DNA of 63,529 bases, counting the filler, from Chrysochromulina tobinii (Eukaryota), in assembly GCA_001275005.1 (NCBI GenBank). It is 9 parts of 9 records of this genome, joined end to end, with 100 filler letters (N's around TTAATTAATTAA, not from the genome) between each part and the next. Parts side by side here need not be neighbours in the genome. Positions count along the whole stretch, not along the records: positions 1 to 9,798 come from JWZX01000326.1; positions 9,899 to 12,557 come from JWZX01000327.1; positions 12,658 to 14,874 come from JWZX01000328.1; positions 14,975 to 36,206 come from JWZX01000330.1; 5 more parts are not named here. One strand, 5' to 3'. The notes beneath the pieces are model-generated. The model did no database searches. It saw only the letters and a list, made by a program, of their open reading frames with translations, and was not told where the DNA came from. Of the stretch, positions 1 through 63,529 are shown in pieces. The position numbers were made by a program, and so were the translations under genes. Position 1 is the stretch's first letter; every line of letters starts with the position of its first letter.

Positions 1-267
1 AACCTCCCCCAGTGTAACTGATTGACTCTGACACTCACGCGCCGCATCCCCATCACTCGAAACGAACGGACAGGAGTGGCCGCCCCCACACACGCTCACG
101 CGTCATCACTCAATTGGCATCTTCATCGGGCGTCTTCGTGGGCATGCCCCACCTTCACTCTTGAGGAAACTCTCAGACAGTCACAGTGGGACTGTCTCTC
201 TGAAACTCGCGAACTCTCTCTGTAACGGGGGGGTCACGCTTCGCATCGGGGACTCCATGATCGACCG

Positions 268-975
268 TCACCCAGGCTCAGCGCCCACCACCTGCACCAC
301 ATCATCGATGCTATTCCGCCAGCCACGACCGCGCCCTCGACCTTTGCCTTTTGCTCGAGCCAGCCGCTTCTCGTACACGCCTGGCTGTTCCCAAGCGCGC
401 CAGTTCGTAAGGCTTGCCCCTTTGTTGGAGTTCATCCCCTCAATTCCAGTCGTCCATTGCACGCTGAGATCGACAGTGCCACCGATGACGCCGCCCGTCC
501 ACGGCACGTGGCTCGGTGTGTCTGCGCCGTAGTACGTTTTACGAACATGCCGATGCTTTCGTCGAAATGCGTCACTGTAGCGGCCACGCTGCCCATACAC
601 AGCGTGCTCCGGGGAATGCTGGTTCTTGAGCCAGCACTCGCCATACGTGTGGTTCCAGCCAGTGTCAAGGCCCCAACATACCGGCAATGGGCAGAAGACC
701 CAGCTATTACATGGTCGCTTGGCGTTCCGGGGATCTGCCGCGTGTGCTTGGCACCGATCGCAGCAGTCTTGCGCAGACGCTGCACGGTGGTTAATGCCAA
801 AGACCACCGCATAGCCGCCGGTGTCCGAGTGCGGCTCCTCACCACAGATGCCAGAGGTGGTGACGCCCGGGCAGTCTTCTGGGCACGAAATTGCATCCTC
901 AGCAGCATCGCACTTCTTATCGCCGCATCCCGTCAAAACCGCCACGGCGGCGAGAAAAGGCAACAGCGATAACAT
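268..975 (-). CDS. Secreted or membrane-anchored PAN/Apple-domain protein
   Basis: Hydrophobic N-terminus (MLSLLPFLAAVAVLTGC). The Cys pattern SAQDCCDRC...CNSWVFC...ECWLK...VPWTGG matches plant/algal Apple (PAN_4)-domain proteins. Intronless ORF. Confidence 0.75.
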   Translation of the reverse strand: MLSLLPFLAAVAVLTGCGDKKCDAAEDAISCPEDCPGVTTSGICGEEPHSDTGGYAVVFGINHRAASAQDCCDRCQAHAADPRNAKRPCNSWVFCPLPVCWGLDTGWNHTYGECWLKNQHSPEHAVYGQRGRYSDAFRRKHRHVRKTYYGADTPSHVPWTGGVIGGTVDLSVQWTTGIEGMNSNKGASLTNWRAWEQPGVYEKRLARAKGKGRGRGRGWRNSIDDVVQVVGAEPG

Positions 976-1650
976 CTTTCCCGGGAGGGGGACGTCCTTG
1001 ACGATTTTTTAGCTGTGAAAAGAAAACCTGGAAACCTTCCGCGCACGACCCGTATCAAGTTTGTGCATGCGCAGCGGGCATTTCTCAGGAGTCTCAGCCT
1101 TTTGACTGCCTGGACGCTGGAGTATGTTTCAGGCTTTCAGCGGTGCACCACCAGTGCACCGCCTCGAACTCAACAAGACGGAACACGAAGCGGGAAGCCG
1201 AACCGCGAACGCACAATTGCCGTACGCAACCGGCCGCGGGATCGGATGGCGATATGCGCGCCGAGCCGCCGACCGCGAGCGACGCTATACCTAGCGAATC
1301 CGCGCGAACGACTCGCGCACGTCCGCGTCGCCGGGCGCCAAATCGAACTCTCGATAGTAGCTCGATAGCAACATCACCTCTGTGACTCTGACTCCCTAGG
1401 CGCTAGGTCGGTCGCTTGGTCGGTCTCCCGAGCGCTACTGTCTCGGGATGTCGCCGCGCGCGCGCCCTCGCACCGCAGCCGCAGGTGGCCCCAGGGTCGC
1501 CAGCCCCGTGCCCCGGATGCGGCGCTATGGATACCACCATTCTCATCTTGCGAACCCTCCCGGACTGGGATTTGGCCCTCCCTGGGCCTGCTGCGCCGCC
1601 GCCTGCTGTGCTGCCAGCTGCTGCTGGTATTGTTGCCGCTGTAGCAGCAT

Positions 1651-1758
1651 CTGCTGCTGCTGCTGCTGATGCTGATGATGATGATGATGATGATGCTGAG
1701 GCTGAGGCTGATGCTGCTGCTGCTGCTGCTGCTGCTGATAATGCTGCTGCTGATGATA

Positions 1759-1840
<82 letters not shown>

Positions 1841-1867
1841 ATGCATGCATGTGCATGCTGCGGTGGC

Positions 1868-1924
<57 letters not shown>

Positions 1925-1935
1925 TGCAGCGGCGG
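1651..1935. repeat. Compound trinucleotide microsatellite (GCT)n/(GAT)n followed by (GCG)n
   Basis: Long tgc/gct run at ~1651-1840 and ggc run at ~1861-1935. Reads as poly-Q/poly-H/poly-P on the minus strand. Confidence 0.95.
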
Positions 1936-2006
1936 TGGCTGCTCACGGTTCCCTTTCCCACACGGCTCCCTTTCCCACACGGCTCCCTCTCCCTCGGTGT
2001 GCGCAG

Positions 2007-5000
2007 GCTTCCTTTCCGAGTCACCCGAGTTTGCACGCGCCCTGGGCGCCGCGGGCATCACGTTCGTCGGGCCGACCGTTGAGGTGCGACTGATGGCGAC
2101 TGATTGCGACTGATTGCCGACCGTTGAGGTGCTACTGATGGCTACTCATTGCCACGCATTGCCGCTCATTGCTGCTCATTGCCGCTGAGTGCGGCTAGCT
2201 GCGACTGATTGCGACTGATTGCGGCTGATCTTTTACGTTTGGACTTGCTCGCAGAATCTGATGACGTTCGCCGATAAGACGACGGCACGCGCCGCGGCGA
2301 TCGCTGCGGGGGTCCCGGTAGTGCCCGGTACAGCGCGAGATCACGAAGACCGAGTGCTCCTGAGTGCCTCGACTGACCTGTGATTGGCTCCCTCATCAGG
2401 AACGGGGATGATCACGAAGACCGAGGACGCGATGGAATTCGTGACGAAGAATGGGCTACCGGTCATCATCAAGGCGGCTATGGGCGGCGGTGGCAAGGGG
2501 ATGCGTGTGGTGCGCCTGATGGCCGTTGATGACCTCTGATGACCTCTGATGACCTCTGATGACCTCTGATGACCTCTGATGACCTCTGATGACCTCTGAT
2601 GACCTCTGATGACCTCTGATGACCTCCGATTGCCCCCCTCATCAGGTGCGGCGCGTCGAGGATCTCATACCGTTCTTCAACTCGGCCTCGTCCGAAGCCA
2701 AAGCTTCCTTCGGTGACGGCTCCGTCTTCATCGAGCGCTTCGTCGATCGACCTCGGCACATCGAGATCCAGATCATCGGAGATGGCAAGGGGAATGTGGT
2801 GCACCTGTGGGAGCGCGACTGCTCAGTACAGCGCCGCCACCAGAAGGTGCTCAAGACGGCGCCCGCGTGGACTAGCCGCATGCGGGCGCTCACCACGGCG
2901 CCCACCCTCTTCCCCACAGGTGATCGAGATGGCGCCCGCGTGGACTTTGCCGATGGAGCTGCGCACCAAGCTGCATGCGGACGCGGTGCGTCTCACGGCG
3001 GCGGCCAAGTACAAGAATGCAGGCACGGTCGAGTTCCTCGTGGATGCCGAGGGGCGCTACTACTTCATCGAGGTCAACCCCCGTATCCAGGTGTGTTCCT
3101 CTGATGGCGTCTGATGGCGTCTGATGGCCTCTGATGGCCTCTGATCGCCTCTGATGGCCTCTAATTGCCTCTGATGGCCTCTGATGGCCTCTGATGGCCT
3201 CTGATGGCCTCTGATGGCCTCTGATGGCCTCTGATGGCCTCTGATGGCCTCTGATGACCCTATCTTGCCCCCGATGCGCGCAGGTTGAGCACACTGTCAC
3301 GGAGGAGGTGACCGGCATCGACCTCGTCCAAGCTCAATTTCGTGTCGCTGCGGGCGCCTCTCTTGAAGAGATCGGGCTCGTGCAGGCGAGCAGCCCCTGA
3401 TGACCTCTGATTGCATACGATCGCATACGATTGCATACGGTTGCATACGATTGCATACGGTTGCATCTGATTGCATCCGATTGCATCAGATTGCATCTGA
3501 GTGCATCTGATGACCCCTGATGACCCCTGATGACCTCCCTCATCAGGATCGTATCAGTGCATCTGATGACCCCTGATGACCCATGATGACCTCCCTCATC
3601 AGGATCGTATCAGTGTGCGCGGCGTCGCCATCCAATGCCGCGTGACCACGGAGAATGTGGAACGTGACTTCGCGCCTGATACCGGTACGCGCTCGGTCTC
3701 TTCCCGCCACCCGCGGCCGCTTCTGGGCCGTGCGAGCCTGCGAGCATGCATGCGCTCACCACGGCGCTCGCGCGCGCGCTTCCCCACAGGCACGCTCTCG
3801 GTCTACCGGCACTCGGCCGGATTTGGGATGCGGATGGATGGGATCGGCTACTCGGGCATGACGATCACGCCGTACTACGACTCGCTCCTGGTCAAGTATA
3901 CCGCGCGCGGCTCCACGTTTGGGGAGACGCTGCTGCGGATGCGGCGTGCGTTACAGGAGGCGCGCATCCGAGGTGTGAAGACCAACATCCCCTTCCTGCT
4001 CAACTGCCTCACGCATCCGCAGTTCGAGTCGGGCAAGGTGCGGCGGAGATTGCGATGGAGATTGTGATGGAGATTGCGGTGGAGATCGCGGCGGAGATGG
4101 CGATGGAGATGGCGATGGAGATTGCGGCGGAGATTGTGGCGGAGATTGTGGCTGAGTGCGGCTGCATGCCTCTGAGACGGGCGAGGGGCTCACGGCAGCG
4201 CCCCTTAGGTGCCCACGGCAGCGCCCCTTAGGTGCTCACGGCGGCGCCCGTTCGCCCTCGGTTCGCGGCAGGTGACGACGTCGTTCATTGACGAAAACCC
4301 AGATCTCCTCTCGATCTCGACCTCGAGATGGAACTTTGCAGACCGTTCGCAGGTCGACATGAAGCGCGTCGGGTTCGTCGAAAAGCTGATGCGCTATCTC
4401 GCCAATCTCGCCGTCAACGGCCACCCGGCCGCGCTCGGCGCCGACCCGACGACGCTGCACAAGATCTCGTCGGACGTGTTCACACCGACCGCGCCCAAGA
4501 CGGCGCCGGCGACCGCCGACCCATATTCGGCCGACTTTCCAAAAGGAGGTTGGCGCTCGGTGTTGCTAAAGGAGGGGCCGAAGGGCTATGCGAAGCGGGT
4601 GAGAGGATGCACGACGGGTCTGATTGGGTTCTGATTGGGCTCTGATTGGGCTCTGATTCTGATTGGGTTCTGATTGAGGTCTGATTGAGGTCTGATTCTG
4701 ATTGGGTTCTGATTGCTCCTTTCATCAGGTACGCGAGCACAAGGGTCTGTTGCTCACCGATACCACTTGGCGTGACGCGCACCAGTCGCTGCTGGCGACG
4801 CGCATGCGCACCAAGGATCTTCTTGGTTGTGCGGCGTATACCTCGGAGGCGCTTGACCGCTGCTTCAGCCTCGAGATGTGGGGAGGTGTGCCTCTGATGA
4901 CCACTGATGACGCTTTGTTTGGTCCAGCCTCGAGATGTGGGGAGGTTTGCCTCTGATGGCCTGGGCGGCCCTGCATGCAAGCGCTCACGACGGCGCCTCG

Positions 5001-5212
5001 CCACCTCCCCACAGGAGCGACTTTTGACGTGTCGATGCGCTTCCTTCACGAGTGCCCGTGGGAACGCCTCGAGCAGCTGCGTGCGGCTGTGCCCAACGTG
5101 CCGTTCCAGGTGAGGGCCACTGATGATCACTGATGACCCCTGATGACCTCTGATGATCCCTGATTGTGCCCCCAATCTCCCATTCCAGATGTTGCTGCGC
5201 GGCGCCAACGCC

Positions 5213-5245
<33 letters not shown>

Positions 5246-8200
5246 TACAAGTTCTGTGAGCAGGCGAAGAAGAGCGGTACGTGGATGGCCCGCTGAGGAC
5301 CTTGATTGCCTGTCTGCTCGCCTCTGATGACCTCTGATTGCTCGACGAGGACGCGGCGGTACGTGGATGGCCCCGCCGAGGACCTGCCTTGCATGCACGC
5401 GCTCACGACGGCGCCCTCGCTTCCCCACAGGCATCGACATCTTCCGGGTCTTCGACTCGCTCAACTATCTCGACAATCTCAAGCTCGGCGTCGACGCGGC
5501 GCTCGCGGCGGGCGCCTTCGTCGAAGGTGCGATCTCGTACACGGGAGATGTGGCCAACCCGGCCAAGACCAAGTACAATCTGGAGTACTACGTCAATCTC
5601 GCGCGCGAGCTCCAGGCGATGGGCGTGCACTCGCTCGCAATCAAGGACATGGCGGGGCTTCTCACGCCGCGCTCGGCTTCGCTGCTGGTGATTGCCACTG
5701 AGTGCCACTGAGTGCCATTGATGACCCGCGGCTGGCCGCTGCATGCAGCTGCGCTTGCGCGCTGCTTGCCCCCGCTGCTTGGCGACGGCGGCCCTCACTC
5801 ACGCGATGACGAAACACTTAAGTTTTGATTTGACGAATCTGACGCCCTTAGGGGCCGTGATTCCAATCCCCGTGTTACTGAGCGTACGAGCACCGGCTGA
5901 TGGGCCGCTGATGGCCCTCGTCATTAAGAGCACCAGCGCGGCTGGTGGGCCGCGGATGGCCCTCGTCATTGCCCTCAATGGCCCTTGATGGCCGCGGATG
6001 GCCTTCGTCACGTGCACATGCTCAAGGCCTCTCACGACATCTCACGGGCCCCTAATTGCCGCTCACGGCCCCTAATTGCCTCTCACGGCCCCTAATTGCT
6101 GCCCTCGTTGGCCCCCTCATTAGGTGAGCGCCATCCGCAAGGAGTGCCCGGAGCTGCCCATCCACGTGCACACCCACGACACCGCGGGCGCCGGCGTCGC
6201 ATCCATGCTGGCCGCGGCTGAGGCCGGCGCCGACATCGTCGACGTAGCGATCGACGCGATGTCCGGGCTCACGTCGCAACCGTCGCTCGGCGCGATGGTG
6301 GCCAATCTCGCAGGCTCGAGATTAGACACTGGGCTGGATCCGAGCATGGTTGGGCCGCTCAACTCGTACTGGGAGACGGTAATCAACTGCCAAATACTAA
6401 TGATTACCATTGATTACCATTGATTACCATGGTCGGGCCGCTCAACTCGTACTGGGAGACGGTAATCAGTTGCCAATGACCAATGATTACCATTGATTAC
6501 CATTGATTACCATTGTTGGACCTCTCAACTCGTCCTGGGAGACGGTAGAATGGCACCGGACCTCCCCTCTGCCTGAGCCCCTCTGCCTGAGACATCCGCG
6601 CCCTGCATGCGCGTGCTCACGGCGGCGCGCACCCCCGTGCACCCTCCCCTTGCGGCAGGTTCGCTCCAACCTGTACGTGCCGTTCGAGTCGGGCCAACTC
6701 TCGACGCTCGGCATGCATGTGCTCACCGCGGCGCCCTCCTCTCCCCACAGGTACGTGCCGTTCGAGTCGGGCCAGCTCTCGACCTCGTCCGACGTGTACG
6801 AGCACGAGATCCCGGGAGGTCAGTACACGAACCTTCTCTACCAGTCTCGTCAGCTCGGCCTCTCCGCTAAATGGCCCGAGATTAAGGCGATGTATGCCAA
6901 GGCGAACTTGCTGCTCGGCGACATTCCGAAGGTGACGCCCCTCTGATTGATGTCTGATTGCAATCTGAGTCCAATCTGATTGCAATCTGATTGCAATCTG
7001 ATTGCCTCGCTGCTCGGCGATATTCCAAAGGCGGTGCCCCTCTGATTGATGTCTGATTGCAACCCCTCCCCCTGCCCCGTCCCCCTACCACTTCCTCTAC
7101 AACTCCCCCTCACCCTCACCCTTCCCCCTTTCCCCACAGGTAACGCCTTCATCCAAGGTCGTGGGCGACCTCGCACAGTTCATGGTCTCCCAGCGCCTCG
7201 AGCCAGAGGACGTCCTCGAGCAGGTGCGTCCTCTGATTGCCTTTGATTGCCTCTGATTGCGACTGATTGCGCCTCGAGCCAGAGGATGTTCTCGAGCAGG
7301 TGCGTCCTCTGATTGCCTTTGATTGCCTCTGATTGCGACTGATTGCGCCTCGAGCCAGAGGATGTTCTCGAGCAGGTGCGTCGTCGTCCTCTGATTGCGC
7401 CTTGATTGCGCCTCCGTGGCTGTGCCCTTTGATTGCGCCTTGATTGCGCCTTGATTGCGCCTCCGTGGCTGTGCCCTTTGATTGAGCCTTGATGATGATG
7501 ATGAGAGTCCTCTGATGAGGCCCATCATCACACGAGCCAGCGTCGATGACGACACCAATCAACCATTTCAGCCGAACTGACCTTCGGGCAGCACTTGACG
7601 AAATTCATGGAACCATACTCTCCCTTCGGAGGCGCTCGCTCTCCCTTCCTTTGATCTCCCTTGATCTCCCTTGATTGCCCTTGATGACCCTTGACGACCC
7701 TTGACGACCCTTGATCACCCTTGATCTCCCCCCTTGACTGCCCCCCTTCTTTTCCCCCCCTCTGACAACCCCCCCCTGCTTGCACCGCCCCCCCCCGCTT
7801 GCAGGCCGAGACGCTCGCCTTCCCCGAGTCAGTCGTCGAGTACTTCCAGGGTGCCATCGGCATCCCCCCCGGAGGCTTCCCAGAGCCTCTCCGCACCAAA
7901 ATGCTCAAGGGGCGCGCCGGCAAGGTCTTCGACGGCCGCCCCGGCGCGTCGTTGCCTCCGTACGACTTCGCCGAGGCTGAGTCCAAACTTCGTCAAACGT
8001 TCGGGCAGTGGCTCAGCGACAAGGATGTCCTCTCGCATGCAATGTACCCGAAGGTGTTCAATGAGTGGAAGAAGTACGAGCTCATCTACGGCGAGGTGCG
8101 TGATTGGCCTTGATTGGCCTTGATTGGCCTTGATGACCGTATGTGCTCATCTACGGTGATGACTCGCGCAATCAGGTTGGCAATCTGCCGACGCATCTCT

Positions 8201-9100
8201 TCCTCAAGCCGATGGAGCCAGGGCAGGAGGTGATGAGCCCTGATGAGCCCTGATGAGCACTGATCACCACTGATGGCTCTCTTCCTCAAGTTGCCGATGG
8301 AGCCAGGGCAGGAGGTGTCCCTCGAGCTTGAGAAGCCTTGATTGCGTCTGATTGCGTCCCTCATCAGGTGTCCCTCGAGCTTGAGAAGCCTTGATTGCGT
8401 CTGATTGCGTCCCTCATCAGGTGTCCCTCGAGCTTGAGAAGGGGAAGTCGCTGCTCGTCAAGCTCGTCTCCATCCCCCCCCCGAATGAGGACGGCATCCG
8501 ACAGGTGATCATGGAGCTCAACGGCGAACGCTGGTTCGTCTCGATCACGGACGAGAAGGCCGGTGCGGCGGTGCGCAGGCGTGAAAAGGCCGGCGCACCA
8601 GGTACTGTGGGGGCGACGATGCCCGGTGTGATCGTCGACATCAAGGTCAAGCAGGGCGACTTCGTCAAGGAAGGCGACCAGCTCGCGGTGCGTCTGATTG
8701 CCTCTGATGACAACGATTTCGTCAAGGAAGGCGACCAGCTCGCGGTGCGCGCGCGCGCGCGCCGTGCTGGGCGTGTGCGATTGCCTAATTCGGCGAGTCT
8801 CAAAATACGCGTGATTGCGTCCCTCTTCACACATAATTGCGTCCCTCTTCACACGTGATTGCGTCCCTCTTCACACGTGATTGCGTCCCTCTTCACACTT
8901 GATTGCGTCCCTCTTTACAGGTCCTCTCGTCCATGAAGATGGAGACTGTCATCCCCGCCCCCGCCACCGGCATCGTCGAACGCGTCCTCGTGAGCGCTGG
9001 CGACAATGTGGCCGCCGACGACCTCCTCGCCGTCATCGGAGACGCCAAGCCGCCGACCTCGGGGGGGGGCGGCAAGGTGGAGAAGCTCTGGGCGCAGTAA
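2007..9100 (+). CDS. PYC: Pyruvate carboxylase, 5'-incomplete, 21 exons: 2007-2083, 2255-2327, 2400-2509, 2646-2846, 2920-3090, 3284-3385, 3603-3684, 3790-4037, 4272-4598, 4729-4885, 5015-5109, 5189-5276, 5431-5687, 6124-6378, 6659-6672, 6751-6931, 7140-7223, 7805-8095, 8176-8229, 8421-8687, 8921-9100
   Basis: The spliced frame is continuous (about 1104 codons). Biotin carboxylase motifs: [41 protein letters not shown]. Carboxyltransferase motifs: [53 protein letters not shown]. Biotinyl domain: SMKMET. Confidence 0.95.
5801..5885 (+). ncRNA. Candidate intronic box C/D snoRNA (PYC intron 5688-6123)
   Basis: AT-rich island with C-like GCGATGA (5803-5809), D' CTGA (5839-5842), a GCCC/GGGC hairpin, C'-like GTGATT, D box CTGA (5878-5881) and ACGC/GCGT ends. 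TCCCCGTGTT before the D box is complementary to the conserved 18S rRNA stretch AACACGGGGA (rRNA sequence recalled, not searched). Confidence 0.45.
7534..7641 (+). ncRNA. Candidate intronic box C/D-like snoRNA (PYC intron 7224-7804)
   Basis: Terminal stem GAGC-C-AGCGTC / GGCGCT-C-GCTC, GATGA at 7545-7549, CTGA at 7577-7580, a CC-TTCG-GG tetraloop and C'-like TTGACGA. ACCATACTCTCCCT (7612-7625) can pair with conserved 18S GGGGGGAGUAUGGU using two G-U pairs. The D box is non-canonical (CGGA). Confidence 0.45.
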
Positions 9101-9798
9101 GTGCTCAGCACGGCGCAGAGGCTCTTGGCGTAATAAGTGCTCATCACGGCGGAGAGGCTCTGGGCGCAGTAAGCGCTTATAAGTGCTCAGCAACAACAAG
9201 TGTCCATGCGCGGGACGTGTGGGCAGAGGGTTGGAGGCTCGTCGACATGACACGCCCCCGGTTTCGTCAGGCAGAGGGTTGGAGGCTCGTCGACAGAGGA
9301 AGCTTGATGGCGCATAGGCCATCGCGCGGCGCTCGGCGGCGGAGCTTGATCCGCCTTAGGTGTGTGAATTGGGTAGGGGTGTGAATGTAGGGGTGTGAAT
9401 TGGGTGGGACAGGGGTTGGCGACTTGGCAACACATGTGTGGCGCGCCCCGGGCACTCGGGACACTTGATCGAGACATTGCATGCGTCTCTGGTGATCTCC
9501 GCGATGCAACCTTAGCATGGAGCATGGGAGGGTCTTCGTCGCGCATCGGTCAGTCCGGCATGAGAGGGGTTCGTGGCGTGGGGTTGAGGGCGCAGGACTG
9601 GAAGGTGCAGCGCCGGCCAAGGGTGGAGCGTATGCCGCTGCTGGGGCTGCGGCGAGGGCGGGGAGAGTAGGCTGGACGATCGGCTGGAATCTGGAGATGG
9701 AGTCTCGAGTCAGGGTGCGGCGCCGGGTTGGGACCCTTCCCTGCTGTAACTACCCAGGGCAACCTGCAGCCCTTGGCCGCGACTGCGACTGGCCGGCG

Positions 9799-9898
9799 NN
9801 NNNNNNNNNNNNNNNNNNNNNNNNNNNNNNNNNNNNNNNNNNTTAATTAATTAANNNNNNNNNNNNNNNNNNNNNNNNNNNNNNNNNNNNNNNNNNNN
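9799..9898. other. Artificial contig-joining spacer
   Basis: N44-TTAATTAATTAA-N44 stop-codon linker. Confidence 0.98.
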
Positions 9899-9901
9899 GA
9901 G

Positions 9902-10193
9902 ACCGTCATCGACAAAACGTCGTTGACGGTTTTTGAGCCAAACCGTCATCGACGTAAAAGTCGATGACGGTGTTAGTCGGAGACCGCCATCGACGAAAAA
10001 GTCGATGACGGTGTCTGAGCCACACCGTCATCGACGAGTGACGGTTTCAATTAGCACCTGTCATCGATAAAGTTTGTCGATGACGGGGGCTGACTCACAC
10101 CGTCATCGACGTTTTTGTCGATGACGGTTTGAGTCAAAGACCGTCATCGAGAAAGTTTGTCGATGACGGGGTGGTCTTGCAACCGTCATCGAC
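9902..10193. repeat. Array of ACCGTCATCGAC-N5-7-GTCGATGACGGT hairpins with 11-nt spacers
   Basis: Seven hairpin units (one with an internal deletion) plus a half unit. Confidence 0.95.
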
Positions 10194-10887
10194 ACAGGAT
10201 CGAGGATGTCGCCGATGTGCGATGACGGGAAATGACGGGAAATTTCGTCGGCCGACCGTCATTGATCGCAAAAGTTTTCATGTCGCAACGACCCCAACAC
10301 ATTGACAGGTTGACGTTGTTCAAGCACTTTCTGATGAGACCACGCAGCTGTTCGGGGGTGGGCCGCCGGCCTTCAGGCGGCGGCGGGAGGGCAAGCACGC
10401 CCTCGGGCACATGCGTGCCCCAACAAGCGATGGCCACCTTACCCGCGGCGACTTGGTCGAGCGTGGCAGTGAGCGTCACGCGGAAGCCGCAGCTGCTGTA
10501 GAACCTGCGAGCGCGACCACCGCAGGCCTCCAGGCAGGTGCCATAGCCTCCACAACAAGTCCGGTGGCAATTGGGTGCGGTCGTCGTTGATTTTCCGGTG
10601 CAAGCAAACTCCCACTCGTAGACGACCGCGTGTGGATCACGTTTCGATAGCTCAACGCCGGCAGGCGTGAGCGTCAGTATGTCCTGCATGTCGGACTTGC
10701 GACTTGGCAGGTGCGAGTTGATCGCGAGGTACTTGAGATCCACCTTGCGACCTCGAGTCTGATTGAAGTTGTAGTGAGTCACGAAGGCGGGTCCGTTCGC
10801 AAAGACAAACTCCGGCACCTGCTCACCTGCGGCGATGAGCCACTTGTTTGGGCCCAGCTGTTGGACGAGGGCGCCGAGCTTCGTCAT
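10186..10887 (-). CDS. Cys/His-rich protein, probable truncated WRKY-GCM1/FAR1-type zinc-finger DNA-binding domain of a transposase
   Basis: The pattern EFACTG...SSCGFRVTLT...WGTH resembles the FAR1/MULE N-terminal finger. The 3' end of the ORF runs into the repeat arm. A second copy lies at 11988-12472. Confidence 0.5.
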   Translation of the reverse strand: MTKLGALVQQLGPNKWLIAAGEQVPEFVFANGPAFVTHYNFNQTRGRKVDLKYLAINSHLPSRKSDMQDILTLTPAGVELSKRDPHAVVYEWEFACTGKSTTTAPNCHRTCCGGYGTCLEACGGRARRFYSSCGFRVTLTATLDQVAAGKVAIACWGTHVPEGVLALPPPPEGRRPTPEQLRGLIRKCLNNVNLSMCWGRCDMKTFAINDGRPTKFPVISRHRTSATSSILCR

Positions 10888-11103
10888 GCTTGCGGTGCAC
10901 CTTATTCGAAGTGGACATCTTCACAAGCGAGTGCGAGCGTGCGAGTGCGTCGCGGCGATTGATGAACGCTCAATTCGACGCGAAAGAACCGCCTGGAACA
11001 CAAAAGTAACGTATAGCAGGGCCATTCAGTTTCTCGGCACGTCGTGACTATGTCTCCGACGAAACCATCATCGACTTACATCAATTGACTTATATGTATT
11101 TGT

Positions 11104-11787
11104 GTCGATGACGGTTGCAAGACCACCCCGTCATCGACAAACTTTCTCGATGACGGTCTTTGACTCAAACCGTCATCGACAAAAACGTCGATGACGGTGT
11201 GAGTCAGCCCCCGTCATCGACAAACTTTATCGATGACAGGTGCTAATTGAAACCGTCATCGACGAAACTCGTCGATGACGGTGTGGCTCAGACACCGTCA
11301 TCGACTTTTTCGTCGATGACGGTCTCCGACTAACACCGTCATCGACTTTTACGTCGATGACGGTTTGGCTCAAAAACCGTCAACGACGTTTTCGTCGATG
11401 ACGGTCTCCAACTGACACTGTCATCGACAAAACGTCGATGACGGTGTCAGTTGGAGACAGTCATCGACAAAACGTCGTTGACGGTTTTTGAGCCACACCG
11501 TCATCGACGTTAACGTCGATGACGGTGTCAGTCGGAGACCGTCATCGACGAAAAAGTCGATGACGGTTTCTGAGCGACACCGTCATCGACGAGTTTCGTC
11601 GATGACGGTTTCAATCAGCACCTGTCATCGACAAATACGTCGATGACGGGGGCTGACTCACACTGTCATCGACGTTTTTGTCGATGACGGTTTGAGTCAA
11701 AGACCGTCATCGAGAAAGTTTGTCGATGACGGGGTGGTCTTGCAACCGTCATCGACAGACGACCGGTACAAGTATGTCGATGACGGT
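11104..11787. repeat. Mirror-symmetric array of 15 complete hairpin units centred near 11431
   Basis: Same 12-bp motif and 11-nt spacers. The spacer order on the right is the reverse complement of the left, with several substitutions. Confidence 0.95.
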
Positions 11788-11987
11788 TTCGTCGGAGACA
11801 AAGTCACGACGGCTTGTAACCTCGGCGCACGTGCCGAGAAACTGAATGGCCCTGCTTGACGTTACTTTTGTGTTCCAGGCGGTTTCTTCGCGTCGAATTG
11901 AGCTTTCATGACTCGCCGCGAACGCACTCGCACGCTCGCTCGCGCTTTGGGACGATGTCCGCTTCGAAAGAAGGTGCACCGCAAAGC

Positions 11988-12472
11988 ATGACGAAGCTCG
12001 GCGCCCTCGTCCAAACAAGTGGCTCATCGCCGCAGGTGAGCAGGTGCCGGCGTTTGTCTTTGCGAACGGACCCGCCTTCGTGACTCACTACAACTTCAAG
12101 CAGCCTCGAGGTCGCAAGGTGGATCTCAAGTACCTCGCGATCAACTCGCACCTGCCAAGTCGCAAGTCCGACATGCAGGACATACTGACGCTCACGCCTG
12201 CCGGCGTTGAGCTATCGAAACGTGATCCACACGCGGTCGTCTACGAGTGGGAGTTTGCGTGCACCGGCAAATCGTATTACACGACAACCGCACCCAATTG
12301 CCACCGGACTTGTTGTGGAGGCTATGGCACCTGCCTGGAGGCCTGCGGTGGTCGCGCTCACAGGTACAGCAGCTGCGGCTTCCGCGTGACGCTCACTGCC
12401 ACGCTCGAGCAAGTCGCCGCGGGTAAGGTGGCCATCGCTTGTTGGGGCACGCATGTGCCCGAGGGCGTGCTT
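11988..12472 (+). pseudogene. Second, inverted and frameshifted copy of ORF 10186..10887
   Basis: Near-identical sequence with a 13-nt deletion at a CCAA microhomology near 12012. Interrupted at ~12473 by CTGTCGAG repeats. Confidence 0.8.
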
Positions 12473-12481
12473 GAGCCCTGG

Positions 12482-12557
12482 CTGTCGAGCTGTCGAGCTG
12501 TCGAGGCTCCGTCGAGGCGCTGTCGAGGCGCTGTCGAGTCGACTGTCGAGGCGCTGT
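12482..12557. repeat. Tandem CTGTCGAG(G)-based repeats at contig end
   Basis: gctgtcgagc tgtcgagc tgtcgaggc... visible up to the gap. Confidence 0.85.
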
Positions 12558-12657
12558 NNNNNNNNNNNNNNNNNNNNNNNNNNNNNNNNNNNNNNNNNNN
12601 NTTAATTAATTAANNNNNNNNNNNNNNNNNNNNNNNNNNNNNNNNNNNNNNNNNNNN
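12558..12657. other. Artificial contig-joining spacer
   Basis: N44-TTAATTAATTAA-N44. Confidence 0.98.
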
Positions 12658-12782
12658 GGTGGCGAGACGCGAGGCGCGCATACCCAAGGTTTTCCCCACA
12701 GCCCTCTTCACGCTGGACGAAGGTCGACTCCCTCGACTCCCCGCACAGCACAGCAGCACGATCAGCAGCTGCACGATCATTC

Positions 12783-14874
12783 ATGCCGACCGCCCCTGGC
12801 CCACACGACGCCGGCATCGAGTACGGCGTGCTCGCTGCGGATATCGCAGCAGATAACATGGCAGCTCACATCGCTGCCGCCGACGAGAGGATGGGTGCAC
12901 CACCTCAGCCATACGCCGATGGCACCATGCATCGTCCCGGGGAGCTTGAGGGCTTGAGCGATCTCCATGGCATCACGCCGATGCCATCACGCCGCGCAAG
13001 CGGGGATCACGCGCCGACTCCTTCACACGCCGACGCTGACGAAGGCGACGGCGAGGGCAGCGACGAGGGCGAGCGCATGGGCGGGCTGGTGCTCCGCCAT
13101 GATGGGCACGATGGTCGGCGCGAGGGCGGCGCGCCCTTCGACGGCCACGACGCCTTCGCCACTTCCCTCGATCGCTTCAAGCATCCTCCCGTGGACCGCT
13201 TGAGCGAGATCATTGGCTTCATCCTGAGAAAAGAACCGTGGGAGATCAAGCCAGAGGATGCGAAACTGCTCCTCGTGAGCAGAATAGAAGGGGGCCCCGC
13301 TTTGCAAGTGCCGAGCCAGAAACATGCCAAATGGGTGAGGCAGTTTGTGCCGCACGTCTTCTTTGTCGAGAGCGACACACAAGATGCGGGCGACATCGAA
13401 GAGAGCGACAGACAAGTAATCTCGACCAGTGGCGCGGATTCGCACACTGTGACTCAAGTCGACGACTTTATCGCAGTGACACGGGCAAGCAGCTCGTCTG
13501 GGAAGGATAGTCCCTACCCCAAAAAGGTGGGTCAGTGGCAGCTGGCGCTTCTGAAAGGCCACCCTGATTATGGGAGTGACGTCTTCCGAGGCATTCAGCT
13601 CAAAGAGGCGAGACAGATAGGCCGTGAGAATATATGGTGCAGAATCTCTGGCCCGAAACTCGTTCACTCGGTCCCCGACATAAACAAGGGACGCAGGGTC
13701 GGTGCTGGCTCGAGCTCAGATGCTCGAGCTCAGATGCGGAGAGACGCTCAGTGGAAACAGACGCCTCCAATGCCACCAAGAATGCCGCCGCCACTGCCCC
13801 CTCAAAAACACCCCTCGGACGAGCACGACGATGAGCGCAACGAGTGCTTAGACTACACTAAGTTCGAGCTCGAGACGGCGCTCCGCAACTACGAGGACTT
13901 CCATCGGCTCCCAATCGGCCGTGCCACAGTCGAGCAGCTCCAGAGCTCTTCGGCCAAGATAGACGGCTGGCTGCGGGCTGGTCCGCACTTCCCGTCTGCC
14001 TCCGACCGCGGGCTTTTGTGGCTCGGAGACGACGAGCAGTCGATCATATGGGAGTACAGCCACCCGAAGACGCTCATCGAGTTCAGCGACGACCGTCGAT
14101 CGGCTCGCGCTGCGAAAGGGGGCCACGTCCGCTTTGCCGTGAGCACGCCCGTCCCGCTCAACAGCGAGGTGACCATCCGCGTCGACGAGAGCAAGCACAA
14201 GGACAGCGACTCGATCTTCGTCGGCGTGACGCTGGACGGGTCGGGCAGCATCTCAGCCAACTGCCGCGCGCAAGCAGTGCACCTCTTCGACGGGCGGCTT
14301 TGCCAGTTCAGCGATGCGAGCAACTCTTTCCTCTCGGAACACATGGTTAACCAGTTCGTGCCAAAGGTCCGCGTGGGCGGCACGATCTCGATCCGCACTG
14401 TCAAGCAATGGGGTGCGCAGAACGAGACGAAAATCCTGTTCGACGTCCAGGGCGACAACGACTGGAAGAAGGCAATCTTCACCGTGCAGGGCGAGGTGCG
14501 AATCTTCGTGCGCTTCAACTTCATCGAAGACGCCGTCTCCATCATCGAGGCGAGGCCGATTCCTGAGGCTTCCTCCTCCGGCGGCAGCAGCAGCGGCGCG
14601 GGCGGCCACTCCTTTCAATTCATTCCCGCGCTCGCGCTGCGTACCCCAATCGCCGAGACGCCCCCTCCGATGCCATCGATCATATGGGAGTACCGCCACC
14701 CGGAGACGCTCATCGAGTTCAGCGACGACCGTCGATCGGCTCGCGCTGCGAAAGAGGGCCACGTCCGCTTTGCCGTGAGCACGCCCGTCCCGCTCAACAG
14801 CGAGGTGACCATCCGCGTCGACGAGAGCAAGCACAAGGACAGCGACTCGATCTTCGTCGGCGTGACGCTGGACG
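12783..14874 (+). CDS. Large hypothetical protein with tandem SPRY/B30.2-like beta-sandwich domains, 3'-truncated
   Basis: Long open frame. The segment IEFSDDRRSAR...VTIRVDE...IFVGV...GGTISI is SPRY-like. Its start is repeated almost identically at ~14040 and ~14676. Confidence 0.6.
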
Positions 14875-14974
14875 NNNNNNNNNNNNNNNNNNNNNNNNNN
14901 NNNNNNNNNNNNNNNNNNTTAATTAATTAANNNNNNNNNNNNNNNNNNNNNNNNNNNNNNNNNNNNNNNNNNNN
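14875..14974. other. Artificial contig-joining spacer
   Basis: N44-TTAATTAATTAA-N44. Confidence 0.98.
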
Positions 14975-15249
14975 CCCCCCCTTTGGATTGACTGGCGCGC
15001 GCCCACGCCTGGTCTACGCCCGGTCGACACGCCCGGCACGGCGCGCGGCACTGAGCCAGTACGGAGAGGTCCGCCGAGGAGAGCGGCCGGGGTGACTGTA
15101 GCGTAGGCGGCTGCAGGCAGTCGCGCGAGATTCGTCCTCACTCATGGCCATCGAACTGAGTGCCGCTGAACGCTGCTGAACGCTGACGAACGCTGAGTGC
15201 ACCCCTCAGCATACCCTCAGCAGAGGCCCTCATGCATGACATTGGCGGC

Positions 15250-16278
15250 TTACTCACTGAAATGGTCCGCATCGTCGTCGGCGGCACAGAATACACCCCC
15301 CGCTGCGCAGGCAGCCTCGGCTGCCTCCTTGACCTTCACCTTACGCGTGTGCACGGCGTGCCGACGCATCATGGCAGGGGTGGCGACTACGTCCCAGAGC
15401 AGCGACGACTCGATCGTGGCGGGCTGACTTGCCGCGTCCCATACCGTGCGCAGGTCGGGCCCGATCTCGTCCAGTATCTCGTCCTCGAAGCTGATGATGA
15501 TGTCCAGCATCACCGCCTCCTCCGCGGTCTCATACACACCTTCGAAAGCCCGTTCAAGGAACGGGCACGAGGACGGCGTGCGCAGAATACGGCCCTCGAC
15601 CGCGTTGGCACTAGAGCGTTTCGCCTCCATCACCAGCGGCGCTGCATCGAGCTCGAAAAAGTCGAAGAGCTCGACTTCGTCAGTTTTGTCCTCCGCCGCG
15701 TCGCTCGAGAAGCTGCTCGTGATTGTCGGTGTCGAGGGCGCTGTGACCGGTGAGGTCCGTCTTGATGACAACTTGGTAGCGTCCCCGAGGGAAATAATCG
15801 TTGCTTCATCGGAAGTGTCCTCGCCGTCGTACATAAGCTCTGGCTGCTTCATTTGGGGAGCGCAGAGCATGATAGCCTTCATCTCCTTCTGCGACTGCTC
15901 TCGTCCACACCGATTGGGACGGAGCGAGTCCAGCGCCTCGAGTGCATGTGGCCACGCGTGCCCCGAGGGTAACTCACATCCGAACACACCGCCGTCGCGC
16001 TCATGCATCTGGCAGCACTTGTGCCCGTGAGCCGTGACTCGCTTGCTCTGCCTCTGAACTGGGAAGGTAATGAACTCGGGCACGGTAATGGACGCAGGCT
16101 CAGCAAAGAGGTGCGTACTTTGGCCGATGGCGGAGGTATGAGGCATCGAGGGCTGCAGCGATGGATCAGCGCTGCGCTTGCGTGACGGCATGAGCTGTAG
16201 GGACTCGGTGAGAAGGCGTAAACGAGCACAGCTGACCCTGCTACGCTTTTCAGTGGCCGCGCCGCGAGGACCACTCAT
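15250..16278 (-). CDS. Hypothetical acidic protein; true start may be MPSRKRS at 16191
   Basis: 342-codon ORF with coding-like composition. Upstream minus-strand GTACGA...GCTAAC...ACAG suggests a 5' intron. No family recognised. Confidence 0.5.
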   Translation of the reverse strand: MSGPRGAATEKRSRVSCARLRLLTESLQLMPSRKRSADPSLQPSMPHTSAIGQSTHLFAEPASITVPEFITFPVQRQSKRVTAHGHKCCQMHERDGGVFGCELPSGHAWPHALEALDSLRPNRCGREQSQKEMKAIMLCAPQMKQPELMYDGEDTSDEATIISLGDATKLSSRRTSPVTAPSTPTITSSFSSDAAEDKTDEVELFDFFELDAAPLVMEAKRSSANAVEGRILRTPSSCPFLERAFEGVYETAEEAVMLDIIISFEDEILDEIGPDLRTVWDAASQPATIESSLLWDVVATPAMMRRHAVHTRKVKVKEAAEAACAAGGVFCAADDDADHFSE

Positions 16279-16684
16279 CTGCGTGGACGAAGCGCGCGTT
16301 CCAAATTAGGGAGAATGAGCGCAAATCGCATCATCTCCCCACGACAGCTCCTGTTACGTGTTAGCCTCAGCGCGGGTCCCTTGGCGGGTCCTCCGGGCTC
16401 CGGCAGATGTCCGGCAAGGGCAGTCCTAACAGTCCGGCCGGCTGCGCTGCAAGCTGCGCTGCGGTCCCAGGAGTGTCCCAGGGGCTGCGGTTTCGTACCT
16501 CCCAAGACAAGTCTATACAGATACTACAGACACCCATACGGAAGCCTATCGAGAGAGCACCGGAAGGGTGGAAGGGAGGGGGCGGAGAAGACGGACTTGA
16601 CTTGCCATGACTTGACTGCAAACACATTTGATGACCGACCCTGACCAGACCTGATCGTGGCACGCACCTCTTTCATCACGCCGA

Positions 16685-17557
16685 ATGACAGTACTGAAAA
16701 GAGGCGTCATCGCCAAGGCGCTCCTTGAGGGCACTTCAGCGCCGGTATTCACCGCGCGCATGGCTGATCGAAAGTTGCGTTGGGAGTTCCTTGGTCGGCC
16801 GACGCCATTTCCGTTCAAGATTCTAGACAAACTCGGTCAGAAGGCGTTTGCAAAAGAGCACGGAGCTGATGTGCCCGCCACCCTGGCCGTCTTTGACGCT
16901 GCCGAGATCGCCGCCGACAAATCGGCGCTGCGCTCACATCTCGCGCGATGCTCTTCGGATTTTGTGCTGAAACCTGTGCACGGCTACCAGAACAAACAAG
17001 CGTTTGCCGTGCGTGGAGGGGCACACGACCTGCTTCGCAACAAATCATTTGACGTGAATGCTGCCGCGGATGTGATCGCCGCCGACGATGAGTTCAGCTC
17101 TTACATGGTGGAGGAGCTCCTGGCGGATGAACGGGGCGACGCTGCGCCCTCGCGCTTGCCGGTGGATTTCAAGTTCTGGTGCTTCGGCCCGACCATTGCG
17201 CACGTGACGATCATGGTGTCCCGAGAACGGCGCGGCGAAGGGTACACGGTTGCAGTCGCCGACTGCGACGAGTCGTTTACACCCCAACCCACATGGTGCG
17301 CGCTCCCAACGAGTGCGGAGAGCGGCCTTGTGGAGCTCGTGCCACTTCCACTGAAGCCCCTGTGCTGGGACCACATGGTAGCGACAGCGCGCCGGTTGGG
17401 CGCCGCCGTCGGCGCGTTCGCGCGCATCGACATTTACGCGACTCCAAGAGGCGCCGTCTTCGGCGAGTTCCAGCTCTTGTTCGACCTGGTCGACTGGAAC
17501 GATCGCGCGGACGCTGCCATTCGTACGATGTGGAGAGGACGCGACGGTGCCGGGTGA
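16685..17557 (+). CDS. TupA-like ATP-grasp fold protein
   Basis: Motifs DKLGQKAF, VPATL, FVLKPVHG, MVEELL, PVDFKFWCF, FARIDIY, VFGEF. Confidence 0.75.
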   Translation: MTVLKRGVIAKALLEGTSAPVFTARMADRKLRWEFLGRPTPFPFKILDKLGQKAFAKEHGADVPATLAVFDAAEIAADKSALRSHLARCSSDFVLKPVHGYQNKQAFAVRGGAHDLLRNKSFDVNAAADVIAADDEFSSYMVEELLADERGDAAPSRLPVDFKFWCFGPTIAHVTIMVSRERRGEGYTVAVADCDESFTPQPTWCALPTSAESGLVELVPLPLKPLCWDHMVATARRLGAAVGAFARIDIYATPRGAVFGEFQLLFDLVDWNDRADAAIRTMWRGRDGAG

Positions 17558-17707
17558 GACCGGAAGCACGTGGACGACGCTTATTAGTGAGTCTAGTGTA
17601 GTGTTGGTAGGCACGCAAAACGCAAATTTTCTGACTCTCTGACGAAATCCGGCGATACTTCCCGACTGGCCACTTCCGTCTTCGAGCACCGCTCCGCTTT
17701 ATCGACC

Positions 17708-18394
17708 ATGGGTTGCGGAGCGAGCGCGATGGAATCGCCCGCGGCCGGTAGCGCGGCTCCAAATGGATCCAAGTCGTGCACCAAGCAGGAGCCGCACGTG
17801 CCTGCCGAGCACACTCAGCAGAGAGGCTCCCTCGCACAAGGTGTTCACCACCTCAGCGTAGTGGCCATGCACAGTCTATCCGTCATCAGCGACATTCCCA
17901 CCCTCCGTCCGACCACGATGGCTCCCAAGGTGCTGCCCGCGCACCGGCCCGACGTGGGCGCTCTCCTCAAGCCGGGCGGTGACGCCCAGGGCCAGCTCAC
18001 GACGAGCAAGTTGCCTCCGTTGCTGCAGGCTCCCGCTCGACGAAAATCACTCTCTATCCCGGAAAACCTATACTCGGAGCAAATCAAAGCCGTGCTCGCG
18101 TCACCTGGTGCGAGCGAGCGGCGGAGCAAGATCATCTTGCGCGCTGCAACTGAGAGCCCGCCCTTGCTCGGCGGCGCTTGCGATCAGCCCACGCCACAAA
18201 GTACGACCTGCACGCCCCTGCCGCACTACGGACGACCGCCACCGCGGTCGCCGCCGATCAGCCGCATCAGCGGACGCTCCGTTGGGCGGCGCCACTCGCG
18301 CGCGCGGACTTCCTCCTCGTTGAGGTCGCTCTCAGAGGATGCTGAGGAGCTGATGACCTCCTTGACCTCCTTGCCCTCCTTGCCGACGGGTTGA
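17708..18394 (+). CDS. Low-complexity protein with predicted N-myristoylation/palmitoylation
   Basis: Begins MGCGAS. The remainder is Ser/Pro/Arg-rich. Confidence 0.55.
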   Translation: MGCGASAMESPAAGSAAPNGSKSCTKQEPHVPAEHTQQRGSLAQGVHHLSVVAMHSLSVISDIPTLRPTTMAPKVLPAHRPDVGALLKPGGDAQGQLTTSKLPPLLQAPARRKSLSIPENLYSEQIKAVLASPGASERRSKIILRAATESPPLLGGACDQPTPQSTTCTPLPHYGRPPPRSPPISRISGRSVGRRHSRARTSSSLRSLSEDAEELMTSLTSLPSLPTG

Positions 18395-18628
18395 TGAGCT
18401 AAGTCCCATGCGCCAAGCGCCATGGAGCATAACTGCATTATAAGAGCATATCTACTATTGGAATACTGGTGCACCCTTATTTGCTTTCTTCACGACGTTT
18501 TATTGCACATTTCCAGAACAGCGCCTGTTTGCAAGCAAGCGGCACAAATTGAAACGAATTTTAGCGGCCACACGACGGTCGGTCCCAGGGCAGCGTTTTG
18601 CCGAGGGCGACTTGCTGGTGACCTCGCG

Positions 18629-21600
18629 ATGCTTCCCGACGTTGTCGTCGTGGCGGACGCGGGTGCGTGCGAGTGGCGGTTTGGGTACGTCGAAGATGGT
18701 GGGCCGAGCGTGATTCTACCTGCACATGTGACTGCCGATGGGCGCATGGACGAGGCGAAGCTACCGGACGCGCTCCAAGCGCTCGAGAGCTTCGAGGAGC
18801 TGGAAGAGTGTGCGCTCGTGCTCGCCGAGCCTCCTGACGAGTCCGAGGCGCATCGTGAGCGCGCTGCAGCCGCCGCGTTTACCGTGCAGGCCGTGCAGGC
18901 CGTGTGCTGCTACCCTGGACCTCTGCTTGCCGTGTACAACGCCCAGTTCGACACGGGCGTGTTAGTGGACGTGGGGTTCCCCGCGACGTTCATCTACATC
19001 ATGTACGATGGCAAGAGCGTGCTCGACGGCGCAGTGCTCCATGGGCTCGGCGGTAAGCACTGCGGCCGCACGGCCGACGCGAGCTGCGACGGACTCTTTG
19101 ATCCCTCACTGTTGGACGACGAGCACGCAGCGGCCAAGGAGCTGTGCGGGCTGCCCGAGGCGATCGTGCGCACCGTGATGCTCGCGGACGTGAGTCTCCG
19201 GCAGCAGCTGCTCGGGCATGTCGTCCTCGTCGGCGGTACGAGCAAGCTCGCAAAGTGTCCAGAGCGCCTTGAGGAAGGTCTCAAAACCACTCTCGTGGAC
19301 AAGGGTGCCACGGCACTGATGCCTCGCGTGTTTGCCAACCCGGACCGGCGCCTGGCGCAGTGGCTGGGCGGCGCGCTGCTCAGCCAGATGACCTCAGCCC
19401 ACGGCCTCTTTGTGAGCCGCGAAGCCTTCAAAGCCGATCCACGAGCGGTCCACGCACCTCCACGAACGGTCGTCTGTCGCTCGTTACAGGCGATGGAAGA
19501 GCACACAGCGCAGACCAGAGCCACCGAGGCGGCGGCGCACGCAGCGGAGGCGAAGGCGACGCGCGAGCACGTGCACAAGCAGCTCGAGGCAGCGCGCAAG
19601 TTCTGGCTCGAACAATCTCCCGTTGGGAGCTCTGAGGAGCGCAGGCGCATGCGTCACACCCAAATTTGGCAGGTGAGACCCATCTATGAGCGCTCGCTGA
19701 CGCAGCAGGTGCTCGCGGCGGGCTGTTCACAGACCAAGATCGCCAAGAAGAGGCGGCGCCCGAAGAGCGGCGCGCTGGTCGAGGGCGATCCGGACGAGCG
19801 CGACGCTGACGACGACGACGGCGCTGGCGCAGCCGGCACGGGCCTCAAGGCAGCGCACGGCACGACGCCCAAGGAGCTCATGCAAGCAGCGGCCGCCGCT
19901 TCGGCAGCCAGTGGGGGCGCGGCGGCGGCGGCGGCTCTCGCAATTGCGGCTCGCGCGCTGCGTCTGCTCTGCGAGAGTGATGATGACGAGCTCATCAAGC
20001 GGCAGCTCCATCAGCGGCTAGCCGCCACATGGGCAGTGTGCGATCTGAACACCCCGAGCGTGCCAGCCGAAACGGTGCTGCGCCATCACCTGCGCCGCCA
20101 GACACGCTCGGGGTGGCTGCACTGGTGCGCCTTTGGCGCGGCGCGCGAGGCCGAGCGGCAGGCGGCGCGCGCGCGCCAACCAGCCGTGCTCACAGCCTGG
20201 GTTCGTATCGGCTCCAAGTGGGGCTCTCGTCGATGGCTCGGCCATCGAGCCCGCACCATCCTCCAACAGAGGAGGATGGACAAGGCCTCTGACTGGCACA
20301 GCACAGGGCAGCTCGGCGACGCCTGCGCAGTGTGGTACCGGTACGCCGACGCGCGACGCGCCGCGGTGGGCACCATGCACAAGGTGTGCGCCCGCTTCGG
20401 CTGCCGGCGAGCCCTCGGCGCCTTCTTCCGCCAGGCGCGTCGTCGCAAGCTCGCCCGGCTCTTCAAAGCCAGGTCGGAGTGGGCGGCGCTCAAGACGACG
20501 CTCGAGCGGGCGCTCCGCCAGTGGTCCTATATGGCGTCCATGATCCATCAAGCCGCACACGTGCGCGCGAAGCAGAAGAAGAGCGAGCGCGAGGATGGCT
20601 TGTTGCGCTGGGCTCGTGCCACCCAGGCGAAGGCGAAGGCGGAGGCCGACCTCGCCGAGGCGGCCGGCTTCGCCCGTACGGGCATAGCGATCCAGTTCTG
20701 GGTCGCCGCAACTCGCGCGGCGGTGGATGGGCGCAAGCGTCGGCGGCTCGAGGCCATCACGAGTCGCTCACGGATGCTCAAGATCCGAAGGCGTTTCGAG
20801 TTTCGTCATTTCGTCCGAGCGCACCTCGCGCGCAAGGCGCTCAAGACGCACCTGGCGGAGGTGCGCCGCCAGTTGGTGCCTAGGCAACTCAGCATGCATG
20901 TGCTCACCATGGCGCCCTGTTCCCTTCCCCACAGGTGCGCCGCCAAATGGCGATGCTCAAGCTGCGCTTCGATTCGATCAAGGCCGAGGTGCATCCGCCG
21001 TCCGCTGCCATCACGTTGATAGCCACCTGATGACCTGCCTTGCATGCGGGTGCTCACCACGGCGCCTCGCCCCCACAGGTGCACCGCCACATGTTCTTCA
21101 CCGCGGTGCAGCGCTGGGTTGCATATCAGTGGCGAATGAAACGGCGCGATGTCGAGGCTCGATGGCTTCAGCCGCGAGGCGATGGCGCCGCGTGCCGGCG
21201 CGGCATGCGCCGGTTTCGTCAATGGTGCGTGAAGGAGGCGAACTTTCACGAGGCCATGAGCACCCTCAAGCTGCGCGTCATCCCGCGCCGATCGTGGCGG
21301 CTCAAGGTCGACACCTTGTGGCACTGGTACACGCTGGCGAGCTGGCGACGTCGCTCGAAGCTGCTCCCGCGCCGCCGCCATCGCGTGCTCAAGGTGGCGC
21401 TCTCATACTGGTGTGCCGAGGCGCGCTGGCGCATCCAGCGGCACAAATGGCTCCGGCGGCAGGTGCGCTACATGGCCACCTGATGACCTGATTGCCACTG
21501 ATGACCTGCCTTGCATGCGGGTGCTCACCACGGCGCCTCGTCCCCACAGGTACGCTACATGGACGAGTTGCAGCACGTGCTCGACAACTTGGGCGATGGC

Positions 21601-21801
21601 CAAAAATGGGCGAAGCGGCTCCTCAGCCTTGGGCTCGAGCCGCAGGACGTGGCGCACCTGGGCCCTTTCCATCCCCGTTGCCAGAAGACGCTCGAGAAGG
21701 CGCTCCAGCGGAGCTCGCCTCCTGCCAAGTCACCGGTCTCACGCATGCGTGTCCTCTCGCCTGGGTTCGACAGCTATCTTGAGGATGCGCTCTCAAGGTG
21801 A
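18629..21801 (+). CDS. Divergent actin-related protein with a long helical Trp-repeat (Sfi1-like) C-terminal extension; exons 18629-20860, 20935-20988, 21079-21462, 21550-21801
   Basis: Actin-fold motifs VVADAG..WRFGY, LVLAEPP, DTGVLVDVG, LLGHVVLVGGTS, ERL, QWLGGALL. Three GT-AG introns keep the frame. Confidence 0.75.
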
Positions 21802-22201
21802 GGCGCGCTCTCGGCTCTCGCAGCTACTGCGACTCGTTCTTTCTCGCCCTCTCTCGCTCTCGCTTTCGTTCTCTTGCTCTTTTTCGCTCTTTTTCGCTTT
21901 TCTCGCTCTCTCTCGCTCTCTCTCGCTCTCTCGATACAATAACTAAGGTGACGTGCCCCCGGGCCTCTACATGAGGAGCACATCCCGCGCATTCCGGCAT
22001 CCAGCGAGACCTGGAACTAGATGTGTGGCATACCCTGAGGGCACCAATGAGATTGGGCCACGATGTTTGGCTGTGGGGTCCTGTGTGTTGCAGGGTGGAG
22101 AGTTACTGTGTTGCATAGTGTGTGGAGTGCGTCGTGGACGGACCCTTCTGTGAACGTTGTGGAGTCATGAAGTGGCTTAGATTGGTGTGAATTCATCATG
22201 A

Positions 22202-24808
22202 ATGAACGAAGCTCTTCACATGGGCCCCTTCTCCGTCGGCTCGATCGACGGCGCGGAGTTCGCGAGAGCAGCAACGCAACGCAAGAAAGAAGCTGCCGAG
22301 GAGCTGCGCGCTTCCGAGCTCGAGTATTCACTGGTCCGATGGCAGTGTCGGCTGCGCGACATGGAGGAGCGCCTCCGCACCTGGGAGGCTACAGCCAAGT
22401 TCGACATTGCGCTCAACCACGATGACGAGGCGCTGCAAGCCGCCATTGGCGTGCTCGGCGTGGCTGCCGCCACCGCTGCCCACACCCGAATCAGCAGCAC
22501 ACCGCCGTCGCGACACGGCAACGGTCTTGACAGCACGGCGGCGACGCCATTGCAGCCTCCATCCCGACCAGCGGCAGCGCTGCAGCTGCCGCTAGCCCCA
22601 CCGCCGCCACCGCCCGTACAACCGGTGCCTACGATGGTGAGCGCGATGCCCATCGCGAGTGCTCCGCCACATCGTCCACCGCTGCAGGAGCCGTGCGGCC
22701 ACCCGATGGCCAGCAAGACCGGCGACAGCGCGTCAACGGTGCATGCCATGGCGCAGCCTGGTTTTGTATGGGAGCTACCCGTAGGTGGGAGTGTCGCAGC
22801 GCACCCGCCGCCGACCATGGCGGAGGTTAGTCAGCCGTCGCCATTGGTGCGCAAGGAGCGAGGGGCGCGCCCGATGGCTGCGCTACCCACCCCTCAGACC
22901 GCTCAAGTCGGCGCTTCGCGTCCAAGCACGCCGTGGCCGTCCGATGCCGCCGCCGTCTCGCAGGTACCATGCATGGAAGTACCAACGCCGGTGCCTGCTC
23001 TGACCGCCGGCGACGGGACGGCGCCTCCGTGGCCGCCGCTGTGTACACATTCACACCCTCCGCTGTGTACACCGCTTCGGAGCTCGCCCGCGACAGCGCG
23101 CGGCGCCGCCGTGACCGCCGCTGCCGTCGCCGCCTCCGCCGCCAGCGCCGCCGCCGCGAACGCCGCCGTGGCCGCGGGGGACTACATGGCACGGCGGGTT
23201 ATGGAGCTCGAGGAGGAGAATAGCAAGCTCCGGCAGGTGATCCACTCTCGTCCGGGTTCGATCGCTGGCCTAATGAGCGGCCCAATCAGCCCGTCCACCT
23301 ATCCAACACCACGGCTAGATCCACCGGCGCAGCGACCGCCACCACAGCCTGCACCGCTGCCTGCACCGCCGCCTGCACCGCCGCCTGCACCGCCGCCTGC
23401 ACCGCCGCCGCCTGCACCGCCGCCTGCTGCACCGCCGCCTGTACCGCCGCCGCCGCCTGCTGCACCGCCGCCGCCGCCTGCTGCACCGCCGCCTGCTGCA
23501 CCGCCGGAGCGGCCGGCAGCGCGCATGCCTCCTCGTGTGTTCCAAGCCTTCGACAAGTTCGATGTCGGGCAGCGTGGCTTCATCGACCGGCGGGAGCTCG
23601 GCGCGGCGCTTCATCAATGCGGCATCGACCTGTCGGCTTCTGGGTTGCTCGGGGTGCTGGCGCGGTACGTCATGCCGGACGAAGGCACTTCGAGCGCCCA
23701 GAGAAGCCGCGACGAAACCCGGATGGGCCGTGACGAAACCCTGATGGGCCGTGACGAAACCCTGATGAGCCGTGACGAAACTCTGATGGGCCGTGACGAA
23801 ACCCTGTTGAGCCGTGACGAGTTCGATCAGCTCGTGAGCGAGCTGGAGGCGGCGATGCTGCGCAGCGCGCCGGTGCCCACGTCGAGATACGATCTCGAGG
23901 CGCAGAGATATGATCTCGAGGCGCAGAGATACGATCTCGAGGCGGAAAGACGTGAGCTCGAGGCGCAGAGATACGATCTCGAGGCGGAGATGCTGCGCAG
24001 TGTAAAGATGCCGCCGTCGCCGACTGAGATGCTGGTGCGCAGTGCCCCGCTGGCGCCGCTTGAACCGCTGCCGGCGCCGCCTCTCCCGCCAAGGCACCAC
24101 CCTCGCTTGTCGCCGCCGCCGCTCGATTCGACATCGTCCACGTATCCGCCGTTACAGGAGCCGTTACAGGAGCCGTTACAGGAGCCGTTACAGGAGCCGT
24201 CACAGGAGCCGTTACAGGAGCCGTTACAATCGTCCACGTCGCCGCCGTGGCGTCCGTCTCTCGCACGGCCGTCACAGGAGCCGTTCGGCGAACCGCTAAA
24301 GGAGCATTTAAATGAGCCGTTAGGCCAGCCTTGGGACGGTGCTCTCACGACGCCGTTGAGCAACGTCTGCCCGGGCATGCTGAGCATGGAGCAGCTGACG
24401 GCCGCGCAAGAGGCAGCTGCCGAGCGCGCGCTGCGAGGCTACGACGCTGCCGGCCGCCCAGGCGGCCGTTACAGTGCACAGCAGCCACCGCCCGGCATGG
24501 AGTTTGGCGGCTACCTCAAGGGCTGCGTTGGCGTGGTGTGGATGCCGGCGGGCGCCAACGCGAGGCCCTCCGACGTGCACTCATCGTCGTGTGCCGCTGC
24601 TGCTGCCGCGTTCACAGATGCTGCCGCTTTCGCAGATGCTGCCGCTTCTACTGAGGCATCGGCGCCGTCTCTGGCGCTACCGCTGACGCTGCCGCCGCCC
24701 GCCCGCCCGCCGGGCGGCCAGTGCCCACGACGGCGCTCGGGCAGCCGGCCAGTGCCCCACCCCCGGGTGCCCGCGACGGCGCTTGTGCCCCGCCCCCACC
24801 GGCGATGA
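22202..24808 (+). CDS. Pro-rich protein with coiled coils, an EF-hand and short tandem peptide repeats
   Basis: AFDKFDVGQRGFIDRRELGAAL EF-hand. RDETLMG, RYDLEAQ and QEPL repeats. Probably continues into 24721..26250 through an unresolved intron or frameshift. Confidence 0.6.
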   Translation: MNEALHMGPFSVGSIDGAEFARAATQRKKEAAEELRASELEYSLVRWQCRLRDMEERLRTWEATAKFDIALNHDDEALQAAIGVLGVAAATAAHTRISSTPPSRHGNGLDSTAATPLQPPSRPAAALQLPLAPPPPPPVQPVPTMVSAMPIASAPPHRPPLQEPCGHPMASKTGDSASTVHAMAQPGFVWELPVGGSVAAHPPPTMAEVSQPSPLVRKERGARPMAALPTPQTAQVGASRPSTPWPSDAAAVSQVPCMEVPTPVPALTAGDGTAPPWPPLCTHSHPPLCTPLRSSPATARGAAVTAAAVAASAASAAAANAAVAAGDYMARRVMELEEENSKLRQVIHSRPGSIAGLMSGPISPSTYPTPRLDPPAQRPPPQPAPLPAPPPAPPPAPPPAPPPPAPPPAAPPPVPPPPPAAPPPPPAAPPPAAPPERPAARMPPRVFQAFDKFDVGQRGFIDRRELGAALHQCGIDLSASGLLGVLARYVMPDEGTSSAQRSRDETRMGRDETLMGRDETLMSRDETLMGRDETLLSRDEFDQLVSELEAAMLRSAPVPTSRYDLEAQRYDLEAQRYDLEAERRELEAQRYDLEAEMLRSVKMPPSPTEMLVRSAPLAPLEPLPAPPLPPRHHPRLSPPPLDSTSSTYPPLQEPLQEPLQEPLQEPSQEPLQEPLQSSTSPPWRPSLARPSQEPFGEPLKEHLNEPLGQPWDGALTTPLSNVCPGMLSMEQLTAAQEAAAERALRGYDAAGRPGGRYSAQQPPPGMEFGGYLKGCVGVVWMPAGANARPSDVHSSSCAAAAAAFTDAAAFADAAASTEASAPSLALPLTLPPPARPPGGQCPRRRSGSRPVPHPRVPATALVPRPHRR

Positions 24809-26250
24809 GCGTGGTCGCATTCACCCTCAAGCTCGCCGGCGATATCTCCTCGTTCACCCCGAGCGTGCAAGCCGAGATCACTTCTGCAATCGCCGCCGAG
24901 GCGGGCGTCCAGCCGTCGGCGGTGGAGGTGGCTGTGACTTCGGGCAGCGTCATCGTCGACGTGAGCATCCAGACGCCGACGGCGACGGCGACCTCGGTGC
25001 AGTCGAAGATGGCCAGCGCGACGAACAGCCCGAGCAGCGCGACCGCCATGCTCGCGAGCGTCACCGGCGTCCAATGCGCCGTGATCGCGATCTCGAAACC
25101 TGCAACCCTCTCAGCCATGACGACGGCGCCCACGACGGCGCCCATCCCGACAACCACGCCGATGCTCAGCACGGCGCTAAGAACGGCGGAGCTGACGGAG
25201 GAGCAGCTGGCCGAGATCACGCGCCAGATTGCGAGCGCGACCTCGCTCGGGGAGGTGCAGAGGCTCGAGGCAGCGCTCAAAGCGGGCGAGTATGGCAAAT
25301 ATGGGAGGCAGCTCGCGGCGAATATCATGGCCAACTCGGCACTTGCACCGCCGCCGTTCAGCTCGACCTCTAGCGCTGAGCCCGACTCCAGTTTCGCCCA
25401 ACACGGCGCTGAGCCCTGGCAGGCTGGTGTGGCCCGGCTCGCACGGGGATGGGATGTTGCCAGCCCTGCACGAGGGGGGGCTGCTGCCAGCCCTGCACGA
25501 GGGGGGGCTGCTGCCAGCCCTGCACGAGGGGGGGCTGCTGCCAGTACTGCACGAGGGGGGGCTGCCGCCAGCAGCCCGGGGCTCGAGTGGCCCTCTATGG
25601 ATGAGGCGGCGCTGTGGCAGCAATCAGAGGCACTCAGGCAGGCCATGAGAAAGCATCAGCAAGCTATCAGGGACACTCAGTGGGAGAGCCCCGGCGGTCC
25701 CATGGACGAAACTGGTCGGTTTCGTCAGTGGGAGAGCCCCGGAAGTCCCATGGACGAAACTGGAAAGTTCTCCCTCAGCCTGAGCGTCACCTCTTTTGGC
25801 GCCTTCGACGGCCTCGGTAACGGTAACGTGCCACGCGCTTACGACGGCGCTTACGACGGCGGCGGCAGCGCTGCGGATGGTGCGGGCACGGATGGCGGCA
25901 GCGTCGCCGCCTCGCCCTCGCCCTCACCCGCGCGCCCACGCCGGCCGCGCCGGCCGCAGACGACGGCGATGGTCACAGCGGCAGAGTTTCGTGAAATCAC
26001 GGCAGCACGCGCGGCGAGGCGCCGCCTCCAACTAGAGGTCGTCGCGCGCGCGCAGTGGCCGAGCGAGCCACGGCGACTCTCGGTGCTCCTAGGTGACGAG
26101 GAGCTCCACGAGCTCCATCGCGCACGCGCGGTGGCGCGCTCTGAGTCAGGACTGGGAATGGCTTCACGCCGGCTCGACAGGCTGGGCGCCGGCCCTTTCT
26201 CGCCCGGTTTCTGGGCCGACCGACCGCCCCCAAAGCCCTTCCTCAAATAA
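24721..26250 (+). CDS. Mosaic ORF, likely the 3' part of the preceding gene, with an SEA-like SGSVIV domain and a U2A'-C-terminus-like helix motif
   Basis: VAFTLKLAGDISSF...VAVTSGSVIVDV domain; LTEEQLAEITRQIASATSLGEVQRLEAALKAG; SPARGGAAA x4. Confidence 0.55.
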   Translation: MPTTALGQPASAPPPGARDGACAPPPPAMSVVAFTLKLAGDISSFTPSVQAEITSAIAAEAGVQPSAVEVAVTSGSVIVDVSIQTPTATATSVQSKMASATNSPSSATAMLASVTGVQCAVIAISKPATLSAMTTAPTTAPIPTTTPMLSTALRTAELTEEQLAEITRQIASATSLGEVQRLEAALKAGEYGKYGRQLAANIMANSALAPPPFSSTSSAEPDSSFAQHGAEPWQAGVARLARGWDVASPARGGAAASPARGGAAASPARGGAAASTARGGAAASSPGLEWPSMDEAALWQQSEALRQAMRKHQQAIRDTQWESPGGPMDETGRFRQWESPGSPMDETGKFSLSLSVTSFGAFDGLGNGNVPRAYDGAYDGGGSAADGAGTDGGSVAASPSPSPARPRRPRRPQTTAMVTAAEFREITAARAARRRLQLEVVARAQWPSEPRRLSVLLGDEELHELHRARAVARSESGLGMASRRLDRLGAGPFSPGFWADRPPPKPFLK

Positions 26251-26332
26251 CGAGACCTGGAACTCTCCCCTTTTTACAAATGGTCGTGAACGCTCATTAC
26301 AGCACGTGGCTAAGTGTGAAAGTGAGGGTGAA

Positions 26333-27556
26333 ATGGCCCTCGCGACTCCATTCAGATTGCCGGGCTGGGCCACGGCCCCGAGCGCACCGCCCACATTGAT
26401 AGTAAGCAAGGACGGCGCGGAGGTGTCGCGCACCCTGCTCAACAATAAAGCGCTGCTCTTCGGCCGCAAGGTGCCCAACGAGCCAGAGCGAGGCACGCTG
26501 CGGCTCGACCACGATTCCATCTCGAGAGAGCATGCTGTCATCGTCCACGCCTTCTCTGGAGAGACGTTCGTGTGTGAGCTCGGGAGTCGCTATGGAACCA
26601 AGCACAACGGCGAGCCGCTCAAGGCCAAAGTCTACACGGCTATCAAAGAGGGCGATGAGTTGCAGTTTGGCGAATCCACCCGTCGTTACATCTTCTATCG
26701 CCAACCGCCGCCGCCACCGCGCACCGGGAAGGAGGTGCGAGCTCCACTGTCCGAACCCGCTGCCGCCGCATCTTCATCTGCACGTGCGCCAGCACTAGCT
26801 GCAGGCGCTGATCCGCCCAGGCCGCCCCTCAAGCCTCCGCCCAAGCCGCCACCACCTATGGAAGAGGACGAGGACCCTATGGCCAACTATATTGACGAGG
26901 ACGAGGAGGACGAGGACGAGGACGAGGAGAAAGAGGAGGCTGATGCGGCGGAGGACACGAGCGAGGCGGCTCAGGAAAGGCGCGCCGCCGAGAAGGCTGC
27001 CAAAGCGACGGCGAAGACAGAGCGCCGCGCTCGGAAGGCCGCCGAGAAGGAGCGGCGTAAGGAGCTCAAGGCTGAGATGAAGGCCGAGGAGAAGGAGCGC
27101 CAACGACTGCTCAAGCAGCAGGCGCCCGCAGCCGAGGGTGCCGACAGCATAGAGGGCGGCGGTGGCGGCGGTGGTGAGGGCGGCGGTGGTGAGGGCGGCG
27201 AGGAGGGTCGTGCCGTGGAGGGTCGTGCCCTCGAGACCGTCAAGAAGGCGAAAGAGGAGCACAGGGGGCACGAGCACAAAGCGCACAGGGAGCACAGGGA
27301 GCACAAGGAGGATAGGCACAAGGAGGATAAGCACAAGGAGAAAAAGGAGAAGAAGCAGAAGAAGGAGAAGAAGGAAAAGAAGGAAAAGAAAGCCAAGCAT
27401 GGCCATCACGACGAGGACAAGAGGAAGCGAACGCGGACCGAGGATGAGTGCCACGGCGAGCGCGAAGGATCCGGATCAAAGCGGATGCGTGTCCCAGGCG
27501 ATGAGCCACCCACGCCGGATGATGCTGGTGGCTCGTCCTCAGACTCCCAGTCATGA
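26333..27556 (+). CDS. FHA-domain protein (NIPP1/kanadaptin-like) with acidic and Lys-rich tail
   Basis: FRLPGWA...FGR...LDHDSISREHAVI...LGSRYGT..NG...FGESTRRY. Confidence 0.8.
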   Translation: MALATPFRLPGWATAPSAPPTLIVSKDGAEVSRTLLNNKALLFGRKVPNEPERGTLRLDHDSISREHAVIVHAFSGETFVCELGSRYGTKHNGEPLKAKVYTAIKEGDELQFGESTRRYIFYRQPPPPPRTGKEVRAPLSEPAAAASSSARAPALAAGADPPRPPLKPPPKPPPPMEEDEDPMANYIDEDEEDEDEDEEKEEADAAEDTSEAAQERRAAEKAAKATAKTERRARKAAEKERRKELKAEMKAEEKERQRLLKQQAPAAEGADSIEGGGGGGGEGGGGEGGEEGRAVEGRALETVKKAKEEHRGHEHKAHREHREHKEDRHKEDKHKEKKEKKQKKEKKEKKEKKAKHGHHDEDKRKRTRTEDECHGEREGSGSKRMRVPGDEPPTPDDAGGSSSDSQS

Positions 27557-27635
27557 ACGTAGTCGAGTGATCAAATTTCGCATCGCATGCTCGCTTTTCG
27601 ATTTCACAGGTACGCCGTACAGGGACGCGAAAATC

Positions 27636-28274
27636 ATGGTCACGGTGCCTCGACGGCTCGGCCTCGCCTTTGCCTCCGCTCGACCGACCCTCGCCGACGT
27701 CGAGCGGCTTGCGCGCGGCGAGGCGGCCACACGTCGTGGCATTGGCAGCCGCCAGGTTCCGCACCGGCTCAATGACGACGAGCGCACGGCGTATGCGCTG
27801 GCTGTCAAGCGTGGCTTCGCCGTTGTGACCGGCCGAGGTATGCGACGCGAGCGAAAGGGCTCGCCGCTGCTCAATACGCTGCGGCAGCGCGCAGATGCGC
27901 TAGGATTACCCATGGTTTGGGTTGAGCGCCACGACGCGCGCGCCGGCGTTGACGACGACGCGGCATGCGTCGACCTCTCGCCCGTGCGATGTGCACACGT
28001 GGACGAGCTGCACGAGTGGAGCGAGCGCTGCCTGGTCGCAGCTCGAGCTGCGGGAGGCGTGCCCGCTCTGGATCAAGTTTCGAGCCGGGTCGTGGCGAAC
28101 ACCGAAGTCGAGCTGGCGGCGTGGCCCATTTGGGCATTGCAGCCGTGTGTCTTGAGGTTCATGGCGGGTGGTCCCGCAAAAGACCAGGAGCACGCCGCGG
28201 GCAATCCAAAGGCGTGCAAGCAGCTCGCCGCAGCACTGGTCGATGCGTTGGGAACCCAATTGGATACAATGTAG
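27636..28274 (+). CDS. Hypothetical protein resembling a conserved algal family of unknown function
   Basis: Motif PTLADVERLARGEAATRRGIGSRQVPHRLN..ER...RRERKGSPL. Family similarity recalled, not searched. Confidence 0.65.
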   Translation: MVTVPRRLGLAFASARPTLADVERLARGEAATRRGIGSRQVPHRLNDDERTAYALAVKRGFAVVTGRGMRRERKGSPLLNTLRQRADALGLPMVWVERHDARAGVDDDAACVDLSPVRCAHVDELHEWSERCLVAARAAGGVPALDQVSSRVVANTEVELAAWPIWALQPCVLRFMAGGPAKDQEHAAGNPKACKQLAAALVDALGTQLDTM

Positions 28275-28414
28275 AGGGGCTTGAGAAGCCCTGTCACCTG
28301 GTTCCAAAATAGGAAAAAGTTGTCTGCACACAGTCATGGCGCGCATCGAATACAGCTTAGTATCGAACGGGACAAGGACTTCATAGAATCCCTAGAGTGA
28401 GCCCCACCTGCGTC

Positions 28415-30242
28415 ATGTCGAGCTGCTGCAACAACATCGACGTCGATGAGCTGTTTGCGTACACGACGTTCAAAAAAGTCGTCGTGAGGCACCGCTCGCT
28501 CGGCTACGTCTATTACTTCTCGGCGTTAGCGATCTTTCTGTACACGGGCCTGTACACGATCTGGTTGAAGGAAGGCTATGTGGCGCAGATCCCGTTTATC
28601 GGTGCCGTGCGCTCGACGGTATACCAGCCCAAAACCATCACCACGATATTAAATTACTGCGCGACCGCTGACGCGCCTCCGACGGGCTCGTTTGCCAGCG
28701 TGCTTCCATGCCTTTACCCTGACCTTGCGTCGGGCCTGTACTCCAAGGTCACGTCGGGCGAGCAAGGCGCACTCATGGTCGGCACGCGCTTCAGCTTTAC
28801 GAGCGAGGAGCGCGACCCAACGTGCGCCAACCTCGACTATTCCTGCTACAACTTCCGGCAGAGGACGGCGAAGCAATCCTTCTATGTGGGCGGGATCGAG
28901 AACTCGACGATTCTGATCCAGAACGCCGTGAGCAAGGCGACGCAGCAGCTGTACGGCGGCAACAAGACCCTCATCATCGACTCTTTCGATACCAGGCGGC
29001 CGGCAGCGTGGATGACCGGTACCAACACGGGCAATCGCTTTCAGGTACCGCTGATGACCTCGCCATTTAGAAGAGGATGCCTCTGTTACCTATGATTGCC
29101 CGTGACTGCGATGGGTTTTGAGGCGCGGCGAATGGCCTCTGATTTCCTATGATTGCCTTCGACTGCTTCCGACTGCCTCTGATTGCCTCTGATTGCCTCT
29201 GCTTGCCTCTGATTGCCCTCCGATGGCGTCTGATGGCGTCTGATTGCCCTCCGAGGGCGTCTGATGGCGTCTGATGGCGTCTGATTGCGTCTGATTGCCC
29301 TCCGATGGCGTCCGATGGCATCGGATGGCCTCTGATGGCCTCTGATGGCGTCCGATGGCCTTCTGATGGCGTCTGATTGACCTCCGATCGCCGTCGTGCC
29401 TAGGTGGAGCCGATGTCCTATGGCGACCAGTTCACAGTCTCGCAGCTGGTCTGGGCGGCGGGTATCGATCTCGATGAGATCTATAGCGACCCCACGGCGG
29501 GAGGTAAGAACGCATCGGTGCGTTACGAAGGGCAGACAGTTCGGATCCACGTGGTGTTCACAGGCGACCACACGAAATGGGATAAGCGTGCGCACTATGA
29601 ATACTTTGTGAGTGTGAACGACATGGAGGCGAAGGTGACGTGGACTGATGGGGATGACGTGATGGGCTTAGGCGCGAACGCAACTCGCATCACTTATGAT
29701 CTTCACGGTCTTCAGCTGCTGTATTCACAGGAGGCCGTCTTGAACGTCTTCGATTCGAGTCAACTGTTCCTCTCGATCCTATCGGGGGCTGGGCTGCTGT
29801 ACGTGGCCAGGCTCGCCGCCGATGGCTTCCTATACTACTTGGCACCCATGCGCAACGACTACCGCCTCTATGCAGAGCAGGTGATTGCCACTGAAGGGTA
29901 CTGATTGCAACTGAGTACCACTGATTGCCACTGAGTGCCGCCTCTATTTTGGGCAGATCATTTCCACTGAGTGCCACTGATTGGCGCCGAGTGCCATTGA
30001 TGGGCACGCCATGGACCCCCTCGTCGTCCGCGCAGCTCACCCCCGACTTCGCGCCCGAGACTGAGCGCGAGAAAGAGATCCTCGAGACGCTGCTGCAAAA
30101 GAAGCGAGCCTCGCGGGCGCGCATGGAGCGCATGGACGAGCATGCCTGGCTCTTGACCCAGAAGACGAGCACCAGTGGTTCGATACAGGGCGCCGGCATG
30201 GGTGCAGGCATGAGGGCCGCCGCGGAAGCGCCGATTTCATAA
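28415..30242 (+). CDS. P2X receptor-like ion channel; exons 28415-29044, 29404-29880, 30036-30242
   Basis: N-terminal FAYTTFK (YxTxK) followed by TM1, an ectodomain with Cys pairs, HGLQL..., TM2 (LFLSILSGAGLLYVARLAADG) and a Y...TPDF tail. Confidence 0.8.
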
Positions 30243-30455
30243 TGCTTGGCAATAGTTGGGTGCGTCACTCTACCTCGTACCCCTAGCAAGTGAAGTCGTG
30301 TTTCTGCACTTGCGTTGCTCATAGCCCCTTTTGACGTCGACGGACCTCTATGTGTGAATGAACACCGGGTGACAGCCCACGACAGCCAACGAGCCAAGTG
30401 ACCCAAGTTTGGTCTGCTTTTCCGCTTTTCCCGGGATACGAAAGAGCCTGAAAGC

Positions 30456-33400
30456 ATGATGAACGACAAGGAGGTCGAGCGCGAGGCGGCCGCGCTGGTC
30501 GCGCAGATGACGCTGGAGGAGAAGACGGGCCTGCTATCGGGCAGCGCATTCTGGTTCACCAAGGCTGTCGCGCGGCTTGGCTTGGAGAGGGCGATGCTGT
30601 GCGACGGTCCGCACGGCCTGCGCAAGCAGGAGGCGGAGGCCGACCACATGGGCACGGGAGGCTCGCGACCATCGACGTGCTTCCCCGCCGGCGGCACGAT
30701 CGCGGCGTCCTGGGACCCAGCGCTCGCGCACGCCATGGGAAGTGCGCTCGGCCGCGAGTGCGCCGCCGAGGGCGTCGCTGTCGTGCTTGGCCCGGCGATC
30801 AACATGAAACGGCACCCACTGTGCGGGCGCAACTTTGAGTACTACTCCGAGGACCCGCTGCTCGCGGGCGAGCTCGCCGCCGCCTTCATCGAGGGCGTGC
30901 AGGCTCGCGGCGTCGGCACGAGCGTCAAGCACTTTGCGGCCAACAACCAGGAGTTCCAGCGGATGCGCGTCGATACGCGGGTGGACGAACGCACGCTGCG
31001 GGAGATCTACCTGCCAGCCTTCGAGTGCGCCGTGACGCGCGCGCAGCCGTGGACCATCATGGCCGCGTACAATCGGCTCAACGGGCTGTACTGCACGGAA
31101 CACCCGTGGCTGTTGCAAAAGGTGAGCGTCGCACCACTTTGAGTGCATCTGGTGGCATCTGTTGAGTGCCTCAGTGCCATGGCCACAGATGGTCGTTAAG
31201 TGGCTTTGATTGCCTCCTTCATCAAGGTGCGATGACCCTTGATGGTCGTTGAGTGGCACTGATTGCCTCCTTCATCAGGTGCTCCGCGAGGAGTGGGGCT
31301 TCCGAGGGCTGGTCGTTTCGGACTGGATGGCTGTGAATGATCGTGTCGAGGGCGTGCGCGCGGGCTGCGACCTCGAGATGCCAGCCTCAGGTAATTGCCG
31401 TTGATTGCGCCTGATTGCATCTGATCGCGACCTCGAGATGCGAGCCTCAGGTACTTGCCGTTAGGGTTAGATGCCAGATTGCGCCTGAGGCTCTGAGGTC
31501 ATCAGATGCCAGCCAGGCCTGATTGCATCTGATCGCGACCTTGATTGCCTCAGTCATCAGGCGGATTCAATGATCGAGTCGTTGGCGCAACTGATTGCGC
31601 CTCATCGCCTCCTTGATTGCCTCCGTCATCAGGCGGATTCAATGATCGAGCCGTTGGGGCGGCGGCCGAGGCTGGGCATCTGGACATGGCGGCGGTGGAC
31701 GTTGCCGCGACGCGCGTCACTACGCTGCTGCTCGCGTCGCGGCGGGCGATGGAGCGCCGTGATGAGCAGCTCACAGGGGCGCCGTCGTGGGCGCGTTCGC
31801 ATGCGGCGATCCTGGCGCATAATCACGATCTCGCGCGCCAGATTGCGCTCGAGAGCGCCGTGCTGCTCAAAAACGAGCGTGACACGTTGCCGCTGCCACC
31901 GCCCGGGACGGCGCTGGCGCCCGGTACGGCGCGGCTCGGCAGACAGAATCGGCTCGCAGTCATCGGCAGCTTCGCGACCAATCCCCGGTACTAAGGCGCC
32001 GGTTCGCCACGCACCCTCTGATTGCCTCACTCATCAGGGCACTCATTGCCTCCCTCATCAGGTACCAAGGCGCCGGCTCGTCACGCATCAATCCCCACAT
32101 GCTCGAGGTTCCCCTCGACGCGATCCGCAAGCGCGCGGCCGCCGCGTCGTCCCCCTCGTCAGCTTCGTCAGCTTCGTCAGCTTCGTCAGCGTCGCGGACG
32201 GGGCTTCTCCCGGCCGATTTCGGCGGGCTCGTTGGCGGTGTGGACGGGGCGGAGGACGGGGCGGAGGGCGGAGGGTATGAAGTGAGCTATGCGCCCGGCT
32301 ACGATTGGTCACGCTGCGTCGACGACCCTCGGGCGCTCGCGACGGCGCTCGAGCTCGCCTCGGCGGCGGAGATTGTGATCTTGATACTTGGGCTGCCCGG
32401 CTCTTATGAGACGGAGGGCTGTGATCGTGAACACATGAGGCTGCCAAGCCAGATGAACAACCTATGTCACGCCCTGGCTCGGCAAGTGCTCGCGCCACGC
32501 CGACTGGTCGTTGTGATCCTCGGCGGAGCCGCTGTGGAGCTGCCCTGGGCAGGTGAGTGAGTGCGACTGATGACCATTGACTGCCTCTGAGTGCCTCTGA
32601 GTGCCTCTGAGTGCCACTGATGACCACTGAATGCCACTGACTGCCTATGCTTGCCTCTGAGTGCCACTGATTGCCACTGATTGCCACTGAATGCGTTCGA
32701 TTGAACTTGAGTGCCTCTGAGTGCCTCCGAGTGCCTCTGAATGCGACGCGCCCGGTACGACGCTTGGGCAGACGACGTGCCAGCTATCCTGCACATGGGG
32801 CTGGGCGGGCAAGCGCTCGGCACGGCGCTCGCGGCGCTGCTTTTTGGCGACGCCTCGCCTTGCGGCAAGCTTGCCGAGACGTGGCCGTTACGTGTGGAGG
32901 ATTGCGCGTCGCACGCCAACTTTGCGACCCACCCTCGCCTTGTCGTGTACCGCGAGGCCCTCAACGTGAGCTGATGGCCTCTGGTTGCGCCTGATTGCGC
33001 CTGATTGCGCCTGTTTGGGCCTGATTGCATCTGATTGGGCCTGATTGCATCTGAACACGCCTCTGATGGCCTCTGATTGCATCTGACTGCGTCGGATTGT
33101 CGCAGGTGGGGTACCGCCAGTTTTGCACGCATCACACGCCGACCCGCTTCTGCTTCGGCCACGGGCTCACGTACAGCTGCTTCGAGTATTCACAGCTGAG
33201 CCTCTCGGCGCATCGCATGCCTTCCACAGAGTCGCTCCAGGTGAGCGTGCAGCTGACGAACAGCGGGCGCATCTCCGCGCGCGAGATTGTGCAGCTCTAC
33301 GTGCGAGATCGAGATTGCTCCGTCCATCGGCCAGATCGCGAGCTGCGCGCATTTGGGAAGACGAAGCTGCTGGAGCCGGGCGCCACGACGACGCTCCAGT

Positions 33401-34505
33401 TCACGCTCACACCGCGCGCCTTCGCCTTCTACGACATACGGCGCTCCGACTGGTACGTCGAGCTCGGCGGGCTTTGAGATGGCCTCCCTTTCCGAGCACT
33501 GATTGCCTCCCTCATCAGGTCGCTGATTGCCTCCCTCCGCCGGTCGCTGATTGCGTCCCTCATCAGGTACGTTGAGCCCGGCGAGTTCGAGATCTTGATC
33601 GGAGCCTCTGTCGACCAAATCCGTCTCGCTGGCACGGTGCTCGTCGTCGACGCCGACGGCGAGGAACGGCCGCCCAGCACGGCGCGGCACGACGAGTTGA
33701 GCGTGCCTCGTAACTACCTGAAACGGCCGCCCAGCACGGCGCGGCACGACGAGTTGAGCGTGCCTCGTAACTACCTGAGGCTGGATGACGACGGGTTGGC
33801 AGCGCTGGGGTTGATCGTGCCGCCGGCGGACGAGCGCACGCCTTACAGCGCGAACAGCACGGTCCTCGAGATCGTCTCGATGAGCGGCTGCATCAAGGGG
33901 CTGTACCGCGCCATCCTGCGCCTTGTGGGGCAGGTGAGGATTTCCACTTGATGGCAACGGATTGCCATTGATGGCGACCTATTTACGCTGAGTGTCATTG
34001 ATGAGACGCCGTGTTGGGCAGGTGGCGCGGCACACGAGCCTCGCGGAGCAAGCGGCGGGCGGCATGGGCGACGTGGAGACGCTCGTACGACTGATCGAGG
34101 TTGGCACCGACTTGATCATGGCTGATGATGGCTGATGATGGCTGATGATGGCTGATGATGGCTGCTGATGGCCGATTTGATGATGGCCACTGATGGCCAC
34201 TGATGGCCACTGATGGCCACTGTGATGGCCTCTGATGGCAGGTGGGCACCGACTCGATGAACCTGCGTGGAGTCCAGTTGATGAGCGGGGGCACGGTGCA
34301 GCCACGCCAGGTCGACGCGCTCGTCCTCTTCCTCAACGGCCGCTGGTGCTCCGCCCTCAGCCGCCTCTGCTGCAGCCCGCGAGATGCCTCGTGGGCTCAA
34401 TCTCGCGACCAATCTCGCGAGCCCAGCCGTACGACGTGGCCACCGGAGGCGGAGCTCGTCTCGCCCTTGGTCTCGGAGCGGGGAGATAGGACAGCGCTGT
34501 GGTGA
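30456..34505 (+). CDS. GH3 beta-glucosidase; exons 30456-31121, 31279-31390, 31633-31987, 32062-32552, 32772-32965, 33106-33452, 33567-33933, 34022-34099, 34242-34505
   Basis: MTLEEK, DGPHGLRK, GRNFEYYSEDP, KHF, LREEWGF.G.VVSDW (nucleophile), SAVLLKNE, ETEGCDR, FGHGLTY, EIVQLYV, RELRAF (FnIII-like). Confidence 0.92.
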
Positions 34506-34591
34506 GCACACGCAGTGGAAGGCGGAGCTCGTCTCGCCCTTGGTCTCGGAGCGGGGAGATACGACAGCGCTGTGGTGAGCACACGCAGTGG
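34447..34591. repeat. 73-nt tandem duplication spanning the GH3 stop codon
   Basis: aggcggagctcgtctcgcccttgg...gcacacgcagtgg occurs at 34447 and 34520. Confidence 0.9.
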
Positions 34592-35454
34592 GACCGTCCT
34601 GAAGATGGAACAGCGCTGAGGTGAGCTAGTGGTGAGCACACGCACACGCGGCATTGACGGTGCTCGGTGATGCCCCCATGTCGACGACGAGCGACCTGTC
34701 TGTCCCGTTGCGGTACAGCGCGAGCCCCAGAGCAGTGCGCGTACGGCTCCGCAGACTGCCACCAGAACCGGACGGGGCTGCGGTGATTCTATGAATTCGG
34801 CTGTGCTCGTAATCCACTGCGTGCTCGTTGTGGCGCCCTGCATCGCCTTACAAGCTGCATCGGCCATCGCATGTGCCATCTCGTCGATCTCCCAGCCGAT
34901 CAGCAGCCCGGCATACACGACACGTGATGCACGACACGTTGCGTATCGTGTGGGTACTTGACTCGCACACGTGACGCGGGGTCTGTCGGGGCTATTCCCT
35001 GAGGCTGAGCGGTCAGGTCGAAAGACGAAGAAAGACGAAAGCGGCACGGAAGTAAACGAAAGCGAGGCGCGGGTCTGGTCTAGCTCTACTTCAATTGCGG
35101 TCAGCGTCAGGACCGGAGCTAGGACCGGACGGTCTAATCTCGTCTCCGAACCTCCAAAGCCGAACTCAACCACGACCCGACCTGCCCTACCCGCTGGCCG
35201 CTCCTACCGCGAGCCCGCCCCCCCCGATGCCGATCGGCGCGGATTCGTTCATAATGAAAAAGCAAATTTGAAATATTACCATTACCAACGAGTACAACGG
35301 GCCATGCAACGGCCAACGGGCGGTGCTCTTGGTCGCCAGTACAAGTCCACACTAAGTTCACACACAGTACTCCAGAACTCGACGCAGGTCACAGGCACAG
35401 CACGCAGCAGCGATGCCACATTCGCACAGCCGAGGCTCACAGGGCTCGCACAAT

Positions 35455-36148
35455 CTACAGCGACAACACAAATCTCCGGCCCATAACCGCGCCTTGCACA
35501 GCTTGGTTCCCTGCATCTCCCATCTTGTAGTTGCCCGCGAGCTCGAGCTTGCTTAGCACCGCCGAGCCCGACTTCAGCGCCTTAGCGATGGCCTTTGCAC
35601 CCCTCGGGCCGATGTCGCAGGCGCCCAGGTGCAGCTCGGTCAACACCACCGATTCCGACTTGAGGGCATCGGCGATGGCCTTGGCGCCGGTGTTGCCGAT
35701 GTCATTGCCGCCCAGGCCCAGGTAGGTCAGCCCCGCGTAAAGCGGCGCCGCGCGGCGCGTAACGCGGCGGCGCGCGACGCGGCGCGGCGCGTTAAACTTA
35801 AGCGCTTCCGCGATGGCCTTAGCGCCGTCGCGGCCAATCCTGTTAGCCCAGAGCTCGAGCTTGGTCAGCGTTGCATTGACCTTCAGCGCCTCCGCAATCG
35901 CCTTGGCTCCCTCGTCCCCGATGCTGTTGCCGTTCAGGTACAGGGTGGTCAGCACAACCGTGACTGGAATGAAACTCGCAATCAGCATGGCGCCCTCGGG
36001 GCCGATCATTCGCCCCCTTAATTCGAGACTGCTGAGCATATCGGCGCGCAACTTCTCCACAGGGATGCCACGGATCTCTCCAGAGCCAGCGCAGGCAATG
36101 GCTCCAAGCAGCAGTGCTAGTGGTGGCTCCTTGTTGTCCTCCTCCTCC

Positions 36149-36201
<53 letters not shown>

Positions 36202-36206
36202 CTCCT
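35455..36206 (-). CDS. RNI-like/NLRC3-like leucine-rich-repeat protein, 5'-truncated by contig end
   Basis: Repeats LTTLYLNGNSIGDEGAKAIAEALKVN. The frame extends upstream through a poly-Glu tract to the gap. Confidence 0.85.
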
Positions 36207-36306
36207 NNNNNNNNNNNNNNNNNNNNNNNNNNNNNNNNNNNNNNNNNNNNTTAATTAATTAANNNNNNNNNNNNNNNNNNNNNNNNNNNNNNNNNNNNNN
36301 NNNNNN
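36207..36306. other. Artificial contig-joining spacer
   Basis: N44-TTAATTAATTAA-N44. Confidence 0.98.
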
Positions 36307-36380
36307 GCGTAAACGCACTTTCTCACGTATACACACCTGGGGTGCGCATTCACGCACTTCCCTGCGTTTACGCACGATGG

Positions 36381-36475
36381 GCCGCGTAAACGCAGGAAGG
36401 GCCGCGTAAACGCAGGAAGGGCCGCGTATACGCAGGAAGGGCCGCGTATACGCAGGAAGGGCCGCGTATACGCAG
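36381..36475. repeat. 20-nt tandem repeat GCCGCGTA(A/T)ACGCAGGAAGG, about 5 copies; possible transposon subterminal repeat
   Basis: Directly visible, about 1 kb downstream of the transposase ORF. Confidence 0.85.
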
Positions 36476-37514
36476 CGTGGGACCCGTCCACGCTCGATGA
36501 GCGCTGTGGTGCCGCAGCAGACGCTGACGACGATGGCTACCGCTGCGAGCATACGCACGACGAGGACGACCTCCACCGTTTGCTTCCCTCCGCAGATGTG
36601 CAGCGATGCGAGCTCCTCCCCACTGCTGGTGCCGTCTGCAGATTAGCACCGTTCCAACACCCGAGCTCCCTCGGAGGCTGTACACGTTGCCTGCGCCCTG
36701 CGGTTCGGCCTTCACCCGTGAGGTGTGCCACGTCAGCGGTATGCGCCAGGCCGCCTCACCCTCAACCGGCCCGGGTGCGCGCGTTCGAGACTGATGCGAT
36801 CGCATCACGCCCTTGCAGATAGCCGTGCATGCCGCCATCCGCCGCCGCCACCGCGAGGACGCGATCGTTCGCCGCCTCTCGCCGCCACCACCGCCGCAGC
36901 GACGCGATCGTTCGCGCGGGCGCCGTCGCGAAAGAGCGCTGTCACGAGCGGCTTCGTCGGCGCGAGCGCTGGCACGGGCGCGGGCGGCGCCATGGACGCG
37001 AACGTCGGCGTGGGCAGTGTCATTGGCGCGAGCGCCGGCGCGAGCGGCACATCGGCTGGCCTCGATGGTGTCGCTGCAACGGGCGCACACACGCCAGTGC
37101 TGCTTCTTGAAGTGCTTGCGCAGCTTGTTCTGTGGCTGGCCGTTGGGGCCTAGGAAGCGGCGCGGGATCGGCTACTTTCCATGATGAGGCGGCCATTCCG
37201 ATCGAGCAGTGGAGCGTGGCTTCCGCCACACAATATACTTTTCTGTGTTCCGGTAGTGCAAGTGTTCATCTTCGCGGGTACAGATGTGTTGAGTCGGGGG
37301 TGCTTGAGTTTTTGACGTCGGGGGCGCGGGTGCTTATCGCAGAAACCAGTGGTCCCGTTCACCCAACGCGATAGTAAGCAGCCTGGTGGGAGCTGCTCTA
37401 GCAACATGATTGCCGCAACCTTAACATCAGTCCGGTCCAATAACCGGTCCAATTTAACAGTACTCACTCCTGGTATGTGGGGCGCGGGCGCTTTAGCTCT
37501 CAACTGACAGGCTT

Positions 37515-38005
37515 TTAGCTGCCTACCCGGTGGTGGTCATAAATGAAGCTGCTGCGCTTGTCCAGTGTTGCCTTTAAGTTGACCTCCTTGGTCCTCCCTT
37601 GCTTGGAGTAGACAACCTTCTCAAGGTTCGATTCCCATGACTGTTGTTCGTCCTCAGTCGAGAAGTGTGGTTGAGAGAGTGGCACCGCGCACCTGATATG
37701 GTCGAGCTGGACGACGCCATACCACGCCTTTGCATAGTGTGCCTTGGCGGCGCCCTGTGTCTGCGTACGGACCGCGTACACGTAACGACGAAAGGGCACA
37801 CCACCAGGTATGCCTCGCTGGCGGATAGCGTCCAATTGGTCCTCGCCTTTCTCCTCCTCCTCCCCCTCTTCCTCTTCATCCTCGATGTCCCCATCCCCGT
37901 TCCCATCCTCGTCCTTGTCCTCGTCCTCGTGCTCCTCGTGCTCCTCGTCCTTTTCCTTGTCTTCATCTTCATCCTCTTCGTCCCCATTCCCATTGCCGTT
38001 CTCGT

Positions 38006-38070
<65 letters not shown>

Positions 38071-41000
38071 CCCTCGTCCTCGTCATCGTCATCGTTTCCG
38101 TCCTCGACGTCATGCTCAGCATCGGCCTCCTCCTCGTCGTCCTTGTCCTCATCGCCTTCCTCGTCGTCCTCGTCCTCGTCCTCATCCACACCGCTGCTGA
38201 CACGGCGCGAACGCTTGGATTTTGGCTCCCGCATGCGCGCCTCCATTCGGCTCCAGGCATCGTCTGCACTCTCGACCTCGTCTTCGTCCTCGTTGACGAA
38301 CAGCTGACCGATCTCCTCATTTGGCGCATCGTCCATCCAGCGCACAAGCGCGAGATCGGCGTGCTCGCCATCAGGTAGTTTGAACCGAAAGGTAAATATG
38401 AGCTCGCCCAAGAAGCCAAAAGCATCATACGTCGAGTCGTTGTGCTGCACCGAGACAAACTCTCGCCAAGCCGCTCCCTGATGACCACTCGAGGCATCGT
38501 ACGCAGGCCGTGCCTTGCGCTTCAGCTGAAGCAAGCGAGCCACGCTGAACCCCATCTCCGCCTCATCATCGCCACCGTAGCCGCCCGCGCTGCTCGGCTC
38601 CTTAAACAGCATGCCAGGGCGCAGGTCCACACTCGCCATGCTCTCCGGCGGCAGCATCGGCACATGGCTCATCGCAGGCTGTGGAGGGTCACAGATGCGC
38701 GTGGCGCTGGAAAGGGCGAGCAAGCTCCACACAGCATGACCGCCGCTACCATTATCACCGCTGCTGCCCGCACCGCGAGGCTCAAGCTGCTCAGGCGTTG
38801 CCACACTCTCGCGAAACGCCTGTGTCAGCGCAGGGAGGCTGTCCGTGAGTCTCTTGGAGAGACGCGTTGCGGCCTTGGTCACAAGGGCTGGCAGCAAGCC
38901 ACGCTGCTCAAACAAAACATCCACATTGACGAGCAGCGCCGCTGTCGCTGCCGCGGCGGCTGCGGTGGCCGCTGCCCTGTCAAACGTCTGCTGGGATGAC
39001 ACCTCCCATGATTTATGTGAGTCCAGACAGTCTGCAAGCCAGCAGTTTAAGGTGAATCTCACCACCTTGCCCACTGCATGGGCAATGTCATCGATGCAGC
39101 AAGGATGGTTCGTGGGGTTCGTGGGCACAGTCACCTCGAGCTTCATCCGGATGTTCGCCACGACGGTCGTTCCAGCGAGCGCCATAGGTACATCCTCATC
39201 GCCCCCATTGCAAAACACGCGGAGCGCCCCCTCGAGCAGCCTGAGCGGCGGGCAGGCACGTAGATTCTTGCCCTCCGTAGCTCCTGGCCGAAGAGAAGCC
39301 AGATCCAAGAGTTGGTGCTTCCCCTTCCGTGACCGTGGTCTTGGTAGGAGACGATTCTTGGTAGGATCTTTGCGGGGCGTAGGCGTAGGCGGCGGCTGGC
39401 AGCGCCGCCTGACGCCAGCTGCTTCAAGGATGAGGGCGAGAGCGCTGTTACCCTCGCGATCAGCCCACTCGGCCGCGCTAAGAGACGACCAAGATGCAGA
39501 TGCCTGGGCGCGCGCTCTCAGCAGCATCCCGACGGTAGCGATCGCCCCCTCGCGAGCAGGGCTGCGCGCAGCCGTGATCAGATGGGCGCAGCGTTCGGCC
39601 GTGCACCCACTGGCACTGGCGCGTGCCCTGAGGAGAAGGATAGCCGTGTCTGCATCACCCCTGCGGCACGCTGCGGCTAGTGCGTCATCGGCCGGGCATC
39701 GACCAGTCACATCATCAACGCCTAAGGCGTCGACAACGCCGTTCTCTAGCAGATACACGACATTCGCGTGAATGCCGAGCTCGGCTGAGCGCACAAGATC
39801 CGCGTTCGACAGCACTAGCCATCGCTCGGCATGCTTCATGGCGGCGAGTCGAGAAAGGTAGTCGGCGATCTGCTCTATGGCGTTGGACGTCTTGTTGGAA
39901 TGGTGCTGGTACGCAATATGCAAGAGCTTTTGGCACATCTCGGCATGCTCGTCGTTCGTCCCACCCATTAACGGGCCAAGCCATCGGACAAGTTGTGCCA
40001 CATGGCTCAGCTTGTGCCAATTGTTGGAGAGGTGGAAGTTTTTGCGCCCCTCGAAAGCTGTACGCATGACTGGCATGAGCTCCTTTGCAATCTGGTGCAT
40101 GCGCCGCGTCGTGCTCTCGGAGATCATCGTCTGCTTGGTGATATTTGCAAACTCTCCAATCAGGTGCAGCGCCTTGATTGCGAGCTTTGCCCGGTTACCA
40201 CGCTGTCGAGCCTCATTGACCTCGTCATCGTTCGTGGCGGCCTCCTCCTCAGAAGCGGCCGCTCGCGCAATGGACAGCAATGGCTCGTGCACGACCAGCG
40301 CGAAGAACTTGAAGGCGTTGGCCACATCGTACTTCGACTTGGACCGCACCGTTGGCGCGCCCGTCGCCTTGCGCAGGACGCCACCGAGCCCCTTGCGGCG
40401 GCAGCGGCCCAAGACGCAGTTCCAACCCTTGACTACATGTTGTTTGACGAACACGTTTGCACGCGCAAGCCACGCATCGAATGCCCGCTGCCCGCCCATC
40501 TCGTCGAAGAGGAACTGCATTATGAGCTGGGCAGTATTCGGTCGCATGCACAGTCCCAAATTGTGCAGGTTGAGATAAGCCGACACATGGTAAGGCTGGA
40601 TTTGCAGGTACGAGAGATATGTCACAGGCGGCTTTGGCGGCCACCTGAGGCCCAGCCGTGCGAGGTTCTTCTTGGCAACGCGCATCTCGAGGTCGCGGGG
40701 GCCACGAGCGTTCTGCATCGTATCGTGAGCGGCCATGAGCACCGGCTGCATGTTGGCTTTCGAGCGTGTGTCAGGAGCCCTGCCGAAGAACGCCCTCCGG
40801 CGGTTGGGCTGTATGCAGTACGGGCAGCCCGTGACGCCAAGGACTGCGGCTTGTTGCGGGTTGTCCAGCACCAGCGCGTGGACGCCCGCGACAACCGTCG
40901 TGGGCATCTCCACGTCAGCATCCCAACGCTGTCTTACCGCCACGCCGCCCGCGCCAATCCTGAAGAGCTCGCCAAGCACTGCATCGTCGTATGCCGCCTC

Positions 41001-41164
41001 GCAGTTTGCCCGCAGTGTGACGCTTTCTTGTAATGCAGCTATCGTGGGCGTCTCAAATGAGAGCTTGGCCGCGATGCCAATGGTGAGCCATGCCCGCGGC
41101 TTGGACTGCTCTTCGAGTGGGATGTGCGCTGAGACCGCGTGCCACATCATGAATGACTCACCGT
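37515..41164 (-). mobile_element. Plavaka/CACTA(CMC)-like transposase ORF with inserted ankyrin repeats, 5'-truncated
   Basis: VLDNPQQAAVLGV..CPYC, LHNLGL, WHKLSH....RWLGPL...NDEHAE..QK....AY...SNK, and the C-terminal GELIFTF...LALVRW / YGVVQLDHI. Central ankyrin-like ALAAACRRGD...LLL and AAEWADREGN. Confidence 0.7.
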
Positions 41165-41264
41165 NNNNNNNNNNNNNNNNNNNNNNNNNNNNNNNNNNNN
41201 NNNNNNNNTTAATTAATTAANNNNNNNNNNNNNNNNNNNNNNNNNNNNNNNNNNNNNNNNNNNN
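41165..41264. other. Artificial contig-joining spacer
   Basis: N44-TTAATTAATTAA-N44. Confidence 0.98.
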
Positions 41265-41273
41265 ACTTGGCCA

Positions 41274-41339
41274 AGTCCGGGTTAGGCACCTCTGGCCAAG
41301 TCCGGGTTAAGAACCCGTGCCCGAAAGAAGTCCGGGTTA
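41274..41339. repeat. Three AAGTCCGGGTTA direct repeats at contig start
   Basis: Copies near 41274, 41298 and 41328. Confidence 0.8.
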
Positions 41340-41441
41340 CGCACACCACTCCATGAAAAGCTCTTGTCGCGCGCGCGAACGTTTCGAGACCGCAAGTTTA
41401 CGCGAAGCGTCGTTCATGGCGACTCGTTCGTGCATGGCGGG

Positions 41442-43618
41442 ATGATCAAGCAGCCCAATGCATCACCACCCCCTAGCCCAGAACTGGTCCGCGCACCCCC
41501 CCCTAGCCCAGAATGGGTCCGCGCGTCCCCACCTTCCGCTGCCACGCCCGCCTCACGTCGAAGGCTGGGAAAAGGCTGGGCTCTCGCCCGTAGCAAGATC
41601 CACGCGCGCCTCCTAGTCGCTCGAGCATTGCATGTAGCTCCTGCTATCGCGCTTCTCAATTGCTACAATCGCTCCCAGGAGTACCTCAGGAAGCTTCGCC
41701 ACGGGGTGAAGGGTCTCCATCGCCTCGCCGACGCCCTCTCGGACGTCAACGGTGAACAACCGAAGCCAAAGAATGGTCGAAAAGGCTGGGCGCCGGCGTC
41801 GGCGCAAACGGTGCCGGTATCCCGGACAGCGCCACCGACATTGACGGCGACGGCAAACGGTATGGCATCGATATTGATGGAGACGGGATCATCGACGCCG
41901 TCACCAACGTCGCCACGGAGAAGGTCCTTGCAAACGAGGAATATTGGCAGCAAGGAGATGCGAGCCTGCACACGGAGGCGAGCCTCAGGCAGCGTTCCAC
42001 ACTGCGTCGTCACAAATTGGTCCTCGATGCCTGCTACGAGTTTTGGAAGCTCGTGCTGCACACAACAGGCATGACCATCGCGCACCCAGCGACGACGGAG
42101 AGGATAGCATTGCGCGAGGCGTACGAAGCAATCTTTTTGCGTGCATACCGATTGCTGCTGGAGGACTGGGATGCCGACGACGCGGCTCAATGCATTGCGG
42201 CCGATTGGTTCGACGACACTAAAGCGGGAGACGGCCTCGGGCTCAACTACTCCGCCTTTTGCGACGCGCTGTTCATGGTTGCCGATATATGGACGAGATC
42301 CATTGACGGCGAGGAGTATGCCGACTTCCTGTGGCGCCTGTACCAAGGCATCGCTCGTGCAGACCCCCCCCGCTTCAAACAGATGGATGAAGTCGGATTT
42401 GACGCATCGTTCGAGATGCGTTCAGAGGGTCGGAAGGCCTCCGCGTTCACCATCTTGGCACGGTTGGACGGGCTGAAACGGAAAGCTGCCACAAAGATAG
42501 CGAACCTACGGCGCAGGCAACTTGCGCGGAGAGAAGCTGCGGAACGGAAGCTCGCTGTGGAAAAGGTACAGACCAACGTAAGAGTGAAGATGGGCCGGAA
42601 GCGGGCGCAAGAGCGGCGACAAGAAAAAGAATCGAACGCAGCTGAAGAGAAGAAAGCGAGAGCGACAAAGGCACGTTTAGAAGCTGAGGAAGAGAAGCGA
42701 GCTGTGCTCAATATCCAAAAGAACGCAAGAGCGGCGTTTGCCCGTAAACGGGCGCAAGAGCGGGCGCAAGAGAAACAAATGCTGACAGAGTTACTTCAAC
42801 AGAGGCGTACGGCCCCTGTCCTCATAGAAGCAGCTCCTGCCGTGGACTGGTCCCCGCTCCAACTCATCGAACTGCGACACGTCGAGGACTGGCCGCAGCT
42901 GACCCGGCGGCGCCACGTGACACCCCAAAGGAGGCCACGACGAGTGCAGCCTGGACCATCGGCGCATGGGCGACGTGTATCGGCGGCTGGACTGTCGCCA
43001 ACGGCCGCCTTCGTCCGCGATGGCCATGGTGTTGCGCTGCAAGCTTCGCCCACCGACTCGAGCTGGAACGAGGTACCCAGGCTGTACTCTAGGTGGAGCA
43101 AGTTGCGAACCGACGTACGAGAGGAGCAGTTCCGTGAGGATGCGCGCGAGTGGCTCAGCGACTGTGATCCGCATCGATTTCCTCAACCACCGGAAGGAGT
43201 CGCTCCGGGGCTAGGCATCACCAGCCCGCGTCGTCAGTACTATCAGGCCCCGCCCGAAGTGCCTCCGCGTCGCGAGCTCCTCATGAGCCAGTTCCTTGTT
43301 GCCGCTAAGGCATCGGATGGGGAGCCGTACTCGAAGGATCCATCTGAGCGTTTACCGCCGCTGGCCGAGCAGGAGGGCCGTCACAAGTCCCCTCGGGTGG
43401 TGAAGTTCTCGGCGCTGCCACGCCTTTCGCCACGAGATCAACCGCCCATCCCAGGCTACGTGCGCCGGCCCGTCGGGCATGCCGATTCCATCCTGGTGAA
43501 GTTGCCCAATTCCACGGCAGAGGGTTCCGCTGCGAAAGGGACGCAGCTGCCCGTGCTGCCCATTGGTAGTATTCTTCTGACTTTAGCCGCGGGAGCCGAA
43601 GTTAGGGAGCCCTTGTAG
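41442..43618 (+). CDS. Protein with a degenerate EF-hand-like domain, IQ-like motifs and coiled coil; 5' exon structure uncertain
   Basis: The frame is open from 41756: DIDGDG x2, YWQQGD...LFMVADIWT...EYADFL, then AATKI../VEKVQ../VLNIQKNARA. An upstream MIKQP segment lies in another frame. Confidence 0.6.
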
Positions 43619-43725
43619 GAGAGGTGTCGATCACGTACTGAATACCCTACCGGTAACCTTTTTGCATGCGGAAGCTTTCACATGAACGGTAAACATGGCC
43701 GTGAAGCGGCCCGCCCTGTTTTGGT

Positions 43726-45600
43726 ATGCCCTCAGTCGTATTCTTCGCGGCGGCGGCACTTTCGTTGCCAGTGCAGCTCACGCCCATTGTAGCCGACATC
43801 AAAGGTGGCATCGAGGTGACCCTGTTCCGCGAGACCGGCTTCGAGTCGCCAGAGCACCGCGACGTGCGCTGCGGCTTTGGCAGCAGATGGGTCCCAGGGG
43901 TGCTGCGTCCGGACCTGAAGACGATCTTGTGCACGGTTCCGCCCGCGCCAGGCGGCCTGCCAGGCAACGTGACAATCCGTCTGCGCATCGATCCGCTCCC
44001 GGAGGACCAAGGCAGCGCACTGCTGGTCTACTGTAAGCCCTCTGCTGCCGCGCCGAATCGCGCTCACACTCACGCACACCTTCTAGGATGAGCAGGAGGC
44101 GGCGTCCATGCCACCACACGCGCGGCAACGCGCGTGGCCTGCCGCACGGCCCCGATTCATCGCCAGCACGTCCTTCCGCCAAGTCCGCACGCCGCCCTGT
44201 CACTACGCCCTTCTCCTCATGCCTCGCACGCCACGCCGCTCCCGAGCACAGATGACGCATCGACGCTGCCCATCGTCTCGACGGTGAGCCCAGCGTTTGC
44301 GGACGGGTTGAAGCCGTCGCAGCTGCGCGTCTTCGGGAGCAACTTTGCGCCGCTCTCCACCACGACTGAGCTGCGCCTTTGGCGCCGACGGCGCATCACC
44401 GGCAACCTTCATCTCGACCCTCGAGCTCGCGTGCGCTTCGCCCCTGTCTGAGGGCGCCCGAACTCACAAGAGCGACCTGCACGTCTCGCTCGACGGGCGG
44501 CTCTTCTCAGCGTCGGGCGAGGCCTCCGTCGTGCTCACCAACAGCCACGAGCCGCCGCATCTGAGCAAGCTCAGCCCAGCACTCGGGCCGGTCGCCGGCG
44601 GTCTCGAGCTCACCATATTTGGGAGTGGCTTCACACCGGTCGCTACCGGTCTTGCGTGCGCCTTTGGCCTCGAGGCAGGGGGCACAAGCACGCCGGCAAC
44701 GTTCACGTCCCCCGAGCGCGTCACGTGCAAAGCCCCCGTCTCAAGCGCGCCCGGTGCTGCAGTAAGCCTGAGCGTGCGTGCTGCGAGCGCTTCTGCCGGC
44801 GGCCCACCCGCCTCGGCGGGCCTCCCATTCTTTTATTATGACCCGTCGGTAGCGCCGGTGGTGAGCGCGATCGCGCCCATCCTTGGCGACATGCGCACGC
44901 CGCCGATCGTGACGCTGAGCGGCACGGGCTTCGCGCCCGTCGGTGCGTCCCTCCAATGCCGTCTCGGCGAGTTGCATGCACACGCCACGTTCATCTCGGG
45001 CACTTCAATCAAGTGTGAGGCGCCCTCAACTGCGAAACTGCCCAGAGGCGGGCTACCGGTACGGGCGTCCATCGACGGCGGCGTCACGCTCCTGCCGTCG
45101 CGTGCGTCGCTGCTGCTCTACGATGCCTCGGAACCGCCGTATGTTTCGTCCATTCTGCCTCCATACGCGAGCCTGGGAGGTGGCACGTCGCTCACCCTGA
45201 CCGGAAGCAACTTCGCGCCGACGCCAGAGCTCGCGTGTGTCTTCGACGAGCTGGGGCTGACGCCGGCGACGCTGATCGATTCGAGCACGCTCACCTGCGC
45301 CTCGCCTGTCGCGCGCTCGCCCGTGCGCACCGCAATGTCAGTCACCCTCGATCAGCTCACCCTCTCGTCAAGTGGACTCACCTTCGACCTTCACGACGCC
45401 GACAGGCCGTCCACGCTCGTGGAGGTGTGGCCTAGTGCGGTCACTCTTCATGGCGGCGCGCCGCTCACATTCATCGGACACAATTTCAATCCGGCCGATG
45501 ATGTCGCCGCATGCGTCTTCTCATTGCCCTCTCCCCTTGCGCCCACCATGGCGCCCACCCTCACCGCTGCAGCGACCGCCGCCGCGACCGCCAACGGCAC

Positions 45601-45639
<39 letters not shown>

Positions 45640-48600
45640 CGACGACGACGAGAAGCCGCTGTGGGCGACACCCGCGACGCTCGAGGCCGGTGCGCTCATG
45701 CGCTGCATGTCGCCCAAAGTGGACGCCAAGTACCAGGGCACCCTTCGAGTCCATATTTGGTCAGCGTCGTCGACGTCGTCGACGTCGTCGGCGTCGTCGG
45801 CCAAAGTCGGAGAGGTCAACCCTCTGCGCGCCCTCATGAGCCCCCTCGGAGCGGCCAAGCAAGCGGTGCGCGACTTGGATCGGGGACTCCCCTCGGGCGC
45901 CGACACGTCGCTCTCGGCGACGTGGGTGCCGCTCGTGGTCTTCGAGCCTGGCGTGCCGCCGACGCTTGCGGCCCTCGTGCCCAACTACAGCAAGCTCGCC
46001 CCTTACGGCAACCCGGCCGCCGTCGTGCTCGTCGGTGCCAACTTCGCCACGTCGTATGGAGATCTGCTGTGCGAGATTGCAGCCCTATGGGCGCAGCAGC
46101 CGGCGCAGCGGTTCGGGCCGCCGATCTTTTACAATGGCTCTGCCATCCAATGCCTCGTGCCGCCGCCTCCTCGAGACGGCTCGACGGGCGACGTCAGCCT
46201 ACGCGCTTCGTCAGACGGGGGTGTGAGCTGGTCGGCGCCGCTCAACTTCACCTGGTGAATGCCATTGATGGTCTATTGATTGCTATTGATGGCCATGGAT
46301 TGCCAGCCTCATTTGGCACGACTTTTCGCGTCAGCCGATTGTGACGGGAGCGCCCGCGAGGATTGCTGCTGATTGCCATGGATTGCTGTTGATGGCCATT
46401 GGTTGCTGCTGATTGCCATGGATTGCTTTTGATTGCCATTGATTGCCATTGATTGCCATTGATTGCTGTTGATTGCCATTGATTGCTGTTGATTGCCATG
46501 GATTGCTGGTGCCTCCTCAGGTACGATCCGTCGCGTCCGCCGATTGTGACGGGAGCCCCCGCGACGATGGACGTGGCCGCCCCGTCTGCGACCATCCCAG
46601 TAAAGGGCGCGAACTTCGCCCCGACCGCCGAAAACCTGCGTTGCGGCTTTGGCGGCTTCGGGGCCCATGGGCAGGACTCTGCCACTGACCTGAGTGTGCA
46701 GGCTACCTTTGTTGCGGGCGGTGCGATCAGCTGCCCGCCCCCGCACCACTGGTGGCAGGTGGCGCACCTGCACGTGACCCACGACTATGGTGAGTCCTGG
46801 TCCGTCGAACCGGTGCCCATCCAATTGTACAACTCATCGCAGCTCGCGCTGGTCAGTGCTGTCGAACCCAAAGCGATCGCTCTCGTGCACGAGCAGGCGT
46901 CTGTGGCACTCGTGCTCCGTGGCTCTCACTTCTTCCGCCCCGATGCTGTGGGGGGCGGGCCACGGGGCCTGTCGCGCGTGTGCCGCTACCAGCCGCTTCC
47001 CGAGGGCAGGGTACTGCTTGCACCGGCCACCGTCACGGACGGCACGCATGCCACGTGCGCCACTCCCGTGCCCCTCATGCCCATGACAGCAGCCGTCGCG
47101 CTCAGCTTCGACGGTGGCGCCACCTACGGCACTGCCGCCGTGGTCACCTTTTATGACGAGCGCTCGCCAGCGAGCCTCGTCGCCGTCGATCCGCCCGACG
47201 GCGAGAGTCAGGCCTCGACGCCCGTGAGGCTCATCGGAGTCAACTTCAAGCCGCCCACCACGGCGGACGCGCTCGTGTGCCGCTTTGGCGCCGAGAAGGC
47301 ATTCGGCACCTTTGTCGACTCGGCCGCGATCGCCTGCCAAGCGCCCGCCGCGGCACTCGTCGGCGCGGTGCGCGTGTCGCTCTCGACCGACGGTGGGAAC
47401 ACGTGGCCGGTGCTCTCGGGGGGGGGAGCTCTCGGGGGGGGGAGACACCCAAGGGGCTCAGCGCCGCCTTGGACGTTGAGGTGATCGCACCCTTGGTCAC
47501 GTACGTGTACTACGACTCGTCGCTTGGCGCGAGGCTCTCGGGCGTGACGCCCGCGGCGGCCCCCATCACTGGCGGCATGCCGCTCACGCTCATCGGCTCC
47601 AATTTTGTGCCGACCACTGAAGAGGCGCGCCACCGGGCGGCGACAGTTACACCGTTGGGGACCACCGTCCCTGCACGGCGCCGGCGCGCCCTCGCCGACG
47701 ATGCGGAGGAGGAGGAGCCGCAGACAGCGCAGCGGTGGCAGCAGCAGGAGCAGCCATGGCAGGCGCAGACCCAGCAGCAGACCCAGCAGCGACCGCCGCC
47801 GCCGCCGCCGCAGCCACCGCAGCCGCCGCCTCAGCCGCAGGAGCGGCAGTTGCACCCGCCGCACCCCACGCAATCGCCTCACCCACCACACCCCACGCAG
47901 CCGCTTCACTCGCCGCACCGGCCGCACGCAGCTGACAACGCGGCCGCAGTTGGCGGCGGCGCGCCTGCCACAGCAGCGGCAATGGGCGAGGATATGCACC
48001 GCGGCCGCGGCGGCGGCAAGCGCAAGCTCGCCAACTGGCCCATCGGCGCCGACACGGCGCCTCTGCAGGTCCTCGTCGGCAACGGTACACGCGGCCATGT
48101 CACCTACGGGCGCGCCGTGTGCCTCTTCTCAGCTTCGGGTGTCGTGCTTGGCGCGACGCCCGCCTCGTTCATGTCATTTGCGCAAGCGACGTGCTTCTCA
48201 CCCCCTGTGCGGTCGGCGGACTCCGACGCTACGATCAAGCTGGTCTCGGCCGACGGGCTCGTGTCCCTCGGAGTGCCTTTCACCTTCTACAACGCGTCGG
48301 CGCCACCCATCGTGTCGCGTGTGGTGCCGTACGCGTTGCAATTTGGCGCGCCGCCCACCACGATTGAAGTGTACGGCTCTGGCTTTGCGCCCATGCAGCT
48401 CCTGTGCCACTTCACGGTCGAAGTGCACGGCGCCAAGGCCGAGCGTTGGGCGACACCAGCCACCTTCAAGTCTACGTCGCTGGTGCTCTGCACGGCGCCC
48501 GCCATCCCGCATCCGGCCAACCTGCACGAGCTCCTCCTCGTACCGCTCGCCATCACGCGCGATGGTGTGCGCTCGCCTGCCAAGCTCGAGGGTGTGGGGA

Positions 48601-51600
48601 ACCTGGCCGCTGTGGAATACTATGACCGCGGTGGACTACCAGCGACGATTGCGGCTGTGCCGCTCGCCGTCGACATCCGCGGCGGCGCGAAGCTCATGGT
48701 CTCAGGCAGCAGCTTCCACGACGGCGGCGCGTCGATGCATTGCGTGGTGGGCCACATTCACGTGCCAGCGCGCTTTGTGTCGCGCTCGGCTGTGGCGTGT
48801 GAGGTACCGATGGCGGAGGCATCCTGGGTGGGCGCCAACGCCACGCAGCCCGTGTGCGTCATGTACGTCGACGACGAGAAAGACGAGAGTGGGGGGGGCG
48901 CCGTCGTCATCCGGCGTCGCTACTCCGACTTTTGCGGCGCGCACGTCACCTACTACGACCCGACCCGCCCGCCCACGTTCACCGCCCTCGAGCCGCGCCT
49001 CGCCCCTTTGCACACGCCGACGGTGGTCGCACTCTTCGGCACGAACATGTGCCCCACCGGTGCAGAGCTCGTTTGCCGCTTTGGGTCGATCGATCGGCCG
49101 CCATTACCCGCCTCCTTTGTAGCCGGCGATCAGGTGCGCTGCGAGGCGCCCGCTGTGTCGTCTCCCTCCACTGCGATCGTCAGCGTCTCTTGCGACGGCG
49201 GCACGTCGTGGTCGAGCACGGGCCTGGCCGTGCTCTTTGCCTACTACGACCCCACCAAGCTGCCCACCCTCGTGTCGTTCTCGCCCACCGTCGGCGACAC
49301 GGCCGGCGGCACTCTCATCAGGCTCACCGGTAGCAACTACGCACCGACCGCCGGCTTCGCCTGCCAATTCGGAGCGCTGCCACCCACCCCCGCCACGTAC
49401 CTCAACACGACATCTGCCGTGTGCCTGACGCCGCCCTCTCCAAAGGTGCAGACACTTGAGCTGCATCTCTCTCTCGACAGCACGCAGCCCTCGTCGCACA
49501 CGTCGCACGAGGCGAAGCGCTTCACGTTCTACGCCGCCGCCGAGCCTCCGACGGTGATTGCGATCTCGTCGGGATGGGGTGAGACGTGGCGCCCGTTGCT
49601 CCCCCCCGTGATCCTCACGGTCACTGGCACCAACTTCGCGCCGACTCCAAATGGAGAGCTGCAGAGTCTCTTCGAGCCGTTGGTCGACGAGGGCGCGCGC
49701 GAAATGTACGCACGCATGCGCGAGATGCATGCGCCGCCGAGGGAGCTTGAGGTCGATCTCCCGGAGCCGCCGCCTCCGGCCATCGTGCCCGCGACCTATG
49801 TGTCCGTCACCACGATCCGCTGCGCTGTGCCGCCCATGCCCACGCCGTGCACCGCCGCCGTCTCCGCGTCCCACGGCAAGATCAACGGCACGGCCGCCTT
49901 TGGCCCCTCCCTCGCCAGCTACACGTACTACGACGCGCTCAGCACGCCCATCGTCTCGTCCCTCTCGCCCGCGTACACGCCCTCTGACGAATCCCGAACG
50001 ATCACCCTGTACGGCTCGAACTTCAATCCGAAGGGTGGCATGATGGTGCGCTTTGGCCAAATCGGGCGTCCCGTGCCCGCCACCTTTGTCTCCGTCACGT
50101 CCGCGCGCGTCAAGTCGCCGTTGCCTCCACGCGAGGGTCGCGAGTGCGCTCAGTTCAACTCGGCCAGTCGATCTCCGTGCATCTCCCTCTCTGTGTACGT
50201 GGAGGTGTCCGCCGGACCGTTCACACGGCCGCCGTTGCCTGTGAACTTGGGCCCCTCGATGGCCGAAGGGGGAGTCTTCACCTGGTGCGCCCGAGTGCCG
50301 CTGAGTGCCGCCGAGTGCCGCCGAGTGTTGCCGAGTGCCACCGAGTGCCACCGAGTGCGCCTGATGACCTCTGATTTGCAACGGGTCGGCTTGCACACAG
50401 GTGGGAACCTCGCCACGCCACCCGCCCATTTCTATCTGATGACCGCTGATGAACGCTGATTGCACCCCTCATCAGGTGGGACCCTCGCCACCCGCCCTTT
50501 CTAATCAGCCTCGAGCCCGAGACGCACCGCTGCTTCGACGGCGGCGCCTCCGTACACGATGTACGCCACGCGGGGCATGAGCTCATCACCGTCTCGAATC
50601 GCGCCTTCGTGGGCGTCAACGGCTCCAACTTCGCGCCCCTGCCCAACCTGATGTGCATGTTCAAGCGGCAGGGCGAGTCGGCCCGGGAGGCGTATGAGCA
50701 CACGGTGCCTGCGCGGGCTTGTGCCACGGAGTACTAATGAGTGCCACTTCCTGGCCGCCGCGTGCCGCTGCGTTGGGTGTCGCTGCATGCCAAGGATTGC
50801 CTTCGAGTGCCTCCGAGTGCCAACAATGGATATCGATCGCTACCGCTCACCTCGCTTGCACAGGTGCCCGCCGACTTTTTCCATGCACATTACATCCGAT
50901 GCCCCATCCCCGAGATGGAGTTGGGTGACGACGGCTCGGGGCTCTTTTCGGGGCGTGTCTCGATGATGTTCACCGTCTCCAACGACGGCGAGACCTACCG
51001 GTACACCAACCGCTCCTTCTACTTTGAGGGAGGGTGTACCGGCACATTGTCGCGCATGCTCGCGGGCCCGACACTCACCGCACTCAGCGTGCTCTTGGTG
51101 CTCGGCCTCCCCGTCCTCGTGATCCTCATCGCCGTCGGGCTGGGTGGTTGCGTGTACAGCTGCGGCGGACCCCTCCGTGGCGAGAAGAAGGTGGGCGCGA
51201 GCTCCTGTCTCCCCTACTGAGCTCCTGATCTCCGACTGATCTCCCCTTCTGAGCTCCTGATCTCCCCTTCACAAGGTGGGCGAGCTCCTGATCTCCGCGT
51301 GCGAGCTTGCATCTCCGTGCATCTCCCTCGGCGTCAAGACGATCCAACCGTACCCGGGGCACGACATGGTGGACGTGCGTGCTGTCTGGGGGGCGGGGGC
51401 GCCCGAGGTGTTGCCACAGGTGCGCCACCTTTGATCGCCGCTCGCATCGTCGCTCTCAATGCCTCTCCCCTTCCTCTCCCCCCTCTCCCCCCCTCTCCCC
51501 CAATCACCCCGCGCGCATTTCCCTCCGTCTCCCTTGATGCCTATCACTGTCGCATCTCGCCGCAATCTCGCCGCACGCGCGCTCGATCCTTGCTCTACGA

Positions 51601-52065
51601 CGATCCTCGAACTGTCTCCCTCCATGGAAGTTTACACCACGCACTTGACTGAATGAATCTGAGAGCTTCCCTCCCATTGGCTTTGCCGCTGCTGATCTTG
51701 CAGTTGACCTCGTTAATGGCCGCCTCCGATCGCCGCTCCGATTGCCGCGCTGACTGCCGCTTTTGTTTGCGCCGCAGGTGCGCCGATCGTACCTGCCTGC
51801 CACGCCGATCAAAGTCCTCGCCTGGATCTTCTCAGAGCTGTCCACAGAGCTGCGTGGGCGCGAGCGCGACACCGACATGGTGCGCAGTCAGTGGGCCCCT
51901 GACGAACCTGATTACAAGCCCAAGGGTTGGTGGGACGAGAAGCTGATGAACTTGAAACTCTCGGTCGCTCCGCAACCGCCGAAGCTGAGGGGTGACACCG
52001 CCGTTAGCAAGCTGGCCCCAAAGCCGCCGCCCCGAGGCGGCAGGGGTGGCCAGGACTTGCTCTGA
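43726..52065 (+). CDS. Large type I membrane protein with many IPT/TIG domains; exons about 43726-44032, 44252-46254, 46521-47409, 47481-50284, 50476-50704, 50864-51190, 51778-52065
   Basis: Signal peptide; repeated P.V..(L/I).P..G...GG..LT..G.NF.P...L.C.FG....PATF......C..P units; TM near 51075-51150. One unexplained frameshift near 44355. Confidence 0.8.
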
Positions 52066-52396
52066 GGGCAGGGGAACGGTATGAGGGTGGGGAGCTACTT
52101 TAATGAAGTGGGGGGTAGTCATTGTCGCGACTGTTCGGAGCGGAGGGCTCGTCGAGGGAGCGCGCTGAGGGGAGCGGGCACTTGAATGGCATGTTGTGCC
52201 ATCCATCGAGGCCGACGTGCTATCGCATGCGCACCCAGATGCCGACGCTGGCCGTGTGTGTGCTGGAGGGAGCGGCAGCGCGAGCGAGGGGCACCCCCGG
52301 TGGCCAGAGCACTATGTAGAAACACCATAGGGTAATTACCTGAGTGTTGAAACCCTCCCCCAAGGTCAAAATCTCGCGCCCCACTATGTAGAAACA

Positions 52397-52496
52397 NNNN
52401 NNNNNNNNNNNNNNNNNNNNNNNNNNNNNNNNNNNNNNNNTTAATTAATTAANNNNNNNNNNNNNNNNNNNNNNNNNNNNNNNNNNNNNNNNNNNN
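52397..52496. other. Artificial contig-joining spacer
   Basis: N44-TTAATTAATTAA-N44. Confidence 0.98.
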
Positions 52497-53210
52497 AGGT
52501 GTGCGCGGGATGTTTCGTGAACAAAGTTGGAAATGCTGTTTGTGGGTTACGGTTAATCGATGCAAGCCGAATTTCCGCGGTTTGAGGGTCTACGTTCCGA
52601 GATCTGTCGATGGGCACCCTGCATAGTTGTGCATAGTCTCGCTACTAACGCGTACTAACGATGGTAATCAAGTTGCCCCGCTGACGCGAGAGCACCCCCG
52701 TCGCCGTTACACCCCCGTCGACTACCCTTGATGTGTGTACGCAGTACGCGGGTGAACTGTACGGTTGGACCGCACACGCGCACAGGCGGATCAGAGGCAG
52801 TGCGACGCGCCGCCGCCGCGCCGGCGTGTGCGGGTCAAAGCTCAAACGCGTAGATCGAAGATTGAGACTCTCGAGTCAAAATCAGTCTCCGTCAGACTAA
52901 ATACTCAATTGTAAATACGGTTAGACCCGAGGCGAACCCGCGAGGCGAACGATCCCGCCCCAAACCGATCTGAAAAGACAAAAGTGCGCTTTTGGCAATT
53001 TGCCATTTGCGCGCGCATTTCCATTTGTGAGGTGAGGCTCTGCGAACTCACATCCTTCACAGGTACAAGTGTCTAAACAAGTGTCCGCTGTTCGGAGGTT
53101 TCGCCCAAGCCTATACGCCCCTGCCATGGAGATGGCGCTGCTCTCCGACTCAGCAGTCGTGAGCGCCCCTCCTATAACGCCCTCAGGTCTCAAAGCCTCT
53201 TTCCTTCGAC

Positions 53211-54159
53211 TCAGCAACGAGCACCAAGGGGAGTCACGCCGGCCGCGGGAGGCACGCTGGCCGCGTTATACGAGCCGGCGGCCGAATCGTTGACCGTAAG
53301 CGGCATGCCCATCGAGACCGCCGTCATTGAGCTTGAGCGGATAGAGGGGCGCACGCGATGCCGCACGTCCGGACCGACGCCGAAGCGCTCGAGGTAGCCG
53401 CCGTTGTAGACGGCGAGGACGAGCCCTGCGAGCGCAAAGAGGAGGGCGAAGACGCCAAGGGTATACGCGCCCCCTACGCTCCCATCCTTCTCTTTAGAGA
53501 CTGAGACCTCATCATCTCCATCATCTCCATCATCTGGCGGGCGATCTGGCTGGCCGTTCACGCACGAGGGACCTTCCTTGGGGAGGCCTCCTGGCCAAGG
53601 TAGGTAAACCTGGGCGTCGCGGCCATGGCCCGTGCGGTCATAGCCTGCGGCCGTGGTCTCCTGAAAATCCTCATCGTCCTCCCCCTCGTCCTCCCCAGCG
53701 TACCACGCGCCCCACGCCCCGTCGAGAGCGCCAAAGCAGCCGCGCGCGTAGCGCTCGTACGCCTGCGCTTCGGTGAGGGCACGGTCCCAGATAGCAATCC
53801 CGTTGCTGACGAGGTTGGCTGCCTGCTCCGGATCGAGGCTATGGGCGGGTGCGTCCTGGTCGATGTTGAGCACGAACGCCGAGTTGGGCTTGCCGGCGCA
53901 CGCGGTGCCTCGGTGGTTGGTGCCGAGGGCGTCCGTGCGCTCGCCGTTGAGGAAGACGTAGCCCTCGGAGGTGACCGCCACGTGGTGCCACGCGGAGTCT
54001 TGAAGCCCAACGGCGTTCAGAAGGATGCAGTTGTCGTTCGCCGGCGTGGCGAACGAGAAGAAGTATGTGTTCTGCGCAGTCGTCCTCGGATCGCCCACGT
54101 GGCGCACCCATCCCTCGATCGTGTAGGCGGCCGGCAGCTCGATCGGGAAGATCTGGAAC
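53211..54159 (-). CDS. LamG/pentraxin-like (concanavalin A fold) membrane protein, 5'-truncated
   Basis: YTIEGWVR, WHHVAVT, VFLNG, DQD, IAIWDRALT, and a C-terminal TM helix. Confidence 0.75.
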
Positions 54160-54259
54160 NNNNNNNNNNNNNNNNNNNNNNNNNNNNNNNNNNNNNNNNN
54201 NNNTTAATTAATTAANNNNNNNNNNNNNNNNNNNNNNNNNNNNNNNNNNNNNNNNNNNN
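54160..54259. other. Artificial contig-joining spacer
   Basis: N44-TTAATTAATTAA-N44. Confidence 0.98.
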
Positions 54260-56071
54260 CGGCGGCGGCGGCGGCGGCGCAGCTGGCCGAGCTGCCACCG
54301 CCGCCGCATACGACGTAACAGAAGAGCCGATGATGATGACGAGTGCGATAAGCGCTGCCGCGCCGGCGGCGTACGGTGTCCACTGCTTGATCGAGTGCAC
54401 TTGCTCGTCGCTCAGTATCGGCTTCGGTGGTGACGCCGGCGGCGCGGGAGGGGCCTCGGGATCTGCCCCGGGAGGAGCTGCGAAGCTCGGGTTCGTCTTG
54501 TTGAGGCCGCCGCGCCTCACCCTTAGGAATTCGGAGATCGTGACGATGCCGTCACCGTTCGGGTCGCACTCGCGGAAGATCGCGTGCAGCTCATCGTTGG
54601 TCAGAGCGCTGTTGAGCGAGCGGAGCACTGCCTTGAGCTCTTCAAAGTCGAGCCCTCCGTTGTGGTCCTTGTCCATGAGCTTGTCGAAGCTACTGATGAT
54701 CCTCACCTCATCCAACGTATTCAAGGTTGAGATGGTCAACGCACTGAGGGCACTCGCCCCTCGGCTCAGCCTCCCCGGCGCCACCTTTAGCTCTGACGGC
54801 GATTGCGTCGGCGGTGGTGGAGGCATCTTGAGCTTCTGCGGCGTCTCCCTCTTCTCCACTGCCGTCAGCGGCGACGAGGGCTTCGGCGGCGACTTTTGGA
54901 GCGGAGGCGATTCCGCGCCCAGGAGACGCGGCAGTGCGACACCGCCGGGACCCAGCGTGTTGGCGCTGACCGCATACGGCGTGCGTCGGCTCCGCATGGT
55001 GAACGACTCGCGCGTCGGCTTCTTGGAGGGGGGGGGCAGGTGGACCCATTTGCGCTGACGCCACTGCCACATCGTATCGTCCAACTCGGGGTCATGCGAC
55101 TTCTCAAGCGCCCGCATTCTCGCAGCGACCGACATGGGCGGCGGCGGCGGCTCCGTGGGCTGACCAGCACGATCGAGCACGGCATTCCGGACCATGGCGA
55201 GCTTCTTCACCTTGCTCCCTGCTCCCCTTAATCCGATCTCCGAGCCGGGCGGCAGGGGCGGCCATGTGACCACCCGCGGTGCGTGCCGATGCGCCGACAG
55301 CCTCCAGGATGGCTCCCTTTTCGATCTCCACGAGACAGCCGGTGAAGGAGATCGCATCGAGATGAGCGCATCGGCCTCAGTCACCACGCTCGCAGCGTCG
55401 GACGCTGCATCGTCATCCTCATCGGAGATTGACGTCGCGATAGGTGAGGGATCGCGCGACACGTGCTTGAGCAGATCGCGTTGAGATTTCGAGTACTCCA
55501 CAGCCGCATCGTGCTTGGGGCAGCGCTCGAAGATCTCCTTGGCCATGTCCACCAGCTGCTCGGCCGGCATCGTCGGCTCAATCCACGTCGTCTGGTCCGT
55601 GTACCGATTCCAATAATAGACGCGACCTCCGGGCCCGGCCTCGAGCACCTCGCTCCATCCTGGCGGGAGCATCGAGACGGAGGAGAAGAGCTCCACCATG
55701 CCCGGCAGCCGCTTGCCCACCAAAAACTCGTCGAGCGTCATCGCATCGTCCGCTTGCCGTGGGCACGCATCGAAGAAGGCTTCCAGCGCGGCGGCGGACA
55801 TGCCACGCTGCTCGAGTGCGGCCCTGAGCATCTCCACCGGCACCGCATCCGATTCATTGGTGTCGATGGCCGCAAAAAACGCGCGCACCGTGTCGCCCGA
55901 GTGGACATAGGTACTGCTTCTCGCGGCATGCGCGGCCATCGTCACTTGCCTGGGCGTCATGTAATCTTTGATCGTGCCAAAGGTTGAGTGAAGCCGTGAG
56001 CGCCGGCTGCGGCTGGACTTCTCACGCGTCGGGCTTTCGGGACCATATTCCGGGAAACTGACGGTACTCAT
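54260..56071 (-). CDS. EF-hand and WW-domain protein with a hydrophobic segment, 3'-truncated
   Basis: WW: LPPGWSE...GRVYYWNRYTDQTTWIEP. EF-hands: DKDHNGGLDFEE and DPNGDGIVTISE. Confidence 0.85.
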
Positions 56072-56491
56072 GGAGCTAGACAGAAGACTGTGGGACCCCG
56101 GCTTCGACCGGGGTGCAGCACACGGCTGCGTCGCCGTGGTTGCGAGCGGACTGGAGACGCGCCAAGCGCTCCAAAACGCGCCGTAGGATCAAATCCGGGA
56201 AAACCTGTTTCAAAAAGGAAACGTCTGCGATCAGGACGGCGCGATCTCACCAACCCCAAACTTCGAGGGTCCCGCCAGATGCACATCCGAAAATCCCCAG
56301 AAAAGAAAAATTGCCATACGAGCGCGCCTTCGCCGTTGCGCCCCGGGCCGGAGAGAAAGCGGGGGTCGCGCATCGTGTGTTAGAAACCACACCACTGCTT
56401 TTGGGGTGAGGACAGGGTTAGGGTGAGTGGTTTTGATACAATTGTATTTGACTTGATTCGCACCTGTTCATATTCACACAAGAGAGGGAGA

Positions 56492-57574
56492 ATGGACATG
56501 ACTCCCGACTCTGGCGAGGAGCGCTTACTCCTGAATACTGGTGTCGTCGCGTCGAAGAGGTCTTGGGGGCGCCTCGTGCGCGTTGTCATCATGCTCGTGG
56601 CCGTGCAAATATCCTTTGCGGGCAATGGCATCATCACAAAGCTCGCACTCACCGGCCAAGGCACGGACCCGATCGTTTTCTCGCTGCTACGAGACATAGG
56701 CGGCGCCACAATCCTGCTGTCTGCGGCGCACTTCCACGGCGGAATCGTGTGGCCTCGGCGCGAGGATGCGGGCACATTTGTGCTGCTCGGCGTGCTCGGC
56801 GTGTACATCGGCCAAATGTTCTTGACGATGAGCCTGCAGTACATCAGCGCGATCAACGCGGCGCTGCTGCAGCCGTCGCAGCCCGTGCTGACTACGCTCC
56901 TCGCAGCCGTCTTCGGCGTTGAGCCGCTCGGGCTGAGCACCGTGCACGGCCAGCTCAAGCTCGTCGGCATCATGCTCGCCGCGGGCGGAGCCGTGTTCAC
57001 CGTGTACTGTGACTCGATGGCGGACGCGGCAGCAAGGCACAATGGGACGACAACGCGCGAGCCCCGAGCGGCCGCTTCCGACCTCATCTTTGGCAACGGG
57101 CTCCTCATTGCCCAGTGCTTGAGCGGCGCGTGCTACCAGCTGCTGCAGAAGCATCTGCTCTCATCGGCGAAGACGGAGTACCCGCCGCTCTCTGTGGCTG
57201 GGGTGGGCTATCTGGTGGGCGCCGTCGCGATTGGTCTGGTGCTCCCGGTGTGCCACGCCGACGCGGCCTCGTGGTCGTGGCTCTGGAGGAGCCCGACGAG
57301 CGCCTATGCCCTTGCCTACGCCATCTTCATGACCTCGGCGTTCAACTATGCCTTGCAAGCCTACGCGAATAAGCACTCGTCGCCCACGCTGGTGACCGCC
57401 TTCTTCCCGCTGCAAGTGGTCTTCGCGGCGCTCTTCTCGTGGCTGGTCTTTGGAAAGTTGCCGCGTACAACCGAGTACATCGGCGGTATGATGATCCTTG
57501 TCGGCCTCGCTGCCGTCACTGCCGGGCGCGTGCACCAAGCGCGCCTAGCCAAGGGGCATGACGACTCCGTCTGA
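56492..57574 (+). CDS. EamA/DMT-family transporter (WAT1/MtN21-like)
   Basis: About 10 hydrophobic segments in two repeats; PIVFSLLR, SPTLVTAFFPLQ. Confidence 0.85.
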   Translation: MDMTPDSGEERLLLNTGVVASKRSWGRLVRVVIMLVAVQISFAGNGIITKLALTGQGTDPIVFSLLRDIGGATILLSAAHFHGGIVWPRREDAGTFVLLGVLGVYIGQMFLTMSLQYISAINAALLQPSQPVLTTLLAAVFGVEPLGLSTVHGQLKLVGIMLAAGGAVFTVYCDSMADAAARHNGTTTREPRAAASDLIFGNGLLIAQCLSGACYQLLQKHLLSSAKTEYPPLSVAGVGYLVGAVAIGLVLPVCHADAASWSWLWRSPTSAYALAYAIFMTSAFNYALQAYANKHSSPTLVTAFFPLQVVFAALFSWLVFGKLPRTTEYIGGMMILVGLAAVTAGRVHQARLAKGHDDSV

Positions 57575-57965
57575 ACTGATCCGTCTGTGTGTAGTACTTG
57601 AGACGATAAGCCCACGCGGTGTATGAAGCACAGTCAAGAGTACTGTCCTCAGAGCCGTACGGTATGAAACACCTCAAACTTTAGGTTTGGCGAGTCTTGA
57701 AGACTTGAGCGTACCACGTTATACTATATGAACCATGTCTGGCGTGACTGATATTGTTTACTGAACACGAAAGCGTGGTGTGTAGTTTTAGACGAGATCG
57801 ACGACGACGGTGGCTATCGTATACGAGCGGATCGAAAGTTGTACCCCACGTCACCTCTTCTGAGTACGCTGAGTGATGTTGATGAGTACAGCACTGCCAT
57901 GCGAACGTTGCAGAGGTGCAGCCTGCGTGCGCCAAGAGTAACAAAGAACATGGCTGGCCAGCTGC

Positions 57966-58309
57966 TCAATACGAGTCATCCTTGTGGGCGGGGTTGTTGT
58001 GGTCAAAGTCCACCGACGTGTCCGCCGTACATATATACTGGACATCTTTAATGCCGAACTGCTCAGAAAGCCAGCACGTCTCCGTAGGATCCTCGGACGG
58101 CTTGCTCGACAAGTAAACGTTCGCCGTGCACACATACTGGAGCGGCTTGTCGAAGTCATACTGGTTGATGAGCCAACACGTCTCCGTCGGGTCCTCCGAT
58201 GGCTGGCCCGCCAGGTAGACGTTCTGATCACTGGCGATGAGGATGCCAAGCTCACTGGGCAACTTATCGAGCGACGCACGCTTGCCCACGAGCCACGACT
58301 TAGTGCCTG
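57966..58309 (-). CDS. Probable last exon of a small protein with a duplicated ~32-aa Cys-containing unit
   Basis: NVYL...PSEDPTETCWL...QY.CTA occurs twice with synonymous-type divergence. Upstream GT-AG introns are visible, but the start is unresolved. Confidence 0.45.
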
Positions 58310-58719
58310 CAGTCGCAAGGCAGCCCGTGGGCAAATCGCGGGAGTGCAAGCGGGATGTGGGCAGTGGGGGCACTCACTCGGAGGCTTGGCCCAGTCCTGC
58401 ATGCGTGGGTGCGCGGTAGAATGACGACCGCTGACGCACGCGTATGTGCGCGGTAGAATGTACGAAGTGGGCGCGACCATCAGAGATTGAGCCTTGCGTT
58501 GTTGGACTGGAGTCGGGAGCGAAGCAAAAGGGAGAAAGGAATCGACGAAGTCGATCGGCCGAATTCGTCAAAAAGTTCGCTTGTTCACGGTAAAAAGACA
58601 CCGGGACGCGCCGGGACGAGAGTGTGGACTATGGGTTGCGTGCATGCAAACATGTTTGGGTCGGTTCAAAGGCGGAAGCGGTGGAGAGCCAAAAGGCCAC
58701 TAGAATTGGGGACGACCAC

Positions 58720-59229
58720 ATGGCGCAAGATAGTCAGAAGGCGGCCACACACGACGTGCCGGCACGGGAGTTCATGCATCACGGTTCACGCTGCCCCCGG
58801 CCGACCTCTCGCCACGATACTCATCAGCTGACTCCCTCACTACTCGAAAACTTGCGACAAATCGCACGCTCGTGTTCCTTTCCTGAGAGCGTGGACCTGC
58901 ACGGCTACCTGGTCGCAAGTGGCGCTGAGAAGCACGGCCAGATGCCGATGCAGCGCTTCCGCGGAGCTCTTAGTACTGCATTCCCCAGGATTCATTTTCA
59001 GGAGCCAACGATGCAACACTTGGTCGATGCGTATGGATGCGGCTACGAGGCGCCACGTGAAAGCGGCGCAAGGGTTGAGACCCATGTCGCCTGGAAAGAC
59101 TTTGTTGCTGACGTGCAGTTTCTCATGCAACATGGGAACGAGATTGATGACACCGTGCCCTTTGTGCCCAGCAGCACGCGAAAGGCTCGGGAGATGACGT
59201 TCCAAACGGCATACAACCAGAAGATCTGA
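58720..59229 (+). CDS. Small protein with a degenerate EF-hand pair
   Basis: EKHGQMPMQRFRGAL...LVDAY...VAWKDFVADV. Confidence 0.5.
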   Translation: MAQDSQKAATHDVPAREFMHHGSRCPRPTSRHDTHQLTPSLLENLRQIARSCSFPESVDLHGYLVASGAEKHGQMPMQRFRGALSTAFPRIHFQEPTMQHLVDAYGCGYEAPRESGARVETHVAWKDFVADVQFLMQHGNEIDDTVPFVPSSTRKAREMTFQTAYNQKI

Positions 59230-60628
59230 GAAAAGACTGCCAGAGGACCTCAGCGTGCGCAGCCGAGCAGCATCTACCGCGACCCGCCAATTGTACGTAG
59301 TATTGAAACACGGAGTATGCTAACAAAGATGCAGCCGCTCGGCGGTTGCTGTATGCTGAGGCGCTGGTCGCTGGAACATAAGTGGAATACATGCAGGCAG
59401 GTGAAGAGCTTCTTTTTTGAGCTCTTGTTCTTGCGGCGTGGCTACCTTCTCGTCTGAGCGGAGCGCCCTGTCAAGCTCCAATTGTCAAGCTCACGATCGG
59501 ATTGCTCAATGATCGCCAGAGAGTAGCGTCCACCTGGTACCTCCCTTTCCGCTTTCGCCTTTCCGTCGAGATAGAGAGTTAGAGATTGAACATGAAGCGC
59601 CGGTCCCCGGAGCGCGCTGCGCGAGACCCGTGCGATCGGTTGTTGCGCTCGCAGCGGCGCCTTCTCACCAACAGTGCGCCCCACAGCACAGCGCACACCG
59701 CGCGGGATCCGCAGCCCGAGGGGGACGATTTCACGAAATACCGCCCGCCCCTTTTCTCACCGCAATCATGCCGCACTCGCCCTCTCCCCAAGTCCATGCC
59801 ACACGCCGCTCTACGATTGCTCTCTTCAACTCTCGATACCCGCGACAATCACCTGCACCCGCCTGCCATCGTTGCAAAAGAGCACCAGCACATCGCCCGC
59901 GGACGCGTCTTTTGGCACGTGCGCGGCTGCGTTGTTGGCTCCCAGAGCCACATCCGCACGAGGCTCTTTGGATTCCCCATGGAGCTTGGGCGCAGCACGC
60001 GTAGGCACGCCTGCCAAGGAAAGATCGGGTTGCGTATTGAGCACGCCTGGGATGCGCATCGTAAGCTCCTGCTTCTTTCGCTGTGTGTCAGCAAACTCTA
60101 GAATTCGCGCGGCTCGTCGCGCTGGCGCCGTTTTGGCTTGCAAAGCGGTGACTTCAGCGATGAGCCGCGCGGGGTCGTATCCCCGCATAGTAAACCCAGT
60201 CACTGGATGGACGAATGTCGTGACTGCCTGCCGTTGCTTGCAGTGTTTGCACTCGATGTCTGTGCAGAACATGCAAGGGCCGAGCACGATCAGAGAAGTG
60301 CTGCACGTCATCGGCTGCACGCAAAAGGGGTCTACTCACAGTCATCCATCGCGGGCAAAGATAGATATCTGGGCTGAATTCGCTGGCACTTGACGTTCAC
60401 GCACTGCACTATGACGCATTCAGGCATCGATCTGACGCGTGACAGTCACTTCAGGGGTCAAGATGTGCTTGCGCGTGCTCGACCACACAGCACAGGGTTC
60501 CGCGTCCTCATGGAAGCGCTTGTCACAACGCGGTGGATTCATCTGGGACTAAAAGAAAACAGTGCGACGAAACACACAGGGCAAACATCATTTCGGTGGC
60601 TTGGGAGCTGTGTGGGAGAGTTAGAGCG

Positions 60629-60716
60629 ACCGGTGTACCCGGTACTGCGAGCCCTCAACGTGTACACCGGTACCGGGTACCGGTTTTTCACCGGTACCGG
60701 GTACCCGGTACCGGTA
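60629..60716. repeat. Cluster of short palindromes (ACCGGT/GGTACC), MITE-end-like
   Basis: accggtaccgggtaccggt...accggtaccgggtacccggtaccggt. Confidence 0.7.
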
Positions 60717-61029
60717 GACGTCTGTGTGATGGTGTGATCCGTGTGCCCGTGTGTCCCGGCTCCCCCCGGTGTTTTTGAACGGTAGATGTCACCAATCCCG
60801 TGCCGTCACGACTTGCGCCACGATCTCAAACCATGCACTCAAACCACACTGCACACAACTTGACTGCACACTCACACACACAGCACCACAGGGCCCCGGA
60901 ACACACGTCACACTCTTATCTGAGTATGTCATCTGGCGGGCCGAAAAAAACGCCATCCTGGGCGTCCAAGTTTCGAAACAGATTTTCGAATTAAGAACGA
61001 TGGCGCACCGCGCGTCCGATCGTAACAAA

Positions 61030-61309
61030 GCGACGCAGCCGGTGTGCTGAACCCCGGTCGAAGCCGGGATCCCGGAAGCCCGACGCGTGAGAAGTCCAGC
61101 CGCAGCCGGCGCTCACGGCTTCACTCAACCTTTGGCACGATCAAAGATTACATGACGCCCAGGCAAGTGACGATGGCCGCGCATGCCGCGAGAAGCAGTA
61201 CCTATGTCCACTCGGACGACGCGGTGCGCGCGTTTTTTGCGGCCATCGACACCAATGAATCGGATGCGGTGCCGGTGGAGATGCTCAGGGCCGCACTCGA
61301 GCAGCGTGG
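61030..61309 (+). pseudogene. Inverted duplicate of the 5' end of the EF-hand/WW gene, with the start codon deleted
   Basis: Near-identical to the reverse complement of ~55808-56132, but lacking the ~50 nt that contain the ATG. Confidence 0.8.
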
Positions 61310-61409
61310 NNNNNNNNNNNNNNNNNNNNNNNNNNNNNNNNNNNNNNNNNNNNTTAATTAATTAANNNNNNNNNNNNNNNNNNNNNNNNNNNNNNNNNNN
61401 NNNNNNNNN
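61310..61409. other. Artificial contig-joining spacer
   Basis: N44-TTAATTAATTAA-N44. Confidence 0.98.
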
Positions 61410-62760
61410 GTCGAAGGTGCGCCAGGCTACGCCCGAGCGCCCAGACAGAAAGCAGGCGTGGGCAACCAGGCAGTCGCGGGTGCGAAGGAGCCTAACCGCG
61501 ATGGCTAGCCCGACGTTGAGCGTGAGGCCCTCAGTGCGCTTGGTAACCCGCGAGCCAAGGTGATAGGCACGGGCGGTGATGATCGTCGGTACGATGATAG
61601 TGACGCGTGCGTACACGGTAGCGATCTGGCAAAGGTAAGGTATCGAAGGGTCACCATCGCCAAGGACCATCATCACGCAGCGGTGGGTTTGCATCAGTTT
61701 GTCGAGCCAGGTGGGAGCCGTGAGATCACGCAGCGCCCGCCGAGCGTCGCGGCGATCACGGGTGGGGCAACGCTTCTTGCCGACCCACCCGCGATGCAGG
61801 GCGCTGGTGAGCTCGGCGGTAGCTGGGTCGTGAAGAGCAGCCCGGCGGTCGAGAGCGCCAGCCAGGCACGCCAGGGTGGCGGCCAAGCGACGAGTGGTGG
61901 CGGTCGCAATGGTACCAGCAAGGGTGATGCACTCGATCAAAATGTGGATCGGCAGCATAGTGACCGAGTCGACGACCGCCAGGGCAATGAAGCCTATGAT
62001 CTGAGTGACGAAGGAGGTAAACAGTACCAAGCCAACGGTCAAGGCGGTAAGCGTGGCGGCAACGGAGTAGGCGACCAGGAGGAGGGCGAGGAAGGCGGCG
62101 GGTGACAAGGAGGCAAGCCCGATCAAAGTGGCGGAGACATAGTAAGCAACCACAAAAAGGGTGAGAGGTAAGGTCAGCGAGAGGGAGGTAGTGATGACGA
62201 CCATGTGCCAGATGGTCCATGCGCCGAGGGCGCCCGAGGGACCCTGAGTGCACAAGGCAGAGTGTTGGTCAAATCGTCGACCAATACCAGGAGAAGCGCT
62301 CTGGGTACGCTCGTGCCCATCGTACAGACAGAACTGGAGCGCAAGGTGGAAGAAGTAGGTGGCAGCACTCAGGCTACCAAGCCAAGTGGAGAGCAACAGC
62401 TGGGCCCATGCACGCGGCCGGGTGATGAACCAGGCCAGGAGTATGAACATGACACCCACGTCATAGACGCGGTGTGGGTGCATGGCGAGGTAGACGGTGA
62501 TCTCGAGCAGGAGGCGGCGGCACGCCGCCAAGTGAGGATCAGAGGTAGGCTGGCCTACACGCTCGAGCCAGTGGAGCGCGAGAGCAAGACCGTGGCCGCA
62601 GCTCGAAGCCGTAAGTACCACGGCGGCTTCAGCAGGCGACTGTTGCCCAGCGGTGGAGTGGTGCTGACGAGGAGACCAGCACGACACGCCGGCGAGCCGG
62701 CAGCGACAGTCCGGCATCGCATGGTGCGGCGGAAAAACTGGCGTGGCAAACATGCCGCAT
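61410..62760 (-). CDS. Hypothetical multi-pass hydrophobic protein, 3'-truncated; start uncertain
   Basis: Long open frame with several hydrophobic stretches. No family recognised; may be repeat-associated. Confidence 0.35.
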
Positions 62761-62827
62761 TGGGGGTCAACAAAGCCAAGCGAAAAAGAAGACTGGAGCG
62801 AGCCTGCCGCTGCGAAGGATTGCGAAC

Positions 62828-62922
62828 ATGGATTGCGATGGATTGTGATGGATTGTGATGGATTGTGATGGATTGGGGATTGCGATGAATTGTGATGTGG
62901 ATTGTGATGGATTGTGATGGTT
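62828..62922. repeat. 10-nt tandem repeat GATTGTGATG
   Basis: Directly visible. A similar GATTGCG/GATGGA repeat fills PYC intron 4038-4271. Confidence 0.85.
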
Positions 62923-63026
62923 GCGAACATCGGGAATGGCTCGCAGAACACACGCCGATTCAAACACCCCTTCACATTGATGCTCCCCATCCTAATCACA
63001 CAATGCGCGCGCTCCAACCGTACAGG

Positions 63027-63383
63027 TGCGCGCGCTCAAAACGGCGCAGCGCTCGAAACGGCGCCATGCGCTCAAAACGGCGCTGCGCATTCAAACGGTG
63101 CAGCGCGCTCGAAACGGCGCTGCGTGCTCAAAACGGCGCCGCGCGCTCAAAACGGCGCTCGCTGCGCGTTCAAACGGCGCCGCGCGCTCAAAACGGCGCG
63201 CGCTGCGCGTTCAAACGGCGCCGCGCGCTCAAAACGGCGCCGCGCGCTCAAAATGGCGCTGCGCGTTCAAACGGCGCCGCGCGCTCAAAATGGCGCTGCG
63301 CGTTCAAACGGTGCTGCGCGCTCAAAACGGCGCGGCGCGCTCAAAACGGCGCGGCGCGTTCAAACGGTGCTGCGCGTTCAAAC
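63027..63383. repeat. Minisatellite of ~19-20-nt units GCGCGCTCAAAACGGCGC(C/T)
   Basis: More than 15 degenerate tandem copies, followed by three GGGTCGGCA repeats. Confidence 0.9.
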
Positions 63384-63529
63384 GAGGGTCGGCAGGGGGT
63401 CGGCAAGGGGTCGGCAGATTAATTAGAAGGGGTCGGCAGGGCACCTTCGCCGAGTTGAAGTCCTTTGGCGTGGTATGCTTCGCCGACGTAAGTGAGGTGT
63501 GGCCTTCCTTACCCCAATGAGGGCAGAGC

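Follow-up and report, generated by a model that had tools for sequence, protein, structure and literature searches.

What can supply a new intron with its two ends? Where new introns come from has long been asked, and most of them, to our knowledge, cannot be traced to a donor sequence. The DNA studied here, described as coming from a Chrysochromulina-like haptophyte, raises the question directly. In 10 of the 39 introns modelled in five genes of the whole 63,529-nt stretch analysed (the window), which form the basis of all our statistics, the donor GT opens a diverged copy, 13 to 38 nt long, of the start of the next exon. The original prediction held that many introns begin in this way; the layout is real, and it belongs to about a quarter of the introns, not to most of them.

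Gene models and the copies at the donor

RNA contigs back the 20-intron model of the pyruvate carboxylase gene, whose true first exon lies outside the window, in a second assembly (L021). Its predicted junctions were borne out directly at introns 1 to 11, where RNA joints are displayed in all three RNA runs, and by length at the other nine, where RNA record lengths agree with the model. The other four genes, with 19 of the 39 introns, were modelled without RNA, from reading-frame continuity and GT-AG ends, and Pfam continuity extends across two GH3 junctions. Near position 1740 the window is probably misjoined, and the TIG gene within it carries two frameshifts. RNA data are available for a cultured strain.

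2027..9100, +: pyruvate carboxylase gene, partial; 20 introns, 1097-aa open frame
6659..6672, +: micro-exon of 14 nt, flanked by introns 14 and 15 of the pyruvate carboxylase model

The model with this micro-exon agrees with the RNA record in length from 6124 to 7805, and the residues it encodes are common to P0001-P0003. The copy-bearing introns are given below, together with one weak case (20989..21078); modules A and B are two dispersed branch-point/acceptor ends.

2328..2399, +: 72-nt pyruvate carboxylase intron; RNA joint; 27-nt diverged copy with a 1-nt indel
2847..2919, +: 73-nt pyruvate carboxylase intron; RNA joint; copy 24/27 nt, then module B
3685..3789, +: 105-nt pyruvate carboxylase intron; RNA joint; copy 13/15 nt, then module B
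6673..6750, +: 78-nt pyruvate carboxylase intron; RNA by length only; copy 32/33 nt, then module B
20861..20934, +: 74-nt intron, actin-domain gene; without RNA; 16-nt copy (14/16), then module B
20989..21078, +: 90-nt intron, actin-domain gene; without RNA; weak copy, 5 nt exact, about 10 gapped
21463..21549, +: 87-nt intron, actin-domain gene; without RNA; 13-nt copy (12/13)
31988..32061, +: 74-nt GH3 intron; without RNA; copy 23/26 nt, then two module-A units
33453..33566, +: 114-nt GH3 intron; without RNA; copy of about 27 nt with one indel, duplicated module A
34100..34241, +: 142-nt GH3 intron; without RNA; copy 15/17 nt, then CTGAT-type repeats
51191..51275, +: 85-nt TIG-gene intron; without RNA; copy of the next exon start, then repeats of that copy

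All ten intron/exon pairs originally named are present at the positions given for them, eight of them strong and two weak (20989/21079, and 50705/50864 with 7/8 nt), and the copy supplies the donor as predicted, starting exactly at GT in ten introns. Two strong cases, 2328/2400 with its 1-nt indel and 51191/51276, lie beyond that list. In the former intron the remaining 45 nt end in module A; in the latter the AAG acceptor matches the upstream exon end. At 3685/3790 the exon now starts with GC and the intron with GT. The exon upstream of intron 6673 ends in CT, so the whole acceptor AG arrived with the insert, and the GT of this site is missing in all three orthologues.

With an anchored gapped score of at least 10, 10 of the 39 introns are recovered, where mismatched intron/exon pairs would give 0.03 (permutation p ~1e-5), a control that retains the splice-site consensus and upholds the predicted enrichment. 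In all ten the upstream match score is 1-3, and the repeat ends at the junction. They are the shortest introns (median 81.5 versus 191 nt, p = 6e-5, with a floor of 72 nt), their splicing restores the frame, and what follows the copy measures 40-48 nt in five of them and more in the others. Copy identity ranges from 97% down to about 80%. Mismatches between copy and exon are spread over the three codon positions (5/4/7; 9 non-synonymous, 7 synonymous), which fits decay inside an intron; the synonymous excess that would mark a coding paralogue as the source was sought in the copies and not seen. Among the other 29 introns, intron/exon matches are in excess at positions 3-10 (94 versus 73, p = 0.0004) and show no excess at positions 11-20.

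Exons start with GT at 27 of the 39 introns, and donors are degenerate. The phases of the eight GT-starting copy-bearing introns (5/0/3) fit the availability of GT in coding sequence (47/17/36%, p = 0.57), and those of the other 19 GT-starting introns (17/0/2) depart from it (p = 0.0008). The direct phase-2 contrast is not significant (3/10 versus 2/29, p = 0.10; GT-only p = 0.14), reaching p = 0.002 only with three internal-copy introns reassigned after the fact. A leftover-codon insertion signature was also sought: the extra residue at intron 15 is common to P0001-P0003, and beside intron 2 there is a one-residue deletion.

Shared 3' ends and other junction duplications

The stereotyped branch/acceptor end that was predicted proved to be two modules, one or the other of which closes 8 of the 10 copy-bearing introns, an enrichment that is not significant (13/29 in the others, p = 0.07). 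Similarity between introns is confined to their last 40-60 nt, and the 5' parts of copy-bearing introns are locus-specific. Introns 20989..21078 and 21463..21549, at different sites of one gene, share 57 of 59 bases close to the 3' end; introns 6673 and 20861, in different genes, agree at 39 of 44, and intron 6673 matches its neighbour 14 nt upstream over 25/30 only. For 24 of the 39 introns the most similar 3' end belongs to another intron of the same gene (12.5 expected, p = 0.0003), while mean same-gene similarity is borderline (p = 0.057).

Module B has subfamilies common to unlinked genes, and its eight strict matches in the window all lie at intron ends on the sense strand, with none elsewhere or antisense. 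A module-B hairpin was sought in 11 copies, and the folds were inconsistent. With regard to terminal inverted repeats, the CATCAG end of module A is the reverse complement of CTGATG; CTGAT occurs at most 12 nt from the donor in 10 of the 39 introns and is missing in several copy-bearing ones. Exact microhomology at copy/insert junctions shows no excess (7 versus 6.4 expected, p = 0.45) in a test where 8 of 12 junctions had a template match. The viral_contigs motif scans gave one real module-B match, on a chimeric contig from a different sample (L001), and otherwise four chance matches in one scan and none in three others. A genome_contigs motif scan returned 15 matches in bacterial records, which we take as chance; the start of one record (L018) was examined and is bacterial. 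The non-coding DNA of L021 contains one GC-starting 73-nt unit.

Beyond what was predicted, local duplications at exon junctions arise in this genome in every form, and 24 of the 39 introns contain some copy of a flanking exon. Many of these are ordinary "mirage" tandem repeats, head-to-tail copies of an exon-intron boundary, found on the donor side in seven introns and on the acceptor side in five (exact-word count), with arrays for example at 3386, 6379, 7224 and 8230. The ten introns with a copy at the donor do not have the mirage layout.

3386..3602, +: GC-AG intron bearing a mirage; tandem unit of acceptor and exon start, 56 nt
31561..31632, +: 72-nt tandem acceptor+exon-start unit, starting with GC, within GH3 intron 31391-31632
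50401..50475, +: 75-nt copy+module-A unit with a GT start, adjoining an upstream acceptor within intron 50285-50475; without RNA
8230..8420, +: pyruvate carboxylase intron; own spliced junction copied (34 nt of upstream and 21 nt of downstream exon)
46255..46520, +: TIG-gene intron; without RNA; internal diverged copy of the spliced junction, -12 to +48
5110..5188, +: mirror-type intron; RNA joint; end matches the upstream exon end at 14/18
33934..34021, +: mirror-type intron; without RNA; end matches the upstream exon end at 13/15

The array in intron 3386..3602 has two units in the window and five in L021. Five of the 39 introns contain an internal acceptor followed by the next exon start, and the 72-nt and 75-nt units among these tandem duplications have the size and layout of the copy-bearing introns. 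In intron 8230..8420 a 48-nt repeat piece, the junction copy and two 53-nt acceptor units follow one another; in 46255..46520 a 49-nt repeat piece precedes the junction copy. The mirror type, with the upstream exon end copied at the acceptor, was correctly foreseen, and at scores of at least 10 it occurs in two of the 39 introns, where it is rarer and shorter than the donor-side type; 32553-32771 is a further case, of 7 nt.

Gain, renewal or mobile element

The predicted lack of positional conservation held in the comparison with L024, a haptophyte-clade orthologue (70% identity) that aligns in one piece, without introns, across all 20 positions. L024 is too remote for the age of any single intron to be read from it, and the protein tree was a quick version. 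L024 was among the five loci returned by a metagenome scan, together with L021 (the same locus) and L022 and L023 (82-83% identity), whose intron-less 4.3-4.4 kb suggests transcripts and which were therefore excluded as evidence of absence. Among these five there was no close genomic relative and no empty-site allele.

That the similarity is chance arising from the splice-site consensus, or an artefact of assembly, is very improbable. The many GT-starting exons, the degenerate donors, the misjoin, the frameshifts and the reliance on short-read contigs would all favour it, but a consensus-preserving permutation yields 0.03 cases rather than ten, and the copies are diverged rather than exact. 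The four pyruvate carboxylase copies also withstood the artefact check: contigs from the DNA run span these introns with no difference, and L021 is identical to the window there, though both are short-read sources that may derive from one culture.

We tentatively favour, at a strength somewhat short of probable, a gain of the short copy-plus-module introns in which a stretch of exon was duplicated, by break repair or by template switching, and joined to a 3' end captured from an intron already present. Fill-in at a staggered break, or at a fork stalled in coding sequence, would leave a duplicated exon stretch, and filler would be copied up to the AG from another intron, in the same gene or elsewhere. 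Only insertions with GT or GC at the head of the duplicate and a total length of about 70 nt or more would be spliced out precisely and survive; with later growth of CTGAT-type repeats and with junction duplications the intron would become longer and the copy would be lost or hidden. Such a filter of survival by splicing would account for the precision of the boundaries, the length of the duplicates and the scarcity of mirror-type introns. For this origin speak the 10 introns against 0.03 expected, the repeat end at the junction, the short lengths, the shared 3' ends and the excess of same-gene partners, as well as the GT-like phases, the intron-less L024 and the decay-like mismatches. Against it stand the failure to find an empty-site allele or close relative among the five loci, the distance of L024, the negative microhomology test, the weak phase-2 contrast, the borderline mean same-gene similarity, the non-significant module enrichment, the look-alike 72- and 75-nt tandem units and the 19 introns modelled without RNA. 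The enrichment, donor and module parts of the proposed distinct mechanism stand; exact boundaries and a GT start need no dedicated machine, since only spliceable products survive in coding sequence. A bolder version is doubtful: an ongoing, element-free intron factory in which 3' ends of the genome's own introns, perhaps in the form of excised intron RNA, would be pasted at staggered nicks within coding sequence and a 13-38-nt target duplication would become the donor, with most introns born in this way and the signature later lost to repeat growth.

It is also possible, at lesser strength than duplication and capture, that these introns were renewed rather than gained, exon sequence having taken the place of the 5' part of an older and possibly introner-born intron. 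The route could be a tandem duplication of acceptor and exon start and then the precise removal of the old upstream part, or partial repair from spliced cDNA or an intron-less allele. The first step of the former route is seen in the five introns with an internal acceptor and the next exon start, two of whose units (72 and 75 nt) are so like the copy-bearing introns in size and layout that renewal is a serious rival. One array varies in number between assemblies (2 versus 5), introns 8230 and 46255 each contain an uninterrupted copy of the junction formed by their own splicing, as expected from a cDNA template, and the similarity between donor and exon start in the other 29 introns offers microhomology for an exact deletion. 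Introner families of Chrysochromulina metagenome-assembled genomes (MAGs) resemble these introns in mean length among the 15 rows considered (Gozashti 2022). Renewal nevertheless requires a second, exact deletion, which is not observed; by itself it needs extra conversion to account for near-identical 3' ends at different positions (57/59); and the phases of copy-bearing introns are nearer to free GT sites than those of other introns, which is suggestive only.

A fixed 3' end, a variable 5' end and a variable duplication are established properties of non-LTR retroposition, and the layout of the ten introns, with the duplication downstream of the insert, has this geometry. We nonetheless consider it unlikely that a mobile element whose 3' end is fixed at the acceptor AG, be it an introner of non-LTR type or excised intron RNA, was inserted by target-primed reverse transcription, with variable target duplications, variable 5' truncation and the duplicate serving as donor. 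The spread of module-B subfamilies over unlinked genes and the presence of module B in L001 agree with such an element, as does the absence of a microhomology excess, and non-LTR-derived introners make up about 5% of classified introners (PMC12130899). However, all eight strict module-B matches in the window lie at sense-strand intron ends, neither poly(A) nor a terminal microsatellite is present, the same layout is given by two unrelated modules and by plain repeat ends, and mirror-type events also occur. No reverse transcriptase or transposase family was found in 16 scanned frames, a subset of those in the window, and the module folds into no single consistent hairpin across 11 copies.

Relation to known intron-gain routes

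As in the neointrons of Daphnia pulex attributed to staggered double-strand breaks, the introns here have a direct repeat of the adjacent exon end at the opposite intron end (PMC4202315), 10 of 39 being of the downstream and 2 of 39 of the upstream type. The Daphnia repeats are 4-12 bp with filler of mostly unknown source and the gains are proven by empty alleles (PMC4202315), whereas here the repeats are 13-38 nt, the filler is a 3' end shared with other introns, and the introns are candidate gains. Introner classes 4/5/6/8/10 of Symbiodinium and Polarella resemble ours in that the target duplication is the donor, the element provides the acceptor, and the downstream exon opens with the donor dinucleotide; each of those families has a fixed target-site duplication (TSD) of 3-8 nt and end-to-end identity (bioRxiv 2020.10.14.339549; Gozashti 2022 Fig. 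2B). In contrast, the duplication here varies from 13 to 38 nt within one module family and only the 3' 40-60 nt are shared, so the fixed short TSD and the end-to-end similarity at unrelated sites that mark DNA-transposon introners are both absent. Introner families of the Chrysochromulina MAGs, from the same genus-level group, have lengths similar to our introns, averaging 48-108 nt among the 15 rows listed, many of them 71-78 (Gozashti 2022 Supplementary Table 6), and the family figured has a 4-bp TSD, its own donor and a co-opted acceptor, the mirror of our dominant type (Gozashti 2022 Fig. 2C).

Amphioxus mirages, tandem exon-intron boundary copies of variable number, fully describe the arrays seen here, but a mirage copy adjoins its source junction, and a far-5' copy acting as donor needs an added insertion or deletion (PMC3087553). 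In the AGGT tandem genomic duplication of Rogers, as proposed here, a duplicated exon gives a splice site and the gain is precise; both sites and the whole intron are then exon-derived, whereas here the repeat ends at the junction instead of crossing it and the 3' part is foreign (PMC3443670). A long copy of the next exon joined to an intron 3' end shared with other introns is a layout that we did not find described for haptophytes in the titles surveyed, nor in the part of the Gozashti 2022 supplement covered, the rest of which may contain a matching family.

In these candidate young introns both parts are traceable: the neighbouring exon accounts for the donor, and other introns account for the branch point and acceptor. 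As the copies range from 97% to about 80% identity, each could be used as a clock for its own intron, and gain and renewal are distinguishable by comparison of strains. We infer that introns of this kind may escape searches that require end-to-end similarity between introns.

Genes and the evidence for their splicing

The window consists of GC-rich eukaryotic contigs in a row, with N runs and linker between them. Thirty-nine introns were placed in five genes, 19 of them by model (frame continuity and GT-AG ends) in the four further plus-strand genes.

Genes and duplications outside introns in the window
2027–9100, pyruvate carboxylase gene; removal of 20 introns gives a 1097-aa open frame
18629–21801, + strand, actin-domain protein with a long Arg/Trp-rich tail (974-aa model); 3 introns
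28415–30242, + strand, P2X-receptor-like gene (Pfam PF00864, E = 0.0012, under the curated cut-off); 2 introns
GH3 glycosidase gene, + strand; 8 introns
33665–33778, tandem duplication, 57 nt, in frame
34447–34591, tandem duplication, 73 nt, at the GH3 stop
37515–41216, − strand, intron-less 1233-codon open frame; no match in a Pfam search
43726–52065, + strand, large TIG-repeat membrane protein gene; 6 introns; the frame seems to shift near 44375 and near 47430, probably through sequencing errors

The pyruvate carboxylase protein aligns to orthologues over all 20 junctions, its sole specific gap being one residue beside intron 2. In a quick tree it groups with P0015, a Chrysochromulina transcriptome protein, in a clade that also includes a Calcidiscus protein, with diatoms separate. 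RNA contigs from three of three runs contain the joints for introns 1–11 (among the joints listed). The offset between run X13 RNA and the model is constant at 2400, 2646, 2920, 4272, 6124, 7805, 8421, and 8921; exon lengths summed over the other nine introns accordingly fit the model, a 14-nt micro-exon included. RNA supports the model of this gene; the introns of the other four are supported by model only; in the GH3 gene, Pfam positions are continuous over two junctions (235 to 237 and 129 to 134). Window 1–1740, upstream of a CTG run, is not the true 5' part of the pyruvate carboxylase gene and was probably joined wrongly at this microsatellite. The first exon sits at 2700–3300 of L021, a second assembly of the locus, which an RNA loose end at 2006 also matches.

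Copies of the next exon and shared intron 3' ends

The original prediction that introns begin with a diverged copy of the next exon's start was borne out. In alignments with one anchor at the donor and the other at the first base of the following exon, a score of at least 10 was reached by 10 of the 39 introns (starts 2328, 2847, 3685, 6673, 20861, 21463, 31988, 33453, 34100, and 51191), against 0.03 expected from 1482 mismatched pairs, an enrichment over background with permutation p about 1e-5. Most of the examples first named are strong, but those at 20989 and 50705 are weak, and 2328 and 51191 are additional strong cases. The copies are 13 to 38 nt long, and in all ten introns the repeat starts at the donor and barely reaches upstream (score 1–3); mismatches with the exon occur at every codon position (5, 4, and 7). 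The other 29 introns have a match excess at positions 3–10 (p = 0.0004) and none further in. Reuse of the upstream exon's end as acceptor, also predicted, is significant yet rarer (2/39 at score at least 10).

The copy-at-donor feature is real, strongly non-random, and RNA-supported in one gene. An artefact is very improbable: short-read contigs of DNA run X2 are without difference over 2087–2553, 2605–3127, 3586–4657, and 6486–7002, and L021, likewise a short-read assembly, equals the gene sequence except for three tandem-copy insertions and one substitution; the two may come from one culture.

Copy-bearing introns are the shortest (72–142 nt, median 81.5, versus 79–581, median 191, for the others; p = 6e-5), and the part following the copy is 40–48 nt in five of the ten. 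Two dispersed sequence families recur at 3' ends: module A (the branch-like word CTGATTG, a C-rich tract, and TCATCAG) and module B (GCATGC, GCTCAC, GGCGC, and CCCCACAG). By consensus, CTGAT and CTCAC are presumably branch points. One module or the other ends 8 of the 10 copy-bearing introns and 13 of the 29 others (p = 0.07). Introns 20989 and 21463 belong to one gene and agree at 57 of 59 positions of their 3' ends; between different genes, the 3' ends of 6673 and 20861 agree at 39 of 44. Intron 6673 matches its neighbor 14 nt upstream only across 25 of 30. For 24/39 introns, the most similar 3' end is found in the same gene (12.5 expected; p = 0.0003), and the mean difference between same-gene and other similarity is borderline (p = 0.057). 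Because the exon upstream of 6673 ends in CT, its acceptor AG appears to have arrived with the insert.

The introns are also full of 9–10-nt CTGAT-word repeats with a strong sense-strand bias (149 CTGAT versus 20 ATCAG in 6999 intron bases), forming arrays of a word that resembles a branch point. At L021:12092–12196, in non-coding DNA antisense to a neighboring gene's 3' end, a 73-nt unit comprises a 32-nt duplicate starting with GC and 41 nt ending in module A. The end of a viral-collection contig (L001:2800–3060) is an intron of haptophyte type that carries module B and shows a duplication on its donor side; this contig is probably chimeric and places module B in another sample.

Duplication around junctions and elsewhere in the window

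Some flanking-exon copy lies inside 24 of the 39 introns (11 upstream, 15 downstream; about 0.4 expected each), a widespread copying that is context the original prediction missed. Head-to-tail duplications span the donor in 7 introns and the acceptor in 5, and correspond to the "mirages" of amphioxus as outlined in PMC3087553. One 56-nt unit of this type has two copies in the window versus five in L021, a difference that may be real or may stem from collapse during assembly. At 72 and 75 nt and with a GC or GT start, two acceptor units resemble a copy-bearing intron that directly adjoins an older one. In introns 8230 and 46255, a 48–49-nt repeat piece is followed by an uninterrupted copy of the intron's own junction as spliced. 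The 57- and 73-nt tandem duplications indicate that local duplication activity is high outside introns too.

Elsewhere, an ORF-like region occurs twice, in inverted orientation, within 9900–12530. Arrays with a 41-nt period, in which the palindromic word GTCATCGAC/GTCGATGAC is frequent, flank these copies, an arrangement that resembles a transposon with subterminal repeats. One sequence is present on two contigs, at 54212–56188 (−) and at 61060–61309 (+), a duplicate or allelic assembly. A degenerate 18–19-nt minisatellite (63029–63390) immediately follows an acceptor-like site at 63026.

Origin of the copy-bearing introns

A distant haptophyte contig, L024 (7.9 kb; its flanks are AT-rich, it includes a second gene, and it was treated as genomic), encodes an orthologue that falls in the haptophyte clade and whose alignment is unbroken through residues 1–1077. 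Protein P0012 is also one continuous frame (longest contig of its cluster, 43.5 kb). The 20 intron positions are therefore not conserved at this distance, as the proposal of gain anticipated, and single introns are not datable from this comparison. GT follows the site at 9–11 of the 20 positions in three orthologous sequences, versus at most 9% in the background; the GT used at 6673 is missing in all three. The phases of GT-starting copy-bearing introns (5/0/3) are in line with GT availability in coding DNA, whereas those of other GT-starting introns (17/0/2) are not; the direct contrast between copy-bearing and other introns is not significant (p = 0.10–0.14). Gain is the probable origin of the copy-bearing introns, and the two routes to it, taken together, have a reasonably good claim.

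The most likely single reading, held tentatively, is that break repair or template switching would duplicate an exon stretch, that the gap would be filled with a 3' end copied from an existing intron, and that splicing would filter the products. Such filtering would explain why boundaries are exact, why the start is GT, why lengths have a floor, and why long mirror copies are scarce. No excess of exact microhomology was seen where copy and insert meet. The other route to gain, in which an element or intron RNA whose AG end is fixed would insert by target priming, is unlikely. Renewal is rather unlikely, though less so; here an acceptor duplication combined with an exact deletion, or partial repair from a cDNA template, would have altered an old intron. 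The distinct staggered-break or target-primed gain system originally proposed is supported in part: the enrichment speaks for it, and gain is probable, with renewal as a rival.

Break-repair neointrons of Daphnia work alike, but their repeats are 4–12 bp (PMC4202315). Introners whose donor derives from a target duplication also work alike, with theirs described as fixed at 3–8 nt; in the copy-bearing introns, tests for DNA introners found neither a fixed TSD nor end-to-end similarity. The Chrysochromulina introner shown in a figure of Gozashti 2022 mirrors this layout and has a 4-bp TSD. The genome list of that study includes the C. tobinii and C. parva assemblies, and its introner rows, among those listed, are TARA MAGs only. 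The C. tobin genome paper mentions introns once, as an average, and none of the literature titles listed describes the layout in haptophytes. We conclude that the copy-bearing layout is a not previously known form of known duplication-coupled routes.

Follow-up and report, generated by a model that had tools for sequence, protein, structure and literature searches.

The origin of new spliceosomal introns is an old question, and most recent gains have been attributed to transposons that insert as whole elements. In the alga Chrysochromulina tobinii, introns of unrelated genes end in the same short cassette, which raises the question of whether that cassette is a splicing signal or a mobile element. 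The window (the whole stretch of 63,529 nt analysed) consists of nine contigs joined by N linkers, and the range originally assigned to the family (2878-21549) therefore covers unlinked DNA. The family itself is real, as the eight listed AG ends (2919, 3789, 5014, 5430, 6750, 20934, 21078 and 21549) all bear a 24-nt core and CCCCACAG. The spacer between GCATGC and CTCAC had been given as N4 and is N5. A motif search found nine exact matches to GCATGC-N5-CTCAC in the window, all on the plus strand, and 11 with at most one mismatch, compared with a mean of 3.3 and a maximum of 9 in shuffles. The 24-nt core, allowing five mismatches, has 13 matches in the window and none in 20 block shuffles. Full core copies number six in the pyruvate carboxylase gene (contig 1-9798) and three in one gene on contig 14975-36206, with none on the other seven contigs. 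The CCCCACAG at 7139 stands without a core. As for the variant ends noted at 6658 and 4271, the former matches GCATGC-N5-CTCAC exactly, and the latter carries the 3' half of the core and lacks GCATGC.

Cassette introns in two genes of the window

2007..9100, plus strand: mapped part of the pyruvate carboxylase (PC) gene, with 20 introns and an open frame of 1103 aa that runs from 2009 up to the stop
2847..2919, plus strand: 73-nt intron; own-exon copy 2847-2873 (24/27 nt), core 2878-2901, tail and AG
3685..3789, plus strand: 105-nt intron, skipped in 3/3 RNA runs; own-exon copy of 13/15 nt, core 3744-3767
4038..4271, plus strand: 234-nt intron, skipped in 3/3 RNA runs; end variant with the core's 3' half only (4232-4247)
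4886..5014, plus strand: 129-nt composite intron with 10-nt repeats in its 5' part, a copy of the upstream exon and core 4973-4996
5277..5430, plus strand: 154-nt composite intron; core 5391-5414
6379..6658, plus strand: 280-nt composite intron; core 6605-6628, tail variant
6659..6672, plus strand: 14-nt micro-exon flanked by two cassette introns
6673..6750, plus strand: 78-nt intron; own-exon copy 6673-6705 (32/33 nt), core 6711-6734
9099..9152, plus strand: two acceptor-less, 5'-shortened cores (17/18 and 16/18 against the consensus) within a tandem repeat of 36 nt at the PC stop codon
18629..21802, plus strand: gene whose N terminus has an actin-family domain; its frame of 973 aa requires removal of all three cassette introns
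20861..20934, plus strand: 74-nt predicted intron; own-exon copy 11/11 nt, core 20892-20915
20989..21078, plus strand: 90-nt predicted intron; its copy (core 21042-21065) and the one at 21513 are sisters
21463..21549, plus strand: 87-nt predicted intron; own-exon copy 12/13 nt, 10-nt repeats, core 21513-21536
34494..34590, minus strand: two degenerate antisense cores (34494-34517 and 34567-34590) in a 73-nt tandem repeat

Splicing of the cassette introns is best documented in the PC gene. Three of them are directly skipped in RNA contigs, and one of these (2847..2919) is absent from the contigs of all three RNA runs and present in the DNA run. Removal of four more (those starting at 4886, 5277, 6379 and 6673) fits the length arithmetic of the RNA contigs. 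At the micro-exon, the PC protein is one residue longer than its homologues. In the actin-domain gene, splicing of the three cassette introns is predicted from the reading frame alone. The shortest introns, starting at 2847, 6673 and 20861, are indeed exon duplicate plus cassette, as first described, and 10-nt-repeat parts occur in five of the ten cassette introns of the window.

Repeats hinder short-read assembly, the number of tandem units varies between assemblies, and locus L146 appears chimeric. An assembly or library artefact is nevertheless a most improbable source of the pattern. The DNA contigs of run X1 include cassette introns that RNA contigs omit, identical cassette sites recur across different assemblies, and the duplicates differ from their own exons by point changes (median identity 0.96). 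The allelic differences seen concern tandem copy numbers only (L040/L087 and L013/L056), and no empty allele was seen among the loci compared.

The metagenome scan and the window's own copies together gave 282 core copies, and the scan puts the number of core-bearing stretches over all metagenome assemblies at an estimated 3400 or so. Sixteen scattered single matches in prokaryote genomes were judged to be chance from their number and spread, core matches L114 and L020:3628 were likewise excluded, and a match within the last 60 nt of one phage-like contig was given no weight as evidence. Rfam yielded no matches in the window or in the four loci tested, and no U2 gene was found in the window. 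Folding of seven copies predicts a stem around CTCAC in four, with z-scores from -1.6 to +0.9, and the palindrome positions show no covariation among aligned copies; as an RNA structure, the stem has no support. Literature searches found no description of the cassette family, and the motif had no match in the searched parts of two supplements of introner papers.

Anatomy of the insertion

A typical cassette intron is 66-94 nt long and consists of a GT-starting copy of the downstream exon, a short linker, the 24-nt core, a C-rich tail and AG. An acceptor is present in 205 of the 282 copies, whose gene flanks are unrelated; because every scanned locus was fetched by its core, these boundary counts are conditional on the core. 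The own-exon copy begins at the AG in 126 of the 205 acceptor copies, and 109 of these 126 start with GT or GC. The duplicate measures 14-41 nt (median 26, about one third of the intron), with a score cut-off that conceals duplicates below about 11 nt. A duplication score of at least 12 was reached by 150 of 205 acceptor copies, compared with 3.7% of 593 mismatched controls. Absent from the first reading was the role of the exon duplicate, which is part of the insertion event and provides the GT.

The AG is brought in by the insertion, since exon 1 ends in AG in just 44 of 101 cases and the tail is unlike exon 1. The likeness of tail to exon 1 (0.364 vs 0.359 +/- 0.007) rules out the tail as a product of the upstream exon. 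At the other side, GCATGC is retained in 145 of 154 acceptor copies and the duplicates stop there. Microhomology at the 5' junction averages 3.89 vs 3.36 +/- 0.23, with shifted controls reaching up to 4.07. On inspection of the alignment, the ends are not reverse complements and no direct repeats stand at opposite ends of the cassette. Another intron family shows the same duplicate footprint at a lower rate (30 of 118), and the process is perhaps not confined to the cassette core.

These duplicates could also be read as a later overlay. In that account, the introns either are older or arrived whole. Their own exon sequence, drawn from an intron-less allele or spliced cDNA, later overwrote their 5' halves in register, and ectopic conversion made their 3' ends uniform. 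It would accommodate the anti-correlation between duplicate and linker length (rho -0.56, gapped), their fairly constant sum (27-49 nt), the identical 39-nt 5' length of L053 and L081, the 10-nt-repeat parts and the duplicates of the other family. Overwriting is nonetheless unlikely: acceptor-less copies show the same geometry where no intron existed, the duplicates end at the retained GCATGC, and the PC frames of relatives lack introns at the cassette sites. In the relative P0012 of the haptophyte clade, the PC frame (1114 aa, on a contig of 43.6 kb) is uninterrupted at all seven cassette positions. Among long-contig PC frames, 8 to 18 of 18 are uninterrupted at the seven sites, a count to which loss in those lineages may have contributed. 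A position-conserved intron was sought in PC for comparison with the cassette introns, and none was found.

Copies outside splicing and copies with sisters

Non-intronic copies, for which a search had been proposed, do exist. Neither an acceptor nor a next core follows 38 of the 282 copies. Insertions are multiples of three in 11 of 15 acceptor-less singletons (p=0.0018) and in 57 of 150 acceptor copies. Ten of the 15 singletons begin within 2 nt of GCATGC, and ten finish within 6 nt of GGCGC. The distance from duplicate start to core is alike with and without an acceptor (median 34 vs 37, p=0.29). The minimal unit is the 24-nt core, and the acceptor tail is optional. The core copies at the PC stop codon are retained in spliced RNA, as 8920-9300 is continuous in all three RNA runs. 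Antisense copies occur in L047, L083, L136 and at 34494 of the window. In the last case, a GH3 glycosidase frame on the plus strand is predicted to end at a stop codon (34503-34505) that the core at 34494-34517 provides. RNA coverage of the L047 gene is weak and does not reach its antisense copies. The proposed check of orientation bias gave 162 sense vs 6 antisense among 168 callable copies, by a codon model that was correct for 159 of 181 controls and is too weak for single cases.

These copies bear on the two readings originally offered, a mobile splice-acceptor module or an extended branch-site signal. The claim that CTCAC sits at a branch-point-like distance holds, as the putative branch A and the AG end are for the most part 21-36 nt apart in 189 introns, and a core lies upstream of 140 of 170 CCCCACAG octamers in the loci. 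Such a signal is not sufficient, however, because 13 of the 20 mapped PC introns are spliced without the cassette. That the cassette is merely the lineage's extended branch-point and acceptor signal, with duplicates arising from unrelated slippage, is very unlikely. Barring assembly errors, this view is already contradicted by the non-intronic copies (acceptor-less, antisense and at stop codons), and parent-specific flanks have been transferred between unrelated genes. The mobile acceptor module is the reading that gains support, from copies without splice context and from sister copies in unrelated genes.

Four sister pairs lie in unrelated genes, without protein similarity outside the shared stretch. 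L081 and L053 have a rare core variant in common, together with a 29-nt stretch that in L081 is the copy of its own exon. L127 and L126 share 21 nt. Beyond the AG, L097 and L113 have 13 nt in common, with target matches of 6 nt at both junctions; L059 and L061 share the tail and 10 nt past the AG. Near-identical cassettes have longer exon starts in common (3.02 vs 2.26 nt, 16/5000 permutations), a test that owes much to two pairs already spotted before it was run and that counts the tandem pair L040, which ought to have been left out. Same-contig copies have junction flanks in common (0/2000 permutations), and the core alone shows no greater likeness within contigs (840/2000 permutations). Linkers resemble 5'-shortened parents, and linker subfamilies are common to several copies.

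Some of these features would also be expected if excised intron RNA were reverse-transcribed into new sites by target priming with a non-LTR retroelement enzyme, giving an AG 3' end, 5' truncation and a long variable duplication. The 5'-shortened linkers, the sense bias and the finish of most copies at CCCCACAG (at the first AG in 103 of 190) are in keeping with this, as is the antisense L136 copy, which also ends at CCCCACAG. LINEs with long variable duplications are reported in PMC9977147. Even so, retroposition is improbable. L113 contains donor exon bases past the AG that an excised intron would lack, although unspliced pre-mRNA would fit; the singletons mostly finish close to the core; and copies reach some 15 nt beyond the putative branch A on its upstream side. 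Non-LTR insertions are defined by a tailed 3' end that coincides with the end of the RNA; this is not seen in the copies, which lack a poly(A) or simple-repeat tail. Judged from sequence, the sister pairs, two of which share bases past the AG, favour homology-guided copying at the DNA level over retroposed lariats.

A copy-and-paste model among known systems

The cassette is probably a very small non-autonomous element that spreads by copy-and-paste and turns into an intron if the duplicated host bases start with GT. The copying steps below are a reconstruction from the observed anatomy, PC splicing, non-intronic copies and sister copies with parent flank. A nick or break would leave about 35 nt of target for duplication. 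Synthesis would then switch to an existing genomic copy, often a near one, starting from GCATGC or just before it, and would cross the core, mostly also the tail and AG, and at times a few bases of the donor exon. Rejoining would take place where the target equals the donor exon start. Since donor exons start with GT(G/A)C, the rejoin point would tend to be a usable 5' splice site; the insert would be spliced out, and the new intron could serve as a new donor. Unspliceable inserts would persist in coding sequence only where they keep the frame, and otherwise outside it. The boundaries of the core are sharp, which points to a candidate core-recognising protein.

Intron gain through tandem duplication or double-strand-break repair has reportedly been seen (Rogers 1989, Hellsten 2011, Daphnia gains). 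As in those gains, a duplicate provides splice sites and direct repeats flank the new introns. What sets the cassette apart is that many sites have one and the same 24-nt core, which supplies an AG and a putative branch point.

Introners, in the sense of Gozashti 2022, share sequence among many introns of unrelated genes, are similar up to both splice boundaries, are removed by the spliceosome and are recently gained at sites without an intron in relatives. The cassette has the common sequence and is spliced out, but its similarity does not reach both boundaries, the 5' part being a copy of the own exon. Introner-like classes 4/5 and 6/8/10 of Symbiodinium and Polarella glacialis are described, in bioRxiv 10.1101/2020.10.14.339549, as obtaining their 3' splice site from the element, with fixed duplications of 4 or 8 nt; they are treated there as DNA transposons, and inverted repeats are described for Symbiodinium. 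The cassette similarly takes its 3' site from the element and its 5' site from the start of the target duplication. It works like these 3'-splice-site-carrying introners, yet has long variable duplications, no TIRs, fuzzy ends on both sides and no common 5' end.

For Chrysochromulina sp., PMC9860276 lists 12 introner families averaging 48-108 nt (family 5 averages 72 nt), without TIRs where called. The cassette, compared by description, resembles them in algal group, length and lack of TIRs. The family figured there has a 4-bp duplication, its own 5' splice site and a co-opted 3' site; the cassette reverses this by carrying the 3' site and recruiting the 5' site.

Replitron-1 and Replitron-N1 of Chlamydomonas (3.6 kb and about 910 bp) carry direct terminal repeats of 6 bp and have an RG target, and one Replitron locus is reported in C. 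tobinii, according to PMC10288648, whose author terms the insertion signature non-canonical. Both are rarer than expected in introns in the data given in PMC9977147. The cassette is like Replitron-1 in its probable copy-and-paste spread, in a variable end taken from the parent flank and in a variable target duplication (L081/L053 and L127/L126). It differs in having no direct terminal repeats. The 73 long frames scanned, of 314 near copies, had no match to transposase, HUH or reverse-transcriptase Pfam families.

A published introner screen required similarity at both intron ends and, in the part of PMC12130899 that reports it, gives zero families for C. tobinii. Both-end screens would miss cassette introns, because these have no common 5' end, and half-intron families of this kind may escape that screen in this alga. 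Only half of each intron is common and the other half is host; since one genome shows parents with their daughters, insertions that failed and insertions in antisense, the mechanism can be read from the junctions. More tentatively, the cassette may be a protein-recognised micro-element of 24 nt, far below known non-autonomous transposons in size, that spreads by homology, with the donor exon start picking the target. Introns would then template further introns at places already resembling 5' splice sites; intron gain would be self-reinforcing and hidden from both-end screens, and might explain much of the intron content, including the 10-nt-repeat family. The mechanism is a possible route to proto-splice-site bias, and the same element adds peptides and stop codons to genes.

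Cassette copies in the window and their host genes

The eight intron ends of the original prediction are all present in the window, as are the two variant ends (6658 and 4271). The spacer, which had been given as four bases, is actually five, so that the motif reads GCATGC-N5-CTCAC. It has nine exact matches, all on the plus strand, and the 24-nt core built on it gives 13 matches at up to five mismatches, compared with 0 in 20 shuffles. The window consists of nine contigs with linkers between them: the pyruvate carboxylase (PC) gene holds seven cassettes, six of them full and one half, and an actin-domain gene on a separate contig holds three. A possible degenerate core (25154-25177; 14/18 in the 3' part) lies within a long frame.

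Shortened and degenerate cores in the window
Two shortened cores: PC stop codon; kept in spliced RNA contigs
Two degenerate cores, antisense: one gives the predicted stop codon of a GH3 glycosidase frame

Removal of 20 introns (19 GT-AG and one GC-AG) from PC leaves a 1103-aa frame with no internal stops. The GC-AG intron lies at 3386-3602, and RNA contigs confirm its length. A FastTree tree limited to the window protein and its longer homologue matches places this protein beside a named Chrysochromulina protein (support 0.979), which makes the host a haptophyte. Introns 2847-2919, 3685-3789 and 4038-4271 are absent from contigs of three RNA runs and present in a DNA run. The coordinates of the PC RNA contigs also show gaps of 597 and 273 nt, an exact fit to the loss of 4886-5014, 5277-5430, 6379-6658 and 6673-6750 with a 14-nt micro-exon retained. 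This micro-exon (6659-6672) gives one residue more than the aligned PC homologues shown, and it may represent an imperfect intron gain. Judged by reading frame, the predicted 973-aa product of the actin-domain gene would be truncated if any one of its three cassette introns stayed in.

Other repeats occur in the window. At 9899-12557, arrays of a 41-nt palindrome-containing repeat (9899-10192 and 11128-11760) adjoin two inverted near-copies of a 190-230-aa frame, for which a Pfam search gave no match; together they are possibly a transposon end. A 19-nt tandem repeat array of about 18 copies lies close to a contig end (63029-63384).

Spread, anatomy and unspliced copies

A metagenome search with a pattern free of acceptor bases gave 145 loci matching the core, from about 31 assemblies as tallied by contig names. 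Extrapolation from the 3 of 64 parts scanned gives an estimated 3400 stretches across the collection. Because overlapping loci of different assemblies are 99-100% identical, the loci are, by their sequence, those of one species or a tight group; L013 and L056 form a more diverged pair. A relaxed search of loci and window found 283 distinct copies versus 0 in a shuffle, and 282 were analysed after removal of one chance match: an acceptor is present in 205, a further core follows in 39, and the other 38 show neither feature. Orientation, judged from neighbouring strand-specific intron repeats, is sense in 162, antisense in 6 and not callable in 114. The antisense copies are three units of one array in L047 and single copies in L083, L136 and L145 (putative). 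A phage-like viral contig carries a complete cassette with acceptor in its last 60 nt (L146:3001-3060); this is likely a chimeric contig end, and it may be a copy borne by a virus.

The start of the downstream exon is duplicated 5' of the core in 126 of the 205 acceptor copies, and 109 of these duplicates start with GT or GC. In 101 primary cases, the duplicate measures 14-41 nt (5th-95th percentile; median 26) with a median identity of 0.96, and intron length is 66-94 nt. Between the 5' splice site and the core are 27-49 nt, and the lengths of the duplicate and of the linker between it and the core trade off against each other. The last base of exon 1 is G in 82 of these cases, but just 44 have AG there, and the C-rich tail between core and acceptor resembles exon 1 no more than by chance; the AG is therefore supplied by the insert and the GT by the host duplicate. 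GCATGC is retained in 145 of 154 acceptor copies picked by the 3' half alone, a figure biased upward because the full core had served to retrieve the loci.

Fifteen isolated acceptor-less copies with a duplicate share the geometry of cassette introns. Of these copies, ten start no more than 2 nt from GCATGC and ten stop no more than 6 nt from GGCGC. The insert is a multiple of three bases in 11 of the 15 (p=0.0018) and in 57 of 150 acceptor copies. Several acceptor-less copies lie within long open frames (e.g., in L008, L014 and L045). At L008:3000-3900, seven such cores in a single 1334-codon open frame encode repeated peptides in different frames. L047 has an additional antisense core, in frame, flanked by two copies of an 11-codon stretch. 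The antisense core at L083:300-345 gives a stop codon to a reading frame with an apparent resemblance to the C-terminus of a family-A DNA polymerase; a Pfam search with 43 aa of this frame gave no match.

Parent-daughter pairs and a proposed route of spread

Four pairs of copies share more than the core, in host genes with no other similarity. L053 combines a rare core variant with 29 bases, upstream of it, that belong to the own-exon copy of L081. In L126, 21 bases come from the upstream side of L127, which lies at a distance of about 1.7 kb. L113 and a myosin intron in L097 have a common core, tail and 13 bases beyond the AG, and L113 shows a 23-nt duplicate and, at each of the two junctions, a 6-nt match to the target. 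L059 and L061 have the same variant, and they agree in a 20-nt tail and in the first ten exon bases. Across 144 introns, exon-start sharing is 3.02 nt in 50 near-identical pairs versus 2.26 in others (16/5000 permutations), a modest effect driven by the two pairs noticed first. Copies within one contig have junction flanks in common, and their core variants are no more alike than those of other copies. A unit of exon start plus cassette (L040:1542-1660 and L087) is doubled in one assembly and single in another, and L013 and L056 likewise differ in unit number, through polymorphism or assembly collapse.

The cassette had been read as a mobile splice-acceptor module or an extended branch-site signal; a mobile origin is likely. 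Its spread by DNA-level copy-and-paste with homology-guided rejoining is favoured somewhat, each step being inferred from junctions. About 35 nt of target would become duplicated, synthesis would then borrow an existing genomic copy from GCATGC onward, and return to the target would occur at a match with the donor's exon start. Under such a rule of rejoining, GT(G/A)C sites would be preferred and new introns would become self-templating, and selection would purge inserts neither spliced nor in frame. Copying from excised intron RNA is argued against by the donor bases beyond the AG in daughter copies; these bases are compatible with a pre-mRNA template, which may have served. The sharp core boundaries of unspliced copies suggest a protein that recognises the core, and 73 long frames searched held no candidate.

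A second intron family (2084-8920 and 29046-34240) carries 10-11-nt repeats (CTGATGACCT, CTGATTGCCT) and the 3' end CCCTCATCAG, and its introns contain copies of the upstream or downstream exon. An own-exon duplicate, placed at the 5' end, is found at 30 of 118 acceptors in this family versus 90 of 139 in the cassette family. Since both show the same duplicate, a common host repair process is possible.

Possible intron gain and relation to known introners

PC frame P0012 (1114 aa, from a 43.6-kb contig) falls inside the haptophyte clade and is uninterrupted at 19 of the 20 PC intron positions, all seven cassette sites among them. Each cassette site is spanned by 8-18 of 18 PC frames on contigs >10 kb; these frames and P0012 are read as DNA on account of length. 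Such uninterrupted relatives fit a lineage-specific gain of introns, and intron loss in the relatives may also have left these sites uninterrupted. No empty allele was found among the loci examined.

Polarella and Symbiodinium elements, as described in bioRxiv 2020.10.14.339549, resemble the cassette in bringing the 3' site and taking the 5' site from a duplication, but theirs is fixed at 4 or 8 nt whereas that of the cassette is long and variable. The Chrysochromulina introner figured in PMC9860276 has the opposite splice-site arrangement. Replitron-1, described in PMC10288648, shares with the cassette a parent-derived end and a variable duplication and differs in size and terminal repeats; the same paper reports one Replitron locus in C. 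tobinii. A published introner screen demands similarity at both intron ends, which the cassette family lacks, and lists no family for C. tobinii (PMC12130899).

In summary, the cassette is a real, intron-generating element and a variant of introners, and it is probably young. Its long duplication and half-intron design are unusual, and its parent-daughter junctions are readable.
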